Shown here piece after piece: positions 1-64,000 of a stretch of DNA of 64,000 nt. Below the pieces are notes generated by a model, which did no database searches, had not been told where the DNA came from, and saw only the letters and a program-made list of their open reading frames with translations. The first letter of the stretch is position 1, and every line of letters begins with the position of its first letter. The position numbers were made by a program, and so were the translations under genes. The stretch is taken from the NCBI GenBank assembly GCA_963664325.2, contig CAXXDQ010000003.1, positions 832,001 through 896,000 on the forward strand. The letters run 5' to 3'. This stretch comes from Desulfomonilia bacterium (GTDB lineage Bacteria > Desulfobacterota > Desulfomonilia > UBA1062).

Positions 1-74
1 TTTTCGGTCATGGAGAAATGATATAGACGAAAGAATAGATCAGGACAAGCGGGCAGTTAATTTCCGGCTATTAT

Positions 75-542
75 TTACCCCAGTCTTTTAACCCTTTCCG
101 AGGGGCTGATTATGTCGATTATCCTTACGCCGAATTTCTCGCCTGAAACCACGACTTCTCCCCTGGCAATGAGTTTGTTGTTGACAAAAATATCGACGGG
201 TTCGCCCGAGAGTCTGTTAAGCTCGATCACCGAACCCTGTCCAAGCTTAAGCATATCCCCTATCAGCATCCTAGCCCTTCCTATTTCAACAGATATCTCA
301 AGGGGAATATCCATGACAAAATCGAGCTCTCTGGATCGTTCCTTCTCATCGGAGGTTTTTTTGAGTTCCCTGAACCTGGGCTCCTCAAGCGACTCGCCAA
401 GCCGGTCCCTTGTCTGGTTCGTATCAGTGGATTCCCTGTCTATTTCTGTGAAATTGAGTTCATCAGCCCGGTCCCTCGATAGAAGTGACTGGACTTCATT
501 AACATTTCCTGCACTTTCAAAAATCCTGTCTTCATCTGCCAT
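75..542 (-). CDS. fliN: Flagellar motor switch protein FliN
   Basis: C-terminal SpoA domain (LDFVMDIPLEISVEIGR...LIARGEVVV...KFGVRI); follows fliM. Confidence 0.95.
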   Translation of the reverse strand: MADEDRIFESAGNVNEVQSLLSRDRADELNFTEIDRESTDTNQTRDRLGESLEEPRFRELKKTSDEKERSRELDFVMDIPLEISVEIGRARMLIGDMLKLGQGSVIELNRLSGEPVDIFVNNKLIARGEVVVSGEKFGVRIIDIISPSERVKRLG

Positions 543-556
543 AATAATCCTCCGAA

Positions 557-1555
557 TTATACTTTACCGTCATATGTCCTTACTATCTCAACCGCCAGAT
601 TCTCACCAAGGGTTCCCGCCTTGCCATAAAATTTGGTTTCACCCTGCACGCTCACTGCGAGTTCACCGCCGGATGAATTTTCAAGCATTATAATATCACC
701 TTTCTTAAGTTTTGCTATCTGTCTCCCCGTGAGCTTGGAACTGCCCAGTTCAACAGATATTTCTATCGGTACGGATTTAAGGTTTCCCCTGAACTTTTCG
801 GTCCATAAACTATCGGACGGCGGTGACGAAAGGCCTGATAGGACTGCGCCAAGACCGGGTTTTATAAGCTCGATCAGCATATACGGGATGCATATCATGA
901 CCGAGCCGTTTGCATGTTCAAGTCCTACTTCGAACTCGGCTACGATTACGGCGTCATTTTCATTGATGACCCCTGTAAACTGCGGATTGGATTCGCTTCT
1001 GACATAATTAAAACCAAGATCCTCAACAGGTTTGAAAGCCTCGTTCAGATCTTTTACGGCCCCGTCGGCCACCTTTCTGAGCATGTTTTTTTCAATGGAA
1101 GTAAATTCCCTCCCTTCCATCCTGTAGCCGCTTCCTGCGCCGCCTCTTCCGCCGAAGAAAAGGTCGACCAGGGAAATTACCAGTTTGGTCTCAAGTATTA
1201 TAAGGGCGCTTATATTGAATTTTTCCGAACGGATTATGCTGATGCTTGAAGGTACCGAGATAGAACGCATGAAATTGCCGAACCTGAGTGTTTCCAGCGA
1301 TGCATAGGAGATATCACCCATCCGCCTCAGCATGTTTGAAAGCCTTACCCTGAAAAGTTTGCAGAACCTGTCGTTGACGGCATCCAGTTGAGGCAGCTTG
1401 CCCCGCACGATCTTATCCTGCGCGGCGAAGTCATAGGGCCTGGTGATCCATATCTCATCCCGGTTGCCCTTTTCAGAAGATTCTTTGGAGATATCTCCAC
1501 CGATCATGCCTCTAAGAAGGGCATCAACTTCTTCCTGGCTCAATATCTGTCCCAT
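557..1555 (-). CDS. fliM: Flagellar motor switch protein FliM
   Basis: N-terminal CheY-binding LSQEEVDALL, YDF motif, EGREFTSIE, C-terminal SpoA domain. Confidence 0.95.
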   Translation of the reverse strand: MGQILSQEEVDALLRGMIGGDISKESSEKGNRDEIWITRPYDFAAQDKIVRGKLPQLDAVNDRFCKLFRVRLSNMLRRMGDISYASLETLRFGNFMRSISVPSSISIIRSEKFNISALIILETKLVISLVDLFFGGRGGAGSGYRMEGREFTSIEKNMLRKVADGAVKDLNEAFKPVEDLGFNYVRSESNPQFTGVINENDAVIVAEFEVGLEHANGSVMICIPYMLIELIKPGLGAVLSGLSSPPSDSLWTEKFRGNLKSVPIEISVELGSSKLTGRQIAKLKKGDIIMLENSSGGELAVSVQGETKFYGKAGTLGENLAVEIVRTYDGKV

Positions 1556-1563
1556 TTTTCCCT

Positions 1564-2283
1564 CTATTCTTTTAATGCCGTACCGGCAGTATCAGTATAA
1601 GGCCTTAACTTCAGGATTACTATTTCCAGGCGGTTATTATCCGACACCGGCATCTTGGTGTTTTTATCAATATTAGGTCTTTTGCTGCCGTAACCTGTTA
1701 TGCTGAATCTTGTAGGGCTCATACCCGATTCATAAATAAAATAATCAAGAACGGAAGCGGCCATTCCAAGGGAAAGACTCGCGTCTGCATCATCAGCCCC
1801 GGATCTGGCAGTATGCCCCTCAATTGATATAAAATCCCGGGTATCTTTCAATAAAAATGTGATTCTATCCAGATATTTCGAAGCATTTTTATTAAGATTT
1901 CTCCCGGAAGCATCAAAGATTGAAGATGCAGGAATGCTCAGAACCAGACCGCGTTCGCTCTCTGAAATAAAGAGCCCTTTTTCCTCTTCGGAGAATGACA
2001 ATTTTATCTTGTTCAGGAGCTCGGCTGAAAGAGCGTTTTGTCCCGACAGCAGCTTTTCTTTACTGCCCGGCAACACTTCTTCTGGCATATTAAAGACAGC
2101 GGCCTTGCCCTTGTTCAAACTCAACCTGTCCATAACGGTTTTTTCATTGAACCCGCTCATTGCCACGATCATGACAAAAAAGGTCATCAGCAGGGTTATC
2201 ATATCGGAAAATGTGATCCTCCAATTATCCATGGGGGATATGCTGAGAAAGCTTTCTTCCTGTTTAATTCTCCTGCTCATCAC
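1564..2283 (-). CDS. motB: Flagellar stator protein MotB (OmpA-like domain)
   Basis: WRITFSDMITLLMTFFV helix with the conserved Asp; IEGHT and GYG motifs. Confidence 0.85.
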   Translation of the reverse strand: MMSRRIKQEESFLSISPMDNWRITFSDMITLLMTFFVMIVAMSGFNEKTVMDRLSLNKGKAAVFNMPEEVLPGSKEKLLSGQNALSAELLNKIKLSFSEEEKGLFISESERGLVLSIPASSIFDASGRNLNKNASKYLDRITFLLKDTRDFISIEGHTARSGADDADASLSLGMAASVLDYFIYESGMSPTRFSITGYGSKRPNIDKNTKMPVSDNNRLEIVILKLRPYTDTAGTALKE

Positions 2284-3044
2284 TTTTCCTCAATGGGTAT
2301 TTCATATCCCTTGTAATGATAAACCGGCGGAGGAGGGGTCTCTTCCTTCTTGATATCTTTCGCCCTTGCACCGGCTTCCCCCGGCATCTTGCCTGCTATT
2401 GTGATCTCAACTCTGGAATTTATATTTCTTCCGGCCTCGGTTGAATTGGATGATATCGGATGTTCGGGGCCCATGCCGTATGCCCGCATCCTCTTGTAAT
2501 CAACGCCTTTCGAAGCCAGGTAATTCATGACTGCCATCGCTCTGGCAGCCGAAAGCGTCCAGTTCGAGCGGAATGGTGCGGTTTCGACAGGCCTGGAATC
2601 CGTAAAGCCAGTGATGACGATATCATTAGGTATGCCTTTTATTAGTGATGCGACGGTGTCGACCTTTTCAAGGGAATCAGTTTTGAGCCTGGCTGAATCC
2701 TTCTCGAAGAGCAGGCTTGCCTTTATTGCAAGCGTTGTTCCCAGACTGCTTGAATAGACGCCCGTGTCCCTTATGACTCCTCCTGCCTGAAGGGCTTTCC
2801 TGAATTTTATTATATCAAGCCTGTCCGTATCCGTCATGGTAATGCCTGTAAAACCTTTAATTTGCGACGAGGTCATGCCGAAGCCTTCGAAAATGGAATT
2901 GATGCCCAGTCTTGCCTTTCTTGCGTCCGGCAGGGATATTGAGGCGAGTGCCACGAAGAAACTCATCAGGAGAAGGCTTATCGATGTCATGATCACAAGG
3001 TTTGATTTTCTCCTGAGAGACAAATTTTGTGTACTGCTGTCCAT
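2280..3044 (-). CDS. motB: MotB-like stator protein lacking the conserved TM Asp
   Basis: N-terminal TM (LLLMSFFVAL); OmpA-like domain GFTD...SNWTLSAARA...AYGMG...NSRVEI; directly after motA. Confidence 0.8.
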   Translation of the reverse strand: MDSSTQNLSLRRKSNLVIMTSISLLLMSFFVALASISLPDARKARLGINSIFEGFGMTSSQIKGFTGITMTDTDRLDIIKFRKALQAGGVIRDTGVYSSSLGTTLAIKASLLFEKDSARLKTDSLEKVDTVASLIKGIPNDIVITGFTDSRPVETAPFRSNWTLSAARAMAVMNYLASKGVDYKRMRAYGMGPEHPISSNSTEAGRNINSRVEITIAGKMPGEAGARAKDIKKEETPPPPVYHYKGYEIPIEEK

Positions 3045-3046
3045 CG

Positions 3047-3823
3047 TTATTCCCTGGATTTAGCCTTTTCTCTCTCCCGCAACCTTGGGGCGAGATATGC
3101 ATGCAGCTTTCTCTCTACTATCCTCGGGTTGTCGCCCGTGGATATCGACATTATCCCTTCAACGACGATTCCTCTTATAAGCATTTCTTCATTTGAACGG
3201 GAGGACAGTTTGCCGGCCATGGGCAGGGCAAAGAGGTTGGCGATCAGGGCACCGTAAAATGTTGTTATCAGGGCCACGGCCATTGCCGGTCCTATGCTTG
3301 AGGGGTCGTTCATGGACTGCAGCATCTGGACAAGTCCTATTAAAGTACCGACCATTCCCATTGCAGGCGCATATGTGGCAATGGAGTTTAAAATGTCCGT
3401 GCCCTTTTTATGCCTGATCCCGAGATTTTCCATCTCGCTTTCGAGGATATCGCGAATCGACTGGGGTTCAAGGCCGTCAATGACCAGTTCAAGTCCCTGC
3501 TTGAGAAATGGGTCTTTTATATCGGTTGCAGCGGACTCAAGCGCCAGGATGCCCTCACGACGGGCTTTCGTGGCGAATGTTACAAAGGCGGTTATCAGGC
3601 CTTTAGGGTCGTATGCCGATGATTTGAACGCATTTTTGATAACACCGAGAACGCCGCCGATGTCTTTCAGGGGGAAATTGATAAATACGATTCCGAGCGT
3701 GCCCCCGATGACAATGAGCGCACTCGGCAAGTCCCAGAACAGACTCAAAGGGCTGCCCATGAGGATTCCATAGAGGATCATCCCCAGGGCAACAACCAGT
3801 CCGATAATAGTTGCAAGGTCCAT
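3047..3823 (-). CDS. motA: Flagellar stator protein MotA/PomA
   Basis: MDLATIIG start, ARREGILALE, APAMGMVGTLIGLV, MAVALITTFYG; ATG at 3823 preferred over GTG at 3829. Confidence 0.95.
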   Translation of the reverse strand: MDLATIIGLVVALGMILYGILMGSPLSLFWDLPSALIVIGGTLGIVFINFPLKDIGGVLGVIKNAFKSSAYDPKGLITAFVTFATKARREGILALESAATDIKDPFLKQGLELVIDGLEPQSIRDILESEMENLGIRHKKGTDILNSIATYAPAMGMVGTLIGLVQMLQSMNDPSSIGPAMAVALITTFYGALIANLFALPMAGKLSSRSNEEMLIRGIVVEGIMSISTGDNPRIVERKLHAYLAPRLREREKAKSRE

Positions 3824-3854
3824 ATTCACACCTGCCGTTTAATTCACTTATATA

Positions 3855-3870
3855 AGCAAGCATGATGCCA
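3855..3870 (-). promoter_or_regulatory. Sigma-54 (-24/-12) promoter of the motA-fliN operon
   Basis: Minus strand TGGCAT-CATGC-TTGCT matches TGGCAC-N5-TTGC, about 30 nt before motA. Confidence 0.75.
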
Positions 3871-4065
3871 TCTGTTGATAAAAAGGCAAAAGCCTGTATC
3901 CGCCTGCATTCTTATAAGTGTTACATCCCTTATCGGCGTTTACCCCTGAACAGTTTATTGACGGTTTGATGAATTTTTTATGGCGGTCGGGTTAACAGTA
4001 GTGAGTGATGAGTTATCAGGGATGAGTTAAAGCAAAATATCAGGGCTGACGATAGAAAACATGTG

Positions 4066-5019
4066 ATGAATGAATTAAGGAGAATAGCCCAGAACGGTCT
4101 GCACAGGAATGGAAATGGATTCAGAAATCCTTTGCTTTCAGGCACCGAGAGGAATTTCTTTGATGTTCTCAAATGGAAACTTACCGGCAGGAACGGGTAC
4201 AGGGATTTGTACAGATATGAAAGGGTAAAGCCTGTGAAGATTGATTTCAAGACAATCGAGGGTAAGGACGGGTTGTCCGTCACCTTTGTTAAACATGCCT
4301 CCATATTTATAAATGACGGAGATGCCACAATACTTGTCGATCCGGTGTTTTTTTTCCTGCCGGGAGTCAGAAACTTTACACCCTTTGCATTCAAACCTCA
4401 GGAATTTCCTCCACCTGATTATGTGCTTATCACCCATGATCATTATGACCATCTCAGTTTGAGGACACTGAAACTCTTCAGAGATAAATCGAGGCTGATT
4501 ACGCCGCTGGGGTATAAAGGCCTGATAAAAGGTTATCGGAAAAGGCGTGAGGAGCTTGACTGGTTCGGCTCATACAATGACGGCAAAAGGGAGATCATTT
4601 CGGTGCCGAGCAATCACTGGTGTTTCAGAAATCCGGTAAGAGGCCGGAACAGTTCGCTCTGGTGTTCATACCTCATCAAAACTTCAAAGTCACAGAACAT
4701 TTTCATTGCAGGCGATACGGCCTATCATGATTATTTTGCCGATATCGGCAGGGATTTTAAAATCGACCTGGCCATATTCAATCTGGGAGCATATGAACCG
4801 GAATGGTTCATGAACCCGGCCCATATCAATCCTGAAGACACCGTCAAGGCCTTTCAGGAGCTTAAGGCGGACAGGCTGATGATAGTTCACTGGGGAAGCT
4901 TCAGGCTGGGCGACGACCCCGTATGGCTTCCGCCGGTGGATATTGCCCATAACATGAAAAAGGCCGGTCTATCTGAAAAGCTCGTTCACCTTGAACACGG
5001 AGAGACGCTGTTTTTGTAA
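4066..5019 (+). CDS. MBL-fold metallo-hydrolase (NAPE-PLD/RomA-like)
   Basis: THDHYDH motif, AGDT, GAYEPEW...HINPE, VHWGSF. Confidence 0.85.
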   Translation: MNELRRIAQNGLHRNGNGFRNPLLSGTERNFFDVLKWKLTGRNGYRDLYRYERVKPVKIDFKTIEGKDGLSVTFVKHASIFINDGDATILVDPVFFFLPGVRNFTPFAFKPQEFPPPDYVLITHDHYDHLSLRTLKLFRDKSRLITPLGYKGLIKGYRKRREELDWFGSYNDGKREIISVPSNHWCFRNPVRGRNSSLWCSYLIKTSKSQNIFIAGDTAYHDYFADIGRDFKIDLAIFNLGAYEPEWFMNPAHINPEDTVKAFQELKADRLMIVHWGSFRLGDDPVWLPPVDIAHNMKKAGLSEKLVHLEHGETLFL

Positions 5020-5150
5020 AATAACCTGCAGTTTTCTCCGGATCAGGCCTATTTCAGTCAGGAATTTTTTTCTTGATAAAAAAGACCTCTTTCTATAACC
5101 ATTATGCCTACATATTTTTCCACAATAAACTTCCTTGAAAAGGAGAACTC

Positions 5151-7817
5151 ATGCTTAAAAAATACGTGTACCTTTTTGGCGGAAGGGCAACCAAAGCAGA
5201 AGGCAGTGCGGACATGAAGGCCCTTCTTGGAGGCAAAGGCGCAAACCTGGCAGAGATGACAAACCTGAGCATCCCTGTTCCTCCCGGATTCACAATCTCG
5301 ACCGAAGTATGTTCTGTTTATTATGAGACCGACGGGATTCCCAAAGAGGTGAGGACCCAGGTGAAGGAAGCCCTTAGAAAAGTGGAAAAGATGATGGAGC
5401 TTTCCTTTGGCGACCCGGAAGCGCCCCTCTTGTTTTCGGTACGTTCGGGTGCACGGGCATCCATGCCGGGCATGATGGATACGGTTCTCAATCTGGGCAT
5501 CAACGATGAAACCGTTCATGGACTCATCAAGATGAGCGGAAACGAGCGCTTTGCATGGGACTGCTACAGGAGGTTCATCCAGATGTATTCCGATGTCGTC
5601 ATGGAAGCGGATTCACAGGTGCTTGAAGAAGAGCTTGAGAAGATGAAGGAGAAGAAAGGCGTCAGACTCGATACGGAGCTCGATGCAAACGACCTTAAAA
5701 AGCTTGTAAGGATATTCAAGGAAAAAGTCGAAAAACTCGTGGGCAGGCCTGTCCCTACCGACCCGATAGAGCAGCTCTGGGGAGGTATTGAAGCGGTCTT
5801 CAAGTCATGGAACACGCCGCGCGCCATTACCTACCGAAAACTGAACGGCATCCCGGACTGGTGGGGGACCGCGGTCAACGTGCAGGCCATGGTCTTTGGA
5901 AACATGGGCAACAGTTCGGCTACCGGCGTATGCTTTACGCGGGATCCATCCACGGGTGAAAAAATATTCTATGGTGAATACCTCATAAACGCCCAGGGAG
6001 AGGACGTCGTTGCAGGTATCCGCACGCCGCAGCCCATGAACGAGAAAGGCAAACGGGAAAAAGACCAGGTCTCCATGGAAAAGGCGATGCCTGACCAGTA
6101 CAAGCAGCTTGTCGAGATATACAAGACCCTTGAAAAGCACTACAAGGACATGCAGGATATGGAATTCACGGTCCAGGAAAATAACCTGTGGATGCTTCAG
6201 ACCAGGACCGGTAAAAGAACAGCTACGGCGGCAGTCAAGATTGCAGCCGACATGGTTGATGAAGGACTTATCGACAAGGAAGAGGCGGTTCTCAGGATTG
6301 ATCCGGAACAGATAAATCAGCTCCTTCACCCGGCGATAGACCCGAAGGCGAAGAGGAATATAATCGGCAAGGGTCTGCCTGCATCCCCGGGCGCAGCAGT
6401 GGGGAAGGTCGTGTTTTCCGCTGAGGATGCGGAGGTCGAGGCAAAACACGGCCAGAAGGTCATACTGGTCCGTGTCGAGACATCACCTGAAGATATTCAC
6501 GGCATGAATGTCGCCCAGGGCGTTCTCACCGCCAGGGGCGGCATGACGTCGCATGCTGCTGTTGTCGCCCGCGGTATGGGGAAATGCTGCGTTGCCGGCT
6601 GCAGTGCGCTTACCGTCGACTACAAGAAACAGGTCTGTTCCATAGGAGGGCAGAAAGTCAAGAAAGGAGACTGGCTGACTCTTGACGGGTCCAAGGGCGA
6701 AGTGATACTGGGCCAGTGCCCGACGGTCGATCCGACACTCTCGGGCGCATTCGGTATAATCATGGAATGGGCCGACAAGTTCAGAAAACTTAAGGTCAGG
6801 ACAAACGCCGACACACCCAAGGATACAAAGGTTGCGCGTGAATTTGGCGCCGAAGGCATAGGCCTGTGCCGCACTGAGCACATGTTCTTTGAAGGTAACC
6901 GCATTCTGGCTGTGCGCGAGATGATCCTGGCGGAGGACGAGAAAGGGCGTCGCAAGGCGCTTGCCAAACTGGCGCCCATGCAGAAGGGCGACTTCAAGGG
7001 CATATTCGCTGAAATGGACGGATTCCCGGTGACCATAAGGCTCCTTGACCCGCCGCTGCATGAATTCCTGCCGCATACGGACGAAGAAATTGCCGACGTC
7101 GCCAAGGCGATGAAGAAGGGTGTCGCTGAAATTAAAGCAAAGAACGAACAGTTGCACGAGGCCAATCCCATGCTTGGCCACAGGGGTTGCAGGCTGGGGA
7201 TAACCTTCCCTGAAATATACGAAATGCAGGTCAGGGCCATAATGGAAGCGGCCTGCGAATGTAAAAAAGAGGGCATCGAGGTTGAACCGGAAATCATGAT
7301 CCCTCTTGTTGCATTGGCAAAAGAGTTGGAAGTCTTGAGGGAAATGACGGTTGCTGTATGTGAAGAAGTGCTGAAAGCTGCAAAGGTAAAGCTGAAATAC
7401 ATGGTAGGTACCATGATAGAGCTTCCGCGTGCCGCCGTTACCGCAGATACCATTGCAAGGCATGCAGAGTTTTTCTCGTTCGGTACGAACGACCTGACGC
7501 AGACGACATTCGGCCTGTCACGAGATGATGCAGGCAAGTTCCTGCCGGATTATGTAGCCAAAAAAATACTCCCGGCCGATCCTTTCATGACGCTGGATAC
7601 GGAAGGTGTGGGAGAGCTTATAAGGATAGGCATTACAAAAGGCCGGGCTGCACGTGAAAACCTCAAGGTAGGCATTTGCGGCGAACACGGCGGGGACCCT
7701 GCTTCGGTGGAATTCTGCCATGGCGCAGGCATGAACTATGTCAGCTGTTCACCTTACAGGGTGCCGATTGCAAGGCTGGCCGCGGCTCAGGCTGCACTGA
7801 AAGCAGACAAAAAATGA
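5151..7817 (+). CDS. ppdK: Pyruvate, phosphate dikinase
   Basis: LLGGKGANLAEM, SVRSGARASMPGMMDT, GGMTSHAAVVARG phospho-His motif, GICGEHGGDP. Confidence 0.98.
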   Translation: MLKKYVYLFGGRATKAEGSADMKALLGGKGANLAEMTNLSIPVPPGFTISTEVCSVYYETDGIPKEVRTQVKEALRKVEKMMELSFGDPEAPLLFSVRSGARASMPGMMDTVLNLGINDETVHGLIKMSGNERFAWDCYRRFIQMYSDVVMEADSQVLEEELEKMKEKKGVRLDTELDANDLKKLVRIFKEKVEKLVGRPVPTDPIEQLWGGIEAVFKSWNTPRAITYRKLNGIPDWWGTAVNVQAMVFGNMGNSSATGVCFTRDPSTGEKIFYGEYLINAQGEDVVAGIRTPQPMNEKGKREKDQVSMEKAMPDQYKQLVEIYKTLEKHYKDMQDMEFTVQENNLWMLQTRTGKRTATAAVKIAADMVDEGLIDKEEAVLRIDPEQINQLLHPAIDPKAKRNIIGKGLPASPGAAVGKVVFSAEDAEVEAKHGQKVILVRVETSPEDIHGMNVAQGVLTARGGMTSHAAVVARGMGKCCVAGCSALTVDYKKQVCSIGGQKVKKGDWLTLDGSKGEVILGQCPTVDPTLSGAFGIIMEWADKFRKLKVRTNADTPKDTKVAREFGAEGIGLCRTEHMFFEGNRILAVREMILAEDEKGRRKALAKLAPMQKGDFKGIFAEMDGFPVTIRLLDPPLHEFLPHTDEEIADVAKAMKKGVAEIKAKNEQLHEANPMLGHRGCRLGITFPEIYEMQVRAIMEAACECKKEGIEVEPEIMIPLVALAKELEVLREMTVAVCEEVLKAAKVKLKYMVGTMIELPRAAVTADTIARHAEFFSFGTNDLTQTTFGLSRDDAGKFLPDYVAKKILPADPFMTLDTEGVGELIRIGITKGRAARENLKVGICGEHGGDPASVEFCHGAGMNYVSCSPYRVPIARLAAAQAALKADKK

Positions 7818-7818
7818 G

Positions 7819-7944
7819 TATTCCTTTTGCATTCAAGATGATGCCAAGGAGGCAAGGAGGAAGCAACGCAGGCATACATATAAGTATGGCGAGGAGCATT
7901 CTGACGCAGCTGACAATGGCAGGGCTTGAATGCGAACAGGAATA
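7819..7944. mobile_element. 126-bp MITE-like element with imperfect terminal inverted repeats
   Basis: Left TATTCCTTTTGCATTCAAG versus reverse complement of right end TATTCCTGTTCGCATTCAAG; TA at both termini; internal hairpin CATAC-ATATAA-GTATG. Confidence 0.55.
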
Positions 7945-8544
7945 ATAACTTTCGAGGGCGGCGAGGGTGCGGGCAAAACCACCCAGGCCGCTCTGCTCAA
8001 AGAATATCTGGAAAAAACCGGCCGCCGGGTTGTCTCAATCAGGGATCCCGGCGGGTCGGAACTGTCTGAAAATATAAGGAAACTCTTTCTGGGCTGCCAG
8101 ATGGATGCGATGACCGAACTGATGCTGCTCCTGGCGGCCAGACGAAATAATATAACTGCTGTCATAAAGCCTGCGCTTGATGCCGGTTCAGTTGTCATAA
8201 TCGACCGTTTCATCGATTCGACCCTGGTCTATCAGGGTGTTGCAGGAGGGCTTGGAACGGATAAAGTCAGAGCCATGATGACAGATACGGGCACATGGCT
8301 TGAACCGGACATTACGTTCCTCTTGGATATCGACCCTGAAATTGCTTGTACCCGGTATGTCCCATCGGACAGGTTCGAAACAAGGGGAATAAAGATGCAG
8401 AAAATTATCCGGCAGGGTTTTCTGAATATCTGCATAAAGAAAAGGCATCATATAATAAATGCGGGCATGACGAAGGAAGTTATATTTGAAGAAATAAAGA
8501 AAGTTATGGAGAATATGATTCATATAACAGGAAATAAGAGATAA
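7930..8544 (+). CDS. tmk: Thymidylate kinase
   Basis: ITFEGGEGAGKTTQ P-loop, RDPGG, IDRFIDSTLVYQG, PDITFLLD. Confidence 0.92.
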   Translation: MRTGIITFEGGEGAGKTTQAALLKEYLEKTGRRVVSIRDPGGSELSENIRKLFLGCQMDAMTELMLLLAARRNNITAVIKPALDAGSVVIIDRFIDSTLVYQGVAGGLGTDKVRAMMTDTGTWLEPDITFLLDIDPEIACTRYVPSDRFETRGIKMQKIIRQGFLNICIKKRHHIINAGMTKEVIFEEIKKVMENMIHITGNKR

Positions 8545-8953
8545 TATCATTTTATGAATTGCGGGGATTAGCTCTCGAGAATTTAAATAACCGGCCTTTT
8601 ATTTGTCTTGTCCTTTTTTATTTTTAACTCCGTTTTATTTCTTATCCTTATTTTAAACTTCAGGTTAGATCGGCTTATAGAGGCGGATTTCATCAGGCGA
8701 CGATTCTGAAAGCGCTTTCTGTCCTGTTCGCTAAAAAAAGGCATTCTTAATTTCATTGTCCCTGCTTGTAAAAAGATAAAAGCTCCCCCGATAACTTATC
8801 CTTAAAGGTAGACATAACAATGTCCGCTCGATCTAAAAGCCGATTTGTTTGCTATAGGAAGATGCCTGGAAGATTATTTACTGTTTGTCAATTGTTGGGA
8901 TCTGAACCACTATGGTTCTCCGCAATCCCTTATTTTGTTACTGATTTTACCAG

Positions 8954-10798
8954 TTACCAGCCTTTTGTTCCTAACTCATCGATCGTATAAATGTTTCTCT
9001 GGCTGGGCTGGCCGTTATAGATCTGAGCGGCGATCGGATGAATGAACAGGTCCTCGTATATGAAACCGAAGCCGTCGTTAATGGAATTGGCTCCCTTCGT
9101 CTTATAATCGTTGCCGGCGGCTGCGAAAGTCCAGTTAATGGCACATTTCATATTCATAATCGAACTCAAGCCTGCCCAGGCGAACAATGCTTCTCTCCAT
9201 GAAACGGATGCAGAGTCACTCAGGAACGTAATTTGAGTAGATTTTGCTCCGAGGTGAACCCAGGTAAACCTGTTATTATTCAGGTAAGTCGAGATAAACG
9301 CCTGCATGACCGGGTGAAGGTTTTCGATATTGTCATACAGATTTTTCGGGACCTCGATACACCCGGATTTGGGCTGCACCTGATTTGGGGTGAGTCCCCT
9401 GTCCTGCAGCCGATAGGTTCGCATGGTCTGGGTCGAATGCAGCACCAGGTCATAATAAGCGGCATTATCGCCATTCCCCACATAAACACGCAACAGAGCA
9501 GGTGACACATAACACCCGAAATTGAGGAGTTCCACCGCGAAGTCAGAGGCGGTTATGCTGTCGACCGTATCCGGCAGCCTGCCGATATTACCGGTATTAT
9601 GCGTGTAACAGACGTCTTCAGTCCCACCCAGGGTTTCATCCGAGCTGTCATAGGGCTTGTTCATGATCTCGGTTCCCTTGATCGGTTGATCGGTTAAAAC
9701 AAAAGTCCATCTGGTATTGCCGGGATCTTCCATATTATCAAACATGTCTTTTTGATAATATCCTGTCCGGCCCTTTTCGTTCCAGCCTTCAACACGCATC
9801 ATGGCATGATGGCCTTCATTCCCAATGCGGTTCAGACTAATTCTGTCGGTAATCCGGCCTGAAATCTTGGGCTGCTGATGCCATGACCATACAGGGAGTT
9901 GAAATTTGCGCAAACTGTCATCGGTAATACACCTCTGGTCTTCATAGGTATAATCGAAATAGTCGTTGTCGTTCGGGCTGTGACCTGAACTGTCATAGTC
10001 ATACATCCTGGTGAATATATCGCCGTATTCATTTATGAGCATATGTCGGCCGCCTGTTGAAGACAGGTTGACCGAAATGAATCGCCCTCGTTTGGGAGAA
10101 CACATCTCAAAACCCCAGTCCGAGGGCTGCCAGCCGTCCATCCATGTGATATGCTGTCCGTCCTTTTGCAGCACGAACACATGCGTACATCCACCTGCAC
10201 CGATTGTCCTAGGCCACATGGTGGTGTCTGTATAGGTTCCATCCGCCGCATTCGATATTGACCATGCTTTATACCCTTCGGGGAGGAAGTTTTTCATGCC
10301 CATGCTGAACGGGAACCCCCTGTGCCGTATCCATGCTATATCACTTATACCGTATTCAATGAGGGGTGAGGGCAGGTACTCGAGTACTTTGCGCTCAATT
10401 GAAGACATATCGCTTATATCGCCCAGGGCATGGGGGGTAAACCAGAATTCCCGGTCCGCATTAGCGAGCTCGAGAAAATTATGGTCCATTGTAAGGGTTA
10501 TTGCTTTTCCTTCAAGTCCGTCAGGCAACGGCACCTGCTGCCAACTACCGCCGCTTGTCTCTCTTAAATAAAGATGCCCGTCGCGCAATTTTGCGTAGTA
10601 TCTCTCGTTGAATGACTCTGTCGGCCCTTTGATGCAGACTTCCGAAAGATCCTGTACTGCTTCTTCAGCAGTCTCTTCTTTAACGGCCTGCTCTTCAGCA
10701 ATATTTTCAGTATTTTCTTCAGCAGCACATGCCGTTAAGATTGCCGTAATAAGGATGAAGATTAAATAATTAAGAAGTCTGACTTTTTCTTTTTTCAT
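8954..10798 (-). CDS. Hypothetical lipoprotein
   Basis: Long ORF; signal MKKEKVRLLNYLIFILITAILTAC with lipobox; acidic linker; ATG at 10798 with GAGGG RBS. Confidence 0.75.
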   Translation of the reverse strand: MKKEKVRLLNYLIFILITAILTACAAEENTENIAEEQAVKEETAEEAVQDLSEVCIKGPTESFNERYYAKLRDGHLYLRETSGGSWQQVPLPDGLEGKAITLTMDHNFLELANADREFWFTPHALGDISDMSSIERKVLEYLPSPLIEYGISDIAWIRHRGFPFSMGMKNFLPEGYKAWSISNAADGTYTDTTMWPRTIGAGGCTHVFVLQKDGQHITWMDGWQPSDWGFEMCSPKRGRFISVNLSSTGGRHMLINEYGDIFTRMYDYDSSGHSPNDNDYFDYTYEDQRCITDDSLRKFQLPVWSWHQQPKISGRITDRISLNRIGNEGHHAMMRVEGWNEKGRTGYYQKDMFDNMEDPGNTRWTFVLTDQPIKGTEIMNKPYDSSDETLGGTEDVCYTHNTGNIGRLPDTVDSITASDFAVELLNFGCYVSPALLRVYVGNGDNAAYYDLVLHSTQTMRTYRLQDRGLTPNQVQPKSGCIEVPKNLYDNIENLHPVMQAFISTYLNNNRFTWVHLGAKSTQITFLSDSASVSWREALFAWAGLSSIMNMKCAINWTFAAAGNDYKTKGANSINDGFGFIYEDLFIHPIAAQIYNGQPSQRNIYTIDELGTKGW

Positions 10799-10931
10799 GA
10801 CATTCCCTCTAATTAAACTCACATAAAATTACACACTATATTTTATTATACCTTATATTTCGATCAAAAACAAAAAGATTGGAAATCCGGGGACATTGGA
10901 ATTTCTTCAGGTAAAAAAATGGAATCAAAGA

Positions 10932-10958
10932 GGGGTCATACGCCGATAGTTGACAAAT
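10932..10958 (+). repeat. Diverged 27-bp RAYT-associated end motif
   Basis: GGGGTCA-N12-TGACAAAT, same architecture as copies at 10976, 11952 (rc), 12482 and 12627 (rc). Confidence 0.55.
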
Positions 10959-10975
10959 TGAAATCCGAGCTGAAA

Positions 10976-11978
10976 GGCGTCAGTCCTTGAGACGGGACAT
11001 AATCTCCCTGATCTTTTTTGACATCTCTGCGTCACCGGCCAGCCTCTCCTCAAACCGTGAACATGTTTTGCTTATTGCAGTGAAATGCATCCCCCCGAAG
11101 AGTTCTCCAATCTCCCTGTTGCCCAAACCGGAGTATCTCTTCATTAAATATATCGCTGCATTTCTCTGCGGGCCTTTCTTGAAAAGCTCTTCCCTCGAAA
11201 TTTTGAATGCCTCACAGCAAATTTTTATTATTGTCCCGGGTTCCGTTTCCGCGCCGAGCCTTTTCCTGTAATGTACTCCGTCGTTAGGACCTTTGCCGAT
11301 CAATTTCTTTACCTTACCTATAAACTCATCGGTCCCCAAAATAATCTGGCTGTGCAATTTATCAAAAAGCTTCCCCCCTTTTGTTTCTTTATCAACATAT
11401 TTTTTATACTTTCTCCGGGATGCCTTTTCTTCACCGAATATCCCCAGTATCCATGAATACTCGATCCAGGGTTTTGACCTGCCTGCCTTGATGTAACCGG
11501 CATAACTGCTCCATATATATTCTTCCGGTTTTTCCGTCATGCCCGCCCTTACCGGATTAAGATGAACATATCTGCTGAGTTCAAGAAGATAGTTTTCCTT
11601 ATCCACGATTACAGCCTTGTATCTTCCCTGGAACAGGTGGCCTGAACGGTTGTACTTCCTATTGAAATATCCCGTGTATCCGCTGTTCAGACCGTGCATC
11701 ACCTTTAAAAGATTACCCTGCGGAGTCTCAATGACTATATGGTAGTGGTTGTCCATCAGGACATAGCAGTGGATCAATATGCCGAATCTGTCATGATAAT
11801 CAGCCAGCATATCAATAAACTTAAGCCGGTCTTTATCATCGAGAAAGATTTCCCTTCTCTCGTTGCCCCGGCTGATTATGTGATAAACAGCCCCGGGGTA
11901 CTCAATCCTCAATGGCCTTCCCATGCAAAATCCAATACCCGTCAAAATCTCATTTGTCAAGCTTCAAGGCCTGACACC
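10976..11978 (-). mobile_element. RAYT (Y1 HUH transposase) element bounded by inverted 27-bp motifs
   Basis: GGCGTCAGTCCTTGA at 10976 and TCAAGGCCTGACACC ending at 11978 (13/15 inverted match) enclose the transposase gene. Confidence 0.7.
10980..11924 (-). CDS. REP-associated tyrosine transposase (Y1_Tnp) with C-terminal DnaA_C-like HTH
   Basis: MGRPLRIEYPGAVYHIISRGN, HUH motif MDNHYH, GHLFQGRYKA, YVHLNPVRAG, WSSY; C-terminal IGELFGGMHFTAI. Confidence 0.92.
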   Translation of the reverse strand: MGRPLRIEYPGAVYHIISRGNERREIFLDDKDRLKFIDMLADYHDRFGILIHCYVLMDNHYHIVIETPQGNLLKVMHGLNSGYTGYFNRKYNRSGHLFQGRYKAVIVDKENYLLELSRYVHLNPVRAGMTEKPEEYIWSSYAGYIKAGRSKPWIEYSWILGIFGEEKASRRKYKKYVDKETKGGKLFDKLHSQIILGTDEFIGKVKKLIGKGPNDGVHYRKRLGAETEPGTIIKICCEAFKISREELFKKGPQRNAAIYLMKRYSGLGNREIGELFGGMHFTAISKTCSRFEERLAGDAEMSKKIREIMSRLKD

Positions 11979-12018
11979 ATCTTGGAACGTCCCTTAGGAT
12001 TCTCTCTTCCTTCATTTT

Positions 12019-12231
12019 TCATCGACCATAATTTATTATAATAAATAGAGCTATACCAATAACACTGATAATTCCTAAAATTATTAGCCCCATAGACAGT
12101 GTATAATCTGCATCATTGAGTTCAGGGTTGGAATATTTTTTCTTGTTTTTTATATCATGCCATCCCCATACAATCATAAGGACTGCCAATACCAAGGTAA
12201 TTGAAAGATAAATTATATTATCTTTGCTCAT
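12019..12231 (-). CDS. Small two-TM membrane protein (possible immunity-like protein)
   Basis: 70-aa ORF with two hydrophobic segments, AT-rich, GAGA RBS; immunity role is inference only. Confidence 0.55.
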   Translation of the reverse strand: MSKDNIIYLSITLVLAVLMIVWGWHDIKNKKKYSNPELNDADYTLSMGLIILGIISVIGIALFIIINYGR

Positions 12232-12241
12232 CTCATTCTCT

Positions 12242-12478
12242 CTAATTATTGTCCGTAGCTTTAAATGGAATTGATACTAATCCCTCAATACCAGGTTCGA
12301 GTTGAAAGGAACTTCGACCAATATCATTTGTAACATACCACCCCTTCTTTACAGTGGTTGTTGTGACTAGAGAACGATATCGCAAAGATTTTACACAATA
12401 ACTTGTTTCTACCAAACCTGCCGCTTTTACAGCTAATTTACCTCCCACTATACCTGCTCCAGCTTCAATTAATGACAA
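12242..12478 (-). pseudogene. 5'-truncated gene fragment (possible polymorphic-toxin C-terminus)
   Basis: Open frame ...LIEAGAGIVGGKLAVKAAG...KATDNN* begins at the miniature element boundary with no start of its own and ends 10 nt before the small membrane gene. Confidence 0.35.
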
Positions 12479-12656
12479 AAAGGTGTCAGGCCTTGAACCA
12501 TGACAAATCACATTCACACTCAGTCTCTTTTCACTCGTTGCCTCGGCTGATTATGTGATAAACTGTGCCTGGATACTCAATCCTTAATGGTCTTCCCATA
12601 CGAAATCTAATACCCGCTAAAATCTCATTTGTCAAGCTTCAAGGCCTGACACCTTT
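12479..12656. mobile_element. 178-bp miniature RAYT derivative with 30-bp terminal inverted repeats
   Basis: AAAGGTGTCAGGCCTTGAACCATGACAAAT ... ATTTGTCAAGCTTCAAGGCCTGACACCTTT (28/30); contains a 22-codon transposase remnant MGRPLRIEYPGTVYHIISRGNE* (12531-12599); 12534-12653 repeats 11859-11978. Confidence 0.85.
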
Positions 12657-12732
12657 GGGATCGGGAAATTGATTTGTGAAACAGGGGACAACAGTTAATC
12701 TTTTTAATTTGTTCTGACCGATTAATGTCTGC

Positions 12733-13206
12733 TTATTTGCGCCTGTAAGGTCCGCTCTTGCCGCCTGATTTTTCCATTAGGCGAATATCCGTGATTGTCA
12801 TGGATTTATCTATGGCCTTGGCCATGTCGTATATCGTTATGAGTGCTATACTGACGGCGTGTATTGCCTCCATCTCGACACCTGTTTTGCCTGAAACGTT
12901 CACTATGGCCTCGGCTTCGATGGAATTTGTATCCTCATCAGGGAAAAAATCTATCGATACCTTTTCGATTTGAAGGGGATGGCAAAGAGGAATTACAGAT
13001 GAGGTGTTTTTTGCAGCCATGACACCGGCGATTTTTGCAGTTGCAAGGACATTCCCCTTGGAAACGCTGCCCGCCGTGATAGCCTGGAAGGCCTCCCTGC
13101 TCATTGAAATTTTACCGCGGGCCGCGGCGATGCGCTTTGTCGGGTCTTTTTTACCGACGTCCACCATATTGATGTCGCCGTTTCTGTCTATATGCGTAAG
13201 CGGCAA
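12733..13206 (-). CDS. moaC: Cyclic pyranopterin monophosphate synthase
   Basis: LTHID..G.INMVDV, IPLCHPL, KTGVEMEA, IYDMAKAID, KSGGKSG. Confidence 0.96.
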   Translation of the reverse strand: MPLTHIDRNGDINMVDVGKKDPTKRIAAARGKISMSREAFQAITAGSVSKGNVLATAKIAGVMAAKNTSSVIPLCHPLQIEKVSIDFFPDEDTNSIEAEAIVNVSGKTGVEMEAIHAVSIALITIYDMAKAIDKSMTITDIRLMEKSGGKSGPYRRK

Positions 13207-13217
13207 CCTGCTGTTAC

Positions 13218-13496
13218 CTATTCCGGGTCGGAAGATGATGAAGTTGTCGGCTTTGTTTCGCTTGCGGGTGTTGTCGGAGTGCTTTCCTTTTTTTCCGGAG
13301 ACGGATTGCTTGAGTTCTTCTTGGCATAGTCAGTCATGTACCAGCCTGAACCCTTCAAATGGAACGACGTGTTTGACATCTTCTTTTTTACCTTGCCTCC
13401 GCATGCGGGGCAGGCCTTTATCGGCGCATCGGAAAATTTCTGCATGGCCTCGAAGTCGTTGCTGCATTTCAGGCATTTATACTCATAGATAGGCAT
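13218..13496 (-). CDS. FmdB-family zinc-ribbon protein
   Basis: [11 protein letters not shown]...CPACGG...[13 protein letters not shown]; GGAGG RBS. Confidence 0.92.
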
Positions 13497-14004
13497 CGAA
13501 GCTTCCTCCTGTTTCAAATATTGTGCGGTGATTATATAGTGGCGGCGGGGTCAGTTTGTCAAGCAGCCTGAAAACCTTTTCCCTTCCGGCAGGCGGGGTT
13601 TTTGCCAGAAACAGGCGCGTAAGGTTGTCGACCACGATCTCCTCGTCATAACAGACCTTCTCGAAATCGGCCTCGCCTCTTGAAAAACGGTGTATATGAA
13701 CAAGTTCATGCATCATGACGAATACAAAAAAAGTGAGCATGTCTATATCCGTATTTTTTTCAAGGAATTTCATGATGTCTTCATCATTGAGGCTGATTCT
13801 GTAATGGAGAACCTTGTTGCCGGACTCGCAACGAAGAAGCCTTGCAAAGGCATCAGTTATGCCTGCATTCTCATTCCCGTCGGCCGAAGTCGAGACATCA
13901 TACCTGTTTTTGAAATCCGTCCTGGTATTATGAAAAACTATCCTGTCGGCCATATCGGAACCGACCCTCAAAACATTTCTATGGAAAGGATTAAACTGTC
14001 CCAT
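13483..14004 (-). CDS. Hypothetical protein with HExxH motif
   Basis: [10 protein letters not shown] plus downstream EE; overlaps the start of the FmdB-family gene. Confidence 0.65.
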
Positions 14005-14057
14005 AACTGTAATAATATAGTCTCCTGTTCATTAAATCAAGTCAGGGCCGAAATGTT

Positions 14058-14939
14058 TCAGATATCCCGGCCCATGACCTTCGCCATCTGCCTGATCCCT
14101 TTCATCAGTGTTTCGAATTCTGCGGGTCGAAGAGATTGCGGACCGTCCGAAAGAGCCTTGTCAGGATCGGGATGTATCTCTATCATCAGCCCGTCGGCAC
14201 CTGCGGCAATTGCCGCATATGCCATGGGCCCCACATACCTTGCATGACCTGTTGCATGAGACGGATCAACTATAACCGGCAGGTGGGTCCTTTCCTTGAG
14301 TACCGGGATGGCGCTCAGATCAAGTGTGTTGCGGGTTGCGGTTTCGAATGTCCTGATGCCGCGTTCGCACAGGATCACCTGATCGTTGCCGCCGGCAAGC
14401 ACATACTCGGCCGACATGAGCAGCTCATCAATGGTTGATGCAAGGCCTCGCTTTATCAGGACCGGTTTTTTTATCTTGCCGACCTCTTTCAGGAGCGCGA
14501 AATTCTGGATGTTCCTGGCCCCTATCTGCAGGCAGTCGGCGTATTCTGATACCATGCCGATATGCTCTATGTCCATTACCTCTGTCACGACAGGTGTTCT
14601 GTATTTGTTCCTTGCGGAAAAAAGAAGCCTGAGGCCTTCCTCCTCCAGTCCCTGGAACGCATACGGTGATGTCCTGGGTTTGAATGCGCCGCCCCTTAGA
14701 ACATGGGCCCCGCAGGTTTTTATCGACAGGCAGACCTCGTCTATCTGCCCGGGCGATTCCACAGCGCAGGGTCCGGCCATTATTACTATTTTTTTGCCGC
14801 CGACCGTCACCCCGAACCCCAGCTCCACATGTGTCGTTTCATTCCTGCTTTCTATCGAGGCTAGTCTGTAAGGATGAGTTTGAACGGCCTGGGACAACAG
14901 GGTGTTTCCAGGTGTTTCTTTTCTCAAGGGTAGAATCAT
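14058..14939 (-). CDS. aroF: DAHP synthase, type I-beta
   Basis: [51 protein letters not shown]. Confidence 0.95.
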
Positions 14940-14991
14940 ACGGCCTCCGTCATTTTTAGCCGCCCGGCCTGTCCCCCTTGTATCCGGCCTG

Positions 14992-15033
14992 AAATAGAAA
15001 AGGCCGCGGGGGCTTGAGCCTCCCGCGGCCTTT
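14992..15033 (-). terminator. Attenuator terminator upstream of aroF
   Basis: Minus strand AAAGGCCGCGGGAGGCTCAAGCCCCCGCGGCCTTTTCTATTT: GC-rich hairpin plus U tract between leader ORF and aroF. Confidence 0.88.
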
Positions 15034-15055
15034 GTGTTCTTTCTTGAGGAACACC

Positions 15056-15130
15056 TCAGCCCACAGGCGGCTCCTGGATAAAATACCAGAAATAAAAGCT
15101 AAAAAACCTGTTTGCTGTAATGTTCATCAT
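15056..15130 (-). CDS. Aromatic amino acid attenuator leader peptide MMNITANRFFSFYFWYFIQEPPVG
   Basis: Manual translation; 8 of 9 consecutive codons are Phe/Tyr/Trp; AAGGA RBS; followed by alternative antiterminator/terminator pairings. Confidence 0.88.
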   Translation of the reverse strand: MMNITANRFFSFYFWYFIQEPPVG

Positions 15131-15550
15131 TTAATCCTTATATCCCATATTCAGATAATGAGCAACAGGGATGTTTTATTTGATGACGAGCTCTTTGAAC
15201 AATAATGGATATTCGCGGATTGCGAACATCGAAATTGAGAAGATGTAATAAATTTACCTTGAGGTGAATGCTGCAGTTGACATTGACAATATGGTCTATC
15301 ATTATAAATATAGTTGATATGGGTTTATTATTATAAAAGGAATATATGGTTTTTTTGATATCAGACCTTCATTCTCGGTGTTGCCTGACTTAAAGGCATT
15401 AAGACACACTATTCAGGTTAAGTTGAGATTATCGATATAAGAAACCTCGAACATTGAGGGTAATAAGAACTTCATATTGTATTGAACAGGCAGGATATTG
15501 AGGACTTTCTGATACTGCCTTATATATTTGATGTAAAAGAGGAGGAGATA

Positions 15551-16693
15551 ATGAAAAGATTGATGTCATTGTACTGTCTGCTGGCAGCAACAGCCATGGC
15601 CATAGGGTTATCGGGATGTATAATCGTTTCGGCCTCTCCGGATCCCAAAACGATCGTGGAGATGAAACCTGGTGAGAAAAAAATCTTCAAGGTGGTGGGA
15701 CCGGTGAATACTCCCATCACTAAGTGCAAGTGGTCCGTGCAGAGGATGGGTGTGGATGACTTTGCAGTGTCGGTTCTGGAAGGAGCGAATGAATTCATGT
15801 TTGAAGCCGATCCCAAAGGCGATAAAACCAATCGTATCCTTATTATATGCAGTGTCTATTCTTATGGATTATATGAAGAATGTAGGGAAGCGTGTTTGCC
15901 TGTTCTCGGCTGGAATTGTACAGGCGAAAGAAAATGGGAAGTTAGAATACGCCAGGACAACTCTCCCATCTGGCAGGGGAATTATTATATCCGCGATAAC
16001 AAAGACATACAGTTGCTGAACGGATACACGGCAGTTGCGGGTAATGTAGAGATCGGCAGTATAACTCAATTGCCTCTATACAGTGATATAAAAAACCTGG
16101 AAGGTCTGAATTCACTCAATACGATTGAAGGGGACCTGATAATCTTTAACAATGAAAATTTGGCAAGCCTCTCAGGCCTTCAGAATCTCAACACAGTGGG
16201 AGGAGGTCTGTATATCATATCCAACTATGCGCTCACAAACCTATCGGGTCTGAGAAATCTCTCAGAAATCGGAGCCGGCCTCAATATTATGTACAATAGT
16301 ATCCTCACGGACCTGTCGGGCCTTAACAATATCACAAGGATCGGAGATCAGCTTCACATTTGCTACAACGGCTCCCTCGCAAGCCTGTCAGGTCTGAACA
16401 GTATCACCGAGATTGCAGGCGGCCTCCAAATTTTGAGCAACATTGAACTTAAGTGTCTGTCTGACCTGGGCAACCTGACTACGATAGGGGCTGATATCGA
16501 TATCACTGGTAACGCAGCCCTTACAAGCCTCGGGCTTGTGGCGTTACGCTCTGTTGGCGGTTTGTTTAAAATCAGTTGCAATAACGAACTATGCAACGGA
16601 CTGGTCGAAGGTTTGCGGGATCAGGTTGAAAACTTGGATGGGATAAAGGGGGAGATTTACATTTATCTAAACAGGGACTGCACAACACCCTGA
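15551..16693 (+). CDS. Lipoprotein with receptor L-domain/LRR repeats (paralog 1)
   Basis: GGAGGAG RBS; lipobox GLSGC; repeats L..LSGL.NL..IGG.L.I..N. Confidence 0.85.
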   Translation: MKRLMSLYCLLAATAMAIGLSGCIIVSASPDPKTIVEMKPGEKKIFKVVGPVNTPITKCKWSVQRMGVDDFAVSVLEGANEFMFEADPKGDKTNRILIICSVYSYGLYEECREACLPVLGWNCTGERKWEVRIRQDNSPIWQGNYYIRDNKDIQLLNGYTAVAGNVEIGSITQLPLYSDIKNLEGLNSLNTIEGDLIIFNNENLASLSGLQNLNTVGGGLYIISNYALTNLSGLRNLSEIGAGLNIMYNSILTDLSGLNNITRIGDQLHICYNGSLASLSGLNSITEIAGGLQILSNIELKCLSDLGNLTTIGADIDITGNAALTSLGLVALRSVGGLFKISCNNELCNGLVEGLRDQVENLDGIKGEIYIYLNRDCTTP

Positions 16694-16711
16694 GGCTACA
16701 GGAAGACTTAT

Positions 16712-16747
16712 CACCGGCTCTAGGGTCTGATTCCCGGGCCGGTATTG
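16712..16747 (+). repeat. Intergenic hairpin, copy 1
   Basis: CACCGGCTC...GGGCCGGTATTG, homologous to 17669-17703. Confidence 0.6.
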
Positions 16748-16774
16748 AAAATCCATTTCTTGAGGGAGGTAAAA

Positions 16775-17650
16775 ATGAAGAGAGGCAGATTGATTGTTAT
16801 CGGATTGGTTGGATTGGTTCTGGCATTAGGTTTGTCCGGGTGTATTATCACTTCGGCATCACCTGACCCGAAGCAGATCGTCGAAATAAGGCCGGGTGAA
16901 AAAGTCATATTTAAGGTTGAGGGTCCGGTGAACACGCCCATCAGCAGATGTGTTTGGACCGTCGAGACATATTTAACCGCGCCTGAAGTTGTCAGCATAG
17001 GGAAGAATGAGTTTGAATTGAATTTCAATGCCGATTCTTGGATGTCAAACAAGAAAAATATAGTTACCTGTGAGTACCAAACCTATGTATGGGATCCGAT
17101 TGGTGTAGGAAATAGTACGATCTATATCAGTTTTGAATGTTTCTGGATAACAGTCAACTCCATATCCTGGGAGGTTAGTATAAACCCGGACAGCTCCACT
17201 GTGATGCCAGGTAATTATTATATTCAGAACATTTCTGACCTTCAGTCGCTGAGGGGATATACTACTGTTACAGGATCTTTAAAAATCATTCCAATTGATG
17301 TTAATGGCGACTTAACCAGCTTGTCCGGGCTTGAGAACATCACATCGATTGGCGGAAGTCTGATTATTTCGCATAATGACGCCTTAACAAACCTGTCCGG
17401 TCTTCAGAACCTTGCATCGGTTGGTGGAGACTTGGCAATCGGGGGGGGGAGGTCTGGGTATAATGGAAATGTCGCCTTAACGGAATTGGGAATGTCAGGC
17501 TTACAAAGGGTTAATGGGGAATTTTCAATATCTTATAACCCACTGCTTTGTACATCTTTAGCTGAGGAGCTTATGAACCAGGTTCTCGCAGGGGAAGGCA
17601 TCGGCGGCACCATCGATATTAGTGGAAACAAGGCTTGCACCATGCCCTGA
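16775..17650 (+). CDS. Lipoprotein with receptor L-domain repeats (paralog 2)
   Basis: GGGAGG RBS; GLSGCIITSASPDPK nearly identical to paralog 1; fewer repeats. Confidence 0.85.
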   Translation: MKRGRLIVIGLVGLVLALGLSGCIITSASPDPKQIVEIRPGEKVIFKVEGPVNTPISRCVWTVETYLTAPEVVSIGKNEFELNFNADSWMSNKKNIVTCEYQTYVWDPIGVGNSTIYISFECFWITVNSISWEVSINPDSSTVMPGNYYIQNISDLQSLRGYTTVTGSLKIIPIDVNGDLTSLSGLENITSIGGSLIISHNDALTNLSGLQNLASVGGDLAIGGGRSGYNGNVALTELGMSGLQRVNGEFSISYNPLLCTSLAEELMNQVLAGEGIGGTIDISGNKACTMP

Positions 17651-17668
17651 GACGATCAAAAGATTGAG

Positions 17669-17703
17669 CACCGGCTCCCGGGCCTGACCCGGGGCCGGTA
17701 TTG
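17669..17703 (+). repeat. Intergenic hairpin, copy 2
   Basis: CACCGGCTCCCGGGCCTGACCCGGGGCCGGTATTG, GC-rich stem-loop. Confidence 0.6.
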
Positions 17704-17731
17704 TTTAATATGTATTTAAAAGGGGGAAAGA

Positions 17732-19126
17732 ATGAAAAGAAGAATGTTTCTGATCTTGTTGTTAGCGGGATTGGTTATAGCTGCAGGGCTATCTGGGTGC
17801 ATTTTCTCGACCTCTCCTGACTCCAGCAAGGGCATATTGATGAAGCCCGGAGAGACAAAGGTTTTCAAGGTCAACGGCGCGAACCTCAATTCGTCCGTGA
17901 CCCAGTGCAGCTGGTTTATCGACAGGAAGGACGGGAGTCCCAAAGAGGTCATCGAGAGAACAGACCATATAGAATTCACAGCCAATCCCGAAGGCGAAAA
18001 GTACAACAGGGTAGTAATCGAGTGTGCTTTTTACAGGTTGATGTGGGTCCCTCCCGAAGGCGGAGGCGGCGGAGGCTGGGTTTTCATAGAAACAAGCAGA
18101 AAGACATGGAACGTCTGTGTAGCCAGGAACACCGCCCCTGTATGGCAAGGCGATTTCTACTTGAGTAACAGTGCGGATATGCAGGCGCTGGATGGCTATT
18201 CTGAAATCACCGGCTCGGTGTATGTCATGGAAACAAAATTGAAAAGCCTGGAGGGATTGATTGCTCCCAGCAGGATTGATGGAAGCCTTGTAATAATTGA
18301 AAACCCTGTCTTGAAAAACCTTGCCGGTCTTGAAGGTCTTGCGTCAGTAGGAGAAGATCTGAGAATCAGCTCCAATGATTCTTTGAAGAGCCTTTCCGGT
18401 CTGGAAAATCTTTCATCTGTCGGCCGTTTTGCCAGAATCGAGTGGAATGACTCGCTGGAAAACGTGTCCGGCCTTGAAGGTCTGACGGTTGGCGATACGC
18501 TTTGGATCGAAGTAAACAATGACCTGAAAAGCCTTTCAGGCATGAAAAACGTCACGGCTTCTGATTTGTTTATTATGAATAATGACTCTTTAACAAGCCT
18601 TTCGGGTCTAGAGAACATAACCGCACGGTATATGTGGATATACAACAATCAGAGTATGGCGGACCTGTCCGGCGCAGCTAATGTCAAAGCCTGGCAACTC
18701 GACATCGACAACAACTACAGCCTGGCAAGCCTGTCCGGCATCGGGAATATTGAATTCGACTCGTTGAGCCTAAAGGAGAACCATAGTTTGACGAGCCTGT
18801 CCGGCCTTGAGTATCTGACATCCGCACCCGTAAGTATAACTATTGAAGACAATATGGCTTTGACAGATCTTTCCGGCCTCAGAAATCTGACCTTTGCCTG
18901 GTGCCTGGAGATAAGAGGAAATTCCTCCCTGGCGGCATTGGGGATGGACTCTCTTCAGAGAGTGGATTGTTTATTCGAGATAACTGACAACCCCAAGCTT
19001 TGCACATCACTGGCCGAGGCTTTCAGGGACCAGCTCCTTGCGAGGGGAGGCATCGGGGGAGGTGAAGGATGCTTCATATCACCCTTTGTAATAATTGATT
19101 CCAACAAGGACTGCAGCGGGTCTTGA
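17732..19126 (+). CDS. Lipoprotein with receptor L-domain repeats (paralog 3)
   Basis: Lipobox GLSGC; many NDSL.SLSGLEN repeats; shared C-cap NPKLCTSLAE...NKDC. Confidence 0.85.
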   Translation: MKRRMFLILLLAGLVIAAGLSGCIFSTSPDSSKGILMKPGETKVFKVNGANLNSSVTQCSWFIDRKDGSPKEVIERTDHIEFTANPEGEKYNRVVIECAFYRLMWVPPEGGGGGGWVFIETSRKTWNVCVARNTAPVWQGDFYLSNSADMQALDGYSEITGSVYVMETKLKSLEGLIAPSRIDGSLVIIENPVLKNLAGLEGLASVGEDLRISSNDSLKSLSGLENLSSVGRFARIEWNDSLENVSGLEGLTVGDTLWIEVNNDLKSLSGMKNVTASDLFIMNNDSLTSLSGLENITARYMWIYNNQSMADLSGAANVKAWQLDIDNNYSLASLSGIGNIEFDSLSLKENHSLTSLSGLEYLTSAPVSITIEDNMALTDLSGLRNLTFAWCLEIRGNSSLAALGMDSLQRVDCLFEITDNPKLCTSLAEAFRDQLLARGGIGGGEGCFISPFVIIDSNKDCSGS

Positions 19127-19163
19127 TGCAGGTATGAAGGGACTGTGATGATATCAGACCCGT

Positions 19164-19691
19164 TTATTTGATCGCGAATCTTATGATATTCCTTATGGAA
19201 TCAAATGCGATATCATCGGCGTTTATGCTTTGAGGAGCCATGAAGACGATATCTTCAACATCATCGGCCGGTTCAATCTTTGAGATGTCATCTATGCTGC
19301 ATATGAACGCCAGGTCGATGGTGAAGTATGTAAGCCCGGAATAGACATATTGGTTCGGGAAGGAGCACAGGTACTTTGCGTCAGAAACGGCCACGCCGAG
19401 CTCCTCTCTGAGTTCCCTTTCCAAGGCCTCCTCGACGCTCTCGAACGGGTCAACGAATCCGCCGGGGAGGTCGAGCATGCCTTTCTTTGGGTCCTTGGCC
19501 CTTCTGGTAACAAGAAGTTTTCCTTCAGAATCAAGGATCAATGCACAGACTGCCGCGCATGCGTTGCTGAAGAAATGCATGCCGCAGTCTCTGCAAATAA
19601 AAGAAAAATCATGCTGAGGTACGAAAGGCCCGGAGCACCTGGGACAGAACTTCAATATCTTTTCCGGATAGGTATCTGTTTCCGGCATCAA
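19164..19691 (-). CDS. NUDIX hydrolase with N-terminal zinc ribbon
   Basis: CPRC...CRDC; Nudix box [23 protein letters not shown]. Confidence 0.9.
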
Positions 19692-22600
19692 AGGTTCCTG
19701 TAGAATTCCTGGAGAGGGTTCACATCCCAGTTGCCTGACTTTAGCGCGAGAATAGCCTCGGCTATTGCTCGCGAGGCTTCGAGCGTTGTCGTGTACGGGA
19801 TATTATACCTGATGGCGCTCTGGCGAATGTTTATGGCGTCGGCCGAAGGCCTTCTGCCTATGCTTGTATTGATTATCAGCTGAACTTCGCCGTTCTTGAT
19901 ATGGTCCACGATGTTCGGCCGTCCTTCACTGACCTTTATAACGACCCTGGCCGGGATCCCGGCCTGATTGAGTTCGTGTGCCGTACCGCCGGTTGCCAGC
20001 AGGCTGAACCCCATGTCAACAAAACGCCGTGCAGTCTCAAGCACGCGTTTTTTATGGGTGTCATGGACGCTGATAAAGACATTACCTGATAAGGGCAGCT
20101 TGAAGCCCGTTGCCATCTGCGCCTTTGCGAAGGCGAGGCCGAAAGAGGAATCTATGCCCATGACTTCGCCTGTGGAACGCATTTCTGGGCCGAGTATGAC
20201 ATTGACATTAGGGAAACGAGAGAAGGGGAAGACGGACTCCTTGACAGAGATGTGCTTGGGCCAGACCTGTTCCGTGAACCCGAGTTCTGGAAGAGTCTTT
20301 CCCATCATGACCTTTGTCGCAAGCTGGGCGAGCGGCCTGCCTATGGCCTTGCTGACGAACGGGGCTGTCCTTGACGCGCGCGGGTTTACTTCCAGGACAT
20401 ATACAGTCCCGTCTTTTATCGCAAACTGGATATTCATCAGTCCCACGACATTCAATTCGGCAGCGATCATCTTTGTCTGGTGCTGTATCGTTTCTATCAG
20501 TGCGGAAGAAATTGTCACATGCGGAAGCACGCAGGCGCTGTCGCCCGAATGTATGCCGGCTTCTTCTATGTGTTCCATTATCCCGCCTATGACTGTCATT
20601 GTGCCGTCGCTGATCGCATCGACATCGACCTCAACGGCGTCCTCGAGGAATTTGTCGATCAGTATGGCGTTATCCGGAAATGTTTCAAATACCCTTGCCA
20701 TGAATTCCTGAAGCGTCCTGGTGTCATAAATGATTTCCATCGAGCGCCCGCCCAGCACGTATGACGGCCTGACCAGTACCGGGTAGCCGATGCGCTTGGC
20801 TGACTCGACAGCTTTTTCTGTTGTGAAAGCAATATCGCTGTCCGGCTGTTTGAGCCCGAGTTTTTTTACAATCTCATTGAAGCGCTCCCTGTCCTCAGCC
20901 CTGTCGATCGAGTCGGGCGAAGTACCAAGAATCTTAACACCGGCGGCGGCAAGGCCTTTTGCAAGGTTGAGCGGTGTCTGTCCCCCGAACTGCACTATCA
21001 CTCCGAGGGGTTTTTCCTTTCTTATTATATGCAGCACATCTTCATGGGTGAGGGGCTCGAAGAAAAGCTTGTCCGATATGTCATAATCGGTACTCACTGT
21101 TTCGGGATTCGAATTGACCATGATGCTCTCGTAGCCCATATCTCTAAGGGCGAAAGAGGCATGCGTGCAGCAGTAGTCGAATTCTATGCCCTGACCGATG
21201 CGGTTGGGGCCACCGCCCAGTATTACGACCTTCCTGTTCGGGCTGGGCTTTGCCTCGCATTCCGTCTCATAGGTCGAATAGTAATACGGGGTATAGGCCT
21301 CGAATTCTGCGGCGCAGGTATCGACCAGCTTGTAGACAGGTTCAATGCCCTCATCGTATCGCCACTGTCTGATTTCCTCTTCTTTCCTGCCCCATATTTC
21401 GGCAAGCCGTTTATCGGAAAAACCCATGCGTTTGGCGGTTTTCAGCGTCCGGGCATCGGGTTTGTGGTTTTTCAGCTCCTCTTCGGCATCAACAATGTTC
21501 CTCATCTGAGTAAGGAACCAGGGATCGATGCCTGTCAGGCGGTGTATGGATTCATCGTCCATTCCGAATCGCATGGCCTCTGCTATTGCAAAAAGTCTTT
21601 TCGAGTTGGGCGTGGAAAGAAGGCCCATGAGGTTCTTCTTGCTCGCCGGGGTCTTCTCCACATTAAGCGAGCCGAGTCCGAACCGGCCGATTTCAAGCGA
21701 GCGCACGGCCTTCTGAAGCGCTTCCTTGAAGGTTCGGCCTATGGCCATTGTCTCGCCGACTGATTTCATGGATGTTGTAAGAAGGTCTTCGGTTTCAGGG
21801 AATTTTTCAAATGTCCAGCGCGGGAATTTGACGACGCAGTAATCTATCGTGGGCTCGAATGATGCGAATGTTTCTTTGGTTATGTCATTCGGGATTTCAT
21901 CCAGCGTATAACCGCAGGCAAGCTTTGCGGCGATCCTGGCGATCGGGAAGCCGGTCGCCTTTGATGCCAGTGCGGACGAGCGCGACACGCGGGGATTCAT
22001 CTCGATGATTACCAGTTCTCCGTCCCTGGGGTTTATTGCGAACTGAACATTTGAACCGCCTGTTTCCACGCCTATCTCGCGCATGATCTTTATGGCAGCA
22101 TCCCTCATGCGCTGGTATTCGATATCGGTCAGCGTCTGGGCGGGCGCCACGGTAATGGAATCGCCAGTATGAACACCCATCGGGTCAAAGTTTTCAATCG
22201 AGCAGATGATAACGACGTTGTCCGCCTTGTCGCGCATGACCTCAAGCTCGAATTCCTTCCAGCCGATAACGGATTCTTCGAGCATGATCTCGCCTATCAT
22301 GCTTGCATCGAGCCCCATCTTGGCCTGCAGGCTCAGATCTTCCAGATTGTAGGCCACGCCGCCGCCGATGCCCCCCAGTGTAAACGACGGCCTGACTATT
22401 ATCGGGAAGCCGATTTCGTTGGCGACTCCAAACGCCTCGTCCATGTTTCTTGCAAATCCGCTTCTGGGAACCCTGAGCCCGATATTTCTCATGGCATCAC
22501 GGAATTTTTCCCTGTCTTCGGCCTTGTGGATTACGTCGATTGATGCCCCGATCATCTCTACGCCGAATTTTTCCAGCACACCCATCTCGGCCACTTCAAC

Positions 22601-22897
22601 GGCGGTATTAAGGCCGGTCTGGCCGCCTAAAGTCGGAAGCAGGGCATCGGGCCTTTCCTTTTCGATTATTTTTGCAACCGCTTCTGCGGTTACTGGTTCA
22701 ATATACGTCCTGTCCGACATGTCTGGGTCTGTCATGATTGTCGCGGGATTCGAGTTTATGAGAATTACCTCATATCCTTCCTCCCTGAGAGCCTTGCAGG
22801 CCTGTGAGCCTGAATAATCGAATTCGCAGGCCTGGCTTATAACAATCGGACCGGCGCCGATTATGAGGATTTTCTTCATGTCAGTACGCTTCGGCAT
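19688..22897 (-). CDS. carB: Carbamoyl-phosphate synthase large subunit
   Basis: MPKRTD...[15 protein letters not shown], duplicated ATP-grasp domains, C-terminal MGS domain. Confidence 0.98.
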
Positions 22898-24028
22898 CTA
22901 TTTCTCCTCCATAAGCGCAATGAAATCCCTGAAGAGATAGTTGGAATCAAAAGGCCCGGGTGCAGCCTCAGGATGATACTGGACGCTGAAGGCCTTTCTC
23001 CTGGGATAAACAAGACCTTCAAGCGAATTGTCGTTAAGGTTGATATGGGTAACAATTGCGTCATCGGGCAAGGTTTCGGTGACCACGACAAAACCGTGAT
23101 TCTGTGACGTTATTTCGATTCTTCCTGTCCGCAGGTTCTTGACAGGCTGATTCACCCCATGATGGCCGAATTTTAGCTTTGACGTCTTTCCGCCTGCGGC
23201 AATCCCCATAAGCTGATGCCCGAGGCATATCCCGAAAACCGGGACCCGGCCGAGAATGGTTCTTACGGTTTCGATTATATAATCAAGCGGTTCAGGGTCT
23301 CCAGGACCGTTTGACAGCATGATGCCGTCAGGTTCCCAGTTCATGATATCTGATGCCTGCGTTGTCGACGGCACAACAACGACCTGGCAGCCGTGTCCTT
23401 CCAAGTGTCTGAGTATATTGTATTTCACGCCGCAGTCCAGCACGACAACCCGCTTTCTCCGGCCCCTTGAGCCTGCTTCCGAAATAGGTTTTTTACCGCC
23501 TTCATCCCACAGGTACGCAACTTTACCTGTTACATGCCGGACCATGTCCTGGCCGACCAGGCCGGGATAGGCACGGAGCCTTTCGAGGAGTCCATTCGGG
23601 TCACTGATATTGTTTGATATCACACCCTTCATGGCGCCCGCGGTACGGAGCTTTTTTGTTATGGCCCTTATATCGACATCATCGAGTCCGGGTTTGCCGA
23701 ATTTTTCAAGGAAGCTTTTAAGCGTTCTTGTTGAACGGAAATTGCTCGGGGCACCTTGATATTCACGGACTACAAAGCCTTCCATGTGAATTGCATCCGA
23801 TTCCATGTCTTCCTGGTTTATTCCGTAATTGCCTATCAGGGGGTAGGTCATTACCAGTATCTGGCCCTTGTAGGATGGGTCGGTAAGAACCTCCTGATAG
23901 CCTGCCATTCCGGTATTGAAAACGACTTCCCCGAATACCTCACCGCTGCCTGCAAAGGCATATCCGTCATATACGCTGCCATCCTCAAGCATGAGCAGGG
24001 CCGGCGGGTCAGTCCTGAAAAGAGGCAA
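22898..24028 (-). CDS. carA: Carbamoyl-phosphate synthase small subunit
   Basis: GEVVFNTGMAGYQE, SNGPGDP, GICLGHQ, QYHPEAAPGP. Confidence 0.98.
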   Translation of the reverse strand: MPLFRTDPPALLMLEDGSVYDGYAFAGSGEVFGEVVFNTGMAGYQEVLTDPSYKGQILVMTYPLIGNYGINQEDMESDAIHMEGFVVREYQGAPSNFRSTRTLKSFLEKFGKPGLDDVDIRAITKKLRTAGAMKGVISNNISDPNGLLERLRAYPGLVGQDMVRHVTGKVAYLWDEGGKKPISEAGSRGRRKRVVVLDCGVKYNILRHLEGHGCQVVVVPSTTQASDIMNWEPDGIMLSNGPGDPEPLDYIIETVRTILGRVPVFGICLGHQLMGIAAGGKTSKLKFGHHGVNQPVKNLRTGRIEITSQNHGFVVVTETLPDDAIVTHINLNDNSLEGLVYPRRKAFSVQYHPEAAPGPFDSNYLFRDFIALMEEK

Positions 24029-24157
24029 AATTTCCTCCTGGTTAAAATCCGCGGAAGGGATTTTTGAGACTCCTGTTTAATCGGGCGGCATGCCTTTTGT
24101 CAACAATATTAAGCTGGTCCTTCATACTTATTTCATATTTGAATCATTATGGTCTTT

Positions 24158-25420
24158 TCAAGACAAGCTTGATATTACAGTTTTTATGAGTTTAGTCAGA
24201 TTGGAAAGCCCGCCTGATAATCTTTTTATATACAGCATTGAGATGCTTTTTGATTTTTGATCCTTGTAACGTTTTTTCATAAAGGAGGACGAAGGGAAGG
24301 CCGCTTCAAAAACAAACTTCACCTTCTGCTTCAAAGGCAGCTGTTTTATTACGTACAGGTACTGCCTGGTCGATGTCTTCATCGGCTGGGAGTTGAGCTT
24401 GAGGATGAATGCATTTCTGTTTGAATTCAGGCGGCTTTCAACCGGAAGGGCTTTGCCGAAAAGTTCTTCACAGATACGTGATGCAAACATGAGGATATCC
24501 GTCAGGCCGAGCTTTTCAAAAATGCCTGAAAGCTCGTCCCAGTCGATCAGGTGATTCCATTTTTCCGCGATGAAATATGTTTCATAAAAGTGAAACAGTC
24601 CCGAGACAGCTGTGCCGTGGCAGTAATATACGTGCAGTATCTGATGGATAAGGCAGACCGTATGCGAAAGCATAAAAAGCCCCGGGATATTTTGGAAAAA
24701 TCTGTTATCCGGTATGGGCACAAGCTGTTCAAAAACCCAGCTGTTAAAGTCAAATCCTTTTTGCTGATATTGCTTGAGGAGCTTCCAGTGAAGTTCGATG
24801 ATCAGACCGTTTGCTGCAGTATTTCTTATCATCAGGTGTTTATCTTCAAGGATAGAGGATGACACGGGCCCCGAATGGGTTTTGTCTTCAACTAAAACAC
24901 TGTATCCGGCATTCTTCAGCTTGTCAGCAACCGCATTCAGGTTTTCATCACTGACGAGCAGGTCTGTATCGCACATATTTCTCAGAGATGTGTCTTCATA
25001 AAGAGTTAAAGCCATTACGCTGCCTTTGAGCATAATGACAGGCTGAAACACAGGCAGGACAGCAGGGAAGACGTTTCCTGAGAGCTCTTTATAGCGCAGT
25101 TCGTTTGTATGCTTTATTCGCATTCTCATGGCGCTGAAATTAAGCCATATATCCATGGGAATCTGTTCAAGAAGGGTTTTCAATTCGGGTTTTTTGCTGT
25201 TCATCAATGCCGCAACACCTTCACCAAGCGCTACTCTTTCAAAAAGCCGCCAGTCGTCAGCCGAGTACTCGGTCCAGGCAGCTTCATTGCACCTGTCCGA
25301 GAGGCATTTGCAGATGTCGAGGTAGACCTTCAGCAGATTATCTGCATTGTCATAACGCTCTTCAAGGGCCTCAAGAGGAATGTTCGTATTCTTTGGTCTG
25401 CTCTTTCCATGATCTGGCAT
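24158..25420 (-). CDS. Nucleotidyltransferase family protein (NTP_transf_5-like), RiPP-cluster associated
   Basis: MLKG...LY....R.MCDTDLLV and IELHW motifs; start uncertain (overlaps the ABC gene end). Confidence 0.8.
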   Translation of the reverse strand: MPDHGKSRPKNTNIPLEALEERYDNADNLLKVYLDICKCLSDRCNEAAWTEYSADDWRLFERVALGEGVAALMNSKKPELKTLLEQIPMDIWLNFSAMRMRIKHTNELRYKELSGNVFPAVLPVFQPVIMLKGSVMALTLYEDTSLRNMCDTDLLVSDENLNAVADKLKNAGYSVLVEDKTHSGPVSSSILEDKHLMIRNTAANGLIIELHWKLLKQYQQKGFDFNSWVFEQLVPIPDNRFFQNIPGLFMLSHTVCLIHQILHVYYCHGTAVSGLFHFYETYFIAEKWNHLIDWDELSGIFEKLGLTDILMFASRICEELFGKALPVESRLNSNRNAFILKLNSQPMKTSTRQYLYVIKQLPLKQKVKFVFEAAFPSSSFMKKRYKDQKSKSISMLYIKRLSGGLSNLTKLIKTVISSLS

Positions 25421-27242
25421 ACATGCCGCCCTTTTTTATGAGTTCATCATGAGTTCCTGATTCAACAATACTGCCTTTATCCATTACATGTATAATATCA
25501 GCCTGCATGGCCGTGGTGAACCTGTGGGTTATGATCAACGAGGTCTTTCCCCGAGCAAGAGCTTTAAACCTTTTGAGCCAGTCGTTTTCAGCCCACGAAT
25601 CCATGGAGCTTGTCGGTTCGTCAAGCATCAGGATTGCCGAGTTTCTCAAAAAAGCCCTCGCAAGGGCAACCCTCTGCCATTCCCCCAGGCTCAGGTCCGA
25701 ACCGCCGAACCACTTTCCGAGAACGGTTTCATAACCATTGGGAAGTCTTGAAATCGGGACATCGGCACCCGATGAGACCGCAGCCCTTTTTATATCATCC
25801 AGACCAGGTCCGGATTCCATACTGCCAAAGGCGATATTATCAAATGCCGTTGCATTGAAATGAACCGGTTCCTGAAAGAGCACGCTTATCCTTCCCCTGT
25901 GCCTTTTCAAATCCAGATCCTTCATATCGACACCGTCTAGAAGCACCCTGCCGCTTTCAGGGTCATAGAACCTGCATATGAGTCTGGTAAGAGTGCTCTT
26001 GCCCGCTCCGTTCGGGCCTACAATGGCTGTAGTTATGCCTGCTGGTATCTTAATGCTGAATTTCTTTATGACGTGATCTGCGCCGCAGGGGTATCTGAAA
26101 GTTGCATTGTCGAATACGATACCGTCTTTAAGGGAAGAATCGAATTCCAAGGGTTCAGCAGGGTTCTTCACCGTTGGCTCGATGCCGAAGAATACGAAGA
26201 GGTCGTCAACGAACATGCTGTTCTTGTATATAGTTCCAACATTGCCCAGTACATTTTTCATCAGACCCTGACCCTGGTTGAATGCCTGGTAGAGCATTGC
26301 GACTTCTCCCAGGTTGGCCTTTCCGTGTGCAGCCCTTAAAAGAATCCATATAACTGCAATTCCTATCACTGCCATGCCGAAAAGTTGAGCAGCGAATTCT
26401 GCCACGGCCTGCTCCCTGGTAAGCGCAATCTTTTCGTTTCTCAATACGGCCCTCAAGTTCTGATAACTTTTCCTGAAACTGTCACCCAGGCCGTAAAGCC
26501 TTATTTCCTGTGCGGAGTTCCTGTGGGTAATCATATGGTCGTAATAACCGGCCATCCTGGAGTCGGGCGTTCTCATTATTCTCCAGCTGTTCATCTTCCT
26601 CGAGTAGTAGCCTATTATGAACAGTGCGGGAATTGTGCCCACGAATAAGAGGACAGGCAGCAGAACTCCGAATGAAAAAAGTATGCCTGCCATTGCAAAA
26701 AGGGTGATGCAGCTCTGTACGAGCATGCCCAGGTTGTCGAGCAGAGTCTGCGGCATGTTCTTGGCATCGTTCTGCGCCCTGTAAAGCTTATCGAACGATT
26801 CCGGGGATTCGAAAAAGGCCATGTCCATCTCAAGGGCTTTTTCGTGGATCCTGTTTGTCATGGTGTCCTGTATGATTTCCGTCTGCTTTATTTTTACAAG
26901 TTTCTGTGCAAAACCGGCGATACTGTTTGCCAGATATATGATAATAAACAGCAGGGCCAGAGATACTGTTTTCGAGGCGTCGGTTCCCCTCCCCGAAATA
27001 GTAATGGTCAGGCTGTTTATGAAGGCTTTTGTCAGATACACGGTTGCAACCGGAAGAATGCCCTGAACGATAAGAAGGCACGCCCACAGTATCGTCCATT
27101 TACGGGCGATGTCCCAGACAAGGGCGGTAGCCTTGAAGAGGTTCCTTGTCAGCAAACTTATATTGTCCCAGATTTCTTTCGGGCTTTTGAATATCTTTTC
27201 ATCCACAAAGAAAACTATCTCATTAGATTTGATTCGATACAA
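25371..27242 (-). CDS. ABC exporter, fused permease-ATPase (no C39 domain)
   Basis: TM helices, GPNGAGKST, LSLGEWQRVALAR, LDEPT, THR; start uncertain. Confidence 0.92.
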   Translation of the reverse strand: MYRIKSNEIVFFVDEKIFKSPKEIWDNISLLTRNLFKATALVWDIARKWTILWACLLIVQGILPVATVYLTKAFINSLTITISGRGTDASKTVSLALLFIIIYLANSIAGFAQKLVKIKQTEIIQDTMTNRIHEKALEMDMAFFESPESFDKLYRAQNDAKNMPQTLLDNLGMLVQSCITLFAMAGILFSFGVLLPVLLFVGTIPALFIIGYYSRKMNSWRIMRTPDSRMAGYYDHMITHRNSAQEIRLYGLGDSFRKSYQNLRAVLRNEKIALTREQAVAEFAAQLFGMAVIGIAVIWILLRAAHGKANLGEVAMLYQAFNQGQGLMKNVLGNVGTIYKNSMFVDDLFVFFGIEPTVKNPAEPLEFDSSLKDGIVFDNATFRYPCGADHVIKKFSIKIPAGITTAIVGPNGAGKSTLTRLICRFYDPESGRVLLDGVDMKDLDLKRHRGRISVLFQEPVHFNATAFDNIAFGSMESGPGLDDIKRAAVSSGADVPISRLPNGYETVLGKWFGGSDLSLGEWQRVALARAFLRNSAILMLDEPTSSMDSWAENDWLKRFKALARGKTSLIITHRFTTAMQADIIHVMDKGSIVESGTHDELIKKGGMYARSWKEQTKEYEHSS

Positions 27243-27344
27243 CCTGTTTTTGGGGACATGATTGTTTCATGGTATTGCCATCCGGGTATAAATTCTGTAA
27301 GTCTGAATTTGTTGGGACGCAAATGATAATATTTGAGGGTTATT

Positions 27345-27527
27345 ATGAAGAAGGAACCATGGAAAAAACCTGAATTGATTGTCCTGGTGAAAAACCAGGC
27401 TGAAGAGGCCGTATTGAACGGATGCAAAGGTGGCGGTTCCACAACAAGCTTTTTATCACATAATGATAATTGTCATTCAGATGCTCCAGCCTGCACAACA
27501 TTATGCAGTTCTCCGCTAGCAAGCTGA
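27345..27527 (+). CDS. RiPP precursor peptide A1 (60 aa)
   Basis: MKKEPWKKPELIVLVKNQAEEAVLNGCKGGGSTTSFLSHNDNCHSDAPACTTLCSSPLAS; GAGGG RBS; four local paralogs. Confidence 0.88.
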   Translation: MKKEPWKKPELIVLVKNQAEEAVLNGCKGGGSTTSFLSHNDNCHSDAPACTTLCSSPLAS

Positions 27528-27591
27528 ATCGTGGATCAAATTCTGTTTCAATCTGAATTTGATAAGCAAAATCATATGGAGATAAAATAAG

Positions 27592-27795
27592 ATGAGAAAA
27601 GTAAGCAGAAAGAAAATAAGGACCGAGCCAGAGATGACCGTAATAGTCAGGAACATGCCTGAAGAAGCCGTTTTAACGGGATGCAAGAATGGCCCTGTAT
27701 ACACCGTGTCGGCTAATGATTACTGAGGGGGCTGTTATGCCCTTGGGGCATACAATCCTTGTCAGAACATATGCAATGCTTTGCAGGCTTCATAG
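27592..27795 (+). CDS. RiPP precursor peptide A2 with in-frame TGA (pseudogene or Sec recoding)
   Basis: MRKVSRKKIRTEPEMTVIVRNMPEEAVLTGCKNGPVYTVSANDY*GGCYALGAYNPCQNICNALQAS; TGA at 27724-27726; the family Cys/Ser pattern continues past it. Confidence 0.75.
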
Positions 27796-27843
27796 ATACG
27801 ACCATAAAAATGTCTTGAAATATTGAATCGCTCCACGGCATGC

Positions 27844-28881
27844 ATGAAGATGAATATTAAGATGGATCAAACTATTCAGGAAGACCGGCCTTCGCAATAT
27901 ATATTTCAGGGAGGAGAACTTCATCTTTCAAACTTAGGCCAGCTCGAGTTGCTGCGAGCAATGATGGAGCGCCGTGTTCCATTGCGCACGATGGTCCGCG
28001 GATTCAGCATGCATCCGTTCATCAGGGACGGGGATGTGCTCGTTATTTCGCCTCTAAACGGAAGGAAGCCTTCTCACGGTGATGTGGTTGCATTTACACA
28101 ACCGGTTATGGGAAGGCTCGCAGTTCACCGCATTGTCGGCAGATCAAAGTCGGGCCTGATTATACGCGGAGACAATTGCCATGAAGCGGACAGCGTCGTA
28201 ATGGCGGATCGCATACTGGGGAGAGTGACGCGCATCGAACGTTGCGGACGGACTGTCCGTACCGGTCTGGGCTATTCCGGCATGCTGATTGCAGCATTAA
28301 ATAAAGGTGATCGTTTGATGCGTGTAAAACATGTCATCAATACTCCCCGCCGGGCAGCAAGCTATGCGCTCAGGTACCTGCAGGCGGTTTCCTGCTATCG
28401 ACTTCTTCTCAGAAGACTGGCATTGGCAACTGTTATCGAAAAGGCCGATGAAAGCGATATGGAAGCCGTTCATAAGCGCTTCAATCCGTATAGTCCGTAT
28501 CGAAAGCAGCCAGATAATCCAGAAGTAACCAACTGGGTTGCCAGGCGCTCAGGCAAAGTACTTGGCTTCATACAGCTTGTGTATCATCCCGAAAAGCATT
28601 TCCCATGGGTTGGGTTCTGGCTTTTTTCTCTTCATGTATGGAGTTTATACCGAGGGTTTGGCGTAGGCGAAAAGCTTGCCCGCCGGGTTATTGAAAAAGC
28701 TGTCGAAATGGGTGCCCAAGAGCTCAACCTTGTTGTTTATGAAGACAACCTGAGCGCCATCAGGCTATATGGTAAACTCGGATTTGTGCATGCAACACTG
28801 CCAGGTCTCGAACCGATGTTTTTATCCGAACAGCAAAGGACCGGGCGAAGAAGAATAGTCATGCAAAAGCAATTGGGTTGA
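27844..28881 (+). CDS. S24/S26 peptidase - GNAT acetyltransferase fusion
   Basis: RGFSMHPFIRDGD, VHRIV, RGDN (signal-peptidase-like Ser/His); C-terminal YRGFGVGEKL...N.SAIRLYGKLGF (GNAT); start uncertain (27823-27862). Confidence 0.85.
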   Translation: MKMNIKMDQTIQEDRPSQYIFQGGELHLSNLGQLELLRAMMERRVPLRTMVRGFSMHPFIRDGDVLVISPLNGRKPSHGDVVAFTQPVMGRLAVHRIVGRSKSGLIIRGDNCHEADSVVMADRILGRVTRIERCGRTVRTGLGYSGMLIAALNKGDRLMRVKHVINTPRRAASYALRYLQAVSCYRLLLRRLALATVIEKADESDMEAVHKRFNPYSPYRKQPDNPEVTNWVARRSGKVLGFIQLVYHPEKHFPWVGFWLFSLHVWSLYRGFGVGEKLARRVIEKAVEMGAQELNLVVYEDNLSAIRLYGKLGFVHATLPGLEPMFLSEQQRTGRRRIVMQKQLG

Positions 28882-29044
28882 ATACCCTATAAGCATAACA
28901 CCAGATGGATGTTGTTTCCTGCAGCTTCAATTATCCGGCAGTAATTTTTTTGTTTTCCTCGATCATCAGAGCTAACCTTCACTCCATGACTCGTTTCGAT
29001 TTCTGCCGGTGTTTCGGCTCTCGACGAGGTGCTTCTGGAAGAGA

Positions 29045-29221
29045 TTATGATTGCACATCCCCACTGCAAACAGGACATTCTTCTTCGCCGCTGATCTGGC
29101 ATTCTACATTCGTGTTATTCGGGCCCTCAAGCAAATATGGCCTTTTGCACGCGGCGAGTATACTTTCAGCACTCTTAATACGCACTAACGCAATCAATTG
29201 GGGAACATGCCACTGCCTCAT
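29045..29221 (-). CDS. RiPP precursor peptide A3 (58 aa)
   Basis: MRQWHVPQLIALVRIKSAESILAACKRPYLLEGPNNTNVECQISGEEECPVCSGDVQS; same leader and Cys/Ser pattern. Confidence 0.82.
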   Translation of the reverse strand: MRQWHVPQLIALVRIKSAESILAACKRPYLLEGPNNTNVECQISGEEECPVCSGDVQS

Positions 29222-29433
29222 ACAAGCAATCATCTCCCTTACGCTTTAAGATACCATATGCTGTTAATTGATATTCCTTCCGACAAAAATCAACGATAAG
29301 TATAAAATATCAATCGATCGTCAGAAAGCAAGAAAAAACAGAGTTCACAGTTCAGGGTTAAAGGCTGAAGGTTCACAGTTCGTATTATATGGGTGGTCGG
29401 CGGGGACGGTCCCGGTTGCGGTGCGCTAAGCGT

Positions 29434-30546
29434 TTAAGGGCTGTTTCCTCCGTCCCTAATCGCTGCTGCCCTTGCGTGAGCCAACTCGCAGAAGTAGGGA
29501 GTTGCGCCGTCCAGTTCGCCTGTCTCCAAGTGCGCATGGGCAGGGCACCACAGGCACAGGTTTACTATTGGGCATTTGCGGCATGAGTCGAGGAAAGATC
29601 TTTTGTCAGAACGCATATCCCGGATTTTCGGAACAGCTTCCCAAGCGTCTTTCAGTGCGACCTTTCTTAGATCGCGGGTCGTTTCATCGGCCCACAACGA
29701 TGAGCAGAGGCGGAACCTTCCGTCATAGCTTACATTAAAGCTCCCGTTGCCTGCACCGCAGTGGAACAGGTGGTTGCAGTCGATGTGGCCGAACTTATCG
29801 TTTATCAATAAGCTGCAATTTTTTATCAAAGCGCCGAACCGCTCTTCATCTGACTTTTCCAGCTCGATCATCTCTGCAGGGGTCAAACGTTCAGAACGGA
29901 TTTCAGCGTTTCTTTTCTCGTCGCCGTCGAAACGCAGATGAAGCTGCGGATCGAACCTGAAAAAGTCTTTTGTCCGGGCGCGGCAGAAATCGGCAATTCT
30001 TTTCTGCTCGTGCAGGTTTGACCTGATTGCCATTGTCTTAAGCCTGATCCTGATGCCGTTTTTTATAAGCAGGTCAAGTCCAGTCATGAATTTTCCGAAT
30101 GATCCGGGGCGTCTGGTAACGCACTCATATGTTTCCTTTGTCACGCCGTATACTGTCGTTTCAATGTCACGCGGCGGGAATTTTTTAAAAAGCCTGATGT
30201 GTTCTTCATTCAGCAGGGCGGCGTTTGTAAAAACCGAAACCAGCAGTCCCTTTTTCTTCAGCATCATATAAATTTCGGTAAAATCCTGCCTTAGAAGAGG
30301 TTCTCCACCTGTTAACAAACACCAGACGGCTCCCATATCCACGGCCTGTGCGGCTATATCCGCGATCTCTCCGACGCTTAATTCTCCGGATAGGGCATCA
30401 TTGTCGCCGGCGGGCAGATTGATATAGCAGTGGCGGCAGTTCATATTGCATCTGGCGGTTATTTCGATATCAAAGGATATCGGAGAACGTTTTGACTTAA
30501 GCCTGTCCCAGAGGCCGAATCGCTGTATCTCAATCTTTTCAGACAC
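29434..30546 (-). CDS. Radical SAM/SPASM peptide maturase
   Basis: CNMNCRHC, TGGEPLLR, CGAG...C...CRKCPIVNLCLWCPA...C. Confidence 0.92.
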   Translation of the reverse strand: MSEKIEIQRFGLWDRLKSKRSPISFDIEITARCNMNCRHCYINLPAGDNDALSGELSVGEIADIAAQAVDMGAVWCLLTGGEPLLRQDFTEIYMMLKKKGLLVSVFTNAALLNEEHIRLFKKFPPRDIETTVYGVTKETYECVTRRPGSFGKFMTGLDLLIKNGIRIRLKTMAIRSNLHEQKRIADFCRARTKDFFRFDPQLHLRFDGDEKRNAEIRSERLTPAEMIELEKSDEERFGALIKNCSLLINDKFGHIDCNHLFHCGAGNGSFNVSYDGRFRLCSSLWADETTRDLRKVALKDAWEAVPKIRDMRSDKRSFLDSCRKCPIVNLCLWCPAHAHLETGELDGATPYFCELAHARAAAIRDGGNSP

Positions 30547-30555
30547 TTGTGAGGT

Positions 30556-30855
30556 TCAATTTTTTATGGAAAGGATGCGGCGGTTGACCATCTCAGAGGC
30601 AAAGCCTATTACATCCTTTTCTATCTCACCGGTATCAGATGAAAACTCGTCGGAAAGTTCAGCCGCAACTTGTCCAAGTGATTTCCCTCCGTCAAGCTTC
30701 TTCCATATGGCCTTGCCGGTATCGTTCAATGTGTACAATTCGTCGTCCGCATCTCCAATGCCTGCGATGAGCGGTACGATGATGATATCGCCCTCGATCT
30801 CCCGTGAAACTATGTCATCCGATAGTGTACAGATAGTTTTAGCATCAATATTCAT
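30556..30855 (-). CDS. PqqD-family RiPP recognition element
   Basis: VSREIEGDIIIVP...YTLNDTGKAIWKKLDG...EIEKDVIGF. Confidence 0.92.
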   Translation of the reverse strand: MNIDAKTICTLSDDIVSREIEGDIIIVPLIAGIGDADDELYTLNDTGKAIWKKLDGGKSLGQVAAELSDEFSSDTGEIEKDVIGFASEMVNRRILSIKN

Positions 30856-30881
30856 ATTTAGCAGTCTCCCGTTCCAATATA

Positions 30882-31058
30882 TTATGAAGGATTCCAGGTG
30901 CTGCAGTTAGGGCAACCAGGCCCCGTGTCGTTACATAGCCTGTCACTGATTGATGGACCCTCGTGGCCTCCGCCTTCGTCCTTGCAGGTGGCAAGGACAT
31001 TTTCTTCCGTATTGCTTCTCGCCAGTACTATAAGCTCGGGCTTCTTCCATCTTTTCAT
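30882..31058 (-). CDS. RiPP precursor peptide A4 (58 aa; not in ORF track)
   Basis: Manual translation MKRWKKPELIVLARSNTEENVLATCKDEGGGHEGPSISDRLCNDTGPGCPNCSTWNPS; AGGGAG RBS. Confidence 0.88.
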   Translation of the reverse strand: MKRWKKPELIVLARSNTEENVLATCKDEGGGHEGPSISDRLCNDTGPGCPNCSTWNPS

Positions 31059-31113
31059 CAGATATCTCCCTTTATTATAAATTAATTTTCAGTATCAAAA
31101 TTTCATTGTTTGT

Positions 31114-32277
31114 TCAATTGTGAACATATTCATCGGACTGACCGATTCTCTCCTTCCAATCCTCAACCTCCCAGCCGAATTCATTTTTAGCAAGCCAGCC
31201 CATCCACCGCGCCTGAGCATGTGCAGCCTCACAGAGATATTTGACTGGGGTATCAAGAGTCTGATGTTCGCTCCATGACTTTGCGGGGCACTGTTCGCAG
31301 AGTCCCTTCAGAAAACATAATGCACAGCGTTTCAGATATTCCGGGTTTTTCGCACGCATTTCTCTCAGATCCCTAAATTTGTCCAGGATTGTTTCAAGTG
31401 AATACTTGCATGTATCATATGTCAATTCAGGCGCCCGTACACCCATGCAGGGTTGTGCGGTGCCGTATGCATCGATGCACATGCCGCAGCCTGCCCCGCA
31501 CCTGAACAGATTTTCGCCCGGCGGTCCCATGAATTTCGATGCGAACTCGCTTGTGCTCTTTCTGAATTTATCAGCATCCCTTGTGAGGATTCTCAAGCCC
31601 TCCTCAGGTGACAGGCGGATTGATCTGATCATTGCGTTTTTTTCAACGTCATCGCATCTGTTCCTTAGGTCGAAGAACATCGAATAGCTCGGCCTTTTCG
31701 TCATCCATCGTATTGTCTCGGCCCATGCCTCAAACTCGTCCATCTCGTATCTGTTCTGAGGCAGAAGCGCCGACTTTATAATGAACGGGACTCCACGCTT
31801 GATAAGCAGATCGACACCGCGCCGGTACTGTTTGAACGAGCCTTTCGAGCGTGTCACAGCTTCATAGGATTTCTCATGCATGCCGTAGGAGGTTATTTCG
31901 ATTGTCACAAGCGGCGGGACGCGTTTGAAAAGCTCGGCAAGTCTCTCATCGATAAGCCTGGCATTAGTGAAAACAAGGACTTTCATGCCCAGCTTTCTTG
32001 CAAAAATGTAAAGCTCTTCGAAATCAGGTCTCAACAGCGGCTCTCCGCCGGTGAATCTTACCTTCATACATCCGAGCCTTTCGGCCTGAATGAGTATCTC
32101 CTTTATTTGTGCGGTGCCCATCTCGCTGTCTTTGGCCCTTCTGTCGTTTGCTGGTAGATTGATGCAGCAGTGGATGCAGTCGTTGTTGCACCTTTCGGTC
32201 AGTTCTATATCAAGACTGCCTAACTTTGGGGCAATCGGCTTATACATTCCTTTTATCTGCCTGATATATTCGCTCAT
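31114..32277 (-). CDS. Radical SAM/SPASM peptide maturase
   Basis: CNNDCIHC, TGGEPLLR, CGAG...C...CALCFLKGLCEQCPA...C; paralog of 29434-30546. Confidence 0.92.
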   Translation of the reverse strand: MSEYIRQIKGMYKPIAPKLGSLDIELTERCNNDCIHCCINLPANDRRAKDSEMGTAQIKEILIQAERLGCMKVRFTGGEPLLRPDFEELYIFARKLGMKVLVFTNARLIDERLAELFKRVPPLVTIEITSYGMHEKSYEAVTRSKGSFKQYRRGVDLLIKRGVPFIIKSALLPQNRYEMDEFEAWAETIRWMTKRPSYSMFFDLRNRCDDVEKNAMIRSIRLSPEEGLRILTRDADKFRKSTSEFASKFMGPPGENLFRCGAGCGMCIDAYGTAQPCMGVRAPELTYDTCKYSLETILDKFRDLREMRAKNPEYLKRCALCFLKGLCEQCPAKSWSEHQTLDTPVKYLCEAAHAQARWMGWLAKNEFGWEVEDWKERIGQSDEYVHN

Positions 32278-32293
32278 AGTTGTTATTGTAATA

Positions 32294-32467
32294 TTAACTC
32301 AATAGAATTTCACTGCATGTATCACAAGCTTGGTAACACACCCCGCTTTCATCTGCGGGTGAACTTATCGGCTCAACCCCTTTACAGGATGCCAGTGCCA
32401 TCTCTTCATGATTGCTCCGCACAAGTATGGTCAGTTCAGGTTTTTGCCATTCCTTTTTCTCTTCCAT
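32294..32467 (-). CDS. RiPP precursor peptide A5 (57 aa; not in ORF track)
   Basis: Manual translation MEEKKEWQKPELTILVRSNHEEMALASCKGVEPISSPADESGVCYQACDTCSEILLS. Confidence 0.88.
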   Translation of the reverse strand: MEEKKEWQKPELTILVRSNHEEMALASCKGVEPISSPADESGVCYQACDTCSEILLS

Positions 32468-32486
32468 CACTATTCTCGTTTTAAAA

Positions 32487-34508
32487 TTATTTTACACGCG
32501 CAGAAATCAGCATCTTTTCAATTTTTTCAACAATTACAGCTGACTTGTCAAAGTGCATTGTGAAGCATGGGATCTCATTTACTATCTGCTCCAGTACATC
32601 GAGTTCCTTTCGCCACCATTCGGCAGTTACCATTGGCCGTATAAGCGTTGCGAGAAGCCCTTTCCATACTGCCTTTTTATCGGAGAGAGGTTCGATTTTG
32701 TTTTTTGTGTCCTGTTTCAGAAAAAGGATCGCCTTTAGCGGAGCTGTTGAAGGAGATACATCTGCCGTAGTGCCGTGGCTCCATGTGCCGTGGACACGCC
32801 AGCCTTCAGGCCATTTTCTTATGACATTCCTGTCGTCGCAAAGGATCTCGGCATTCAATCCGCTTTCTTTCCTGGCCGCCTTCAGTATTTCCATTGCCGT
32901 TGACTTTCCCGCCTCGGAATGACCGACAAATACCAGGCCATGGCCGTTTATAATGGCGGCAGCCGAGTGTATGAGCACGGCGTTTCTGTCTGCAAGCAAG
33001 GGCCCAAGCCATATCTGGTCGGTCGGAAAGAGCGAGAGGGATTGAAATCCGGTATCTATTGTTCGCTCTTCGTCTCGTGGCGGGCTGTAGATTGTGGCAT
33101 GGGTATGGTCTGAATTGAATACAGCCACACGGTGCAGGCTGGGATCTTCGGGCCGGGGTGAGATGCCGAGATAATAGAACGCCCCGTTCTTTTCCGAGAT
33201 GGCCCATGGCGGCTTGCGGTAGATTTCCCGGCCAAGGTCTTTGCCGGTGAGGTCGGGAAGTTCGAAGTGGTGTCTTAATGTTACATTGTCATCGCCGGGT
33301 CCTGACACCTCGAATGCCTTCAGTTCTTCCTTGATTTTTATTATACTTAAATCAAGATCGCTTTCAATACGTACCGTGATGCCTGCAATCTGAAAATATT
33401 TTCTATGATTTTTCTTCCACATGGTCTTGAATTTCTGCGCTTCCTTCGCAACCTCACACAGATAAGGTACAGGTGCCGAAAACCTGCCTGTTTCAAGATA
33501 GGAATAAACCGCGCACCAGCGGCAGTCGGAACGATTGTCACACGAGCCGCAATTGTTGCGCCATTCCTCGCCTCCCCGAACCTTATCTGCGCAGGACGGG
33601 ATGAAAGCATCCCAGGCCTCTTTGAATGACCCTTTACGAATGTCATACCTCAAGGCAGGGTCTTTTATGAAGCTGCACCAGGACATCCCTCCATAGGGGT
33701 CGATATGAAAATCCCGGCGGCCTTCAATGCACCTGGCAAACAAACGGTCATCTCCGGGGGCGACAGATCCGCAGGCCGGATCATCTACTGCATTGTCATT
33801 CAATTCAGTTGTACGTTCATAATGCGAAAGATCTGGTTTGTCGAGTTCTATCACGTCACAGGGCTTAAGACGCTGACATGCAATTTCATGATTTCTCTCA
33901 GGGGAACCGCTGGATGACAGGTAGAGCCAGGGGGCACCGACACGCCAGTGTTTGCTGAGATGTTTCGCGAGTTCGATCATCTTATTCCACTGATGCCAAT
34001 TGGCGGCCATTGGAATGAGCTGGACTATAAAACCTGCACCTGCTTTCTTGAGATACGAAAAGCCCTGCATGACCTGTTCGAATCCGTGAGGATTGCCTGT
34101 AACATCCTCATATACCTTCGGGTCCGCTCCATAGAGGGCTATCATTTTACTGCCCTTGCGGGTAAGAAGACGGGCGATTTCATGGGTGATCAGCGTGCCG
34201 TTGGTGTTTATTGTGTATCCTATGGATTTGTTTGTTATGTAGTCGAATATATCGGCAAAATCCGGCCTGAGCATGGGCTCGCCGCCTGAAATTCCCCATT
34301 TCCTGCAGCCCATGCTTCGGGCTTCATCGATAATCCGCCTTATATTGTCAAAAGACATTTCTTCATTTTTCTCAGGGGAGTCCGCCGGAATCCTGAGCCA
34401 GCAGTGCCGGCACCGGTTGTTGCAGCGGTAGGTAAGATCTATATTCCCTTCAAGCGGGAGACGGGGCATGTATGAACACTTTCTTGATATATATGTCTTA
34501 TTATTCAT
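32487..34508 (-). CDS. Radical SAM/SPASM enzyme fused to HPr-kinase-like P-loop domain
   Basis: CNNRCRHC, SGGEPMLR, CGSCDNRSDCRWC; C-terminal IHSAA...GHSEAGKST...LCDDR. Confidence 0.9.
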   Translation of the reverse strand: MNNKTYISRKCSYMPRLPLEGNIDLTYRCNNRCRHCWLRIPADSPEKNEEMSFDNIRRIIDEARSMGCRKWGISGGEPMLRPDFADIFDYITNKSIGYTINTNGTLITHEIARLLTRKGSKMIALYGADPKVYEDVTGNPHGFEQVMQGFSYLKKAGAGFIVQLIPMAANWHQWNKMIELAKHLSKHWRVGAPWLYLSSSGSPERNHEIACQRLKPCDVIELDKPDLSHYERTTELNDNAVDDPACGSVAPGDDRLFARCIEGRRDFHIDPYGGMSWCSFIKDPALRYDIRKGSFKEAWDAFIPSCADKVRGGEEWRNNCGSCDNRSDCRWCAVYSYLETGRFSAPVPYLCEVAKEAQKFKTMWKKNHRKYFQIAGITVRIESDLDLSIIKIKEELKAFEVSGPGDDNVTLRHHFELPDLTGKDLGREIYRKPPWAISEKNGAFYYLGISPRPEDPSLHRVAVFNSDHTHATIYSPPRDEERTIDTGFQSLSLFPTDQIWLGPLLADRNAVLIHSAAAIINGHGLVFVGHSEAGKSTAMEILKAARKESGLNAEILCDDRNVIRKWPEGWRVHGTWSHGTTADVSPSTAPLKAILFLKQDTKNKIEPLSDKKAVWKGLLATLIRPMVTAEWWRKELDVLEQIVNEIPCFTMHFDKSAVIVEKIEKMLISARVK

Positions 34509-34884
34509 TTAATAATTTCATATATATTATTTTGTATTTATCAATAAGATTTATAGGCCAACGAATAAAAATGGTATGAAACAAGTATTCAACGTGATAC
34601 TTGAATCATATGCTGAAATCCCCCCGGTTACATATATGAATCTTCCCGGTATAGATATAGGAATATCAGCCCTTGAACCTGTTGTTTAGAATTGTTTTAA
34701 GATAGGTCATACTTCGGAACAGGGCGGTTATGATGTCATGGCCCGATCCATCAAATTTTTAAAATAATGCTAGAAAATATCAATGTGCTATAAAAGCATT
34801 ATATCAAGAGGGCTTGTCTTGTAGGCATATACTGCTATTATTAAAATATTATATAATTGTTTATTCAATTTGTGAGGGACGGAT

Positions 34885-36366
34885 ATGAAAAAATTGATCC
34901 TGCTTGTTTCAGTTCTGTTTGCCGGTTGTGTTCCTGCTGCAGTAAATGACGGAAAAGAACCGCCGGCCAACCAGTATCTTGCCGATTCACCATGGAATAT
35001 GACTCACCGGAATCCCTACTGCCAGGCGTCTTCCCCATATCCCGGACCGGACAAAGGCATAAGCGGCAAGGATTACATAATCGGGACGCCCGGCTGTATC
35101 ACCATGCCCATTTCAGGAAAATATCCTGACGGCAGCCGTGTCGTGTGGGGCAACAACCTGACAAATGTCTTCAAGCTGGGCACGAAAAACAACAAGTTAT
35201 CCGAGATCGATGAAATAAAAAAAGACTCAAGCGGCAGCGGAGACGGCGGCCTCGTCGAGAAGGGAATATCAGGTGCATATACTCTTATTGACAGGGACGG
35301 GGTGTTTTTCGTGCCCGATATGACAAGGATATTTGCATACTGCGATTCAGTAACGGGCGACCCGGGGTCAAAGATCAAAATAAAGGGTGTTTACAGCATT
35401 CCTGCCGGGTATCTGCATGGAGGTACGGATAAAATTGTCGGCCTTGTCATGACATATGACGGCATGCTCGTATTTGCAACGAACACGGGATTGATAGGTG
35501 CAGTTTCGCGAGGCTTCGACAGGGCATATTTCCTTTATCTCGGTGAGGATGATGAGTTGTCCAATTCAATTGCCTGCGATGAACAGGGTGGTATCTATGT
35601 CGTAACGAGCAGGAAGATGTACCGTGTCCAATGGACGGGGGCAGAGCTTACGACCGATGAAGCAAAAGGGGGCTGGACTGCCGATTATGAAACAGGCAGT
35701 GACCAGTCGGGGATTCGCCTCGGCAAGGGCTCAGGCACAACCCCGACACTTATGGGCGTGGGCAGACAGGACAGGTTTGTAGCCATAACCGACGGGAGTG
35801 AACTCATGAACATGGTTTTGTTCTGGCGTGATAAGATTCCTGAAGGCTGGCAACAGATTCCAGGTACAAAAGACAGGAGGATTGCAGCGCAGGTGCCGGT
35901 AAGGTTCGGCGACTCTGATGCGAAGCATTCGCAGACGGACCAGTCTCTGTGTGTCCGCGGTTACGGTGCCGTTGTTGTCAACAATGAACTCGGTGCAGAT
36001 CTTGGCAGCCGGACGCTCAACATCATTATTTCCGGGGTCCCAGGCATAGCACCCAAGGGCATTGAAAAATTCGAATGGAATCCTGAAACAAGGACGCTCT
36101 CATCTGTCTGGGCAAACAGGCAGATATCGATACCCAACGGCATACCCTGCATGAGCGCCGCAACCGGCCTTTGCTATGCAATCGGAAAGCGAGGCATATT
36201 CTGGACGCTCGAGGCTCTTGACTGGAATACAGGAGAATCTGTTTTTTATTCAAACATAGGAATAGGCCTTCAATACAACAGCGCATATGCAGCGACGCAG
36301 GTAGGGCTTGAAGGTTGCATATACTCCGGAACGGCAATCGGGCTTGTAAATCTCAGGCCTGAATAA
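34885..36366 (+). CDS. Hypothetical lipoprotein (probable beta-propeller)
   Basis: Lipobox LFAGC; beta-rich Gly/Trp motifs; fold is inference. Confidence 0.75.
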   Translation: MKKLILLVSVLFAGCVPAAVNDGKEPPANQYLADSPWNMTHRNPYCQASSPYPGPDKGISGKDYIIGTPGCITMPISGKYPDGSRVVWGNNLTNVFKLGTKNNKLSEIDEIKKDSSGSGDGGLVEKGISGAYTLIDRDGVFFVPDMTRIFAYCDSVTGDPGSKIKIKGVYSIPAGYLHGGTDKIVGLVMTYDGMLVFATNTGLIGAVSRGFDRAYFLYLGEDDELSNSIACDEQGGIYVVTSRKMYRVQWTGAELTTDEAKGGWTADYETGSDQSGIRLGKGSGTTPTLMGVGRQDRFVAITDGSELMNMVLFWRDKIPEGWQQIPGTKDRRIAAQVPVRFGDSDAKHSQTDQSLCVRGYGAVVVNNELGADLGSRTLNIIISGVPGIAPKGIEKFEWNPETRTLSSVWANRQISIPNGIPCMSAATGLCYAIGKRGIFWTLEALDWNTGESVFYSNIGIGLQYNSAYAATQVGLEGCIYSGTAIGLVNLRPE

Positions 36367-36429
36367 TATAGTTCAATTTAAAAACTCTGCGGCAGGTGAT
36401 CCTGTCATAACATGGCTTGGAGGTTGGGG

Positions 36430-38064
36430 ATGAGGAATGTAAGGGTAACTGGTTGTATTCCGGTTTTTATTCTGCTGCTGGCCGTTGCTGTTGCCGGATG
36501 CAATGTTTCCGGAAAGGTTACCGAAGCGGGCACTGGCATTGCCGGCCTTGCCGTGAAATTGAGCGGAGACAAAACCGCAAGCACAGTAACCGATGCCCAG
36601 GGCAATTATAAGTTTTCAGTCGGCTATGGGAGTTATACCGTAATCCCGGGCCCTGACGGGGGTGAGGTTTTCTTGCCTGCCGCCAGACAGGTCTATGTGA
36701 GAAGCTTTGGAGGGGCAAAAGCCGATTTTTCAAGGCTAAGCGATAACAACGTTTACTGGGACCCGTCGCTTGTGGTGCCGATCCAGTCACATCCTGATAT
36801 TCGTGGATTCAAAGTAATCAGGGGCCTGATCCATATGCACTCGATATATTCGCATGACGCGTGCGACAACAAACCTTTCATTGACGGCAAGCCCAACACG
36901 GAATGCCTTTGCCAGCTTCGCGAGGCTGTTTGCACGACCAATCAGCAGTTTGTGATGATGTCCGACCATTCCGACAATTTCGCATGGCATGAATTCCCCG
37001 ATGTATTGCTCTATCAGCCCGAAGAAGGTGACGAACTGGTCTATAAGGATGGCAGGCCGGTAGCGAATATAATCAAATGCGACTGCGGAAACAATACAAT
37101 AATAACTGCCGGAAGCGAAAACAACCTCATGCCCATAGGGCTCAAAAGGATGCCTGACGGCACTCCTGAAGAGCGGAACACGTTATTTAGGAGTACGAGT
37201 GTAGATACGGTGGATAAACTTCATGCATTAGGCGCCATGGTTTTTGTTACACACCCGGAAAGCTGGATAACTTCAGATCTGCTTGACCTGCCGATAGACG
37301 GCATCGACGTCTACAACCTGCATGCTAATATTGATCCCGGCATCAGAGAGGATTATTTAGGGCTTCCATCCCTTGGATTTATTCCGGGCATACTGGATAT
37401 GCTTACACCTTCATGGGCCGATGCCCACCCGGACCTTTTGCTGCTGAGTTTTCTTGAAGAATTGAAGCCCGATCTTACCCATTGGGACAAGCTCCTTTAC
37501 TATCGCCACACGACCGGTTTTATGGCAACGGATGCCCACCGGAATTCCCTGCCTTTCCTTCTTCCGGACGGAGACAGGGGTGACAGCTACCGCCGTATGA
37601 TGAGATGGTTTGCCAACTATGTCCTTGTAACGGACCGGGGTCTTGAAGAAATAGAAAACGCCGTCTATAAAGGCCGCATGTATGGTGCTTTCCAGGTGTT
37701 CGGTGAGCCGGTCGGATTTGATTTTTATGCCGAAGCAGGTAGCCAAACCTTTGAAATGGGAGATAATGTATCTTTGGCCGAGTCTCCCGTACTGCATATA
37801 AAAGCCCCCGAATTTTTCAGAATGGATCCTAGCCTCGATAAACCCGAACTGAGGATCAGCCTTATAAAGGCAGGTCAGGACGGAGGAACGGTGGTGGCAG
37901 GGAGTCTGAATTCAGACCTTGCTTACGCTGTGACCGAAAAAGGTGCATATAGAGCTGAAATCAGGATTGTTCCCTACCATCTCAGGAAATGGCTTGGAGA
38001 CCATACCAAACCGTTTATAAAGGAGTACCCCTTTATTTATGCAAACCCTATTTTTATAAATTGA
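36430..38064 (+). CDS. Lipoprotein with Ig-like N-terminal domain and PHP-like metallohydrolase domain
   Basis: Lipobox VAGC; T.TD..G.Y.F motif; IHMHSIYSHD, SDH, THP, TDAH metal ligands; start may be 36412. Confidence 0.75.
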   Translation: MRNVRVTGCIPVFILLLAVAVAGCNVSGKVTEAGTGIAGLAVKLSGDKTASTVTDAQGNYKFSVGYGSYTVIPGPDGGEVFLPAARQVYVRSFGGAKADFSRLSDNNVYWDPSLVVPIQSHPDIRGFKVIRGLIHMHSIYSHDACDNKPFIDGKPNTECLCQLREAVCTTNQQFVMMSDHSDNFAWHEFPDVLLYQPEEGDELVYKDGRPVANIIKCDCGNNTIITAGSENNLMPIGLKRMPDGTPEERNTLFRSTSVDTVDKLHALGAMVFVTHPESWITSDLLDLPIDGIDVYNLHANIDPGIREDYLGLPSLGFIPGILDMLTPSWADAHPDLLLLSFLEELKPDLTHWDKLLYYRHTTGFMATDAHRNSLPFLLPDGDRGDSYRRMMRWFANYVLVTDRGLEEIENAVYKGRMYGAFQVFGEPVGFDFYAEAGSQTFEMGDNVSLAESPVLHIKAPEFFRMDPSLDKPELRISLIKAGQDGGTVVAGSLNSDLAYAVTEKGAYRAEIRIVPYHLRKWLGDHTKPFIKEYPFIYANPIFIN

Positions 38065-38083
38065 TTGAATATTGAGTAAGTAA

Positions 38084-38130
38084 AGTTCATGACAGCGGAG
38101 ATCAGGACATCTGTTCCGGTGTCATGAACT
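38084..38130. terminator. Intergenic stem-loop, probable terminator
   Basis: AGTTCATGACA...TGTCATGAACT 11-bp inverted repeat just after the stop; no clear U tract. Confidence 0.45.
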
Positions 38131-38245
38131 CATTCATAAGGAAATTCCCGGGAAATTAAAAAAATCCTAATCCTATTAAGAAAAAAGCCGTTAAGTAAAT
38201 CATCAATAGCCACAGGCAAATAATCTATAAATATGGGGGTTTATA

Positions 38246-39337
38246 ATGGATCCTTCTGAAGCGGCTGTAACTCCTTTCAAAATTGATGAAATCCTCAGGA
38301 GAATGGTAGATTCAAAAGCCTCCGACCTTCATCTTGTAGTGGGTTCTCCGCCCAATGCCCGTATAGACGGCAAGCTTGTTTCGCTTTCGGAGTACGGTAT
38401 TATAAATAATGAAATGCTCAAGGAGGCCCTTTATTCTGTGATTTCAGATGAACAGAAAAAGGCATTTGAAAAAAACAGGGAACTTGATTTTTCCTACAGT
38501 ATGCCCAAGATTTCACGTTTCAGAGGGAACATGCTCTACCAGCGCAATACTCTTGGCGCAGTATTCCGTGCAATTCCTGCTAACCCGCCTACGATCGAGG
38601 AATTGAATCTTCCTGCGATAATCACAACGCTGAGCAAAAAACCCCGTGGACTCGTCCTCGTAACGGGCCCGACCGGGAGCGGCAAGTCAACGACATTAGC
38701 ATCCATGGTGGATTATATAAACAGGACAAGGGCCGAACATATCGTAACCATAGAAGACCCGATAGAGTTTTTGCATAAAAACCAGAAAAGCATAATAAGA
38801 CAGAGAGAACTTGGAAGCGATACGCTTTCTTTCGAAGAAGCATTAAAGCATGTTCTCAGGCAGGACCCCGATGTTATTCTCGTAGGCGAAATGAGGGACC
38901 TGGAAACCATATCACTGGCAGTAACTTCGGCCGAAACAGGACATCTTGTCTTCGCAACACTGCATACAACTAGCGCAGCTTCGACAATTGACAGGATCAT
39001 TGACGTATTTCCTCCGGGTCAGCAGGCCCAGATCAGAATGCAACTGTCCACCACACTGGAAGGGATCATCTGTCAGACGCTTGTGCCAAAAAAGGAAGGT
39101 AAGGGGAGGGCATGCGCAATGGAGATCCTTGTTGGTACAATGGGTGTCAGAAATCTGATCAGGGAAGGTAAAACGCATATGATAGTTAACATGCTGCAGG
39201 CCGGAGTAAAAGACGGCATGCAGACCCTTAACTCGGCTCTTCACAAGCTTGTCGTAAGCGGTGCAATTTCTGTGGATGATGCGCTGTTAAAGTCCAGCCA
39301 GCCTGATGAACTCAAAAACCTCCTGGGGAGGGCTTAA
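38246..39337 (+). CDS. pilT: Type IV pilus retraction ATPase
   Basis: ASDLHL, GPTGSGKSTT, TIEDPIE, LRQDPD.ILVGEMRD, TGHLVFATLH, VRNLIRE, GMQT. Confidence 0.93.
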   Translation: MDPSEAAVTPFKIDEILRRMVDSKASDLHLVVGSPPNARIDGKLVSLSEYGIINNEMLKEALYSVISDEQKKAFEKNRELDFSYSMPKISRFRGNMLYQRNTLGAVFRAIPANPPTIEELNLPAIITTLSKKPRGLVLVTGPTGSGKSTTLASMVDYINRTRAEHIVTIEDPIEFLHKNQKSIIRQRELGSDTLSFEEALKHVLRQDPDVILVGEMRDLETISLAVTSAETGHLVFATLHTTSAASTIDRIIDVFPPGQQAQIRMQLSTTLEGIICQTLVPKKEGKGRACAMEILVGTMGVRNLIREGKTHMIVNMLQAGVKDGMQTLNSALHKLVVSGAISVDDALLKSSQPDELKNLLGRA

Positions 39338-39471
39338 ACAGTAATTTAAGCCAGGCAATGCAGCCTAATGCATATCCCTCCGGAAACAACCTGCCATAAA
39401 GCATGACGTGATCAGCCTGTATGAGGGCTCATGCAGCCCTGTATATGAAGATTTCCGGATGTCATGTTAAA

Positions 39472-39519
39472 TGATACAATAAAATGCCAAGAAAACCTTA
39501 TTGATACAATATTGAATCA
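39472..39519. promoter_or_regulatory. Putative enhancer-binding-protein sites upstream of amtB
   Basis: TGATACAATA at 39472 and 39502 (30 bp apart); second extends to near-palindrome TGATACAAT-ATTGAATCA. Confidence 0.45.
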
Positions 39520-39570
39520 TATAAATCGATAAATAATAAATATATGTAATAAATCAAACCAGTTATAACG

Positions 39571-39586
39571 TGGCATAGCTCTTGCT
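39571..39586 (+). promoter_or_regulatory. Sigma-54 promoter of amtB operon
   Basis: TGGCAT-AGCTC-TTGCT, 40 nt before amtB. Confidence 0.82.
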
Positions 39587-39625
39587 GTTATTAGTCTGAC
39601 AAAACAACAAAGGGAGGAAACAGTT

Positions 39626-41198
<1,573 letters not shown>

Positions 41199-41204
41199 TC
41201 ATGA

Positions 41205-41240
41205 CAGGGACGGAATCGGGATTCAATCCTTCCGTCCCTG
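41205..41240 (+). terminator. Stem-loop after glnK
   Basis: CAGGGACGGAA...TTCCGTCCCTG 11-bp stem, short U tract. Confidence 0.6.
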
Positions 41241-41273
41241 CTTTAACAAACAGCAAAGGAGCAAAGATAACTC

Positions 41274-41612
41274 ATGAAGAGAATTGAAGCTGTGATTCGT
41301 CCTGATAAGGTTGAAAATGTATGTGAAACATTGAATAAATCGGGGCAAAAAGGGGTCATGCTTTCACTTATTGAGGACAGGAGCACGAACGATCATTTAA
41401 AGGCCCTGGTCAGGGGAAATTATTACAATATCGATACGATGATGGCAAAAATAGAGGTGACGGTAAAGGATGGCGAAGCAGCCATGGTGGCTGACTTAAT
41501 CAGAGAAGCTGCATCTACAGGCACAATCGGTGACGGTGAAATATTTATCCATCCTGTTGATGATACAATGATAGTCAGCACCGGTTTGTGGTCCGGCAGG
41601 AGGACAAGATAG
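41274..41612 (+). CDS. Divergent P-II family protein
   Basis: MKRIEAVIRPDK, TGTIGDGEIFIHPV; T-loop and C-terminal RxR not conserved. Confidence 0.82.
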   Translation: MKRIEAVIRPDKVENVCETLNKSGQKGVMLSLIEDRSTNDHLKALVRGNYYNIDTMMAKIEVTVKDGEAAMVADLIREAASTGTIGDGEIFIHPVDDTMIVSTGLWSGRRTR

Positions 41613-41762
41613 CTTCTGCAACAGATATCATTTCCCTTGGTTAATATTTTTTTCAGAAACTTTTATTACAGATTAAATATTGTCAAGTCTGAAAAACCGG
41701 CTGATGTCTTGTGAAGAGAAAGATACAAATTCGATTACAAATTTATGAGAGGAGATATTCTT

Positions 41763-43013
41763 ATGACAAAAATGAAAGTCGATCTAAAGGGGTTAATAAT
41801 TTTAGCAGCTGTTTTGCTTTTGGCAGGGCCCGTATATGCAGGGGTGGACTTTAATGTTGCCGGTGCGAAGGCGACGCTGGGGGCAAGCGTGTGGGTCGAA
41901 GCGGGATGGGATTATCAGTTCCACGGAGATGTGCCGACCGATTACACCAGCGACAAGGAGACCCAGCAGTATATAGCCATTGACGATCCCAGCAACATCA
42001 ACATGAAAGTGGAGTATAAAAATCTGAACGCCTACACTGAAATCAGGTACCACAACAGTGCTGACTATAAGATAGAGCTGTATGCAATCTACGGGGCCTA
42101 CAACTTCTCTGACGAGAATCAGATACTGTTTGGCAAGGCACCTATAGTCTTCTCGGTGATGGCCCCGAAGCAGAACCTCTATAACGCCAACTGCCTGGAC
42201 GGTTACGGCGGACTTGATCCATGGAAAAGGTCTTTACAGGTACGCTTCAGCCATAAAAGCGAAAACCTGGGCTTTGACATCGCGCTGGAGGAAGTCAAGA
42301 CCGATTCCAGTATCGAGGACAGCTATGTGGAAAACAACGAACTTGACAATGGAGAATCCTTTCAGGTTCAAAACTATTTGCCGGCGCTGGCCTTGAACCT
42401 GACATGGAAGCCATTGGATCTTCTTACAATCAATCCGAGCGGATACATTCAGCAGTACCAGCTCAAGCCGAAGGGCATAGCGGATTTAAACAACACGGAC
42501 ATCCTTACATATGCGCTTTCCCTGGGGATCGAAGCGAATCTCAAACCGGTAAATATCCAGGCGGAAGGATGGTATGGCCAGAACCTCTCCGTATTGGAAG
42601 GGATTGACGCAAGGCCGTCTTTCTTTGATCCGATATATATAGCTGAATACGATGACAACCAGTATCTGACGCTCATGGGGACACCTCAATGGGACGGCAA
42701 CAAACTAAAGGACGTCATCACATACGGAGGATGGCTGCAGATCGAGGCGCCCATCAAGAATTTCACCCCGAGGATCGGAGGCGGTTACCAGAGGTCATCA
42801 ACGGGTATAGTTGCTGAAGGTTACGAGAGGCACATCTACACATGGAGCGCTTTCGCCAACTGCGACATCAAAATAAAGGACTACCTGACGGTATGCCCCG
42901 AATTTCTTTATATGTACAACGGCAGAGACGCAGACAAGAACTTCCTGGGCACTGGCTACAACAAACTCGGCTATGAGGCAATGGGCGGCGTTACTATGAT
43001 CCTGGCGTTCTGA
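41763..43013 (+). CDS. Putative outer-membrane porin/beta-barrel
   Basis: Signal peptide ending VYA, aromatic-rich amphipathic strands, C-terminal Phe. Confidence 0.7.
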   Translation: MTKMKVDLKGLIILAAVLLLAGPVYAGVDFNVAGAKATLGASVWVEAGWDYQFHGDVPTDYTSDKETQQYIAIDDPSNINMKVEYKNLNAYTEIRYHNSADYKIELYAIYGAYNFSDENQILFGKAPIVFSVMAPKQNLYNANCLDGYGGLDPWKRSLQVRFSHKSENLGFDIALEEVKTDSSIEDSYVENNELDNGESFQVQNYLPALALNLTWKPLDLLTINPSGYIQQYQLKPKGIADLNNTDILTYALSLGIEANLKPVNIQAEGWYGQNLSVLEGIDARPSFFDPIYIAEYDDNQYLTLMGTPQWDGNKLKDVITYGGWLQIEAPIKNFTPRIGGGYQRSSTGIVAEGYERHIYTWSAFANCDIKIKDYLTVCPEFLYMYNGRDADKNFLGTGYNKLGYEAMGGVTMILAF

Positions 43014-43082
43014 TTACAAACGAAGATGAATTACGTAAAAATATTATCTTGATAAACAGACATAATGGATTCTAAAAAATTG

Positions 43083-43120
43083 AGACTGGGTGGGGCGAGT
43101 GTACCAGCTCCATCCAGTCT
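43083..43120. terminator. Stem-loop between convergent genes
   Basis: AGACTGGGTGGGGC...GCTCCATCCAGTCT. Confidence 0.6.
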
Positions 43121-43190
43121 TAAATTGCTCTTTTTATAACATGTAGTTTTTTTGCCGGCGGCATATATTACATTCTGAGGTGAGGACCTT

Positions 43191-43781
43191 TTAGAGCAGG
43201 GAAAAAGCCTGTGCTATTTCAAGGCTCAATTTTCCAAGAGCGCTGCTCATGGCTGCAACATAATCGTTATATTCAAAACCCTTAACGTCAGATGTGATTA
43301 ATGACTTTTTAACCAGTATTGTTTTTTTCGTATCTTTATCAATTATAATCCAGCTTGCCTTTAATGTTACGCTTTTGCCGAGATTTCCATCGAACTGCTG
43401 TATGTCAACAACCAGCTGGTATGCAGAATCAATCCTCCGGCCGAGTTCATATGGTATAACCGTCTGAGATGGAAGAAGAACAGCGAGATTTTCAGTCAGA
43501 GTCCTTACAAGGCTGTCATTCAGGCTGCCGGCCCACCGGTCATATTCGGATATGATTACTGTGTTGCCGCCTGATAATATGGCGATCTGAGGCCTGTTGA
43601 GTACTACGGGAATAGTGATCGGGCCGACGCTGATGGTTCTATTTTGAGCAGGCAATTTTAAAGCCTGGATATCTTTAGCCGAGGAAGGGCTCAGCCTGTA
43701 AAATCTCGACGGTTGCGAAAAGCCGCATCCATTGGTGCTTATCATGAATATGATTAATAAAATGAAAACAAGTTTCTTCAT
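43191..43781 (-). CDS. PqiC-like ABC auxiliary lipoprotein
   Basis: Lipobox NGC, RFYRL, LNRPQI, DRWAGSL; last gene of the Mce operon. Confidence 0.85.
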   Translation of the reverse strand: MKKLVFILLIIFMISTNGCGFSQPSRFYRLSPSSAKDIQALKLPAQNRTISVGPITIPVVLNRPQIAILSGGNTVIISEYDRWAGSLNDSLVRTLTENLAVLLPSQTVIPYELGRRIDSAYQLVVDIQQFDGNLGKSVTLKASWIIIDKDTKKTILVKKSLITSDVKGFEYNDYVAAMSSALGKLSLEIAQAFSLL

Positions 43782-44791
43782 TTATCTTCTCCTTTCATTT
43801 TTTCCTTGCCTCTCAGAATGGATTCGGGATGGCGTTCGAGATAGTCTGCCAGTGATTTCATGGAAGCGGCAATCTCGTTGAATTCTCTCAGGGTGTCTTC
43901 AGCCTGGAAGGAAACCTCTGTGTTTTCGGACATGAAACGGTTAATCGTTGCAAGGCTTTCATCAACCTTTTTCAGGGTATCCTGCGCCTTTTCAATCGTC
44001 TGTTTCGCATCCGCTGCTATCTGCCCGGGTGCTCCTTCTTCGAGTGCAAGCGTTTTCTGAGCCTGTACCATTGTCTGCCGAGCTGCCTGAGAGGTCTCTT
44101 TAATATCTGCAAGCAGCGGGATAATTTGAGCATCCATTTTCTGCAGAAGTTCATGTGCGGACTTGCCGGCAGCCATGTATGATTTGAGGCCTTCTTTGGT
44201 TTCGGGCGCATTTATAAAGCCTTCAATCCCATCTATCGTTTTAAGAAGTTTCTTTGCAGTTTCTTTAAGGTTGAGATCCTGAAGCGCCTGGGTGAAGAGT
44301 TCAAGCTGGGTCGGTATGGTCGGGATCTCCTGATATTCAGTCAGATAATGGTGGTATTCGGGTTTCATATCAGGGAAGAAATCCAGAATGATTATAAGCT
44401 GCGAGGTAACGATGCTCTGCATGGTAAGCTGGGCCTTAAGTCCCTTTCTTATGAAGATCGAAATCTCATCAGGGGTCCCCACAAGTTTCTTCCTGGTATC
44501 AAGGCTCATTACCGAATCCGGTTCGATTTCAATTATGACCACGCTGTGAAGCGTCTGATCATATTTCGTGTAAAATAGTTTTATGTTTTTTACGGACCCG
44601 ATCTGTACACCCCTGTAAAAAACACCGGCCCCTGGATTAAGCCCTCTGATGGACTCATCGAAATAAAGTGCGTACGGATAGCGCTGTTTGAAAAAATCGG
44701 CCCCGGTCAAGATGATTACTGTAATAAGCATCAGGCCTATCGCACCTATAACAAACAACCCGATCAGTTTGAAATTAGCCCTCTTGCTCAT
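43778..44791 (-). CDS. mlaD: MlaD/Mce family protein
   Basis: IGLFVIG TM, FDESIRGL.PGA.V.YRGVQIGSV, LADYLERHPESILRG. Confidence 0.88.
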   Translation of the reverse strand: MSKRANFKLIGLFVIGAIGLMLITVIILTGADFFKQRYPYALYFDESIRGLNPGAGVFYRGVQIGSVKNIKLFYTKYDQTLHSVVIIEIEPDSVMSLDTRKKLVGTPDEISIFIRKGLKAQLTMQSIVTSQLIIILDFFPDMKPEYHHYLTEYQEIPTIPTQLELFTQALQDLNLKETAKKLLKTIDGIEGFINAPETKEGLKSYMAAGKSAHELLQKMDAQIIPLLADIKETSQAARQTMVQAQKTLALEEGAPGQIAADAKQTIEKAQDTLKKVDESLATINRFMSENTEVSFQAEDTLREFNEIAASMKSLADYLERHPESILRGKEKMKGEDK

Positions 44792-44818
44792 GATAATGCT
44801 CCTTTGGCAGAGTTAAAT

Positions 44819-45616
44819 TCATTGTAACTCCTCACATACCACCTCTGAAATAGTCATGCTCTCGGCCCGTGTCAGAAAACTCCTGACAGTAAGATTTGTC
44901 GATTCTTCAAGCAATTTCTTTGGGTTTCCGTGAGCAATCATGGTCTTTGTTGCCGCATCCAGAAATACGGAGTTGGTACCTATGGTAAAGATGCTTGGCA
45001 GTTCGTGCGTCACTACTACAATTGTTGTTCCCAGGCTGTCCCTTATCTGGAGTATCAGTTCATCCAGCAGCCTCGAACTTACCGGATCAAGTCCCGCGGA
45101 AGGCTCATCAAAAAACAGTATCTGAGGGTCCAGCGCCATCGCACGTGCGAGACCTGCCCGTTTTTTCATGCCTCCGCTGAGTTCGGAGGGATAATATTCA
45201 CCGAAGCCCTTTAGCCCTACAAGTGCAAGTTTGAGTGATACAATTTCATTTATTTCCTTTTTTGTGAGCTGTGTATACTCTTCCAGAGGTAATGCGATGT
45301 TCTCTGAGAGCGTCATGGAACTCCAAAGCGCACTGCTCTGGTAAAGTATCCCGAAAGACTTCATGATGCTCTCCTGTTCCTCGGGACTGCTTTTATAAAA
45401 ATCGATGCCATTATAATAAATTTTTCCCTGTTCCGGGGTTCTGAGACCGATCATATATTTCAGCAGGGTGCTTTTTCCGCACCCGCTTCCACCCATTATT
45501 ATAAAAATATCGCTCCTGTTTACGCTGAAGTTCAGATTGCTCTGGAGTACATAATCCCCGTATGCCATGGTCAGGTTTTTTACCGTTATATGTTCCTTCG
45601 GGGATTCGGCCTGCAT
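44819..45616 (-). CDS. mlaF: MlaF-like ABC ATPase
   Basis: GGSGCGKST, LSGGMKKRAGLARA, FDEPSAGLDP. Confidence 0.9.
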   Translation of the reverse strand: MQAESPKEHITVKNLTMAYGDYVLQSNLNFSVNRSDIFIIMGGSGCGKSTLLKYMIGLRTPEQGKIYYNGIDFYKSSPEEQESIMKSFGILYQSSALWSSMTLSENIALPLEEYTQLTKKEINEIVSLKLALVGLKGFGEYYPSELSGGMKKRAGLARAMALDPQILFFDEPSAGLDPVSSRLLDELILQIRDSLGTTIVVVTHELPSIFTIGTNSVFLDAATKTMIAHGNPKKLLEESTNLTVRSFLTRAESMTISEVVCEELQ

Positions 45617-45618
45617 TC

Positions 45619-46749
45619 TTATATCCCCAGGACGGCACAGATGTATGTAATGAAGGCGGTTGCCATGACAACGCTGACAATCCCTGTTACAACTGCCGAT
45701 GTGGTCGATTCGCCGACAGAGGCGGCACTTCTTTCACAGTGAAGCCCTTTGTAGCAGCCTGTAGTTGCAATAAGGAAGCCGAATACCGTGCTCATGATAA
45801 GCCCGATCCACAGGTCTTTGAATCTGATGGCGTTTATGGTCTGGTTATAATAACTTGTAAAACTGATATCGAACATCGAGGTCCCGACAATAAACCCCCC
45901 GAGTATACCGATGAAATTCGCATAAAGGGTTAAAAGCGGCATGGCTATTGTCAGGGCGATTACCCTCGGCAGAACAAGGAACTCTACAGGAGATATGCCC
46001 AGTGTCCTCAAGGCGTCGATCTCTTCATTGGTCTCCATTGTACCGAGGTGCGCAGCATATGAGGCGCCTGTCCTGCCTGCCATTATTATTCCGGTCATTA
46101 TTGCTCCCATTGAGCGCACAATCCCTATGCCGACCATGTTTGCAATGTATATCTGGGCTCCGAAGAGTTTGAGCTGGATTGATCCCACAAAGGCCAGAAT
46201 AAGACCTATAAGCAGGCTTATGAGCGATACGATCGGAAGGGCGTCAATACTGCATTCCTGAATTATGACGAAAAAATCCCTTGCCCTGAAACGGGCCATT
46301 CCTGCAAAGAATCTGCCGAATGAAACGGTCAACTCACCTGCAAAGATGAAAAAATCTCCGATAGAGCTCCAGAAACCATAAGATTTGTTTCCCAGTAATT
46401 CAAGAAAGGGAATCCTGGTGTCGGCATGTCTGGCATCTGTTCTTTCCGGGACCGCCAGAGCGAGTTTTATCAGGCCTGCAATCTCATGGGGAAGGCTTTC
46501 CTGACTGGTTGCAATTCCCAGCTTGTGAGAATATTCCAGTATGTTTATGATAAAGGCTATCAGTGCGCTGTCCCAGCCGGTAACGCCGGACAGATCAAAG
46601 CTCAGGCTGGTGAAAGGTTTCTGCGCATCAAGCTGTTTTATAATGGCAGAGGAGTCTTGAATCCCGGAAATGCCTTTCCATTCACCCGATAGCGACAGAA
46701 CAAGCGAGTCGTCCGAGCCTTTTTTCATTTCGCAACTGTTATTAGTCAT
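45619..46749 (-). CDS. mlaE: MlaE permease with N-terminal STAS-like domain
   Basis: AGRTGASYAAHLGTM...EEIDAL, VG.STTSAVV; N-terminal DLSGV..WDS. Confidence 0.9.
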   Translation of the reverse strand: MTNNSCEMKKGSDDSLVLSLSGEWKGISGIQDSSAIIKQLDAQKPFTSLSFDLSGVTGWDSALIAFIINILEYSHKLGIATSQESLPHEIAGLIKLALAVPERTDARHADTRIPFLELLGNKSYGFWSSIGDFFIFAGELTVSFGRFFAGMARFRARDFFVIIQECSIDALPIVSLISLLIGLILAFVGSIQLKLFGAQIYIANMVGIGIVRSMGAIMTGIIMAGRTGASYAAHLGTMETNEEIDALRTLGISPVEFLVLPRVIALTIAMPLLTLYANFIGILGGFIVGTSMFDISFTSYYNQTINAIRFKDLWIGLIMSTVFGFLIATTGCYKGLHCERSAASVGESTTSAVVTGIVSVVMATAFITYICAVLGI

Positions 46750-47026
46750 TACAGGTTAACATCGACTTTTTATTTGCGGAATATTAGTCCCAGACAAAAA
46801 AATATTAAAATTTCAAACAAATCAGCATTCCTCTCGATCATGGCTGTTACCTGACACCTTGCCCAAAAAATCGATTAGTTATCAAAGTTCCCCATCGACC
46901 TTTACCCCGGGCATTCTTTTGAGCGTCAGCAGTGATCATCGTATAACGGATCCTTTGCCTTATTTCCCTAACCGTGGTATTTTTAGGTGATACATTGATT
47001 AGCTTGGTTATTCTGGGAGGTGTCAT

Positions 47027-48661
47027 ATGAAAAGCAAACGGTACATCCTATTAGCCACCATAGTCCTTTTAATGGCAGCCGGCTGCCGGATATCCGGCAC
47101 GGTCACCCAGGATGGACAGGGCGTGGCCGGCGTGACCGTAGTCCTGATGGGACCGGTCGAGCAAACGGCGATAACCGACAGTTCAGGCCAATATGTCTTT
47201 TCTTATCTCGGGGCGGGCTCATATATTATTGGTGTAGATGAATGCCCGACCCTGCCCGAGCGCCAGGAGGTTAATAAATCCCATCTTTTTGAAAACGTGG
47301 ATGGGATCGATTTCGAGAAAGAAGCGGCGGGCCCGATGGCCAGCTTTGACCTGCGAAATATCGGGGCCGTCACCCCTGTAAAAATTCAGAAGGGGGGCAC
47401 ATGCTGGACGCATGCGACCATGGCCGCCATCGAGAGCAACATGCTGATGAATGATGTCTGGCGGGTTGCCGGAGAAGAAGGTGTCCCGAATCTGGCCGAA
47501 TATCATCTCGACTGGTGGAACGGTTTTAACCAGAACAACAATGACGACCTGTCACCCCCTGAGGGGAGCGGTCTCGAGGTACATATGGGGGGTGATTATC
47601 GCGTTGCCTCCGCCTATATCACACGGGGGGAAGGCGTGGTGCGCAATATTGACGCCCAATCCTACATCTTTGCCCCGCCACGTCGTTCTTCGAAATATCA
47701 TTACTTCTATGTTCCCGATATCGAATGGTTTGTCCTGCAGCCGAACCTGAGTAACATTGATCAATTCAAGCAGACCATTATGGACAACGGAGCGGTGGCG
47801 ACCTGCCTGTGCTCTGACAGCTCCTTCATTGACAAGCGTTATACCCATTATCAGCCCCCTTACAGCGATATGGATCCTAACCATGGTGTGGCTATTGTGG
47901 GCTGGAATGATTACAAGATAACCAGGGCCCCCGAGCGGGGAGCCTGGTTATGCAAGAACAGCTGGAGCGAGTTTCTCCAGATCAAGGGTTACTTCTGGAT
48001 TTCCTACTATGACAAGCATGCCGGCCATGATCCGGAGATGGGGGCCGTGGCGTTCAGGGGTGTTGAACCCATGCCCTATGACAGTATTTATTACCATGAC
48101 TATCACGGCTGGCGGGATACCCTGACTGACTGCAGCGAGGCGATGAACGCATTTAAGGCCAGCAGGGCGGAATACCTGAAAGCGGTCAGTTTTGCAACTG
48201 CCGCAGATGACGTCGAGTTCAAGGTGGCCGTGTACGACGGATTCGAAGGCGGCCAGCCCGCTGGCCTGCTTGGCACAGTCGAAGGGACCATCAGCCACAC
48301 AGGGTTTCATACCGTAGATCTGCCGGCCCCGATCGTCTTGAGCCCCGGGGATGATTTTTATATCTATGTCAAGCTTTCGCATGGCGGGCATCCCATTGAC
48401 CGTACATCGCTGGTACGTGTGCTTCTGGACGGTCCCCGATTTACGCTAGACCCCAATGAGGACTGGCATGACCCCTATTATTACTATGACAACCTCGACA
48501 CTGCTGAAGTTGCCACTTTGGTGGAGTCGTCCGCCCAGCCGGGCCAGAGCTATTATCTTAATAACGGGGAATGGCTCGACCTGTACTACCGCGATCTGGG
48601 AGAATATTCAGGCACAGCCAATTTCTGCATCAAGGGTCTGGCTGTCATGGAGGCGGATTGA
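47027..48661 (+). CDS. Lipoprotein C1 (papain-family) cysteine peptidase with C-terminal lectin-like domain
   Basis: Lipobox AAGC; Q..GTCW, NHGVAIVGWND, KNSW, GYFWISYYD. Confidence 0.88.
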   Translation: MKSKRYILLATIVLLMAAGCRISGTVTQDGQGVAGVTVVLMGPVEQTAITDSSGQYVFSYLGAGSYIIGVDECPTLPERQEVNKSHLFENVDGIDFEKEAAGPMASFDLRNIGAVTPVKIQKGGTCWTHATMAAIESNMLMNDVWRVAGEEGVPNLAEYHLDWWNGFNQNNNDDLSPPEGSGLEVHMGGDYRVASAYITRGEGVVRNIDAQSYIFAPPRRSSKYHYFYVPDIEWFVLQPNLSNIDQFKQTIMDNGAVATCLCSDSSFIDKRYTHYQPPYSDMDPNHGVAIVGWNDYKITRAPERGAWLCKNSWSEFLQIKGYFWISYYDKHAGHDPEMGAVAFRGVEPMPYDSIYYHDYHGWRDTLTDCSEAMNAFKASRAEYLKAVSFATAADDVEFKVAVYDGFEGGQPAGLLGTVEGTISHTGFHTVDLPAPIVLSPGDDFYIYVKLSHGGHPIDRTSLVRVLLDGPRFTLDPNEDWHDPYYYYDNLDTAEVATLVESSAQPGQSYYLNNGEWLDLYYRDLGEYSGTANFCIKGLAVMEAD

Positions 48662-48695
48662 CGGGTGTATCTCGGGTGTATATTTAGGAGGTTTC

Positions 48696-49925
48696 ATGGA
48701 AAATGTTAATGTGTCCGTATCCCCTTACCGCTGGGTTGTGCTGGCGGTCTTCATGCTCAATACCGCCGTCTCCCAGATCATGTGGATGACCTTTGCCCCC
48801 ATAGCCAGGGATGCCGCCGCCATCTATACCCACGGCAACATCGACTACATTGACCTCCTGGCCATATTTGCCATGCTCGCCTGGCTCCCCTTCTGCATAC
48901 CGGCCTCCTGGTGCATCGATACCATCGGCCTGAAAAAAGGCGCCGGAATCGGTATCGTTCTTGTCGGGGTGTGCGGATTCCTGCGCATCTTCGCGCCGAA
49001 TTACGGCTGGCTCCTGGTATGCATGGCCGGCTGCGCCATCGCACAGCCTTTCGTACTCAATGCATTCACCAAGCTGGCGACGAACTGGTTCCCGAAAAAG
49101 GAGGAAGCTCTGGCGACGGGCCTCTTGACCATGTCCCTGTTCATAGGGTTTACGACGGTCATGTTCGCCACCGATTTCATCGTCGCGCATTACAAAAAGA
49201 TCGGTGCGGTCAGACAGGGTATCGACATGGTCCTGATTGTATACGGCATACCGGCCCTGGTAGGGATGATCCTGTATTTATTCCTGGTCAGGGAAAAGCC
49301 CAAGCTGCCGCCCAATGAGATCGCTGCGGAAACAAAGGTATCAATGACCATCGGCATGAAGGCCCTGTTCAAAAACCGTGACTTTCTCTATCTGTTAGGC
49401 TTGTTTTTTATCGGCGTGGGAACGTTGAACGCCATCCTTACCAAGATAGACTTCATATTCAAAAACCGGCCTCTGGACATCGAGTCGACGCTGGCCCCGG
49501 GTATTGTCGGCGGGCTGATTGTAATCGGCGGCATGTGCGGCGCCGTGATTATCTCAGCGCTTTCGGACAGGTACCAAAAAAGAAAGATTTTCCTGATCCT
49601 TGCGGCCGGCATGGCTGTGCCACTTTCCCTTCTGCTGCAGTACCTTACCTCGATAGTTCTTTTGGGGGTATGCGGTTTTGTCTTCGGCTTCTTTATCATC
49701 TCAGCCATGCCTGTGGGGCTGACCTACGCGGTTGAAAAGACTCACCCGGTCCCGGAAGCGACCTCCAACGGGATATTGATGCTGAGCGGCCAGATAAGCG
49801 GCCTTCCAATAGTTTTTCTCTTCAACATGACGGCGGTCACCGTGCTTTTCGGTGTCGCCTTTTTACTGGCGTTGCTGATGAGGGACATCACATCGCCCCG
49901 GACAGCCCCGGGTGCCGTTGATTAG
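48696..49925 (+). CDS. MFS transporter (FLVCR-like)
   Basis: AGGAGG RBS; YRWVVL, TFAPI, WFPKKE, SDRYQKRK; multiple TM helices. Confidence 0.88.
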   Translation: MENVNVSVSPYRWVVLAVFMLNTAVSQIMWMTFAPIARDAAAIYTHGNIDYIDLLAIFAMLAWLPFCIPASWCIDTIGLKKGAGIGIVLVGVCGFLRIFAPNYGWLLVCMAGCAIAQPFVLNAFTKLATNWFPKKEEALATGLLTMSLFIGFTTVMFATDFIVAHYKKIGAVRQGIDMVLIVYGIPALVGMILYLFLVREKPKLPPNEIAAETKVSMTIGMKALFKNRDFLYLLGLFFIGVGTLNAILTKIDFIFKNRPLDIESTLAPGIVGGLIVIGGMCGAVIISALSDRYQKRKIFLILAAGMAVPLSLLLQYLTSIVLLGVCGFVFGFFIISAMPVGLTYAVEKTHPVPEATSNGILMLSGQISGLPIVFLFNMTAVTVLFGVAFLLALLMRDITSPRTAPGAVD

Positions 49926-50144
49926 AATATAAGCTCGTCTCATATCGGGGTATGGGACTTGTTCTGATAATTTTTACGGTATCTTCATCAGGGCTTACCG
50001 GAATGATTTAAGGCAAACCTGTGGGACCTGACGTTTTTTTGCTAAACAATCTCTTGGAAAAATTCGATAAGAAATATTGTTGTTGGTGTGTATTTTTATT
50101 CCAGCCAGATGAACCGGGAGTCAAGTATTACCGGAGGGGTTTAG

Positions 50145-52049
50145 ATGGAGCTTGTTTTACTGCTGATAGCTGTTCCGTTGGTATCGGCCATCCTTGTGGC
50201 TGTTTTCAGGGCCCGGTCAATAAGGAATACCATTATCAGGGTGTCATTTGTTCTGATGACTGCGATTTCGATATGCCTGCTCATAACAATTTTAAAGAGT
50301 GATGCGGCTTATTTTGCTTTAGATTCACATCTGATCAGTGGAACCATGTTTGTAATCGAGGCGGCGATTGCAGCCTTCATAATTTTTCTAGGCATAAAAC
50401 ATAAAAAATATCTTGCCCCTCTTTTCGCAATCATCCAGTTGTCTCTGATGTCCTGGTATGAGTATAAAATTCCGGGCCAGACCGACAACCTGCCGGATCT
50501 TTTCATTGACAAACTTTCAATCATAATGGCGCTCATAATCGGTATAATAGGCGGCCTCATATGCGTCTACGCAATCGGCTATATGAGGGACTATCACAGT
50601 CACCACCCGGAAGTAAAAGACAGGCAGCCGGTTTTCTTCTTTATTATTTTTGTATTTCTGGCGGCAATGTTCGGCATAGTATTTTTAAACAGACTGCCAT
50701 GGCTCTTTTTCTGCTGGGAGATTACAACACTGTGCTCATTCCTGTTGATCGGGTACAGCCGGACCCCGGAGGCAACGGATAATGCATTTCTTGCGCTCAC
50801 CATGAATCTTGCAGGGGGTATCGCTTTCGCCCTTGCAATAGTCTGGCTGGCTTCGTCAGGGGTGCCTGTTTATCTTAATGAACTCATAAGCTCCCCGAAA
50901 GGCGCTGTCATGATACCGGTTGCGCTGATATGCTTTGCAGGCATAACGAAATCGGCCCAGCTGCCTTTTTCTTCATGGCTGCTTGGTGCAATGGTCGCAC
51001 CGACTCCGACATCCGCCCTGCTTCATTCAAGTACAATGGTAAAGGCAGGGGTCTATATAATCATCAGGCTGTCACCGCTGCTCAGCCATACGCTGACTGG
51101 CAGCATGGTATCTTTGATCGGGGCCATCACATTCCTTTTCGGGGCCTTTATTGCGGTATCACAATCAAATGCCAAAAAGATACTGGCCTGGTCGACGGTT
51201 TCGAACCTGGGGCTGATTGTGGCCTGTGCCGGAATAGGGACCTGGGAAACGGTATGGGCCGCCATGTTTCTTATTATATTCCATGCTGTTTCCAAGTCAC
51301 TGATGTTCCTTTGTGTGGGTACGGTTGAGAACAGGCTGGGCAGCCGCGACCTTGAGGATATGGATAATATAATAGTCAAATTGCCTACACTCGCGGTTAT
51401 GATGATCATCGGAATAGGCGGGATGTTTGTCGCACCATTCGGAATGCTTATCAGCAAATGGGCGGCAATCAGGGCATTTATTGATGCGAACCGCATATTG
51501 AGTCCCATCCTCCTTATCATACTTGCATACGGGAGTGCCGTAACCGTTTTGTTCTGGTCGAAATGGATCGGGAAGATGACATCGGCTTATACGCTCAGGA
51601 CTGCAAGAAATCCGATGGAAGACGAAATTTCAAGCGATGAGAGGTTTTCCCAGTGGGTTCATGCCATCCTGACGGTCTGCATATGCATCATGTTCCCCTT
51701 GATTTCAAGCTCGCTTGTCGAGCCCTATATTCTGAGCGTGTTTGGACATACATTTGACATAAACAGGAGCAATTTCGTTATAACGGGTATCATGATTGCA
51801 CTTGTAATTCTGCTGCCTGCCATTTCCGTACCGAGGCACAAAAGTCATTTTGAATATGCAGACCCGTACATGTCAGGTCGGAATGAGTATGCAGGCAGGG
51901 TATTTGAAGGGTCAATGGAGACCAGGAAGCAGCTTGAGCTGAGAAACTATTATCTTGGCAGGATTTTTGGCGAGAAAAAAACAGAGATGATCGGAAACAT
52001 CCTGGGGACATGCCTTATTGTCCTGTTATTCGGGGTAAGCCTTATATGA
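50145..52049 (+). CDS. echA: Ech hydrogenase subunit A (NuoL-like)
   Basis: WEITTLCSFLLIG, TKSAQLPF..WL..AMVAPTP.SALLHSSTMV. Confidence 0.92.
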   Translation: MELVLLLIAVPLVSAILVAVFRARSIRNTIIRVSFVLMTAISICLLITILKSDAAYFALDSHLISGTMFVIEAAIAAFIIFLGIKHKKYLAPLFAIIQLSLMSWYEYKIPGQTDNLPDLFIDKLSIIMALIIGIIGGLICVYAIGYMRDYHSHHPEVKDRQPVFFFIIFVFLAAMFGIVFLNRLPWLFFCWEITTLCSFLLIGYSRTPEATDNAFLALTMNLAGGIAFALAIVWLASSGVPVYLNELISSPKGAVMIPVALICFAGITKSAQLPFSSWLLGAMVAPTPTSALLHSSTMVKAGVYIIIRLSPLLSHTLTGSMVSLIGAITFLFGAFIAVSQSNAKKILAWSTVSNLGLIVACAGIGTWETVWAAMFLIIFHAVSKSLMFLCVGTVENRLGSRDLEDMDNIIVKLPTLAVMMIIGIGGMFVAPFGMLISKWAAIRAFIDANRILSPILLIILAYGSAVTVLFWSKWIGKMTSAYTLRTARNPMEDEISSDERFSQWVHAILTVCICIMFPLISSSLVEPYILSVFGHTFDINRSNFVITGIMIALVILLPAISVPRHKSHFEYADPYMSGRNEYAGRVFEGSMETRKQLELRNYYLGRIFGEKKTEMIGNILGTCLIVLLFGVSLI

Positions 52050-52902
52050 AGTACCTCGCGGTAGCAATAGCGTATATATTCCTGGCCCCTTTTATAGGGG
52101 GGATTCTCTTCGGAATTGACAGAAAGATAACGGCAAGAATGCAGAGAAGGGTTGGACCTCCGGTGCTCCAGCCGTTCTATGATGTCCTGAAGCTGGCGCA
52201 GAAGCATACCCAGGTTGTAAACAGGCTCCAGGTCCCGGCGGTCTTATGCCATCTGGTGTTCACTATGATGACAGGTTTCCTTTTCTTTGAAGGCAGCGAT
52301 GTCCTCTTGATCATTTTTGTCCTGACGCTCTCTGCCGTTTTTCTCATAATCGGCGCCTATTCTTCAAGCTCACCGTTCAGCTTCCTGGGTGCAGAAAGGG
52401 AGCTGATTCTAATGACCGCCTATGAACCCATGGTGCTTCTCACTCTTATCGGGATTTACAAGGTCATAGGCAGCTTCAGCCTTTATGGGATCATCAATAC
52501 AGGCATCCCCCTGATAGCTTATCTTCCCGGCATCTTTATCGGTTTTGTTTATATCCTGACGATGAAGCTGAGAAAATCCCCGTTTGACATATCGGCCTCC
52601 CACCACGCACACCAGGAAATTGTGAAGGGGCTCACCTCTGATTTTCGGGTTTGACCCTTGCCATGATTGAATTGGCCCATTGGTATGAAACAGTCTTTCT
52701 GCTTGGCCTGGTATATGTCTTTTTTGCATTCAATCCGCTAATAGGAGTTCTGGCTGCATTATTGACTTTCTTCCTTGAGATCCTTGTTGACAATACCTTT
52801 GCACGGTTCAAGTGGGACAAGATTCTTAATGAGGCCTGGCTTGTGGCCCTGATTTTAGGCGGCGGAAATATTGTCGCACTGTATATATTTATGAGAGGTT
52901 AG
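52046..52902 (+). pseudogene. echB: Ech hydrogenase subunit B (NuoH-like), split by a 1-nt frameshift
   Basis: GIDRKITARMQRRVGPP...KSPFDISASHHAHQEIVKG, then a frame change near 52642-52645; may be a sequencing error. Confidence 0.85.
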
Positions 52903-52903
52903 G

Positions 52904-53344
52904 ATGTCTTTTTTTAATAAATCACCATGGATAATTCATTATGACGGGTCGAGCTGCAATGGCTGTGATATAGAAGTGCTGGCATGTCTGACACCGCTAT
53001 ATGATATCGAACGCTTCGGTATCATCAATACGGGAAATCCCAAACATGCGGATATTCTGCTTATAACCGGTTCAGTGAACTTTCAGAATATTGATATCAT
53101 TAAAAACCTGTATTCACAGATTCCGGACCCCAAGGTTGTTGTCGCTGTGGGCATCTGTGCATGTTCGGGAGGCATTTTTGCCGAATGCTATAATGTCCTC
53201 GGGGGGGTGGACAAGGTGATACCAGTAGATGTTTATGTTCAGGGATGCGCGGCCAGGCCGGAAGCCATAATAGATGGCGTGGTGAAGTCGCTTGGCATCC
53301 TGGAAAAGCGTTTCAGTGATTTTAAAAAAGACAGGGCGGCTTGA
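52904..53344 (+). CDS. echC: Ech hydrogenase small subunit C
   Basis: SCNGCDIE, NPKHAD, GICACSGG, GCAARPE. Confidence 0.94.
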   Translation: MSFFNKSPWIIHYDGSSCNGCDIEVLACLTPLYDIERFGIINTGNPKHADILLITGSVNFQNIDIIKNLYSQIPDPKVVVAVGICACSGGIFAECYNVLGGVDKVIPVDVYVQGCAARPEAIIDGVVKSLGILEKRFSDFKKDRAA

Positions 53345-53345
53345 G

Positions 53346-53759
53346 ATGGCGGCAGATAAAAAGATAATCGAGATAGAGATCAGAGAACTTATTGAAAGTG
53401 CTAGTACCATGAAGGAGGAGGGTGCCCGTCTGGTACAGATATGCTGTGTGAAAGAACCTGCAGGAAAGGGGCAGGCGTCTCATTTCGAACTTCATTATAC
53501 ATTCGACAAGACATATCATCTGACCGGCTACAAGTTGACGGTGGCACCCGAAACTGAAATTCCCAGCATAACCGGGATTTACCCCTGCGCATTTCTTTAT
53601 GAAAACGAAATGCACGATCTTTTTGGAATCAGGATAAAGGGTATCAACATCGATTATGAAGGGACGCTTTACAAGCTGGCCAGACCAAAGCCTTTCAACC
53701 CTGATGTTGAGAAACCAGATAAAGCTGCAGACAAAGCGGTGGAAATAAATGGAAAGTAG
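53346..53759 (+). CDS. echD: Ech hydrogenase subunit D (NuoC-like)
   Basis: RLVQIC, PSITGIY..AFLYENEMHDLFG. Confidence 0.9.
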   Translation: MAADKKIIEIEIRELIESASTMKEEGARLVQICCVKEPAGKGQASHFELHYTFDKTYHLTGYKLTVAPETEIPSITGIYPCAFLYENEMHDLFGIRIKGINIDYEGTLYKLARPKPFNPDVEKPDKAADKAVEINGK

Positions 53760-54843
53760 AGCGGACAAAAAACGGACCACCATCCCATTCGGCCCGCAGC
53801 ACCCGGTCCTGCCTGAGCCGATACATTTTGATTTTGTCCTTGATGATGAGACGGTTGTCGATGTCGTTCCGTCTATCGGTTACATACACCGGGGGCTGGA
53901 GACACTGGTTCAAAAGAGAGAATATACTGAATTTGTATACGTGGCGGAGCGTATATGCGGGATCTGCAGCTTTATACACGGTATGGGATATTGTGAGGCG
54001 ATAGAAGAGATAATGAAAGTGGAGATTCCTCCCAGGGCGAAATATCTGCGCGTTATATGGGGGGAACTTTCCAGACTCCACAGCCATTTGCTCTGGCTTG
54101 GTCTTGCAGCGGATGCGTTCGGGTTTGAAAACCTTTTCATGCAGGCCTGGCGGGCGCGTGAGACTATACTTGATATTGTTGAAGAAACGACAGGAGGACG
54201 TGTTATCTTCGGGGCGTGCAGAATCGGCGGGGTGAGAAGGGATATTGATGCCGACATGCTCAAGAGGATTATCGCTACGCTTTATGAATTTGAAAAGGAC
54301 GTCAGGGAGATAACGGATATCTTCCTCAATGACAGTTCCGTCAAGCACAGGCTTTGCGGAATAGGCGTCCTTTCGAAAGAAGATGCATATGCAGCCGGTG
54401 CGGTCGGGCCCATGCTCCGTGCAAGCGGGGTGGAATTTGACTGCAGAAAACTTGGCTACGATGCATACCCGGATATCAGTTTCGAGATAATTTCGGCAAG
54501 TGAAGGCGATTGCTATGCCAGGTGCAAGGTGCGTATTGGCGAGATATTCCAGTCGCTGGGAATTATCAGGCAGGCGGCAATAAGGATTCCGGAAGGCGAG
54601 GTTTCTATCCAGGTAAAAGGTTCACCGGAAGGCGAGGCGTTTGTAAGATTTGAACAGCCCAGGGGAGAAGTCGTCTATTTTGCAAAGGGGAACGGGACGA
54701 AATTTCTAAGCCGGTTCAGGGCAAGGACGCCGACATTTGCAAACATACCCGCCATGATTCAGGTCATGAAAGGCTGCAACTTTGCGGATGTCCCCAGCAT
54801 AATTCTGACAATAGACCCTTGCATAAGCTGTACTGAGAGGTAG
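53749..54843 (+). CDS. echE: Ech [NiFe] hydrogenase large subunit E (group 4)
   Basis: PFGPQHPVLPEP, L1 ERICGIC, L2 DPCISCTER with no C-terminal extension. Confidence 0.95.
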   Translation: MESRADKKRTTIPFGPQHPVLPEPIHFDFVLDDETVVDVVPSIGYIHRGLETLVQKREYTEFVYVAERICGICSFIHGMGYCEAIEEIMKVEIPPRAKYLRVIWGELSRLHSHLLWLGLAADAFGFENLFMQAWRARETILDIVEETTGGRVIFGACRIGGVRRDIDADMLKRIIATLYEFEKDVREITDIFLNDSSVKHRLCGIGVLSKEDAYAAGAVGPMLRASGVEFDCRKLGYDAYPDISFEIISASEGDCYARCKVRIGEIFQSLGIIRQAAIRIPEGEVSIQVKGSPEGEAFVRFEQPRGEVVYFAKGNGTKFLSRFRARTPTFANIPAMIQVMKGCNFADVPSIILTIDPCISCTER

Positions 54844-54846
54844 GAC

Positions 54847-55236
54847 ATGCCCTATTTTATAATGGCCGGCAGAACAATGAAAAACCTTTTCAGCAGGCCT
54901 GCAACAAGGCTTTATCCCATAAAGAAGAGGCTGCCCTTTACCGTTTCAAGAGGGCACATCACCAATAATATGGAAACATGTATCTTCTGCGGAATCTGCC
55001 AGAAGAAATGTCCTACAGACGCCATATCAGTTGCCCGCAAAGAAAAGACATGGGAGATACAGAGGCTTAAGTGCATCGCCTGCGGTTGCTGTGTCGATGT
55101 ATGTCCGAAGAACAGTCTTACAATGAATAATGCATATTCATTGCCTGTAGCAGGAAATGAAAAGGATATGGCCAGAAACCTTTTCACGGCTGCAAATACA
55201 GCACAAACCGGGCAGTCAGAAAAAGAAGATACCTGA
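54847..55236 (+). CDS. echF: Ech hydrogenase subunit F (2x[4Fe-4S])
   Basis: PATRLYP, CIFCGICQKKCP, CIACGCCVDVCP. Confidence 0.92.
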   Translation: MPYFIMAGRTMKNLFSRPATRLYPIKKRLPFTVSRGHITNNMETCIFCGICQKKCPTDAISVARKEKTWEIQRLKCIACGCCVDVCPKNSLTMNNAYSLPVAGNEKDMARNLFTAANTAQTGQSEKEDT

Positions 55237-55238
55237 GG

Positions 55239-56669
55239 CTAGCCGGAGTTTTTATCGAGCATTTTGAGGTAATCGATATTTCCCTGCATGCCAACCCATC
55301 TTAGCGGTTCGGGTGGGATCGGTATCAGTGAGCGGTTGTAAAATGGCATATCCTTCCACTTTTCCGTCTCACCTGCATAAATATCAGAAATCATACGTCC
55401 GAAGAGAATTGACATGTTGACTCCATGTCCGCAGTATGCAAGGCCGTAATAGATATTGCCGTGCTTGCCCATTACGCCCACTGACTGGTTGAAATCGATG
55501 GTGAAACCCATCACTCCGCTCCAGATATATTCAAATTCCGTTTTAGACAGTTTTGGGTATATCCTGGACAGCTCTTTTTTTAAGATATCGTAAGGAACCT
55601 TTATGTCCCCTTTATAAGTAATGCCGTTATTGAAGAAATAATCCACATGCCCTGCGCCAATCAATATTCTTCCGTCTCTGGTATTGCCTGCATGAAACAG
55701 GATATTTCTCGTATCGGAAAACGGGATCCCGCTTGTCCAGCCTATATCGTTCAGAACAGATGGCGGCAGCTGAGGCGTTACTGCGATCTGCGTATGAACT
55801 GCCATCACTGAATATTTGAAAAAGCCGAGCTTTGAAGTGTATCCGTTGGTTGCCAGTACAATAGCCCCGGCCTTGACCCTGTTCTGGTTTTTGCCGGCTT
55901 TGAGTAATACTGTTTCTCCCTGTGTTATTTCGAAAACAGGACTGTCCTCATAAATAACGACACCGGAGGATATTGCGGTTTTCTTTAAGGCATTGACAAG
56001 TTTCATCGGATGAATCTGCCCGCCATTAGGTTCATACAATGAACCGTAGTAGACGTCGGTTCCGATAGCCTTTTTTGTTTTTTGCCTGTCCCAGAATTCC
56101 ACCGGGATACCCATTGTCTGAGCCTTCCTTACATATTCCAGCTGCTTTTCCACCTGATTTTTACTTACAATCACGAGCAGGATGCCTTTTAATGACAGGT
56201 CGCATTCAACCCCGGATTCCTTGACCAGTCTGATTATCTCCTTCTGGTTTTCAACAGTGATGCTGTATGTCATTTTATGGGTATCCGGATTTGAATACAC
56301 ATCCATATACTCCATATTCGGCTGCGGAAGGATCATCCCGCCGTTCCTGCCCGATGCCCCCTGGCCTGTACCGCGGGCTTCAAGCAGGACTATTTTCTTT
56401 CCAGGAAATCTTTTTTTCAGACAGCAGGCTGCAGAAAGTCCGGTATAGCCTCCACCGATAATTGCGATATCGGCTTCAATATCAGTCTCAAGAGGAGGAT
56501 TCTTTTCTGAGCTTGAAAGAGCCCAGTAGCTGTTGTTTGAATCAAATTCAAGTTTTTCCTTACAGACCAGCGGAGTGATTATTTCTGTGCCGGCTGTAAC
56601 AGCGGCTGCACCACCGACAACTGCCGCTCCGCGTTTTAGGAAACTTCTCCTGGAAATTTTATTTTCCAA
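55239..56669 (-). CDS. FAD-dependent oxidoreductase (DAO/PuuB-like) with Tat signal
   Basis: SRRSFLK; IIGGGYTG, GASGRNGG, ATNGY, YCGHGV; TTG start at 56669 after AGGAGG. Confidence 0.88.
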   Translation of the reverse strand: MENKISRRSFLKRGAAVVGGAAAVTAGTEIITPLVCKEKLEFDSNNSYWALSSSEKNPPLETDIEADIAIIGGGYTGLSAACCLKKRFPGKKIVLLEARGTGQGASGRNGGMILPQPNMEYMDVYSNPDTHKMTYSITVENQKEIIRLVKESGVECDLSLKGILLVIVSKNQVEKQLEYVRKAQTMGIPVEFWDRQKTKKAIGTDVYYGSLYEPNGGQIHPMKLVNALKKTAISSGVVIYEDSPVFEITQGETVLLKAGKNQNRVKAGAIVLATNGYTSKLGFFKYSVMAVHTQIAVTPQLPPSVLNDIGWTSGIPFSDTRNILFHAGNTRDGRILIGAGHVDYFFNNGITYKGDIKVPYDILKKELSRIYPKLSKTEFEYIWSGVMGFTIDFNQSVGVMGKHGNIYYGLAYCGHGVNMSILFGRMISDIYAGETEKWKDMPFYNRSLIPIPPEPLRWVGMQGNIDYLKMLDKNSG

Positions 56670-56816
56670 AGCCAACCTCCTATTCAAAATTCAAATTTAC
56701 CAATTTTCTTATACCATCTGTCAGCCGGAATATACATGACTAGTTTTGTTCATCACTGGACTATTGGTACCGCAGCATTATTTTTTTGAATATCTTATTT
56801 TTCCCAGGAGGCGGAT

Positions 56817-57932
56817 ATGTTGTTTGCCTGGAGGATGTTCTGGTTTTATGTGGGGGTGTCAACATTGATCCTGTGCGCCTGCAGTTCCGGCAGCAGCAGT
56901 TTTGAAGAAGCGGGACAGACATCAGGTAACGAATCTGTAAAATCAGAATGCCAAGACGTGATCCCCGCAGCATATGCGCTGTGGAGCGAATTTTTACCTG
57001 TTGATGAAGTTATTTCGAAAATCCCGGTTTTATATGAAAAAGGCATAGCCCTTTATCAGGCGATACCTTCAGACAAGATTGGTGACAAAGAGATTGCCCG
57101 TCTGCTGGGTGAAGTTTCTTGCAGCGGTATCGAGTTAAGGGCCTGGCTCACTCTTCCCAATGAACAAGGCTACTGGCCGAACGAAAAAAATGCCGGGCTG
57201 TTTTCCAAGAAGGCTCTTGAACTTGCAGGGTGGATAAAACAATCCGGCTGGAATATAGATTGGATCGTTGTTGATATGGAACCTGATTATGCAATGTTGA
57301 AATCTTTATTCGAATCTCTGGGCTCCGGTAATTTAATTGAAGCTGTCAAGATACTTAAAGAAAATCATAATCCAGAGATGTATGAAAATTCCGTTAAAAC
57401 ATTCAGAAAGCTTGTGGATGATCTTCATGCAATGGGATTCAGGGTTATGGTTGTAACATTTCCCATGGTGCTGGATGACATGTTTGACGGGGACAGCAGC
57501 ATACAGAATCTGTTGAATATACCGGTATCGGGGATTGACTGGGACATGGTTTCCTTTATGACCTATTCTACAATCTTCGAAATGATTCTGGGAAGTGATG
57601 TGAATGAATATCTCGTTTATTCCTATGGAAGGGATGCCGTAAGGTTTTTTGGAAACAGGGCGGCTGTTGAACTTGGAATTATTGGCGGTGGCGGTATGAT
57701 CGAAAATATCGGCATAACTGATACGGGAAAACTTGAAGAACAGGTTGCTGCTGCCAAATATGCCGGTATTAAAGCGATTCACGCATACTCTCTCGATGGA
57801 ATATTAAGCCTGGATGAAAACGATGGATTCTTTGATATTTTCAATGCATCAGCACATACCAGGCCCGAAACTCAATTTTCCATACTTGTAATCCGGAACG
57901 CCCTAAAATTATTGGATAAACTTATTGATTAA
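56817..57932 (+). CDS. Hypothetical lipoprotein (possible TIM-barrel glycoside hydrolase-like)
   Basis: Lipobox LCAC; VVDMEP and VSFMTY strand motifs; function is inference. Confidence 0.65.
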   Translation: MLFAWRMFWFYVGVSTLILCACSSGSSSFEEAGQTSGNESVKSECQDVIPAAYALWSEFLPVDEVISKIPVLYEKGIALYQAIPSDKIGDKEIARLLGEVSCSGIELRAWLTLPNEQGYWPNEKNAGLFSKKALELAGWIKQSGWNIDWIVVDMEPDYAMLKSLFESLGSGNLIEAVKILKENHNPEMYENSVKTFRKLVDDLHAMGFRVMVVTFPMVLDDMFDGDSSIQNLLNIPVSGIDWDMVSFMTYSTIFEMILGSDVNEYLVYSYGRDAVRFFGNRAAVELGIIGGGGMIENIGITDTGKLEEQVAAAKYAGIKAIHAYSLDGILSLDENDGFFDIFNASAHTRPETQFSILVIRNALKLLDKLID

Positions 57933-57937
57933 ATGAT

Positions 57938-57980
57938 AAAGAGGAAAAGCCTTTTATTCCTAAGGCATTTCCTCTTTTTT
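57938..57980. terminator. Bidirectional intrinsic terminator
   Basis: AAAGAGGAAAAGCCTT...AAGGCATTTCCTCTTTTTT between convergent genes. Confidence 0.7.
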
Positions 57981-58012
57981 ATAACTAAAATCAAATAACA
58001 TTCAGAAGAATT

Positions 58013-58591
58013 TTATTTCCGGTTTCTTTTCCTTGCGGCAAAGCCTGCACCGATCATCCCGATTCCGAGAAGTGTCAATGTCGCCGGTTCAGGGACCGGG
58101 GCCGGAGCTGCCGGATTGTAGGTAAGCTTGAAATCCGCTCCGGTTACATAGAAATCAGAAAGGCATTGCCCTGTATCGTCAACCCTGACAACAACCTGAC
58201 CATTTATAACCTGAGCAGTAAATACAAGGTTCATGGTGTCAATTTCCCTGCGCATTACTTCTGTTCCATTGATAAATGCCCTTCCGTATTCCAGCCATAT
58301 GTCTCCATCATCTTTGAATTTTATGGTGAGGCTGCCGGTTATTGGAGAGTCGTCAGCAGGCGGATTGAATGTAAATGAATGTGACCATGTCAGGAAATCC
58401 CCACCCTTTTCGAGCAGATTCACTTTGCAGCCGCCATAGCCAAGAAGTTTTGCAACACCATCGCCTGTTGATATGGTGTCGCTTGGGGCACTTCCGAAAC
58501 TTATGTGATTTTCAAGAGTGATGGGTGCTGCGAATAGAGGACCGGCTAGCATGAAAATCATTGCTGATAAAATAACGACCACCTTTTTCAT
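58013..58591 (-). CDS. PEP-CTERM sorting domain protein
   Basis: Signal peptide; C-terminal VPEPATLTLLGIGMIGAGFAARKRNRK. Confidence 0.93.
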   Translation of the reverse strand: MKKVVVILSAMIFMLAGPLFAAPITLENHISFGSAPSDTISTGDGVAKLLGYGGCKVNLLEKGGDFLTWSHSFTFNPPADDSPITGSLTIKFKDDGDIWLEYGRAFINGTEVMRREIDTMNLVFTAQVINGQVVVRVDDTGQCLSDFYVTGADFKLTYNPAAPAPVPEPATLTLLGIGMIGAGFAARKRNRK

Positions 58592-58644
58592 TAAAAAAAT
58601 CCTCCGTTGTATTTCTTATGATGTGTCAAACTGATAATATTATT

Positions 58645-58660
58645 AGCAACAGGCATGCCT
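58645..58660 (-). promoter_or_regulatory. Sigma-54 promoter of PEP-CTERM gene
   Basis: Minus strand AGGCAT-GCCTG-TTGCT; possible activator site TGT-N12-ACA at 58757-58774. Confidence 0.55.
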
Positions 58661-58884
58661 AAATACTGAGATAGATGGATTAGAATATATTAAAATATAT
58701 AACTATAAGATATTGCACAGCAAATAGATTTGAATTGGGCAATATTCATGTCTGGATGTAAAGGATCTGATACAAGTGCATCAGCTGAATTTTATCAGGT
58801 GCAGGGAAATGTTTCCCATTGAAAGAAAAAAATTCTCTTGTCTGTTCGTTTTTTTCTTATTTCTTTTATGCACTGCATAAAATA

Positions 58885-61227
58885 TCACTCTACAAGAAAA
58901 TCATAATCAATCTTGAAACTGCCCTGCGGCAGGCCTTCCATGCTGGACATGATTGAAAGTGTGAGTTCATGCGGCTCCTGGGTTTCAGGGGTGGTAAATT
59001 TAACCGGGCATATTTCATTGAAGCCATGCCGGACCTTTCTTGTGAATGTATTACTGGCAATTATATTACCGTCAGTTTCATCCGTTACGGTCCAGGTGAT
59101 TGTCTGTGGCGTATCAGGCATGAAGGAATCATTCATGATCACTAATGTACGATTTATTGTCCTTGCTGCAGGCAGGAGGACGGGACCGAATGTTCCGTCA
59201 GGATTGGATTTTGTTCTTGTATAATCATAATCGAAAACAGCGATCGGATGATATGACTGGCGTAAATTTTTTACCAGAGCGTCTTTCTGCTCCAGGGAAT
59301 AAAGCGAGTGATAGTAAAGGCTCCAGGGATGCTCTTTCCCTTCCGGGTCAAAGAAATGCCAGGCCCAGTTCATTTTATAGGGTCTCATGTCTGAAAAACC
59401 CAGGATCCTCATGGCCCTGACCGCTATACCCTGCATAGCCTTCGTCTGGTCAGGCGTATGTTTTGTCCAGTCACGGTTGCGCACAACCATTGTCTCACCA
59501 ACCCCGCATGGCACATCCTTGACAAGAAACGGCCTGAAATTACATATCGCATCATCATACCACTCGATGTCTGGGTCATCAGTGAAAAGAAGTCCTGTAA
59601 GTGAAGGATAATGCCAGTTTACAGTTTCGGGTTTAAATCCGGAAAGCCTTAAAAGTCCCGAATCACCATCCCAGTTCACAGGGCGCGGTTCGGTCCATTT
59701 GTTGTCAGGCCGTTTTATTGTATCAGCCTCTTTTGCGGGATATTTAAGCTTGTCTATCTGGCATAGAGAGAGATCGAGGATATATAAGAACATCTCGTTT
59801 TCCAGAGACCACATAATTATTGACGGATGATTCCTGGTTGCCTTCACCCATGCATCGATGAAGGTCAGGCTGTTCTCAATATATTTAAAATCCAGCCAGG
59901 ATAACGGCGGGATTATATCAATGCGTGCATATACGGCGGATTCGGAGATGACGAGGATGCCAAGTTCATCGCATAAAGAATAAACAGACTCTTCAGGAGG
60001 CGCCTGATGGAACCGGATTGTATTTATGTTCAAGTCCTTGATCCTCTTGAGCGTATCTCTCACAGTATCAGCCGAAAAATATTTCAATGCCCAGTATCTT
60101 GGACGTGATGCCTGATCATCGACATTGTCACCAATCAGGTTCATGCGCATGCCGTTAAGCATGAAATTGCCGTTTTCTATCCACACTTCCCTGAAGCCGA
60201 AACGGTCTTCCCTCAAATCAACAGGTTGGCCTGCTTCATCTGTAAGCAGAGTTCTGAGTTTATAAAGATGCGGATTTACCGGTGACCAGCAGATGGGGTT
60301 ATCCCATCTCTCAACCACGACCGTCTTTATGCTCGAGTGAGCAGGCACAATTACTTTTTGAGCTTTTGTCTCGATGGCAGGTTTGCTGTTATTGTCCTCT
60401 GCCCGGCTGATAATCCAAACACTCTGTTCAATCTCGAGCGAATTGGTCAGTGTGTATTCGAGAGTGATTTCTTTTTGCCTGACCGAAGAAACTATGAATA
60501 CATCATTTATATATACTGAAGGTCTTGTCTGAATTGCGACCGGCCTGTAAAGCCCTGTGATATCAGTATGGCTGTAGTATCCGGCAGGCCATGAAGGATG
60601 AGTGCTCTTGCCGTCCATCAAAGCGGAACCGTCTGTCAGTTCAACCCTGAGCCTGTTTTTGCCGCTTCTGACCGCTCTTGAAACATCAAATGAAACCTTC
60701 ATATACGGACCTGTATGTGACCCGCAGTATACATCGTTGAAATAAACATCTGCTTTGTGATGGATTGATTCAAATTCTATCTTTGTAACTGCCCCCGGCT
60801 CCGGTATTTCTATATCACGCAGGTAAGTCCCCTTATGAATTATCCTTTTTTCCCAGTTCACACCTTCAATAATGTCGAGCTGATAGTCAGGTGTGCCGTC
60901 CAAATAACCGGGAAAGCTTTTATATCCTTCCCACTTGGGATATGCCTCCCAAAATCCTGGCACTTCAACTTCGCGCGGTTGGTACCCTTCCGGGATAAAC
61001 GTCCATGTTCCGTTGAGGCTGCTTTCTGATCTGAGGGTCTTGTCCGGTTCCTGCCAATGGGGGATAAAATTCGTCTCGGTACTATTTAATCCGGAAACAG
61101 TTCCATCCCGGATGTCTGCTGTTGCAGATTCATTATTATCGGCTGAGCACGAAACAAACGTAAGAAATAAAGAAAGTAAACATATGGGTAACAGAAAATA
61201 ATTTTTAAACAAGTTCCCATTCCTCAT
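58885..61227 (-). CDS. Glycoside hydrolase family 2 lipoprotein
   Basis: Lipobox FVSC; SLNGTWTF, TGLYRPV, WSP..P.LY, RFGFRE, RNHPSIIMWSLENE. Confidence 0.88.
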   Translation of the reverse strand: MRNGNLFKNYFLLPICLLSLFLTFVSCSADNNESATADIRDGTVSGLNSTETNFIPHWQEPDKTLRSESSLNGTWTFIPEGYQPREVEVPGFWEAYPKWEGYKSFPGYLDGTPDYQLDIIEGVNWEKRIIHKGTYLRDIEIPEPGAVTKIEFESIHHKADVYFNDVYCGSHTGPYMKVSFDVSRAVRSGKNRLRVELTDGSALMDGKSTHPSWPAGYYSHTDITGLYRPVAIQTRPSVYINDVFIVSSVRQKEITLEYTLTNSLEIEQSVWIISRAEDNNSKPAIETKAQKVIVPAHSSIKTVVVERWDNPICWSPVNPHLYKLRTLLTDEAGQPVDLREDRFGFREVWIENGNFMLNGMRMNLIGDNVDDQASRPRYWALKYFSADTVRDTLKRIKDLNINTIRFHQAPPEESVYSLCDELGILVISESAVYARIDIIPPLSWLDFKYIENSLTFIDAWVKATRNHPSIIMWSLENEMFLYILDLSLCQIDKLKYPAKEADTIKRPDNKWTEPRPVNWDGDSGLLRLSGFKPETVNWHYPSLTGLLFTDDPDIEWYDDAICNFRPFLVKDVPCGVGETMVVRNRDWTKHTPDQTKAMQGIAVRAMRILGFSDMRPYKMNWAWHFFDPEGKEHPWSLYYHSLYSLEQKDALVKNLRQSYHPIAVFDYDYTRTKSNPDGTFGPVLLPAARTINRTLVIMNDSFMPDTPQTITWTVTDETDGNIIASNTFTRKVRHGFNEICPVKFTTPETQEPHELTLSIMSSMEGLPQGSFKIDYDFLVE

Positions 61228-61371
61228 GGCAGCGATCCCCTTTTACGGATATCATGACAAATTATAGAATTAGATTATATGTCCATAAAAATAATAATTA
61301 AACAGTTTTTTTCTATCCCTGTATTGTATATTTCAATATAATCATCGCATGTTCATCCTAGGAGTTGTTGA

Positions 61372-62193
61372 ATGAAAGGCTTTCCCAAGTGGCTTGTGAA
61401 GCTTAATTTCTTCCTGGCTGTGCCTGTTGTGAATTTTGGCAAGCATGCAGGGAGGCTGCCTGTTATAAAAAATATTGTAAATCTGTTTTTTATAAAATCC
61501 TTCAACCAGGTTACCGCGATTCCAATCAGCAGGCATGTTGCTGTTAATGAAAGTATCGATGCACGAAGCACAACGCTGCCTTTAGGTATGATTGACAAAC
61601 TTGTTGAAGCGGCCTCGTACGTCATGATCCTGAATGAATGTGTATGCAGGTCATATTACAGGAAAGGGCCGGTTGATATCGGCTGCATGGTGCTTGGGAA
61701 AGCTGCCCTCGATATTCATCCGTCAAACGGACGTATCATTAATACAATCGAGGCCAAAGCCCATGTTAGAAAAGCTGCGGACGCAGGTCTTGTAGCAAAT
61801 GTTGCTCATGTTTGGATTGACCCCGTCGGTTTTGGCGTTACAAGCTTTAAGAACATGCTTTTTATATGCTTCTGCGGGCATGACTCATGCCTTTACACGG
61901 ACAACCTTAATAAGCGGTGTCCGAACCTGGACAATGCTTATAAAAAGCTGGACGGCATGTCTGTTGTTATTGATGAATCATTGTGTTCAGGCTGCGGATT
62001 ATGTGCCGAAAAATGTTTTGTTTCGGCAATTAAGATGAATAACGGCAAGGCTGTCATCGGTGATGTATGCAAGGGATGCGGGAGGTGCATCAGCGAGTGC
62101 CCTGAAAAAGCGATGGGTCTTAGAATAGATGATTTTGACAGTGTTTATAGTCAGCTTCTAAAAAGGGTTTCTTGTTTTGCGGATATCGGGTAG
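61372..62193 (+). CDS. 4Fe-4S dicluster domain protein
   Basis: CVCR, ICFC..DSC, CSGCGLCAEKC, CKGCGRCISECP. Confidence 0.88.
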   Translation: MKGFPKWLVKLNFFLAVPVVNFGKHAGRLPVIKNIVNLFFIKSFNQVTAIPISRHVAVNESIDARSTTLPLGMIDKLVEAASYVMILNECVCRSYYRKGPVDIGCMVLGKAALDIHPSNGRIINTIEAKAHVRKAADAGLVANVAHVWIDPVGFGVTSFKNMLFICFCGHDSCLYTDNLNKRCPNLDNAYKKLDGMSVVIDESLCSGCGLCAEKCFVSAIKMNNGKAVIGDVCKGCGRCISECPEKAMGLRIDDFDSVYSQLLKRVSCFADIG

Positions 62194-62207
62194 GGATGCG
62201 TTTAAAA

Positions 62208-62987
62208 TTATTTCAGTTCTCTGGTTTTTGCTTTATTGAGGATCGCTGAAGATATTTCTTTAAAGTTTCGGGATATCATATACCTGTGAAGTTCATACGG
62301 ATCAGCATTCGAATTCAAAGGTAAATCAATCTGACCCCATACTATCGTGAAGGCATATTTGTAGCCGGCCTCCTTGAGCATTGTTTTCGCTGAGGCGTTT
62401 CTTACCCCGTTGGGAAATATAAAGACATCGACATTGAGTCCTAATTTCTCAAAAAGCATTTTTTTTGACTTGAAGATCTCATTTGTGAACGCCTTCTTGT
62501 CTGAAATGTAAAGCTTGTCATTCAGCGGAAGGTGGTAATAACCGTGAGATGCAATACCAAAACCTTCGTCATACAGCTTTTTAAGTTCTTCCCAGTTTAG
62601 TGCGTAATCCTTTTTGCCTATGATATTAGGATAGATGCCAAGCAGCGGTTTAATGCCCATCGGTTTGAAAACCTTCTCATCAGCCTCAAGAATGCTGTGG
62701 TTTCCATCATCAATTGTGATCAGAATATTTCTGTGGCCCTTTATAAGACCTTTTTCTATTTGCGATAACGTAACAAACTGAAAGCCGTTTTTTTTAAGGA
62801 AATTTAACTGATCCTTCAGTTCATTAGTGGAAACGTCCGTGGGGATTTTCTCTTTTCCCAGGAAAGAGTGGTAACATAAGGCGAAGACGCTCCCGTCAGT
62901 GGCATTCTGAGCCCTGCATACCCCGAGCTCCGCCAAGGACACAATAAGAAACGCTGTTAAAACAAAGACAGTCATCCGTTTTTTCAT
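62208..62987 (-). CDS. Polysaccharide deacetylase (CE4)
   Basis: LCYH, ITIDDG, SHGYYH, FPNG; signal peptide. Confidence 0.9.
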   Translation of the reverse strand: MKKRMTVFVLTAFLIVSLAELGVCRAQNATDGSVFALCYHSFLGKEKIPTDVSTNELKDQLNFLKKNGFQFVTLSQIEKGLIKGHRNILITIDDGNHSILEADEKVFKPMGIKPLLGIYPNIIGKKDYALNWEELKKLYDEGFGIASHGYYHLPLNDKLYISDKKAFTNEIFKSKKMLFEKLGLNVDVFIFPNGVRNASAKTMLKEAGYKYAFTIVWGQIDLPLNSNADPYELHRYMISRNFKEISSAILNKAKTRELK

Positions 62988-63140
62988 AGAATTAATAAAT
63001 CATGGAATGATGATCCATGCAACCGGGATGATAATTATTATTTCAAAGTGTTCTGAATTACAGCTGTTCTCAAAAAACATGCTTGCATTATGAATCACGA
63101 TTCATTAGTATTAGCGCTCATTATTGGGGAGCGGGCATTA

Positions 63141-63401
63141 ATGGGTAATCCAAAGAAAGATAAATCGATTCTTCAAATGGCAGACCTTGTAACAATGGGT
63201 ATGGCTATGGTGCTGTCCATTGTTTTAGGGCTTGTCGCAGGAATATATTTGGATAAATGGATGGGTACCGAGCCGATATTCACCCTTGTTTTCATATTCG
63301 GTGGAATTCTTGCCGGTTTCAGGATCATGTACAAGACTTATATGAAGTTTTTTGCCCAGGAAAATTCAAGGGAATCCGAAAATGATTCAGACAATGGCTA
63401 G
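63141..63401 (+). CDS. AtpZ/AtpI family protein (ATP synthase gene 1)
   Basis: GLVAGIYLDKWMGTEPIFTLVFIFGGILAGF. Confidence 0.88.
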   Translation: MGNPKKDKSILQMADLVTMGMAMVLSIVLGLVAGIYLDKWMGTEPIFTLVFIFGGILAGFRIMYKTYMKFFAQENSRESENDSDNG

Positions 63402-63768
63402 AGATCCTTCGATAAACAGTGTTGTATATCTTATAATAGCCATATGGATCGGGTTGTGCCTCATAAGCCTTCCTTTTGGCGGATGGGATTACGGGCTCGG
63501 GATATTTGTCGGAGGGGCGATAGTTTTCATAAATTTCAACTGGATGCATTCACAGGCTAAAGTGGCAGTTACAATGAGGGGAAGAAAAGCCAGCATCTAC
63601 ATGGTGCTGAAATATTTCTTCCGGCTTGCTGTAACGGCGGCGGTGATATACGCCCTGATAGTTCATACCAGGGTAAATATACCGGCGCTGCTTATTGGTA
63701 TATCAACAGTCGTGTTAAGCATTTTTGCTTATACATGCTTCTCGATAATATTCAACAGAGGGGAGTAG
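63382..63768 (+). CDS. atpI: ATP synthase protein I
   Basis: Four TM segments, GG.I..INF.W, KYFFR; lies just before atpB; start 63382 or 63394. Confidence 0.8.
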   Translation: MIQTMARDPSINSVVYLIIAIWIGLCLISLPFGGWDYGLGIFVGGAIVFINFNWMHSQAKVAVTMRGRKASIYMVLKYFFRLAVTAAVIYALIVHTRVNIPALLIGISTVVLSIFAYTCFSIIFNRGE

Positions 63769-63771
63769 TAT

Positions 63772-64000
63772 ATGGAACATGGTTTTTTATGGCTTAATTT
63801 TATCAGCGGTCCTTTAACCGAGTTTTTTAATAACCTTTTCGCGCCGTTTGTTGCCGCACATCCCGGATGGGCTCCCTTTTTCAAGGACAGCAATATGTAT
63901 AATCAGGTTGTTTACATGTGGCTTTACATGCTGTTTCTTATCGTGATAGGGTTCTTGGCGACCAGGGCGATCAAGATGGTTCCGGGAGTCCTTCAGAACT
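63772..64000 (+). CDS. atpB: F0F1 ATP synthase subunit a (partial, runs off window)
   Basis: Manual translation MEHGFLWL...VVYMWLYMLFLIVIGFLATRAIKMVPGVLQN; GGGGAG RBS; position after atpI. Confidence 0.85.
   Translation, partial: MEHGFLWLNFISGPLTEFFNNLFAPFVAAHPGWAPFFKDSNMYNQVVYMWLYMLFLIVIGFLATRAIKMVPGVLQN

Follow-up and report, generated by a model that had tools for sequence, protein, structure and literature searches.

Introduction

The SynChlorMet (Scm) cassette has been defined bioinformatically and is uncharacterised. Models exist for its ScmD (TIGR04248), ScmC (TIGR04249), ScmE (TIGR04250) and ScmF (TIGR04251), and it combines an HprK-like P-loop protein, a PqqD-like protein, two SPASM radical SAM (rSAM) enzymes and a signal-peptidase-like domain with Cys-bearing precursors whose leader is of the form aromatic-x-x-P-x-[LV]. 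It is found in syntrophs, in green sulfur bacteria and in methanogens. A SPASM rSAM enzyme, an RRE and Cys-containing precursors are also the basis of sactipeptides and ranthipeptides (AlbA, StsB, PapB and SCIFF maturases). A kinase is found in another class, the phosphorylated or phosphoglycosylated lasso peptides (paeninodin, pseudomycoidin and the Bradymonas bsf cluster). There, homologues of HPr kinase phosphorylate the linear precursor at its C-terminal Ser, and in pseudomycoidin a nucleotidyltransferase attaches a hexose to the C-terminal Ser phosphate (PMC8498205). The leaders bear Y-x-x-P-x-L, the leader is required by the kinase and a discrete RRE stimulates it strongly, but the characterised enzyme of that report targets Ser3, so that a C-terminal target is no general rule for the kinase fold (PMC10368454).

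Results and Discussion

The cluster and its parts

The window analysed here is a stretch of 64,000 nucleotides from a Desulfomonilia bacterium, in whose coordinates all positions are given. We believe that the region 24158-34508 is probably a RiPP biosynthetic cluster, and one of a large and conserved family that is as yet uncharacterised. An ORF check of the window confirmed all 12 ORFs of this region at the coordinates given before, and the parts list of the sequence-only reading, 12 genes with named domains, was correct (scores in bits, followed by the cut-off where two are given):

24158..25420, minus strand: NTP_transf_5 nucleotidyltransferase, 420 aa, accessory tailoring enzyme (PF14907 93.3 vs. 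31.2)
25371..27242, minus strand: ABC exporter, fused permease and ATPase, 623 aa (ABC_membrane 63.6, ABC_tran 108.1)
27345..27527, plus strand: precursor A1, 60 aa from the ATG at 27345 (the ORF opens at TTG 27333)
27592..27795, plus strand: precursor A2, with an in-frame TGA at 27724-27726 (ORF to stop, 27592-27726)
27823..28881, plus strand: S24/S26-type peptidase-GNAT fusion, soluble (peptidase ca. 1-190, GNAT ca. 200-352)
29045..29233, minus strand: precursor A3, 62 aa, the paralogue diverging most
29434..30546, minus strand: rSAM/SPASM enzyme 1, 370 aa (Radical_SAM 75.4, SPASM 21.9)
30556..30855, minus strand: stand-alone PqqD-family protein, 99 aa, presumed leader-binding RRE (PqqD 52.9 vs. 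23.4)
30882..31058, minus strand: precursor A4, 58 aa, aligned with the other precursors
31114..32277, minus strand: rSAM/SPASM enzyme 2, 387 aa (Radical_SAM 80.2; cysteine motifs)
32294..32470, minus strand: precursor A5, 58 aa, aligned with the other precursors
32487..33410, minus strand: ScmC-like P-loop domain of the PEPCK/HPr-kinase fold, C-terminal 307 residues of a 673-aa fusion
33411..34508, minus strand: rSAM/SPASM enzyme 3, N-terminal 366 residues of the same fusion (Radical_SAM 87.4; cysteine motifs)

The earlier description as a RiPP-type cluster in which SPASM rSAM enzymes go with a discrete RRE thus holds, and so does the claimed lack of a lasso cyclase, YcaO, lanthionine synthetase and PqqB/C, none of which was matched among the seven large proteins in Pfam and NCBIfam. 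The discrete PqqD-type RRE, the aromatic-x-x-P-x-L leader, the domain of HPr-kinase fold, the C-terminal Ser of the precursors, the nucleotidyltransferase gene and the ABC exporter recall the lasso systems, and the analogy that had been drawn for kinase and nucleotidyltransferase is documented (PMC8498205; PMC10368454). However, where lasso clusters have a cyclase and a B2 transglutaminase-type protease, both absent from the cluster proteins in Pfam and NCBIfam searches, there are here three rSAM/SPASM enzymes and an S24/S26 peptidase. Neither promoter matches (21, vs. 16.8 ± 3.9 in shuffles) nor terminator matches (7, vs. 11.7 ± 3.7) were above chance.

The Radical_SAM scores of the three enzymes compare with a Pfam cut-off of 29.5 bits, and the Pfam SPASM model passes its own (21.5) only in enzyme 1. 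All three carry CX3CX2C within residues 29-40 (33-40 in enzyme 1) and the SPASM-typical C-terminal GX4C ... CX2CX5CX2C ... C, the central motif being at residue 322 of enzyme 1. They fall into separate clades of 24 rows each (SH-aLRT 98, 100 and 99 for enzymes 1, 2 and 3) in a quick tree with clade labels taken from the best tblastn hits, and have diverged anciently. Enzyme 1 reached no cut-off in NCBIfam, and no cluster enzyme came up to the curated one of a characterised maturase family, be it for sactipeptides, ranthipeptides or others (AlbA 45-60 vs. 850, PapB 42.7 vs. 340, MftC 67-88 vs. 265, and StsB 75-77 vs. 625, listed for two of the three), so their chemistry cannot be transferred by homology. 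Other differences from sactipeptides and ranthipeptides are that the RRE is discrete and not fused, that there are three paralogous enzymes per peptide, and that kinase, peptidase-GNAT and nucleotidyltransferase are foreign to those classes.

The domain fused to enzyme 3 had been read as a kinase, and this is borne out at the level of fold. It had no match in our local copy of Pfam or with lasso-specific models, has the precomputed label PF27840, and is matched by HprK_rel_B (E = 0.0033) and, in a profile comparison, by HPrK 1jb1 (E = 2.7e-4). Its AlphaFold2 model (pLDDT 96.5) retrieved PEPCK (E = 1.8e-7) and HprK/P 1kkl_B (E = 1.2e-6) with Foldseek, and VIA-align to PEPCK 2pc9_A aligned 243 residues spanning the whole domain (Z = 13.0, rmsd 5.5). 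The Walker A motif G-H-S-E-A-G-K-S is intact. The likeness to HPr kinase/phosphorylase and PEPCK consists of the fold and this loop, with an identity of only 9-16%, and unlike them this domain is joined to an rSAM enzyme, a small precursor peptide being its presumed substrate.

As to the other proteins, the peptidase-GNAT fusion passes Pfam Peptidase_S24 (24.5 vs. 23.3) and Acetyltransf_1 (57.2 vs. 20.7), while its best match in NCBIfam, the model for archaeal-type signal peptidase I, stays under cut-off (42.4 vs. 51.85), and no hydrophobic or membrane segment was found in its sequence. The peptidase motifs G-F-S-M-H-P, H-R and G-D-N are kept across phyla, with Ser and His conserved in the 17 aligned sequences save one with Cys at the Ser position, and the GNAT motif R-G-F-G-V-G is present. 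The NTP_transf_5 protein gave no match in NCBIfam; homologues lie immediately 5' of the fusion gene in two other genomes, G056 and G060 (126 and 154 bits). The exporter lacks a C39 peptidase domain by Pfam and has as best NCBIfam hits MsbA-like proteins, far under cut-off.

A conserved family of clusters

The sequence-only reading had proposed a hybrid pathway; the cluster is, however, no one-off hybrid. Its layout was found again in three genomes of the same genus and its core in six more relatives, the fused domain has 1150 matches (E ≤ 0.001) among fusion-length proteins, and 3737 representatives of the domain, stand-alone and fused, remain at 50% clustering. There are also 283 database homologues of the precursors, not one with a functional name or a Pfam family. 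The 79 named loci come from many phyla, the family being found in many anaerobic bacteria, syntrophs and Chlorobiaceae among them, and in methanogenic archaea, and with such recurrence in congeners, relatives and distant hosts the gene arrangement is not due to chance. Our searches found no characterised member of this triple-rSAM family, in agreement with the earlier statement that no product was characterised.

Of the 44 named loci that span at least 13 kb, 43 contain rSAM2, 42 rSAM1, 43 PqqD and 40 a precursor (the precursor model gave none in the other four, nor in locus L032), and in 67 of the 79 an rSAM hit directly precedes the kinase-like domain. The conserved core is made up of three rSAM/SPASM enzymes (one of them fused to the kinase-like domain), a stand-alone PqqD and small precursors. 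All these loci were selected by the presence of the kinase-like domain, so that co-occurrence is silent on its dispensability. An S24/S26 Ser/His-type peptidase usually accompanies the core (34 of 44). Exporter (29), NTP_transf_5 (25, by HMM) and GNAT (21) had been listed as parts of the system; they are indeed present here, but across the family they are accessory, and at such frequencies the terminal decorations proposed for the last two do not define the class. A methyltransferase was found in five of the long loci, never together with GNAT.

The precursors share the leader consensus W-x-x-P-x-L-x-x-L-x-R-x3-E-E-x-V-L-x-x-C-K, followed by a hypervariable core, usually with three Cys, that ends in C-x5-Ser/Thr. 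Thus A1 has W-K-K-P-E-L, the invariant C-K, three more Cys and the C-x5-S end, and A3 has W-H-V-P-Q-L, C-K, three more Cys and Ser as last residue. Cys stands at -7 and Ser/Thr at -1 in 211 of the 236 unique precursors, the remaining tail positions being variable. Among the best 120 database hits the leader Trp is kept in 118, 101 have four Cys and 19 fewer, and the last residue is Ser in 106 and Thr in 10. The 116 precursors of the named loci end in Ser in 106 cases and Thr in five, with six residues past the last Cys in 102.

A possible pathway

From this inventory we infer a chemistry of thioether crosslinks, C-terminal phosphorylation and N-terminal capping. PqqD would bind the W-x-x-P-x-L leader and pass the bound precursor on to the rSAM enzymes, all three of which lack room for an RRE domain of their own, as the Fe-S motif begins at residues 29-33. 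A complex predicted for PqqD and precursor, with a score of 0.44 (best of three controls, 0.00), at least 89% of contacts shared between runs and a partner pLDDT of at least 49, lends weak support to leader binding; it passes a mark reached by 58 of the 80 solved complexes scored and by 2 of 110 mismatched pairs, passing scores of 0.60 or under comprise seven of the solved complexes and both mismatches, and the pass may mirror mere likeness to RRE-leader complexes already solved. Each rSAM enzyme might then install a single crosslink, most likely of the thioether type, on the core with its cysteines. The kinase-like domain, with ATP, might phosphorylate the hydroxyl of a Ser or Thr, the near-invariant C-terminal residue being the likeliest target, and NTP_transf_5, where present, would decorate the phosphate. 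A point against such a target is that the SynChlorMet cassette of the same genome has a kinase-like ScmC domain as well, yet its candidate precursors end in Gly-Phe instead of Ser. The soluble peptidase may cut off the leader, after which the fused GNAT, or a methyltransferase in other lineages, would cap the freed amino group, and the ABC transporter would send the product out of the cell.

SPASM enzymes catalyse many reaction types. It is also conceivable, if rather unlikely, that within the same RiPP cluster the rSAM chemistry is another, for example the formation of C-C or C-O crosslinks, epimerisation, or Cys modification of the (thio)oxazole type, with the cysteines serving otherwise, for instance in disulfides or metal binding. 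The best NCBIfam hits are to various enzymes that do not form thioethers (AhbD 101.5 and 107.5 bits, MftC 83-88, NirJ-type, WgkB 55-65) and, although all far under cut-off, would fit this, as would those of the 120 best database precursors with fewer than four Cys. However, Cys and the terminal Ser/Thr are the sole conserved positions of the core, and the match between three core Cys and three rSAM clades is weakly suggestive of thioethers.

Relation to the SynChlorMet cassette

That the cluster is merely an Scm cassette, already catalogued in TIGRFAM/NCBIfam and defining nothing new, seems improbable to us. The likeness noted in the sequence-only reading is real: both have the same set of domains (ScmC-like P-loop domain, ScmD-like PqqD, at least two SPASM rSAMs, signal-peptidase-like domain), the rSAM enzymes have ScmE and ScmF among their top matches, ScmC matches the fused domain with E = 1e-7, the leader type is shared and the host range is similar. 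But the check with the Scm models that it had proposed left every one far below cut-off (ScmC 31.6 vs. 125; ScmD 26.5 vs. 100; ScmE 86.2, 56.2 and 54.4 and ScmF 79.1, 82.1 and 77.6, both vs. 400), in other words likeness without membership. The same genome holds on contig C7 a near-canonical Scm cassette that scores 391.7, 313.6, 54.4 and 153.7 with ScmE, ScmF, ScmD and ScmC, and its ScmE/ScmF lie outside all three rSAM clades, with long branches (4.8-5.9 changes per column). In this cassette ScmC is fused to a signal peptidase, a point in favour of the Scm reading, whereas in the triple-rSAM family the partner of the P-loop domain is an rSAM enzyme. The candidate precursors of the cassette have GDC repeats and a Gly-Phe end rather than C-K, three Cys and C-x5-Ser/Thr. 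With the third rSAM, the fusion and this precursor signature to set it apart, the triple-rSAM family is by sequence a distant sister of SynChlorMet and not a member.

Precursor number and the case of A2

Maturation of a redox cofactor or other intracellular factor, like PQQ or mycofactocin, in place of an exported peptide is very unlikely. PqqD plus SPASM rSAM enzymes is indeed the logic of those pathways (the hits include MftC and PqqE), the hosts are strict anaerobes including methanogens, and 15 of the 44 long loci have no ABC exporter, but 29 do, and the cores of cofactor precursors are to our knowledge invariant, whereas here they are hypervariable save for Cys and the last residue. Moreover, the paralogous precursors are numerous, up to 10 in a single locus and nine in this genome, of which four are orphans elsewhere that are probably served in trans by the cluster.

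The five precursors of the sequence-only reading do all align with one another; only four of them are intact, and A2 ends after 44 residues at its TGA. The least probable proposal is that this TGA encodes selenocysteine in a core motif U-G-G-C: the genome encodes SelA (507 bits), SelB (275 bits), tRNA-Sec and SelD (380 bits; its gene, too, contains an in-frame TGA), only read-through recovers the exact family pattern C..C...C-x5-S with its final Ser, and a perfect 7-bp hairpin, absent from the copies of two congeners, starts 9 nt past the TGA, but its fold z-score is only -2.13 (9 of 200 shuffles equally stable) and its loop, U-U-G, lacks the G-U with which bacterial SECIS loops usually begin. 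Identical A2 DNA with the TGA occurs in three contig sets, which come from a single sample, possibly the source itself, and are thus no independent confirmation. The key leader Trp of A2 has become Arg and further motif residues are altered, as expected of relaxed selection. At the TGA codon two genomes of the same genus carry TGG, one transition apart, that is Trp and not Cys, and A2 is therefore probably a pseudogene rather than a selenoprotein.

Gene content and layout of the cluster

The sequence-only reading had described a compact cluster of 12 genes at 24158-34508, and the ORF list puts all 12 where that reading had them, although one of the precursor genes (A2) is broken. The genes are arranged in three runs:

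34508 down to 29045, minus strand: 673-aa radical SAM (rSAM) fusion protein, precursor A5, 387-aa rSAM (rSAM2, 31114-32277), precursor A4, 99-aa PqqD protein, 370-aa rSAM (rSAM1, 29434-30546), precursor A3
27333-28881, plus strand, convergent with the preceding run: precursors A1 and A2, 352-aa peptidase-GNAT fusion
27242 down to 24158, minus strand, divergent from A1: ABC exporter, NTP_transf_5 protein

Each named domain of the cluster scored above its Pfam gathering score. The cluster is flanked by carA and carB on one side and, on the other, by a lipoprotein-like ORF without a Pfam family and a protein with a CarboxypepD_reg domain. The former (493 aa, 34885-36366, plus strand, N-terminus …LFAGC) is syntenic with the cluster in the same-genus genome G003 (L028:433-1914) and was not seen beside it in the distant relatives that we annotated. 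Rfam gave no matches at the gathering threshold in 23500-35500, and promoter and terminator scans of the cluster gave counts not above those of shuffled sequences.

The precursor family

The genome encodes nine precursors, five in the cluster (A1-A5) and four intact orphans of the same family at three other loci (L012:6095-6286, plus strand; L013:6905-7084, minus strand; L013:10576-10761, plus strand; L014:7029-7232, minus strand). Beside the orphans we found no paralogues of the cluster enzymes and no maturation enzymes nearby; presumably they are served in trans by the window cluster. A profile built from 20 precursors retrieved 283 database proteins, none with a Pfam family and all called “hypothetical protein” wherever they were named, bar one row with a generic Fe-S protein label.

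The family has the leader signature W-x-x-P-x-L-x-x-L-x-R-x3-E-E-x-V-L-x-x-C-K, then ca. 13-17 variable residues, and a C-terminal end of the form C-x(4-9)-C-x(2,3)-C-x5-[ST]. Among the best 120 of the 283 matches the leader Trp is present in 118, the last residue is Ser in 106 and Thr in 10, and four Cys, counted from the invariant Cys-Lys, occur in 101. The precursors in the named loci (n = 116) end in Ser in 106 cases and in Thr in five, and the five exceptions look truncated. Cys at -7 together with Ser/Thr at -1 was found in 211 of the 236 unique precursors, with the next Cys at -10 or -11 and the remaining tail positions variable. This combination of a conserved leader with a hypervariable core and many paralogues marks out a diversifying peptide for export and not a cofactor.

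A widely distributed cassette

The fused domain, i.e., the C-terminal 307 residues of the 673-aa protein (32487-33410, minus strand), retrieved 1150 fusion-length proteins at E <= 0.001, with Smithella, Syntrophaceae, Aminicenantes and an anammox planctomycete among their sources, and a sensitive search returned 3737 representatives, some stand-alone (ca. 300 aa) and some fused (ca. 650 aa). In the 61 related genomes there was a match in 16, strong (E <= 1e-88) in 10, the window's own counted; in eight of these ten the open frame spans 662-697 aa, and the other two frames are shorter, at contig ends. Three same-genus genomes have the same gene set with the order largely kept, one contig stopping inside the cluster. 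In six relatives further removed, the fusion and rSAM2 are kept, and five of the six yielded precursors; those four distant loci that are free of contig-end loss keep PqqD and rSAM1 too, with a short peptidase in three of the four. For one relative (G042, locus L032) the patterns used retrieved no precursor, to be read as not found with this query and not as absent.

The same-genus genome G003 has a 4.4-kb insertion between rSAM1 and the peptidase-GNAT gene (L028:8078-12344), with ORFs of 82, 203, 150, 530 and 463 aa, the last of which starts like a response regulator, judging from the start of its sequence only. No A3 homologue was found in this genome.

Scanning 185,579 species genomes (one per species) gave 304 matching stretches. 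The best 79 of them come from MAGs labelled Thermodesulfobacteriota, Myxococcota, Acidobacteriota, Synergistota, Chloroflexota, Planctomycetota, Actinomycetota, Chlorobiota, Omnitrophota, Bacillota and Bacteroidales and, among the archaea, Methanothrix, Methanolinea and Methanospirillum, with the proviso that MAG labels may err, e.g., through mis-binned contigs. Co-occurrence was counted in 44 loci of at least 13 kb, all selected by the kinase-like (fused) domain, and the counts are lower bounds, obtained with queries from the window; by the precursor model, four of the 44 were without a match.

Genes found in the 44 long loci (lower bounds)
Gene: loci
rSAM2: 43/44
PqqD: 43/44
rSAM1: 42/44
At least one precursor: 40/44
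S24 peptidase: 34/44
ABC exporter: 29/44
NTP_transf_5 (by HMM): 25/44
GNAT: 21/44
Methyltransferase: 5/44

Some loci are rich in precursor genes (in the set L106, L109, L095 and L102), a Dehalococcoidia MAG having 10, a Eubacteriales MAG 8 and a Methanothrix MAG 6. The cassette occurs in the methanogens Methanothrix, Methanolinea and Methanospirillum (L060, L072, L092, L095, L102, L111) and also in syntrophs, e.g., Smithella.

The radical SAM enzymes

All three rSAM proteins (rSAM3 being the N-terminal part of the 673-aa fusion) carry CX3CX2C at residues 29-40, so near the N-terminus that a built-in RRE domain would not fit in any of them, and all three have the C-terminal GX4C ... CX2CX5CX2C ... 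C set of SPASM auxiliary-cluster Cys, with only rSAM1 passing the Pfam SPASM model (21.9 vs. 21.5). The models of sactipeptide and ranthipeptide maturases scored far lower than their curated cut-offs (AlbA 59.9, 45.6 and 49.7 vs. 850; StsB 77.1 and 74.6 vs. 625; PapB 42.7 vs. 340). No window rSAM reached any curated maturase cut-off in NCBIfam, a point against the detailed mechanism proposed below.

We built a quick maximum-likelihood tree of 74 rows, comprising the rSAM hits from 24 of the 79 loci, the three window enzymes and the genome's own ScmE and ScmF, with clade labels taken from the best tblastn hits and long-branch effects flagged. It resolved three clades of 24 rows each (SH-aLRT 98, 100 and 99) and placed ScmE and ScmF beyond all three, on very long branches. 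The three rSAM paralogues thus split before the cassette spread, and this early split argues, on phylogenetic grounds, for three putatively non-redundant roles. The three Methanothrix/Methanotrichaceae rows of the tree group together in each of the three clades, a pattern that fits transfer of the cassette as a unit from one domain of life to another where habitats are shared. One Methanotrichaceae locus had six rSAM2-like hits.

A kinase-like domain fused to rSAM3

For the fused domain the local Pfam gave nothing significant (best was a sub-threshold ABC_tran P-loop, E = 0.2), phmmer with the single sequence had no hits in the PDB, and the label PF27840, assigned to the domain in a large protein database, is an accession absent from the local Pfam copy. 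A search with a profile was dominated by P-loop matches to ABC ATPases and also returned HPrK (E = 2.7e-4). NCBIfam gave ScmC at E = 1e-7 (31.6 bits against a cut-off of 125) and the HprK-related kinase B (HprK_rel_B) at E = 0.0033 (16.6 vs. 200 bits).

An AlphaFold2 model made with 60 homologues (pLDDT 96.5, pTM 0.92) retrieved, by Foldseek, PEP carboxykinases (best E = 1.8e-7) and the HPr kinase/phosphorylase 1kkl_B (E = 1.2e-6, TM 0.50 on target), and VIA-align superposed it on the PEPCK 2pc9_A with Z = 13.0 and an rmsd of 5.5 Å over 243 aligned residues, the whole model being covered. The Walker A motif G-H-S-E-A-G-K-S is intact at domain residue 163, in agreement with the pattern G-x-S-x-x-G-K-S/T. 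The “kinase domain” of the sequence-only reading therefore holds for the predicted fold and the nucleotide-binding motif, and the precursor would be its substrate.

A putative leader peptidase, the PqqD protein and candidate tailoring genes

The peptidase half of the 352-aa protein keeps G-x-S-M-x-P, H-R and G-D-N in an alignment of 17 sequences drawn from many phyla, among them the ScmC-fused peptidase of the Scm cassette; S62 is nearly invariant in this alignment and H102 invariant. The best model for this half was the archaeal-type signal peptidase I, TIGR02228, below its cut-off (42.4 vs. 51.85), while Pfam Peptidase_S24 passes (24.5 vs. 23.3). As the motifs are kept, the likeness is to signal peptidases and no hydrophobic segment was found in the protein, we read this half as a putative soluble Ser/His leader peptidase. 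The GNAT half is clear (Acetyltransf_1, 57.2 vs. 20.7 bits), with R-G-F-G-V-G at residue 277 agreeing with the R/Q-x-x-G-x-G/A motif. Some loci in which the peptidase has no GNAT fusion have a SAM-dependent methyltransferase in its place (L031:7339-8166, L036:7372-8223 and some of the named loci). GNAT and methyltransferase were never found together in the 44 long loci, as if they were alternative capping enzymes.

The PqqD protein scored 52.9 bits with Pfam PqqD; with the lasso PqqD models it scored 28.8 vs. 70 and 25.6 vs. 80. The predicted complex of PqqD with precursor A4 scored 0.44 against 0.00 for the best control, with contacts agreeing to at least 89% between runs and a partner pLDDT of at least 49. 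Of 80 solved complexes, 58 reach the mark that this prediction passes, as do 2 of 110 mismatched pairs, and the range of 0.60 or under holds seven of the 80 solved complexes and both passing mismatches; the pass may also be due to solved RRE-leader complexes. The support is weak, and the proposal that PqqD binds the leader is made independently of it.

Relation to known systems

The SynChlorMet (Scm) cassette, reportedly defined in a 2011 survey, has the same inventory as the window cluster: an HprK-like P-loop protein, a PqqD-like protein, SPASM rSAMs and small Cys peptides. The genome carries a near-canonical copy of this cassette elsewhere, on contig C7 (L015:5200-11084), in which ScmC is fused to a signal-peptidase domain, accompanied by two PqqD-like genes, ScmE-like and ScmF-like genes and candidate precursors.

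Scores (bits) with the NCBIfam Scm models
Model: cut-off; C7 cassette; window cluster
ScmC (TIGR04249): 125; 153.7; 31.6
ScmD (TIGR04248): 100; 54.4; 26.5
ScmE (TIGR04250): 400; 391.7; 86.2, 56.2 and 54.4 (rSAMs)
ScmF (TIGR04251): 400; 313.6; 79.1, 82.1 and 77.6 (rSAMs)

We reject membership of the window cluster in SynChlorMet, since its scores are far below the curated cut-offs. The similarity in parts list noted from the sequence alone is thus real for the domain inventory and does not extend to the models: with the same inventory and scores so far apart, these are distinct families. The precursors differ as well: the Scm candidates combine the leader motif Y-E-A-P-K-[AV] with cores of GDC repeats that finish in Gly-Phe, whereas those of the window cluster end in Ser.

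Lasso peptides are made with an Asn-synthetase-like cyclase (C) and a transglutaminase-like leader protease (B2). Neither these nor a YcaO, a lanthionine synthetase or PqqB/C gave a match in Pfam or NCBIfam among the seven large cluster proteins, bearing out the absence of cyclase, YcaO, lanthionine synthetase and PqqB/C claimed earlier. The lasso leader motif is Y-x-x-P-x-L; that of the window family is W-x-x-P-x-L (W in 118 of the best 120 matches). As described in two papers on lasso systems (PMC8498205, PMC10368454), a discrete PqqD-type RRE binds the Y-x-x-P-x-L leader and strongly stimulates a kinase of the HPr-kinase fold that acts on the linear precursor, and in pseudomycoidin the phospho-Ser is glycosylated by a nucleotidyltransferase. 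One of them also places the action of a lasso kinase on Ser3 and not at the C-terminus (PMC10368454). Crp of Methanococcus voltae is, by its description, a different system (PMC13692751).

Our literature search, mostly without subscription journals and supplementary lists, turned up no description of the window family; “SynChlorMet” and six leader strings had no match in the literature searched, and NTP_transf_5/PF14907 appeared there only in an unrelated subject (phosphonate biosynthesis). The family may be mentioned in the rSAM-RiPP lists of genome-mining supplements. The RiPP logic of an RRE with SPASM rSAMs is known. This architecture with its precursor signature appears to be uncharacterised, and it is very widespread.

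A proposed pathway and its significance

By analogy with the lasso systems, we propose that the PqqD protein would bind the leader, that each of the three dedicated rSAM/SPASM enzymes would install one crosslink on the three-Cys core, and that the PEPCK/HPr-kinase-fold domain fused to one of them would phosphorylate the C-terminal Ser/Thr, exactly six residues past the last Cys. The nucleotidyltransferase would then extend the phosphate, and the Ser/His peptidase-GNAT fusion would cut the leader and cap the new N-terminus, which would give a peptide with three bridges and a block at either end; export would fall to the ABC transporter. Against this stand the lasso kinase that can act on Ser3, the Scm precursors, which have no terminal Ser although ScmC is present, and the fact that the nucleotidyltransferase and GNAT are not universal (25/44 and 21/44). 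The hybrid route to thioether-crosslinked peptides with modified termini suggested by the sequence-only reading is supported in part; the cluster is more general than was supposed, being a member of a large family, and its chemistry is less certain.

Taken jointly, a new RiPP class of triply bridged, doubly blocked peptides, spread by horizontal transfer over at least 12 anaerobe phyla plus methanogens and with a role in consortia, is a reading that we offer tentatively and that is rather unlikely to be right in every part. If it were true, finding one cassette both in syntrophs and in the methanogens they partner with would suggest that it acts in the interactions of methanogenic consortia. 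Peptides modified by rSAM/SPASM enzymes have been a productive source of enzyme chemistry and of antimicrobial and signalling molecules, and here is a large family with a sharp precursor signature, in bacteria and archaea of anoxic habitats, without a functional name. The cluster merges tools that elsewhere belong to different classes, a lasso-type RRE, kinase and nucleotidyltransferase with rSAMs of the sactipeptide/ranthipeptide type and a leader protease of the signal-peptidase type. The system looks tractable, with small soluble enzymes, substrates of 58-64 residues and a single operon set that supplies four intact ones, so its chemistry is open to direct tests by co-expression and mass spectrometry. 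The family would also be an experimental handle on its closest relative, the long uncharacterised SynChlorMet cassette.

The interrupted precursor A2

In A2 an in-frame TGA (27724-27726) ends the ORF after 44 residues. Read through this codon, the frame continues GGCYALGAYNPCQNICNALQAS, regaining the family Cys pattern and the terminal Ser, and the genome has SelA, SelB, SelD and tRNA-Sec, from which a selenocysteine at this position could be imagined. However, in two same-genus genomes the A2 orthologue has the sequence ...SANDYWGGCY..., where TGG stands at the interrupted codon; the TGA is thus one transition away from Trp and does not fall at a Cys or Sec position. Besides, the key Trp of the leader has become Arg in the window A2. 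A perfect 7-bp hairpin (uaugccc-uug-gggcaua) lies 9 nt past the TGA (window 27724-27752, stop included), but its fold does not stand out (z = -2.13, with 9 of 200 shuffles folding equally well). It is missing from both same-genus copies, those with TGG for TGA, and the stop and the hairpin may have come together in one genome by chance. We have largely rejected selenocysteine, which we regard as very improbable, and read A2 as a putative recent pseudogene. The same letters were found in three contig sets, all from one sample, so a single assembly error is excluded; the sets are not independent evidence, as the window itself may come from that sample. A raw-read DNA run from a different sample gave no reads here.

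The SelD gene (G000:C3:477478-478392, L010) has an in-frame TGA and probably encodes a selenoprotein. For SelB (G000:C4:883195-885037, L001/L006) the match falls into two neighbouring pieces with their junction at ca. C4:884903, which could be a frameshift or a search artefact.

Follow-up and report, generated by a model that had tools for sequence, protein, structure and literature searches.

A radical SAM enzyme fused to a ScmC-type, HPr-kinase-like domain in a RiPP gene cluster whose precursors share a C-terminal serine

We analysed a window of 64,000 nucleotides, by which we mean the whole stretch of DNA considered here, from a Desulfomonilia bacterium (contig CAXXDQ010000003.1, positions 832,001 to 896,000). 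Judged by its gene content, the region 24158–34508 of this window encodes a pathway for RiPPs (ribosomally synthesised and post-translationally modified peptides), comprising precursors, radical SAM (rSAM)/SPASM enzymes and accessory genes (Table 1). At 32487–34508, an earlier note made from the letters alone had described an rSAM enzyme with a C-terminal domain of about 300 residues carrying His, GHSEAGKST and DD motifs, and our analysis confirms this layout. In Pfam, its N-terminal part falls to Radical_SAM (PF04055, E 1.5e-24), with CxxxCxxC at residues 29–36 and a SPASM-type CxxCx5CxxC at residues 320–332; the first motif and Cys 320, 323, 329 and 332 are invariant among 43 homologues. The C-terminal portion, of some 305 residues, contains IHS (His514), GHSEAGKST (529–537) and CDD (557–559). 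The entry for this protein in the protein collection, P0003, starts at Met14 and has 660 residues.

Table 1. Features of the cluster, with positions in the window
Feature	Position	Strand	Details
PF14907 (NTP_transf_5) nucleotidyltransferase	24158..25420	-	overlaps end of ABC gene, same strand
ABC exporter (permease/ATPase)	25371..27242	-	623 aa
Precursor w1	27345..27527	+	intact; ends ...CSSPLAS
Precursor w2	27592..27798	+	in-frame TGA 27724-27726; read through, ends ...CNALQAS
S24/signal-peptidase-like domain + GNAT acetyltransferase fusion	27823..28881	+	352 aa
Precursor w3	29045..29233	-	intact; ends ...CSGDVQS
rSAM/SPASM maturase A	29434..30546	-	370 aa; PF04055, PF13186
PqqD-like peptide-binding protein	30556..30855	-	99 aa; TIGR03859 E 1.3e-9, below cut-off
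Precursor w4	30882..31058	-	intact; ends ...CSTWNPS
rSAM/SPASM maturase B	31114..32277	-	387 aa
Precursor w5	32294..32470	-	intact; ends ...CSEILLS
rSAM/SPASM + ScmC-type P-loop kinase-like fusion	32487..34508	-	673 aa; probably 660 aa from Met14
ScmC/HPr-kinase-like domain	32487..33404	-	~aa 369-673 of fusion, ~305 aa
Candidate catalytic His514	32967-32969	-	ScmC-type domain of fusion
Candidate catalytic Lys535	32904-32906	-	ScmC-type domain of fusion
Candidate catalytic Asp558-Asp559	32832-32837	-	ScmC-type domain of fusion

The neighbours form a conserved cassette of a ScmC domain, two or three rSAM/SPASM enzymes, a PqqD protein, an S24 peptidase (in some cases with GNAT), an ABC exporter and a PF14907 nucleotidyltransferase, found in many anaerobic phyla and in an archaeon, a methanogen. 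In most of the longer loci, the kinase domain has an orthologue of maturase B as its neighbour. The nucleotidyltransferase that the earlier note had placed at 24158–25420 scores 93.3 bits (cut-off 31.2) with PF14907 over profile positions 3–249 of 249, and is the only PF14907 match in this genome. As a recurrent member of the cassette, PF14907 occurs in 14 of 39 related loci, including 11 of the 12 with a full ABC exporter.

The precursors share a leader, W-x-K-P-E-L-x-V-L-V-R...E-E-x-V-L-x-x-C-K, and have cores with two or three Cys residues that are very variable apart from a conserved end; the number of core Cys matches the number of rSAM enzymes. That end is a terminal Ser six residues past the last Cys (Cys-x5-Ser), present in w1, w3, w4 and w5. 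The earlier note had counted five such precursors, but w2 would have this end only on readthrough of its TGA, leaving four intact precursors and one interrupted. Although selA and selB are present in the genome, we rejected a conserved selenocysteine at this codon: the closest orthologue (L022) has TGG (Trp) there, Rfam gave no match on the window at gathering thresholds, and the hairpin downstream of the TGA is unremarkable (z −1.94; 7 of 200 shuffles fold as well). The TGA more likely reflects a nonsense mutation or an error in the reads.

In an HMM census of the 39 related loci and the window, 46 of the 56 precursor-like frames have Ser as their last residue and 2 have Thr, counts that are not independent events since the loci share ancestry. 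Forty-four of these 48 have the full Cys-x5-[ST] end (44/56 overall), and the two Thr exceptions retain the hydroxyl. Of the 30 sources that gave a census match, 28 had at least one Ser- or Thr-ended precursor. Ser is the last residue of 9.4% of the remaining 12,732 small open frames of the same DNA; the terminal Ser of the precursors is far above chance. Conservation of this residue across homologous kinase-bearing clusters, which the earlier note had put forward as a check, is thus what the census found (46/56 Ser plus 2 Thr).

PF27840, whose Atlas name is ScmC, is precomputed on the protein identical to ours and, among the matches listed, on 119 of 120 homologues. Of 69 diverse relatives of the domain, 67 match the ScmC model TIGR04249, 61 match HprK_rel_B, 33 the HPr(Ser) kinase/phosphatase model TIGR00679, 28 the Pfam family Hpr_kinase_C (PF07475, best E 2.5e-10) and 23 HprK_rel_A. 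For the protein in the window, matches to HprK models are weak (TIGR04355, 16.7 bits, cut-off 200), so its HPr-kinase membership is supported at the family level only. On the window domain, Pfam returned nothing beyond a weak ABC P-loop match: PF07475 did not match at E ≤ 10, nor did any other Pfam kinase family, and phmmer found no matches in the PDB. A profile of the domain searched against the PDB reached HprK/P (1jb1/2qmh) at E 6e-4 over 62 positions that cover the His, the P-loop and the DD motif. The top matches of this profile search were 24–37-residue P-loops of ABC transporters, which we treated as motif-level only.

The AlphaFold2 model of the domain has a pLDDT of 95.8. Foldseek aligned it with PEP carboxykinase (PEPCK) at E 4.8e-8 and with HprK/P (1kkl_B) at E 6.9e-6, TM 0.50 on the target, while VIA-align placed PEPCK at Z 13.2 with 248 residues aligned and an rmsd of 5.9. 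On this model, the ScmC-type domain of the fusion has an HPr-kinase/PEPCK fold, and together with the family-level matches it bears out the HPr-kinase relation proposed in the earlier note. The domain shares with HprK/P and PEPCK both the fold and the layout of P-loop, His and Asp-Asp, but differs from them in sequence (9–15% identity), in its surroundings, which offer no HPr substrate context, and in architecture, being a two-lobed, mini-PEPCK-like unit of 305 residues inside a peptide-maturation enzyme. Among 43 fused homologues of 60–85% identity, His514, Gly529, Gly534-Lys535-Ser536-Thr537 and Asp558-Asp559-Arg560 are invariant, and the His, P-loop and Asp-Asp motifs are 86–99% conserved in the 69 diverse relatives. 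A complex of the kinase domain, precursor w5, ATP and Mg was predicted with a score of 0.00 (mark 0.32), a result that counts neither way on binding.

In the SynChlorMet (SCM) cassette, ScmC stands beside the PqqD-like ScmD and the rSAM/SPASM enzymes ScmE and ScmF (NCBIfam TIGR04248-04251, Pfam PF27840). ScmC proteins thus belong natively to rSAM/SPASM cassettes, and the same genome has a genuine SCM cassette elsewhere. The two cassettes have in common a kinase-like part of one domain family, a PqqD-like protein, two rSAM/SPASM enzymes, an S24/S26-type peptidase and Cys-rich precursors with a short tail past the last Cys. However, the window proteins fall far below the SCM equivalog cut-offs (ScmC 31.6/125, ScmE 86/400, ScmF 82/400 and ScmD 26.5/100 bits), the ScmC-type domain forms one protein with a third rSAM enzyme, the leader differs, and GNAT, the ABC exporter and PF14907 are additions. 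To judge from these comparisons, the window cassette is a relative of the SCM cassette and not an SCM cassette itself. The partners of ScmC-like domains also differ, an rSAM enzyme in the window and a signal peptidase in this genome's SCM cassette (L052); fusion to varied partners is also typical of substrate-recruiting domains.

SCM-type candidate precursors and those of the window differ at their C-termini. Next to ScmC paralogues there are twelve such candidates, whose last residues are F, F, G, A, K, R, N, G, V, D, H and T, with Ser in 0 of 12, whereas those of the window carry the terminal Ser at Cys-x5. The paralogues beside these candidates retain H/GKS/DD, so a ScmC-type kinase alone does not imply a terminal-Ser substrate, and ScmC chemistry need not target that residue. 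The SCM-type candidates keep 6–9 residues past the last Cys, a tail that Ser phosphorylation does not explain.

A second set of relatives comes from lasso peptides. According to the review PMC9266682, the lasso-peptide kinases PadeK, ThcoK and PsmK phosphorylate a C-terminal Ser, and they have an HPr-kinase-like P-loop core in which H-K-D-D residues are reported as essential; the same His-Lys-Asp-Asp set is invariant in the fusion domain. PMC6993621 describes PsmN, an 'uncharacterized nucleotidyltransferase' from a family of such proteins, as required for the addition of a hexose to phospho-Ser in pseudomycoidin. Lasso kinase clusters and the window both have precursors with a conserved C-terminal Ser and, as a frequent companion, a gene annotated as an uncharacterised nucleotidyltransferase, PsmN there and PF14907 here, the two being likened by description. 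A positive control lies on another contig of the same genome, where a lasso-type cluster combines an HprK-related kinase with a precursor ending in ...DLHFS. By hhalign, the fusion domain aligns with this lasso-type kinase over a 59-column catalytic core only (probability 96.5%, E 8.3e-10), and with the bona fide ScmC over 154 columns (probability 97%). By profile, then, the fusion domain has its nearer relatives among the ScmC proteins of rSAM cassettes, and the lasso kinases are more distant.

Unlike lasso systems, the window cluster has its kinase-like domain fused to a maturase and its scaffold presumably made by rSAM/SPASM enzymes, and it is without a lasso cyclase or B proteins; neither an asparagine-synthetase-like cyclase nor a B2 protease was found among the cluster proteins. 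The earlier note had proposed that a lasso tailoring module was joined to an rSAM-crosslinked scaffold. The components of that proposal stand, namely an HprK-related domain with H-K-D-D, the terminal Ser and PF14907, but the origin that it implied is not upheld, because the domain is closer to ScmC and the twelve ScmC-adjacent candidate precursors never end in Ser.

With sactipeptide and ranthipeptide systems, the window shares rSAM/SPASM enzymes, PqqD-type leader recognition, Cys-rich cores and an ABC exporter. To our knowledge, no kinase-like domain or terminal-Ser rule has been described for those classes. A literature search for a RiPP system combining rSAM and HPr-kinase-like components returned only lasso-peptide or unrelated papers, none of which describes the system.

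The best reading, to which we assign a probability of about one half, is that the ScmC-type domain would phosphorylate the terminal Ser of the precursors, as lasso-peptide kinases do. We favour it because of the kinase identity of the domain, its conserved catalytic residues, the Ser end, the lasso control in the same genome and the recurrence of PF14907. By family membership and context, the PqqD-like protein would bind the leader, the rSAM/SPASM enzymes would make one Cys-derived crosslink apiece, the S24 peptidase would cut off the leader, the fused GNAT would act as an N-acetylase on the product and the ABC transporter would export it. The ScmC-type domain would use ATP to place a phosphate on the C-terminal Ser hydroxyl, like PadeK, ThcoK and PsmK, and where PF14907 is present the nucleotidyltransferase may extend the Ser phosphate, much as PsmN is needed for the hexose in pseudomycoidin.

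The strongest rival, which we consider somewhat unlikely, keeps the domain as an active ATP-using enzyme but gives it a target other than the terminal Ser hydroxyl, whether another Ser or Thr, the C-terminal carboxylate, or the tail of 6–7 residues itself, read as a register for the crosslink of the last Cys. Such a role would be shared with SCM, and the clade-specific Ser would serve another enzyme, for instance in direct nucleotidylation by PF14907 or in a C-terminal rSAM reaction. This would suit the SCM-type candidates, which keep their tail beside H/GKS/DD-bearing paralogues and are never Ser-ended, and it would suit the whole two-lobed model, whose best alignment is to PEPCK, which works on a carboxylate substrate. 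The mycofactocin maturase, whose model is among the best matches of the rSAM domains, acts on a C-terminal residue, and PF14907 is specific to this clade in the genome. Yet three loci (L037-L039) have Ser-ended precursors with no PF14907 within 10 kb, the two Thr ends point to a requirement for a hydroxyl, and the lasso kinases, which share H-K-D-D and are the sole characterised relatives directed at peptides, phosphorylate exactly a C-terminal Ser.

Phosphorylation of the terminal Ser might instead be transient, with elimination to dehydroalanine and addition of the Cys six residues upstream to close a C-terminal lanthionine-type ring. Kinase-then-elimination chemistry is that of class III/IV lanthipeptide synthetases, and a ring of this kind would account for the Cys-x5-Ser spacing and its constancy in 44 of the 48 Ser/Thr-ended frames. 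We find it improbable all the same, as a domain search found no lyase or cyclase domain among the cassette proteins, SCM-type precursors have similar spacing without the Ser, and there is already an rSAM enzyme to match each Cys. A domain that serves mainly as a nucleotide-binding scaffold, recruiting or holding the precursor for the fused maturase without changing it covalently, would fit the different maturase partners and two loci (L027 and L030) in which the rSAM part is apparently deleted and the ScmC-type domain kept, but it is equally improbable, given the invariance of the His and the base/metal Asp pair beyond the P-loop and the separate PqqD-like leader-binding protein already in the cluster.

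Terminal-Ser phosphorylation could also form part of a wider scheme, which we regard as unlikely, in which a bifunctional rSAM–ScmC enzyme acts on the final seven precursor residues. Docking of the kinase lobe and Ser phosphorylation would set the register for the radical crosslink at the Cys six residues before the Ser, and PF14907 would then add a phosphodiester-linked nucleotide or sugar. If so, the cassette would define a new and phylogenetically very broad RiPP class, spanning bacteria and methanogens, of rSAM-crosslinked peptides with a phospho-conjugated tail.

This gene cluster for small Cys-rich modified peptides is widespread, and the literature search found no description of it. Through its Cys-x5-Ser rule, the ScmC-type family is linked to one particular reaction that can be tested cheaply. 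Were terminal-Ser phosphorylation true, it would extend that modification beyond lasso peptides, give the ScmC family a first function and reveal a new family of rSAM-crosslinked peptides. The equality of core Cys and rSAM enzyme numbers provides a second testable rule. The ScmC domain family comprises 3,720 clusters at 50% identity (E ≤ 0.001), and 1,159 clusters at 90% identity have lengths within the range of the fusion.

The fusion gene is an open reading frame of 673 residues, listed in the protein collection as a 660-residue protein starting at Met14 (P0003, the same protein). Residues 25-164 match Radical_SAM PF04055 (E 1.5e-24), with a CxxxCxxC motif at residues 29-36 and a SPASM-type CxxCx5CxxC motif at 320-332. 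A second domain begins at about residue 369 (RKYFQIAGITV...); the histidine, Walker A and Asp-Asp motifs that the earlier note had described in it are present as IHS (His514), GHSEAGKST (529-537) and CDD (557-559). Because rSAM Cys29/33/36, SPASM Cys320/323/329/332, His514, Gly534-Lys535-Ser536-Thr537 and Asp558-Asp559-Arg560 are invariant in 43 fused homologues (60-85% identity), both the rSAM half and the kinase-like half look catalytically competent. Two genes diverge from the fusion gene and probably lie outside the cassette, since their products have cassette-adjacent counterparts (82% identity) in one related locus only, L001.

Features of the window cluster and of the regions compared with it (window coordinates unless a locus or contig is named)
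Feature	Position	Strand	Remarks
PF14907 nucleotidyltransferase	24158-25420	-	93.3 bits, cut-off 31.2
ABC exporter	25371-27242	-	
Precursor w1	27345-27527	+	intact, ends ...CSSPLAS
Precursor w2	27592-27798	+	interrupted; read-through end ...CNALQAS
In-frame TGA of w2	27724-27726	+	
S24/signal-peptidase-like domain fused to GNAT	27823-28881	+	
Precursor w3	29045-29233	-	intact, ends ...CSGDVQS
rSAM/SPASM A	29434-30546	-	
PqqD-like protein	30556-30855	-	
Precursor w4	30882-31058	-	intact, ends ...CSTWNPS
rSAM/SPASM B	31114-32277	-	
Precursor w5	32294-32470	-	intact, ends ...CSEILLS
Fusion gene	32487-34508	-	
Divergent gene	34885-36366	+	493 aa, lipoprotein-like N-terminus, no family match
Divergent gene	36412-38064	+	550 aa, weak CarboxypepD_reg-like match
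True SCM cassette, same genome	L052 (G000:C7:466500-486000): 8700-12778	-	
Cys-rich precursor	L052: 12918-13184	-	ends ...EGNGF
Cys-rich precursor	L052: 13596-13871	-	ends ...VGSGF
Lasso-type cluster, same genome	L053 (G000:C8:73000-92500): 6778-10350	-	
Candidate lasso-type precursor	L053: 8712-8975	-	ends ...DLHFS
selB match, same genome	G000:C4:883195-885037 (L040/L045)	-	two adjacent frames
Stand-alone kinase-like gene	L027:2020-3045		
Stand-alone kinase-like gene	L030:8222-9181		
Second cassette	L037:1401-3221	+	
Second cassette	L038:4333-5863	-	
Second cassette	L039:4823-6463	-	

The HprK/ScmC identity of the second domain is weak from the window sequence and clear at family level. With the single sequence, a local Pfam search gave no relevant match, phmmer against the PDB gave none, and NCBIfam returned ScmC TIGR04249 below its cut-off (31.6 bits against 125, E 1e-7) and HprK_rel_B at E 0.003. 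Among the matches listed, 107 of 120 homologues carry PF04055 with PF27840, labelled 'ScmC' in the Atlas, and 3,720 clusters (50% identity) came out of an exhaustive HMMER search at E<=0.001, with stand-alone (~300 aa) as well as fused (~650 aa) forms. In an alignment of 69 diverse relatives, 67 matched ScmC TIGR04249, 61 HprK_rel_B, 33 HPr(Ser) kinase/phosphatase, 28 Pfam Hpr_kinase_C, 23 HprK_rel_A and seven a PEPCK model. The profile of this alignment found HprK/P 1jb1 and 2qmh in the PDB (E 6e-4) over 62 positions spanning the His, P-loop and Asp-Asp; ABC-transporter structures scored nominally better, but were covered in the P-loop alone. An AlphaFold2 model (pLDDT 95.8, pTM 0.92) agrees with an HprK/PEPCK-type identity: Foldseek matched it to ATP-dependent PEP carboxykinases (best E 4.8e-8) and to HprK/P 1kkl_B (E 6.9e-6, TM 0.50 on target), and VIA-align superposed it on PEPCK across both lobes (Z 13.2, 248 residues aligned, rmsd 5.9).

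To this domain the earlier note had ascribed phosphorylation of a C-terminal Ser, and the Ser is indeed kept in homologous clusters that bear the kinase, so this prediction of the note survives the check it had set. The related-locus search gave 39 loci from very different lineages, recorded as Smithella, Geobacter, Anaeromyxobacter, Aminicenantes, Acidobacteria, Chloroflexi, Planctomycetota, Synergistaceae, Bacillota, Actinomycetes, Chrysiogenales and the archaeon Methanolinea. A precursor HMM, built from leader-selected small frames and run on every small open frame in these loci and the window (12,788 in all), made 56 matches, 46 ending in Ser and two in Thr; Ser ends 9.4% of the other 12,732 frames. 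The last Cys lies exactly six residues from the end in 44 matches (42 Ser, two Thr). The eight remaining matches, w2 among them, are truncated or degenerate. Of the 30 sources that had a match, 28 have at least one Ser/Thr-ended precursor; ten loci, mostly short contigs, gave none. The HMM took in the core, which biases it slightly toward similar ends, although most of its score comes from the leader. The loci share descent and the counts come from related sequences, but this kinship weighs less because the sequences otherwise vary widely in the core (column identity averages 34%), with only the leader Pro, Glu, Leu and Cys-Lys invariant.

Within the window, the claim that all five precursors end in Ser holds for the four intact ones (w1, w3, w4 and w5) and fails for w2, which reaches its normal Cys-x5-Ser end only by reading through a TGA. 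A conserved selenocysteine is unsupported there, despite selA and selB in the genome: in L022, the nearest of the related loci, the orthologue reads TGG (Trp) here, and the downstream hairpin is unremarkable (z -1.94). A nonsense change or a read or assembly error is the simpler, likely explanation, and w2 may be a dead fifth precursor. The selB match itself is split between two frames (model positions 1-45 and 45-579), which could reflect a gene frameshift or an assembly error.

The tail is not, however, accounted for by Ser phosphorylation alone. Twelve candidate precursors, chosen by composition and position alone, adjoin ScmC paralogues: two in the genome's own SynChlorMet (SCM) cassette, three in the second cassettes of L037-L039, and seven from 15 regions that surround bona fide ScmC genes in further genomes of the same phylum. 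Not one has a terminal Ser (the last residues are F, F, G, A, K, R, N, G, V, D, H and T), and yet ScmC retains its His/GKS/Asp-Asp. Their last Cys lies six (n=4), seven (n=6), eight (n=1) or nine (n=1) residues from the end. Since these candidates keep a short tail without Ser, the tail appears to be common to ScmC-associated precursors in general, and the terminal Ser to be specific to the window's clade; phosphorylation alone thus leaves the fixed Cys-x5 spacing unexplained, and there is room for ScmC domains to act at the tail in another way. The second, SCM-like cassettes stand beside the main one in L036-L039, and comprise a ScmC paralogue, then an S24 peptidase and two rSAM genes, with their own Gly/Ser/Thr-rich, Cys-rich precursor lacking a terminal Ser.

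That a lasso tailoring module was grafted onto an rSAM scaffold, as the earlier note proposed, is not borne out, because the domain appears closer to ScmC, which is native to rSAM/SPASM cassettes. The lasso precedents that the note cites are themselves accurate: PadeK acts on the paeninodin precursor by phosphorylating its C-terminal Ser, a residue that is extremely well conserved where a lasso cluster has a kinase, and a His-Lys-Asp-Asp motif is essential (PMC9266682); PsmK (poly)phosphorylates the terminal Ser, and PsmN, from 'a family of uncharacterized nucleotidyltransferases', is needed for hexose addition to the phosphate (PMC6993621). A control comes from the window's own genome, where a lasso-type cluster on another contig encodes a cyclase-like protein, a PqqD-like protein and an HprK-related kinase (355 aa), all below curated cut-offs; its candidate precursor ends ...DLHFS, and REP-associated transposase genes flank the cluster. 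The same genome has a true SCM cassette, in which ScmC (153.7 bits) carries a fused signal peptidase I domain (509 aa) and the genes for ScmF, ScmE and a PqqD-like protein come next. By hhalign, the window domain aligns with this ScmC over 154 columns (probability 97.0%, E 9.1e-11) and with the lasso-type kinase over only 59 (96.5%, E 8.3e-10).

Across loci, tblastn and jackhmmer gave the common order [rSAM-]ScmC domain, rSAM B, PqqD, S24(-GNAT), rSAM A, ABC, PF14907. The nucleotidyltransferase, correctly recognised from sequence, is the sole PF14907 gene in the window's genome. PF14907 occurs in 14 of 39 loci, including 11 of the 12 with a full ABC exporter (L039 being the exception), and was not found within 10 kb in L037 and L038. 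Loci L027, L028, L030-L033, L036 and L038 have the kinase-like domain as a separate protein. In L027 and L030 the first ~14 rSAM-domain residues abut the kinase-domain start (in L027, ...PRLPLEGNFDLTYR joined directly to RYFKIAGITV...), which suggests that a deletion keeping the frame removed the entire rSAM/SPASM part. Core Cys counts in Ser/Thr-ended precursors follow the number of rSAM enzymes: three in 25 of 29 from fused loci (two in three, one in one), two in all five from stand-alone loci, and three in seven and two in seven where the fusion state is unclear. These counts, from a small sample of related loci, suggest that each rSAM enzyme forms a single Cys-derived crosslink.

Beyond the domain identities, fold, conserved residues, cassette and tail rule shown here, we propose that the PqqD-like protein would bind the leader, each rSAM/SPASM enzyme would crosslink one Cys, and the ScmC-type domain would phosphorylate the terminal Ser with ATP, a step to which we give a probability of about one half. 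Extension of the phosphate by PF14907 is possible, at lower odds; the S24 peptidase would remove the leader, its GNAT acetylate the product and the ABC transporter export it.

The domain itself is not new, since databases already contain proteins of this fused architecture and the name ScmC. A literature search with subscription journals mostly outside its coverage returned lasso-peptide or unrelated work only, none on this system. What is new is the Cys-x5-Ser rule, its restriction to the window's clade, the connection to lasso-type Ser kinases and PF14907, and the correspondence of Cys and rSAM counts, which together amount to a variation on two known kinds of system, rSAM RiPP cassettes and peptide Ser kinases, and suggest a directly testable function for ScmC. 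Two of 14 control genomes, Deinococcus radiodurans and Bacteroides thetaiotaomicron, were matched both by the ScmC model (below cut-off) and by PF14907 (above cut-off), which hints at a wider co-occurrence of HprK/ScmC-like proteins with PF14907.
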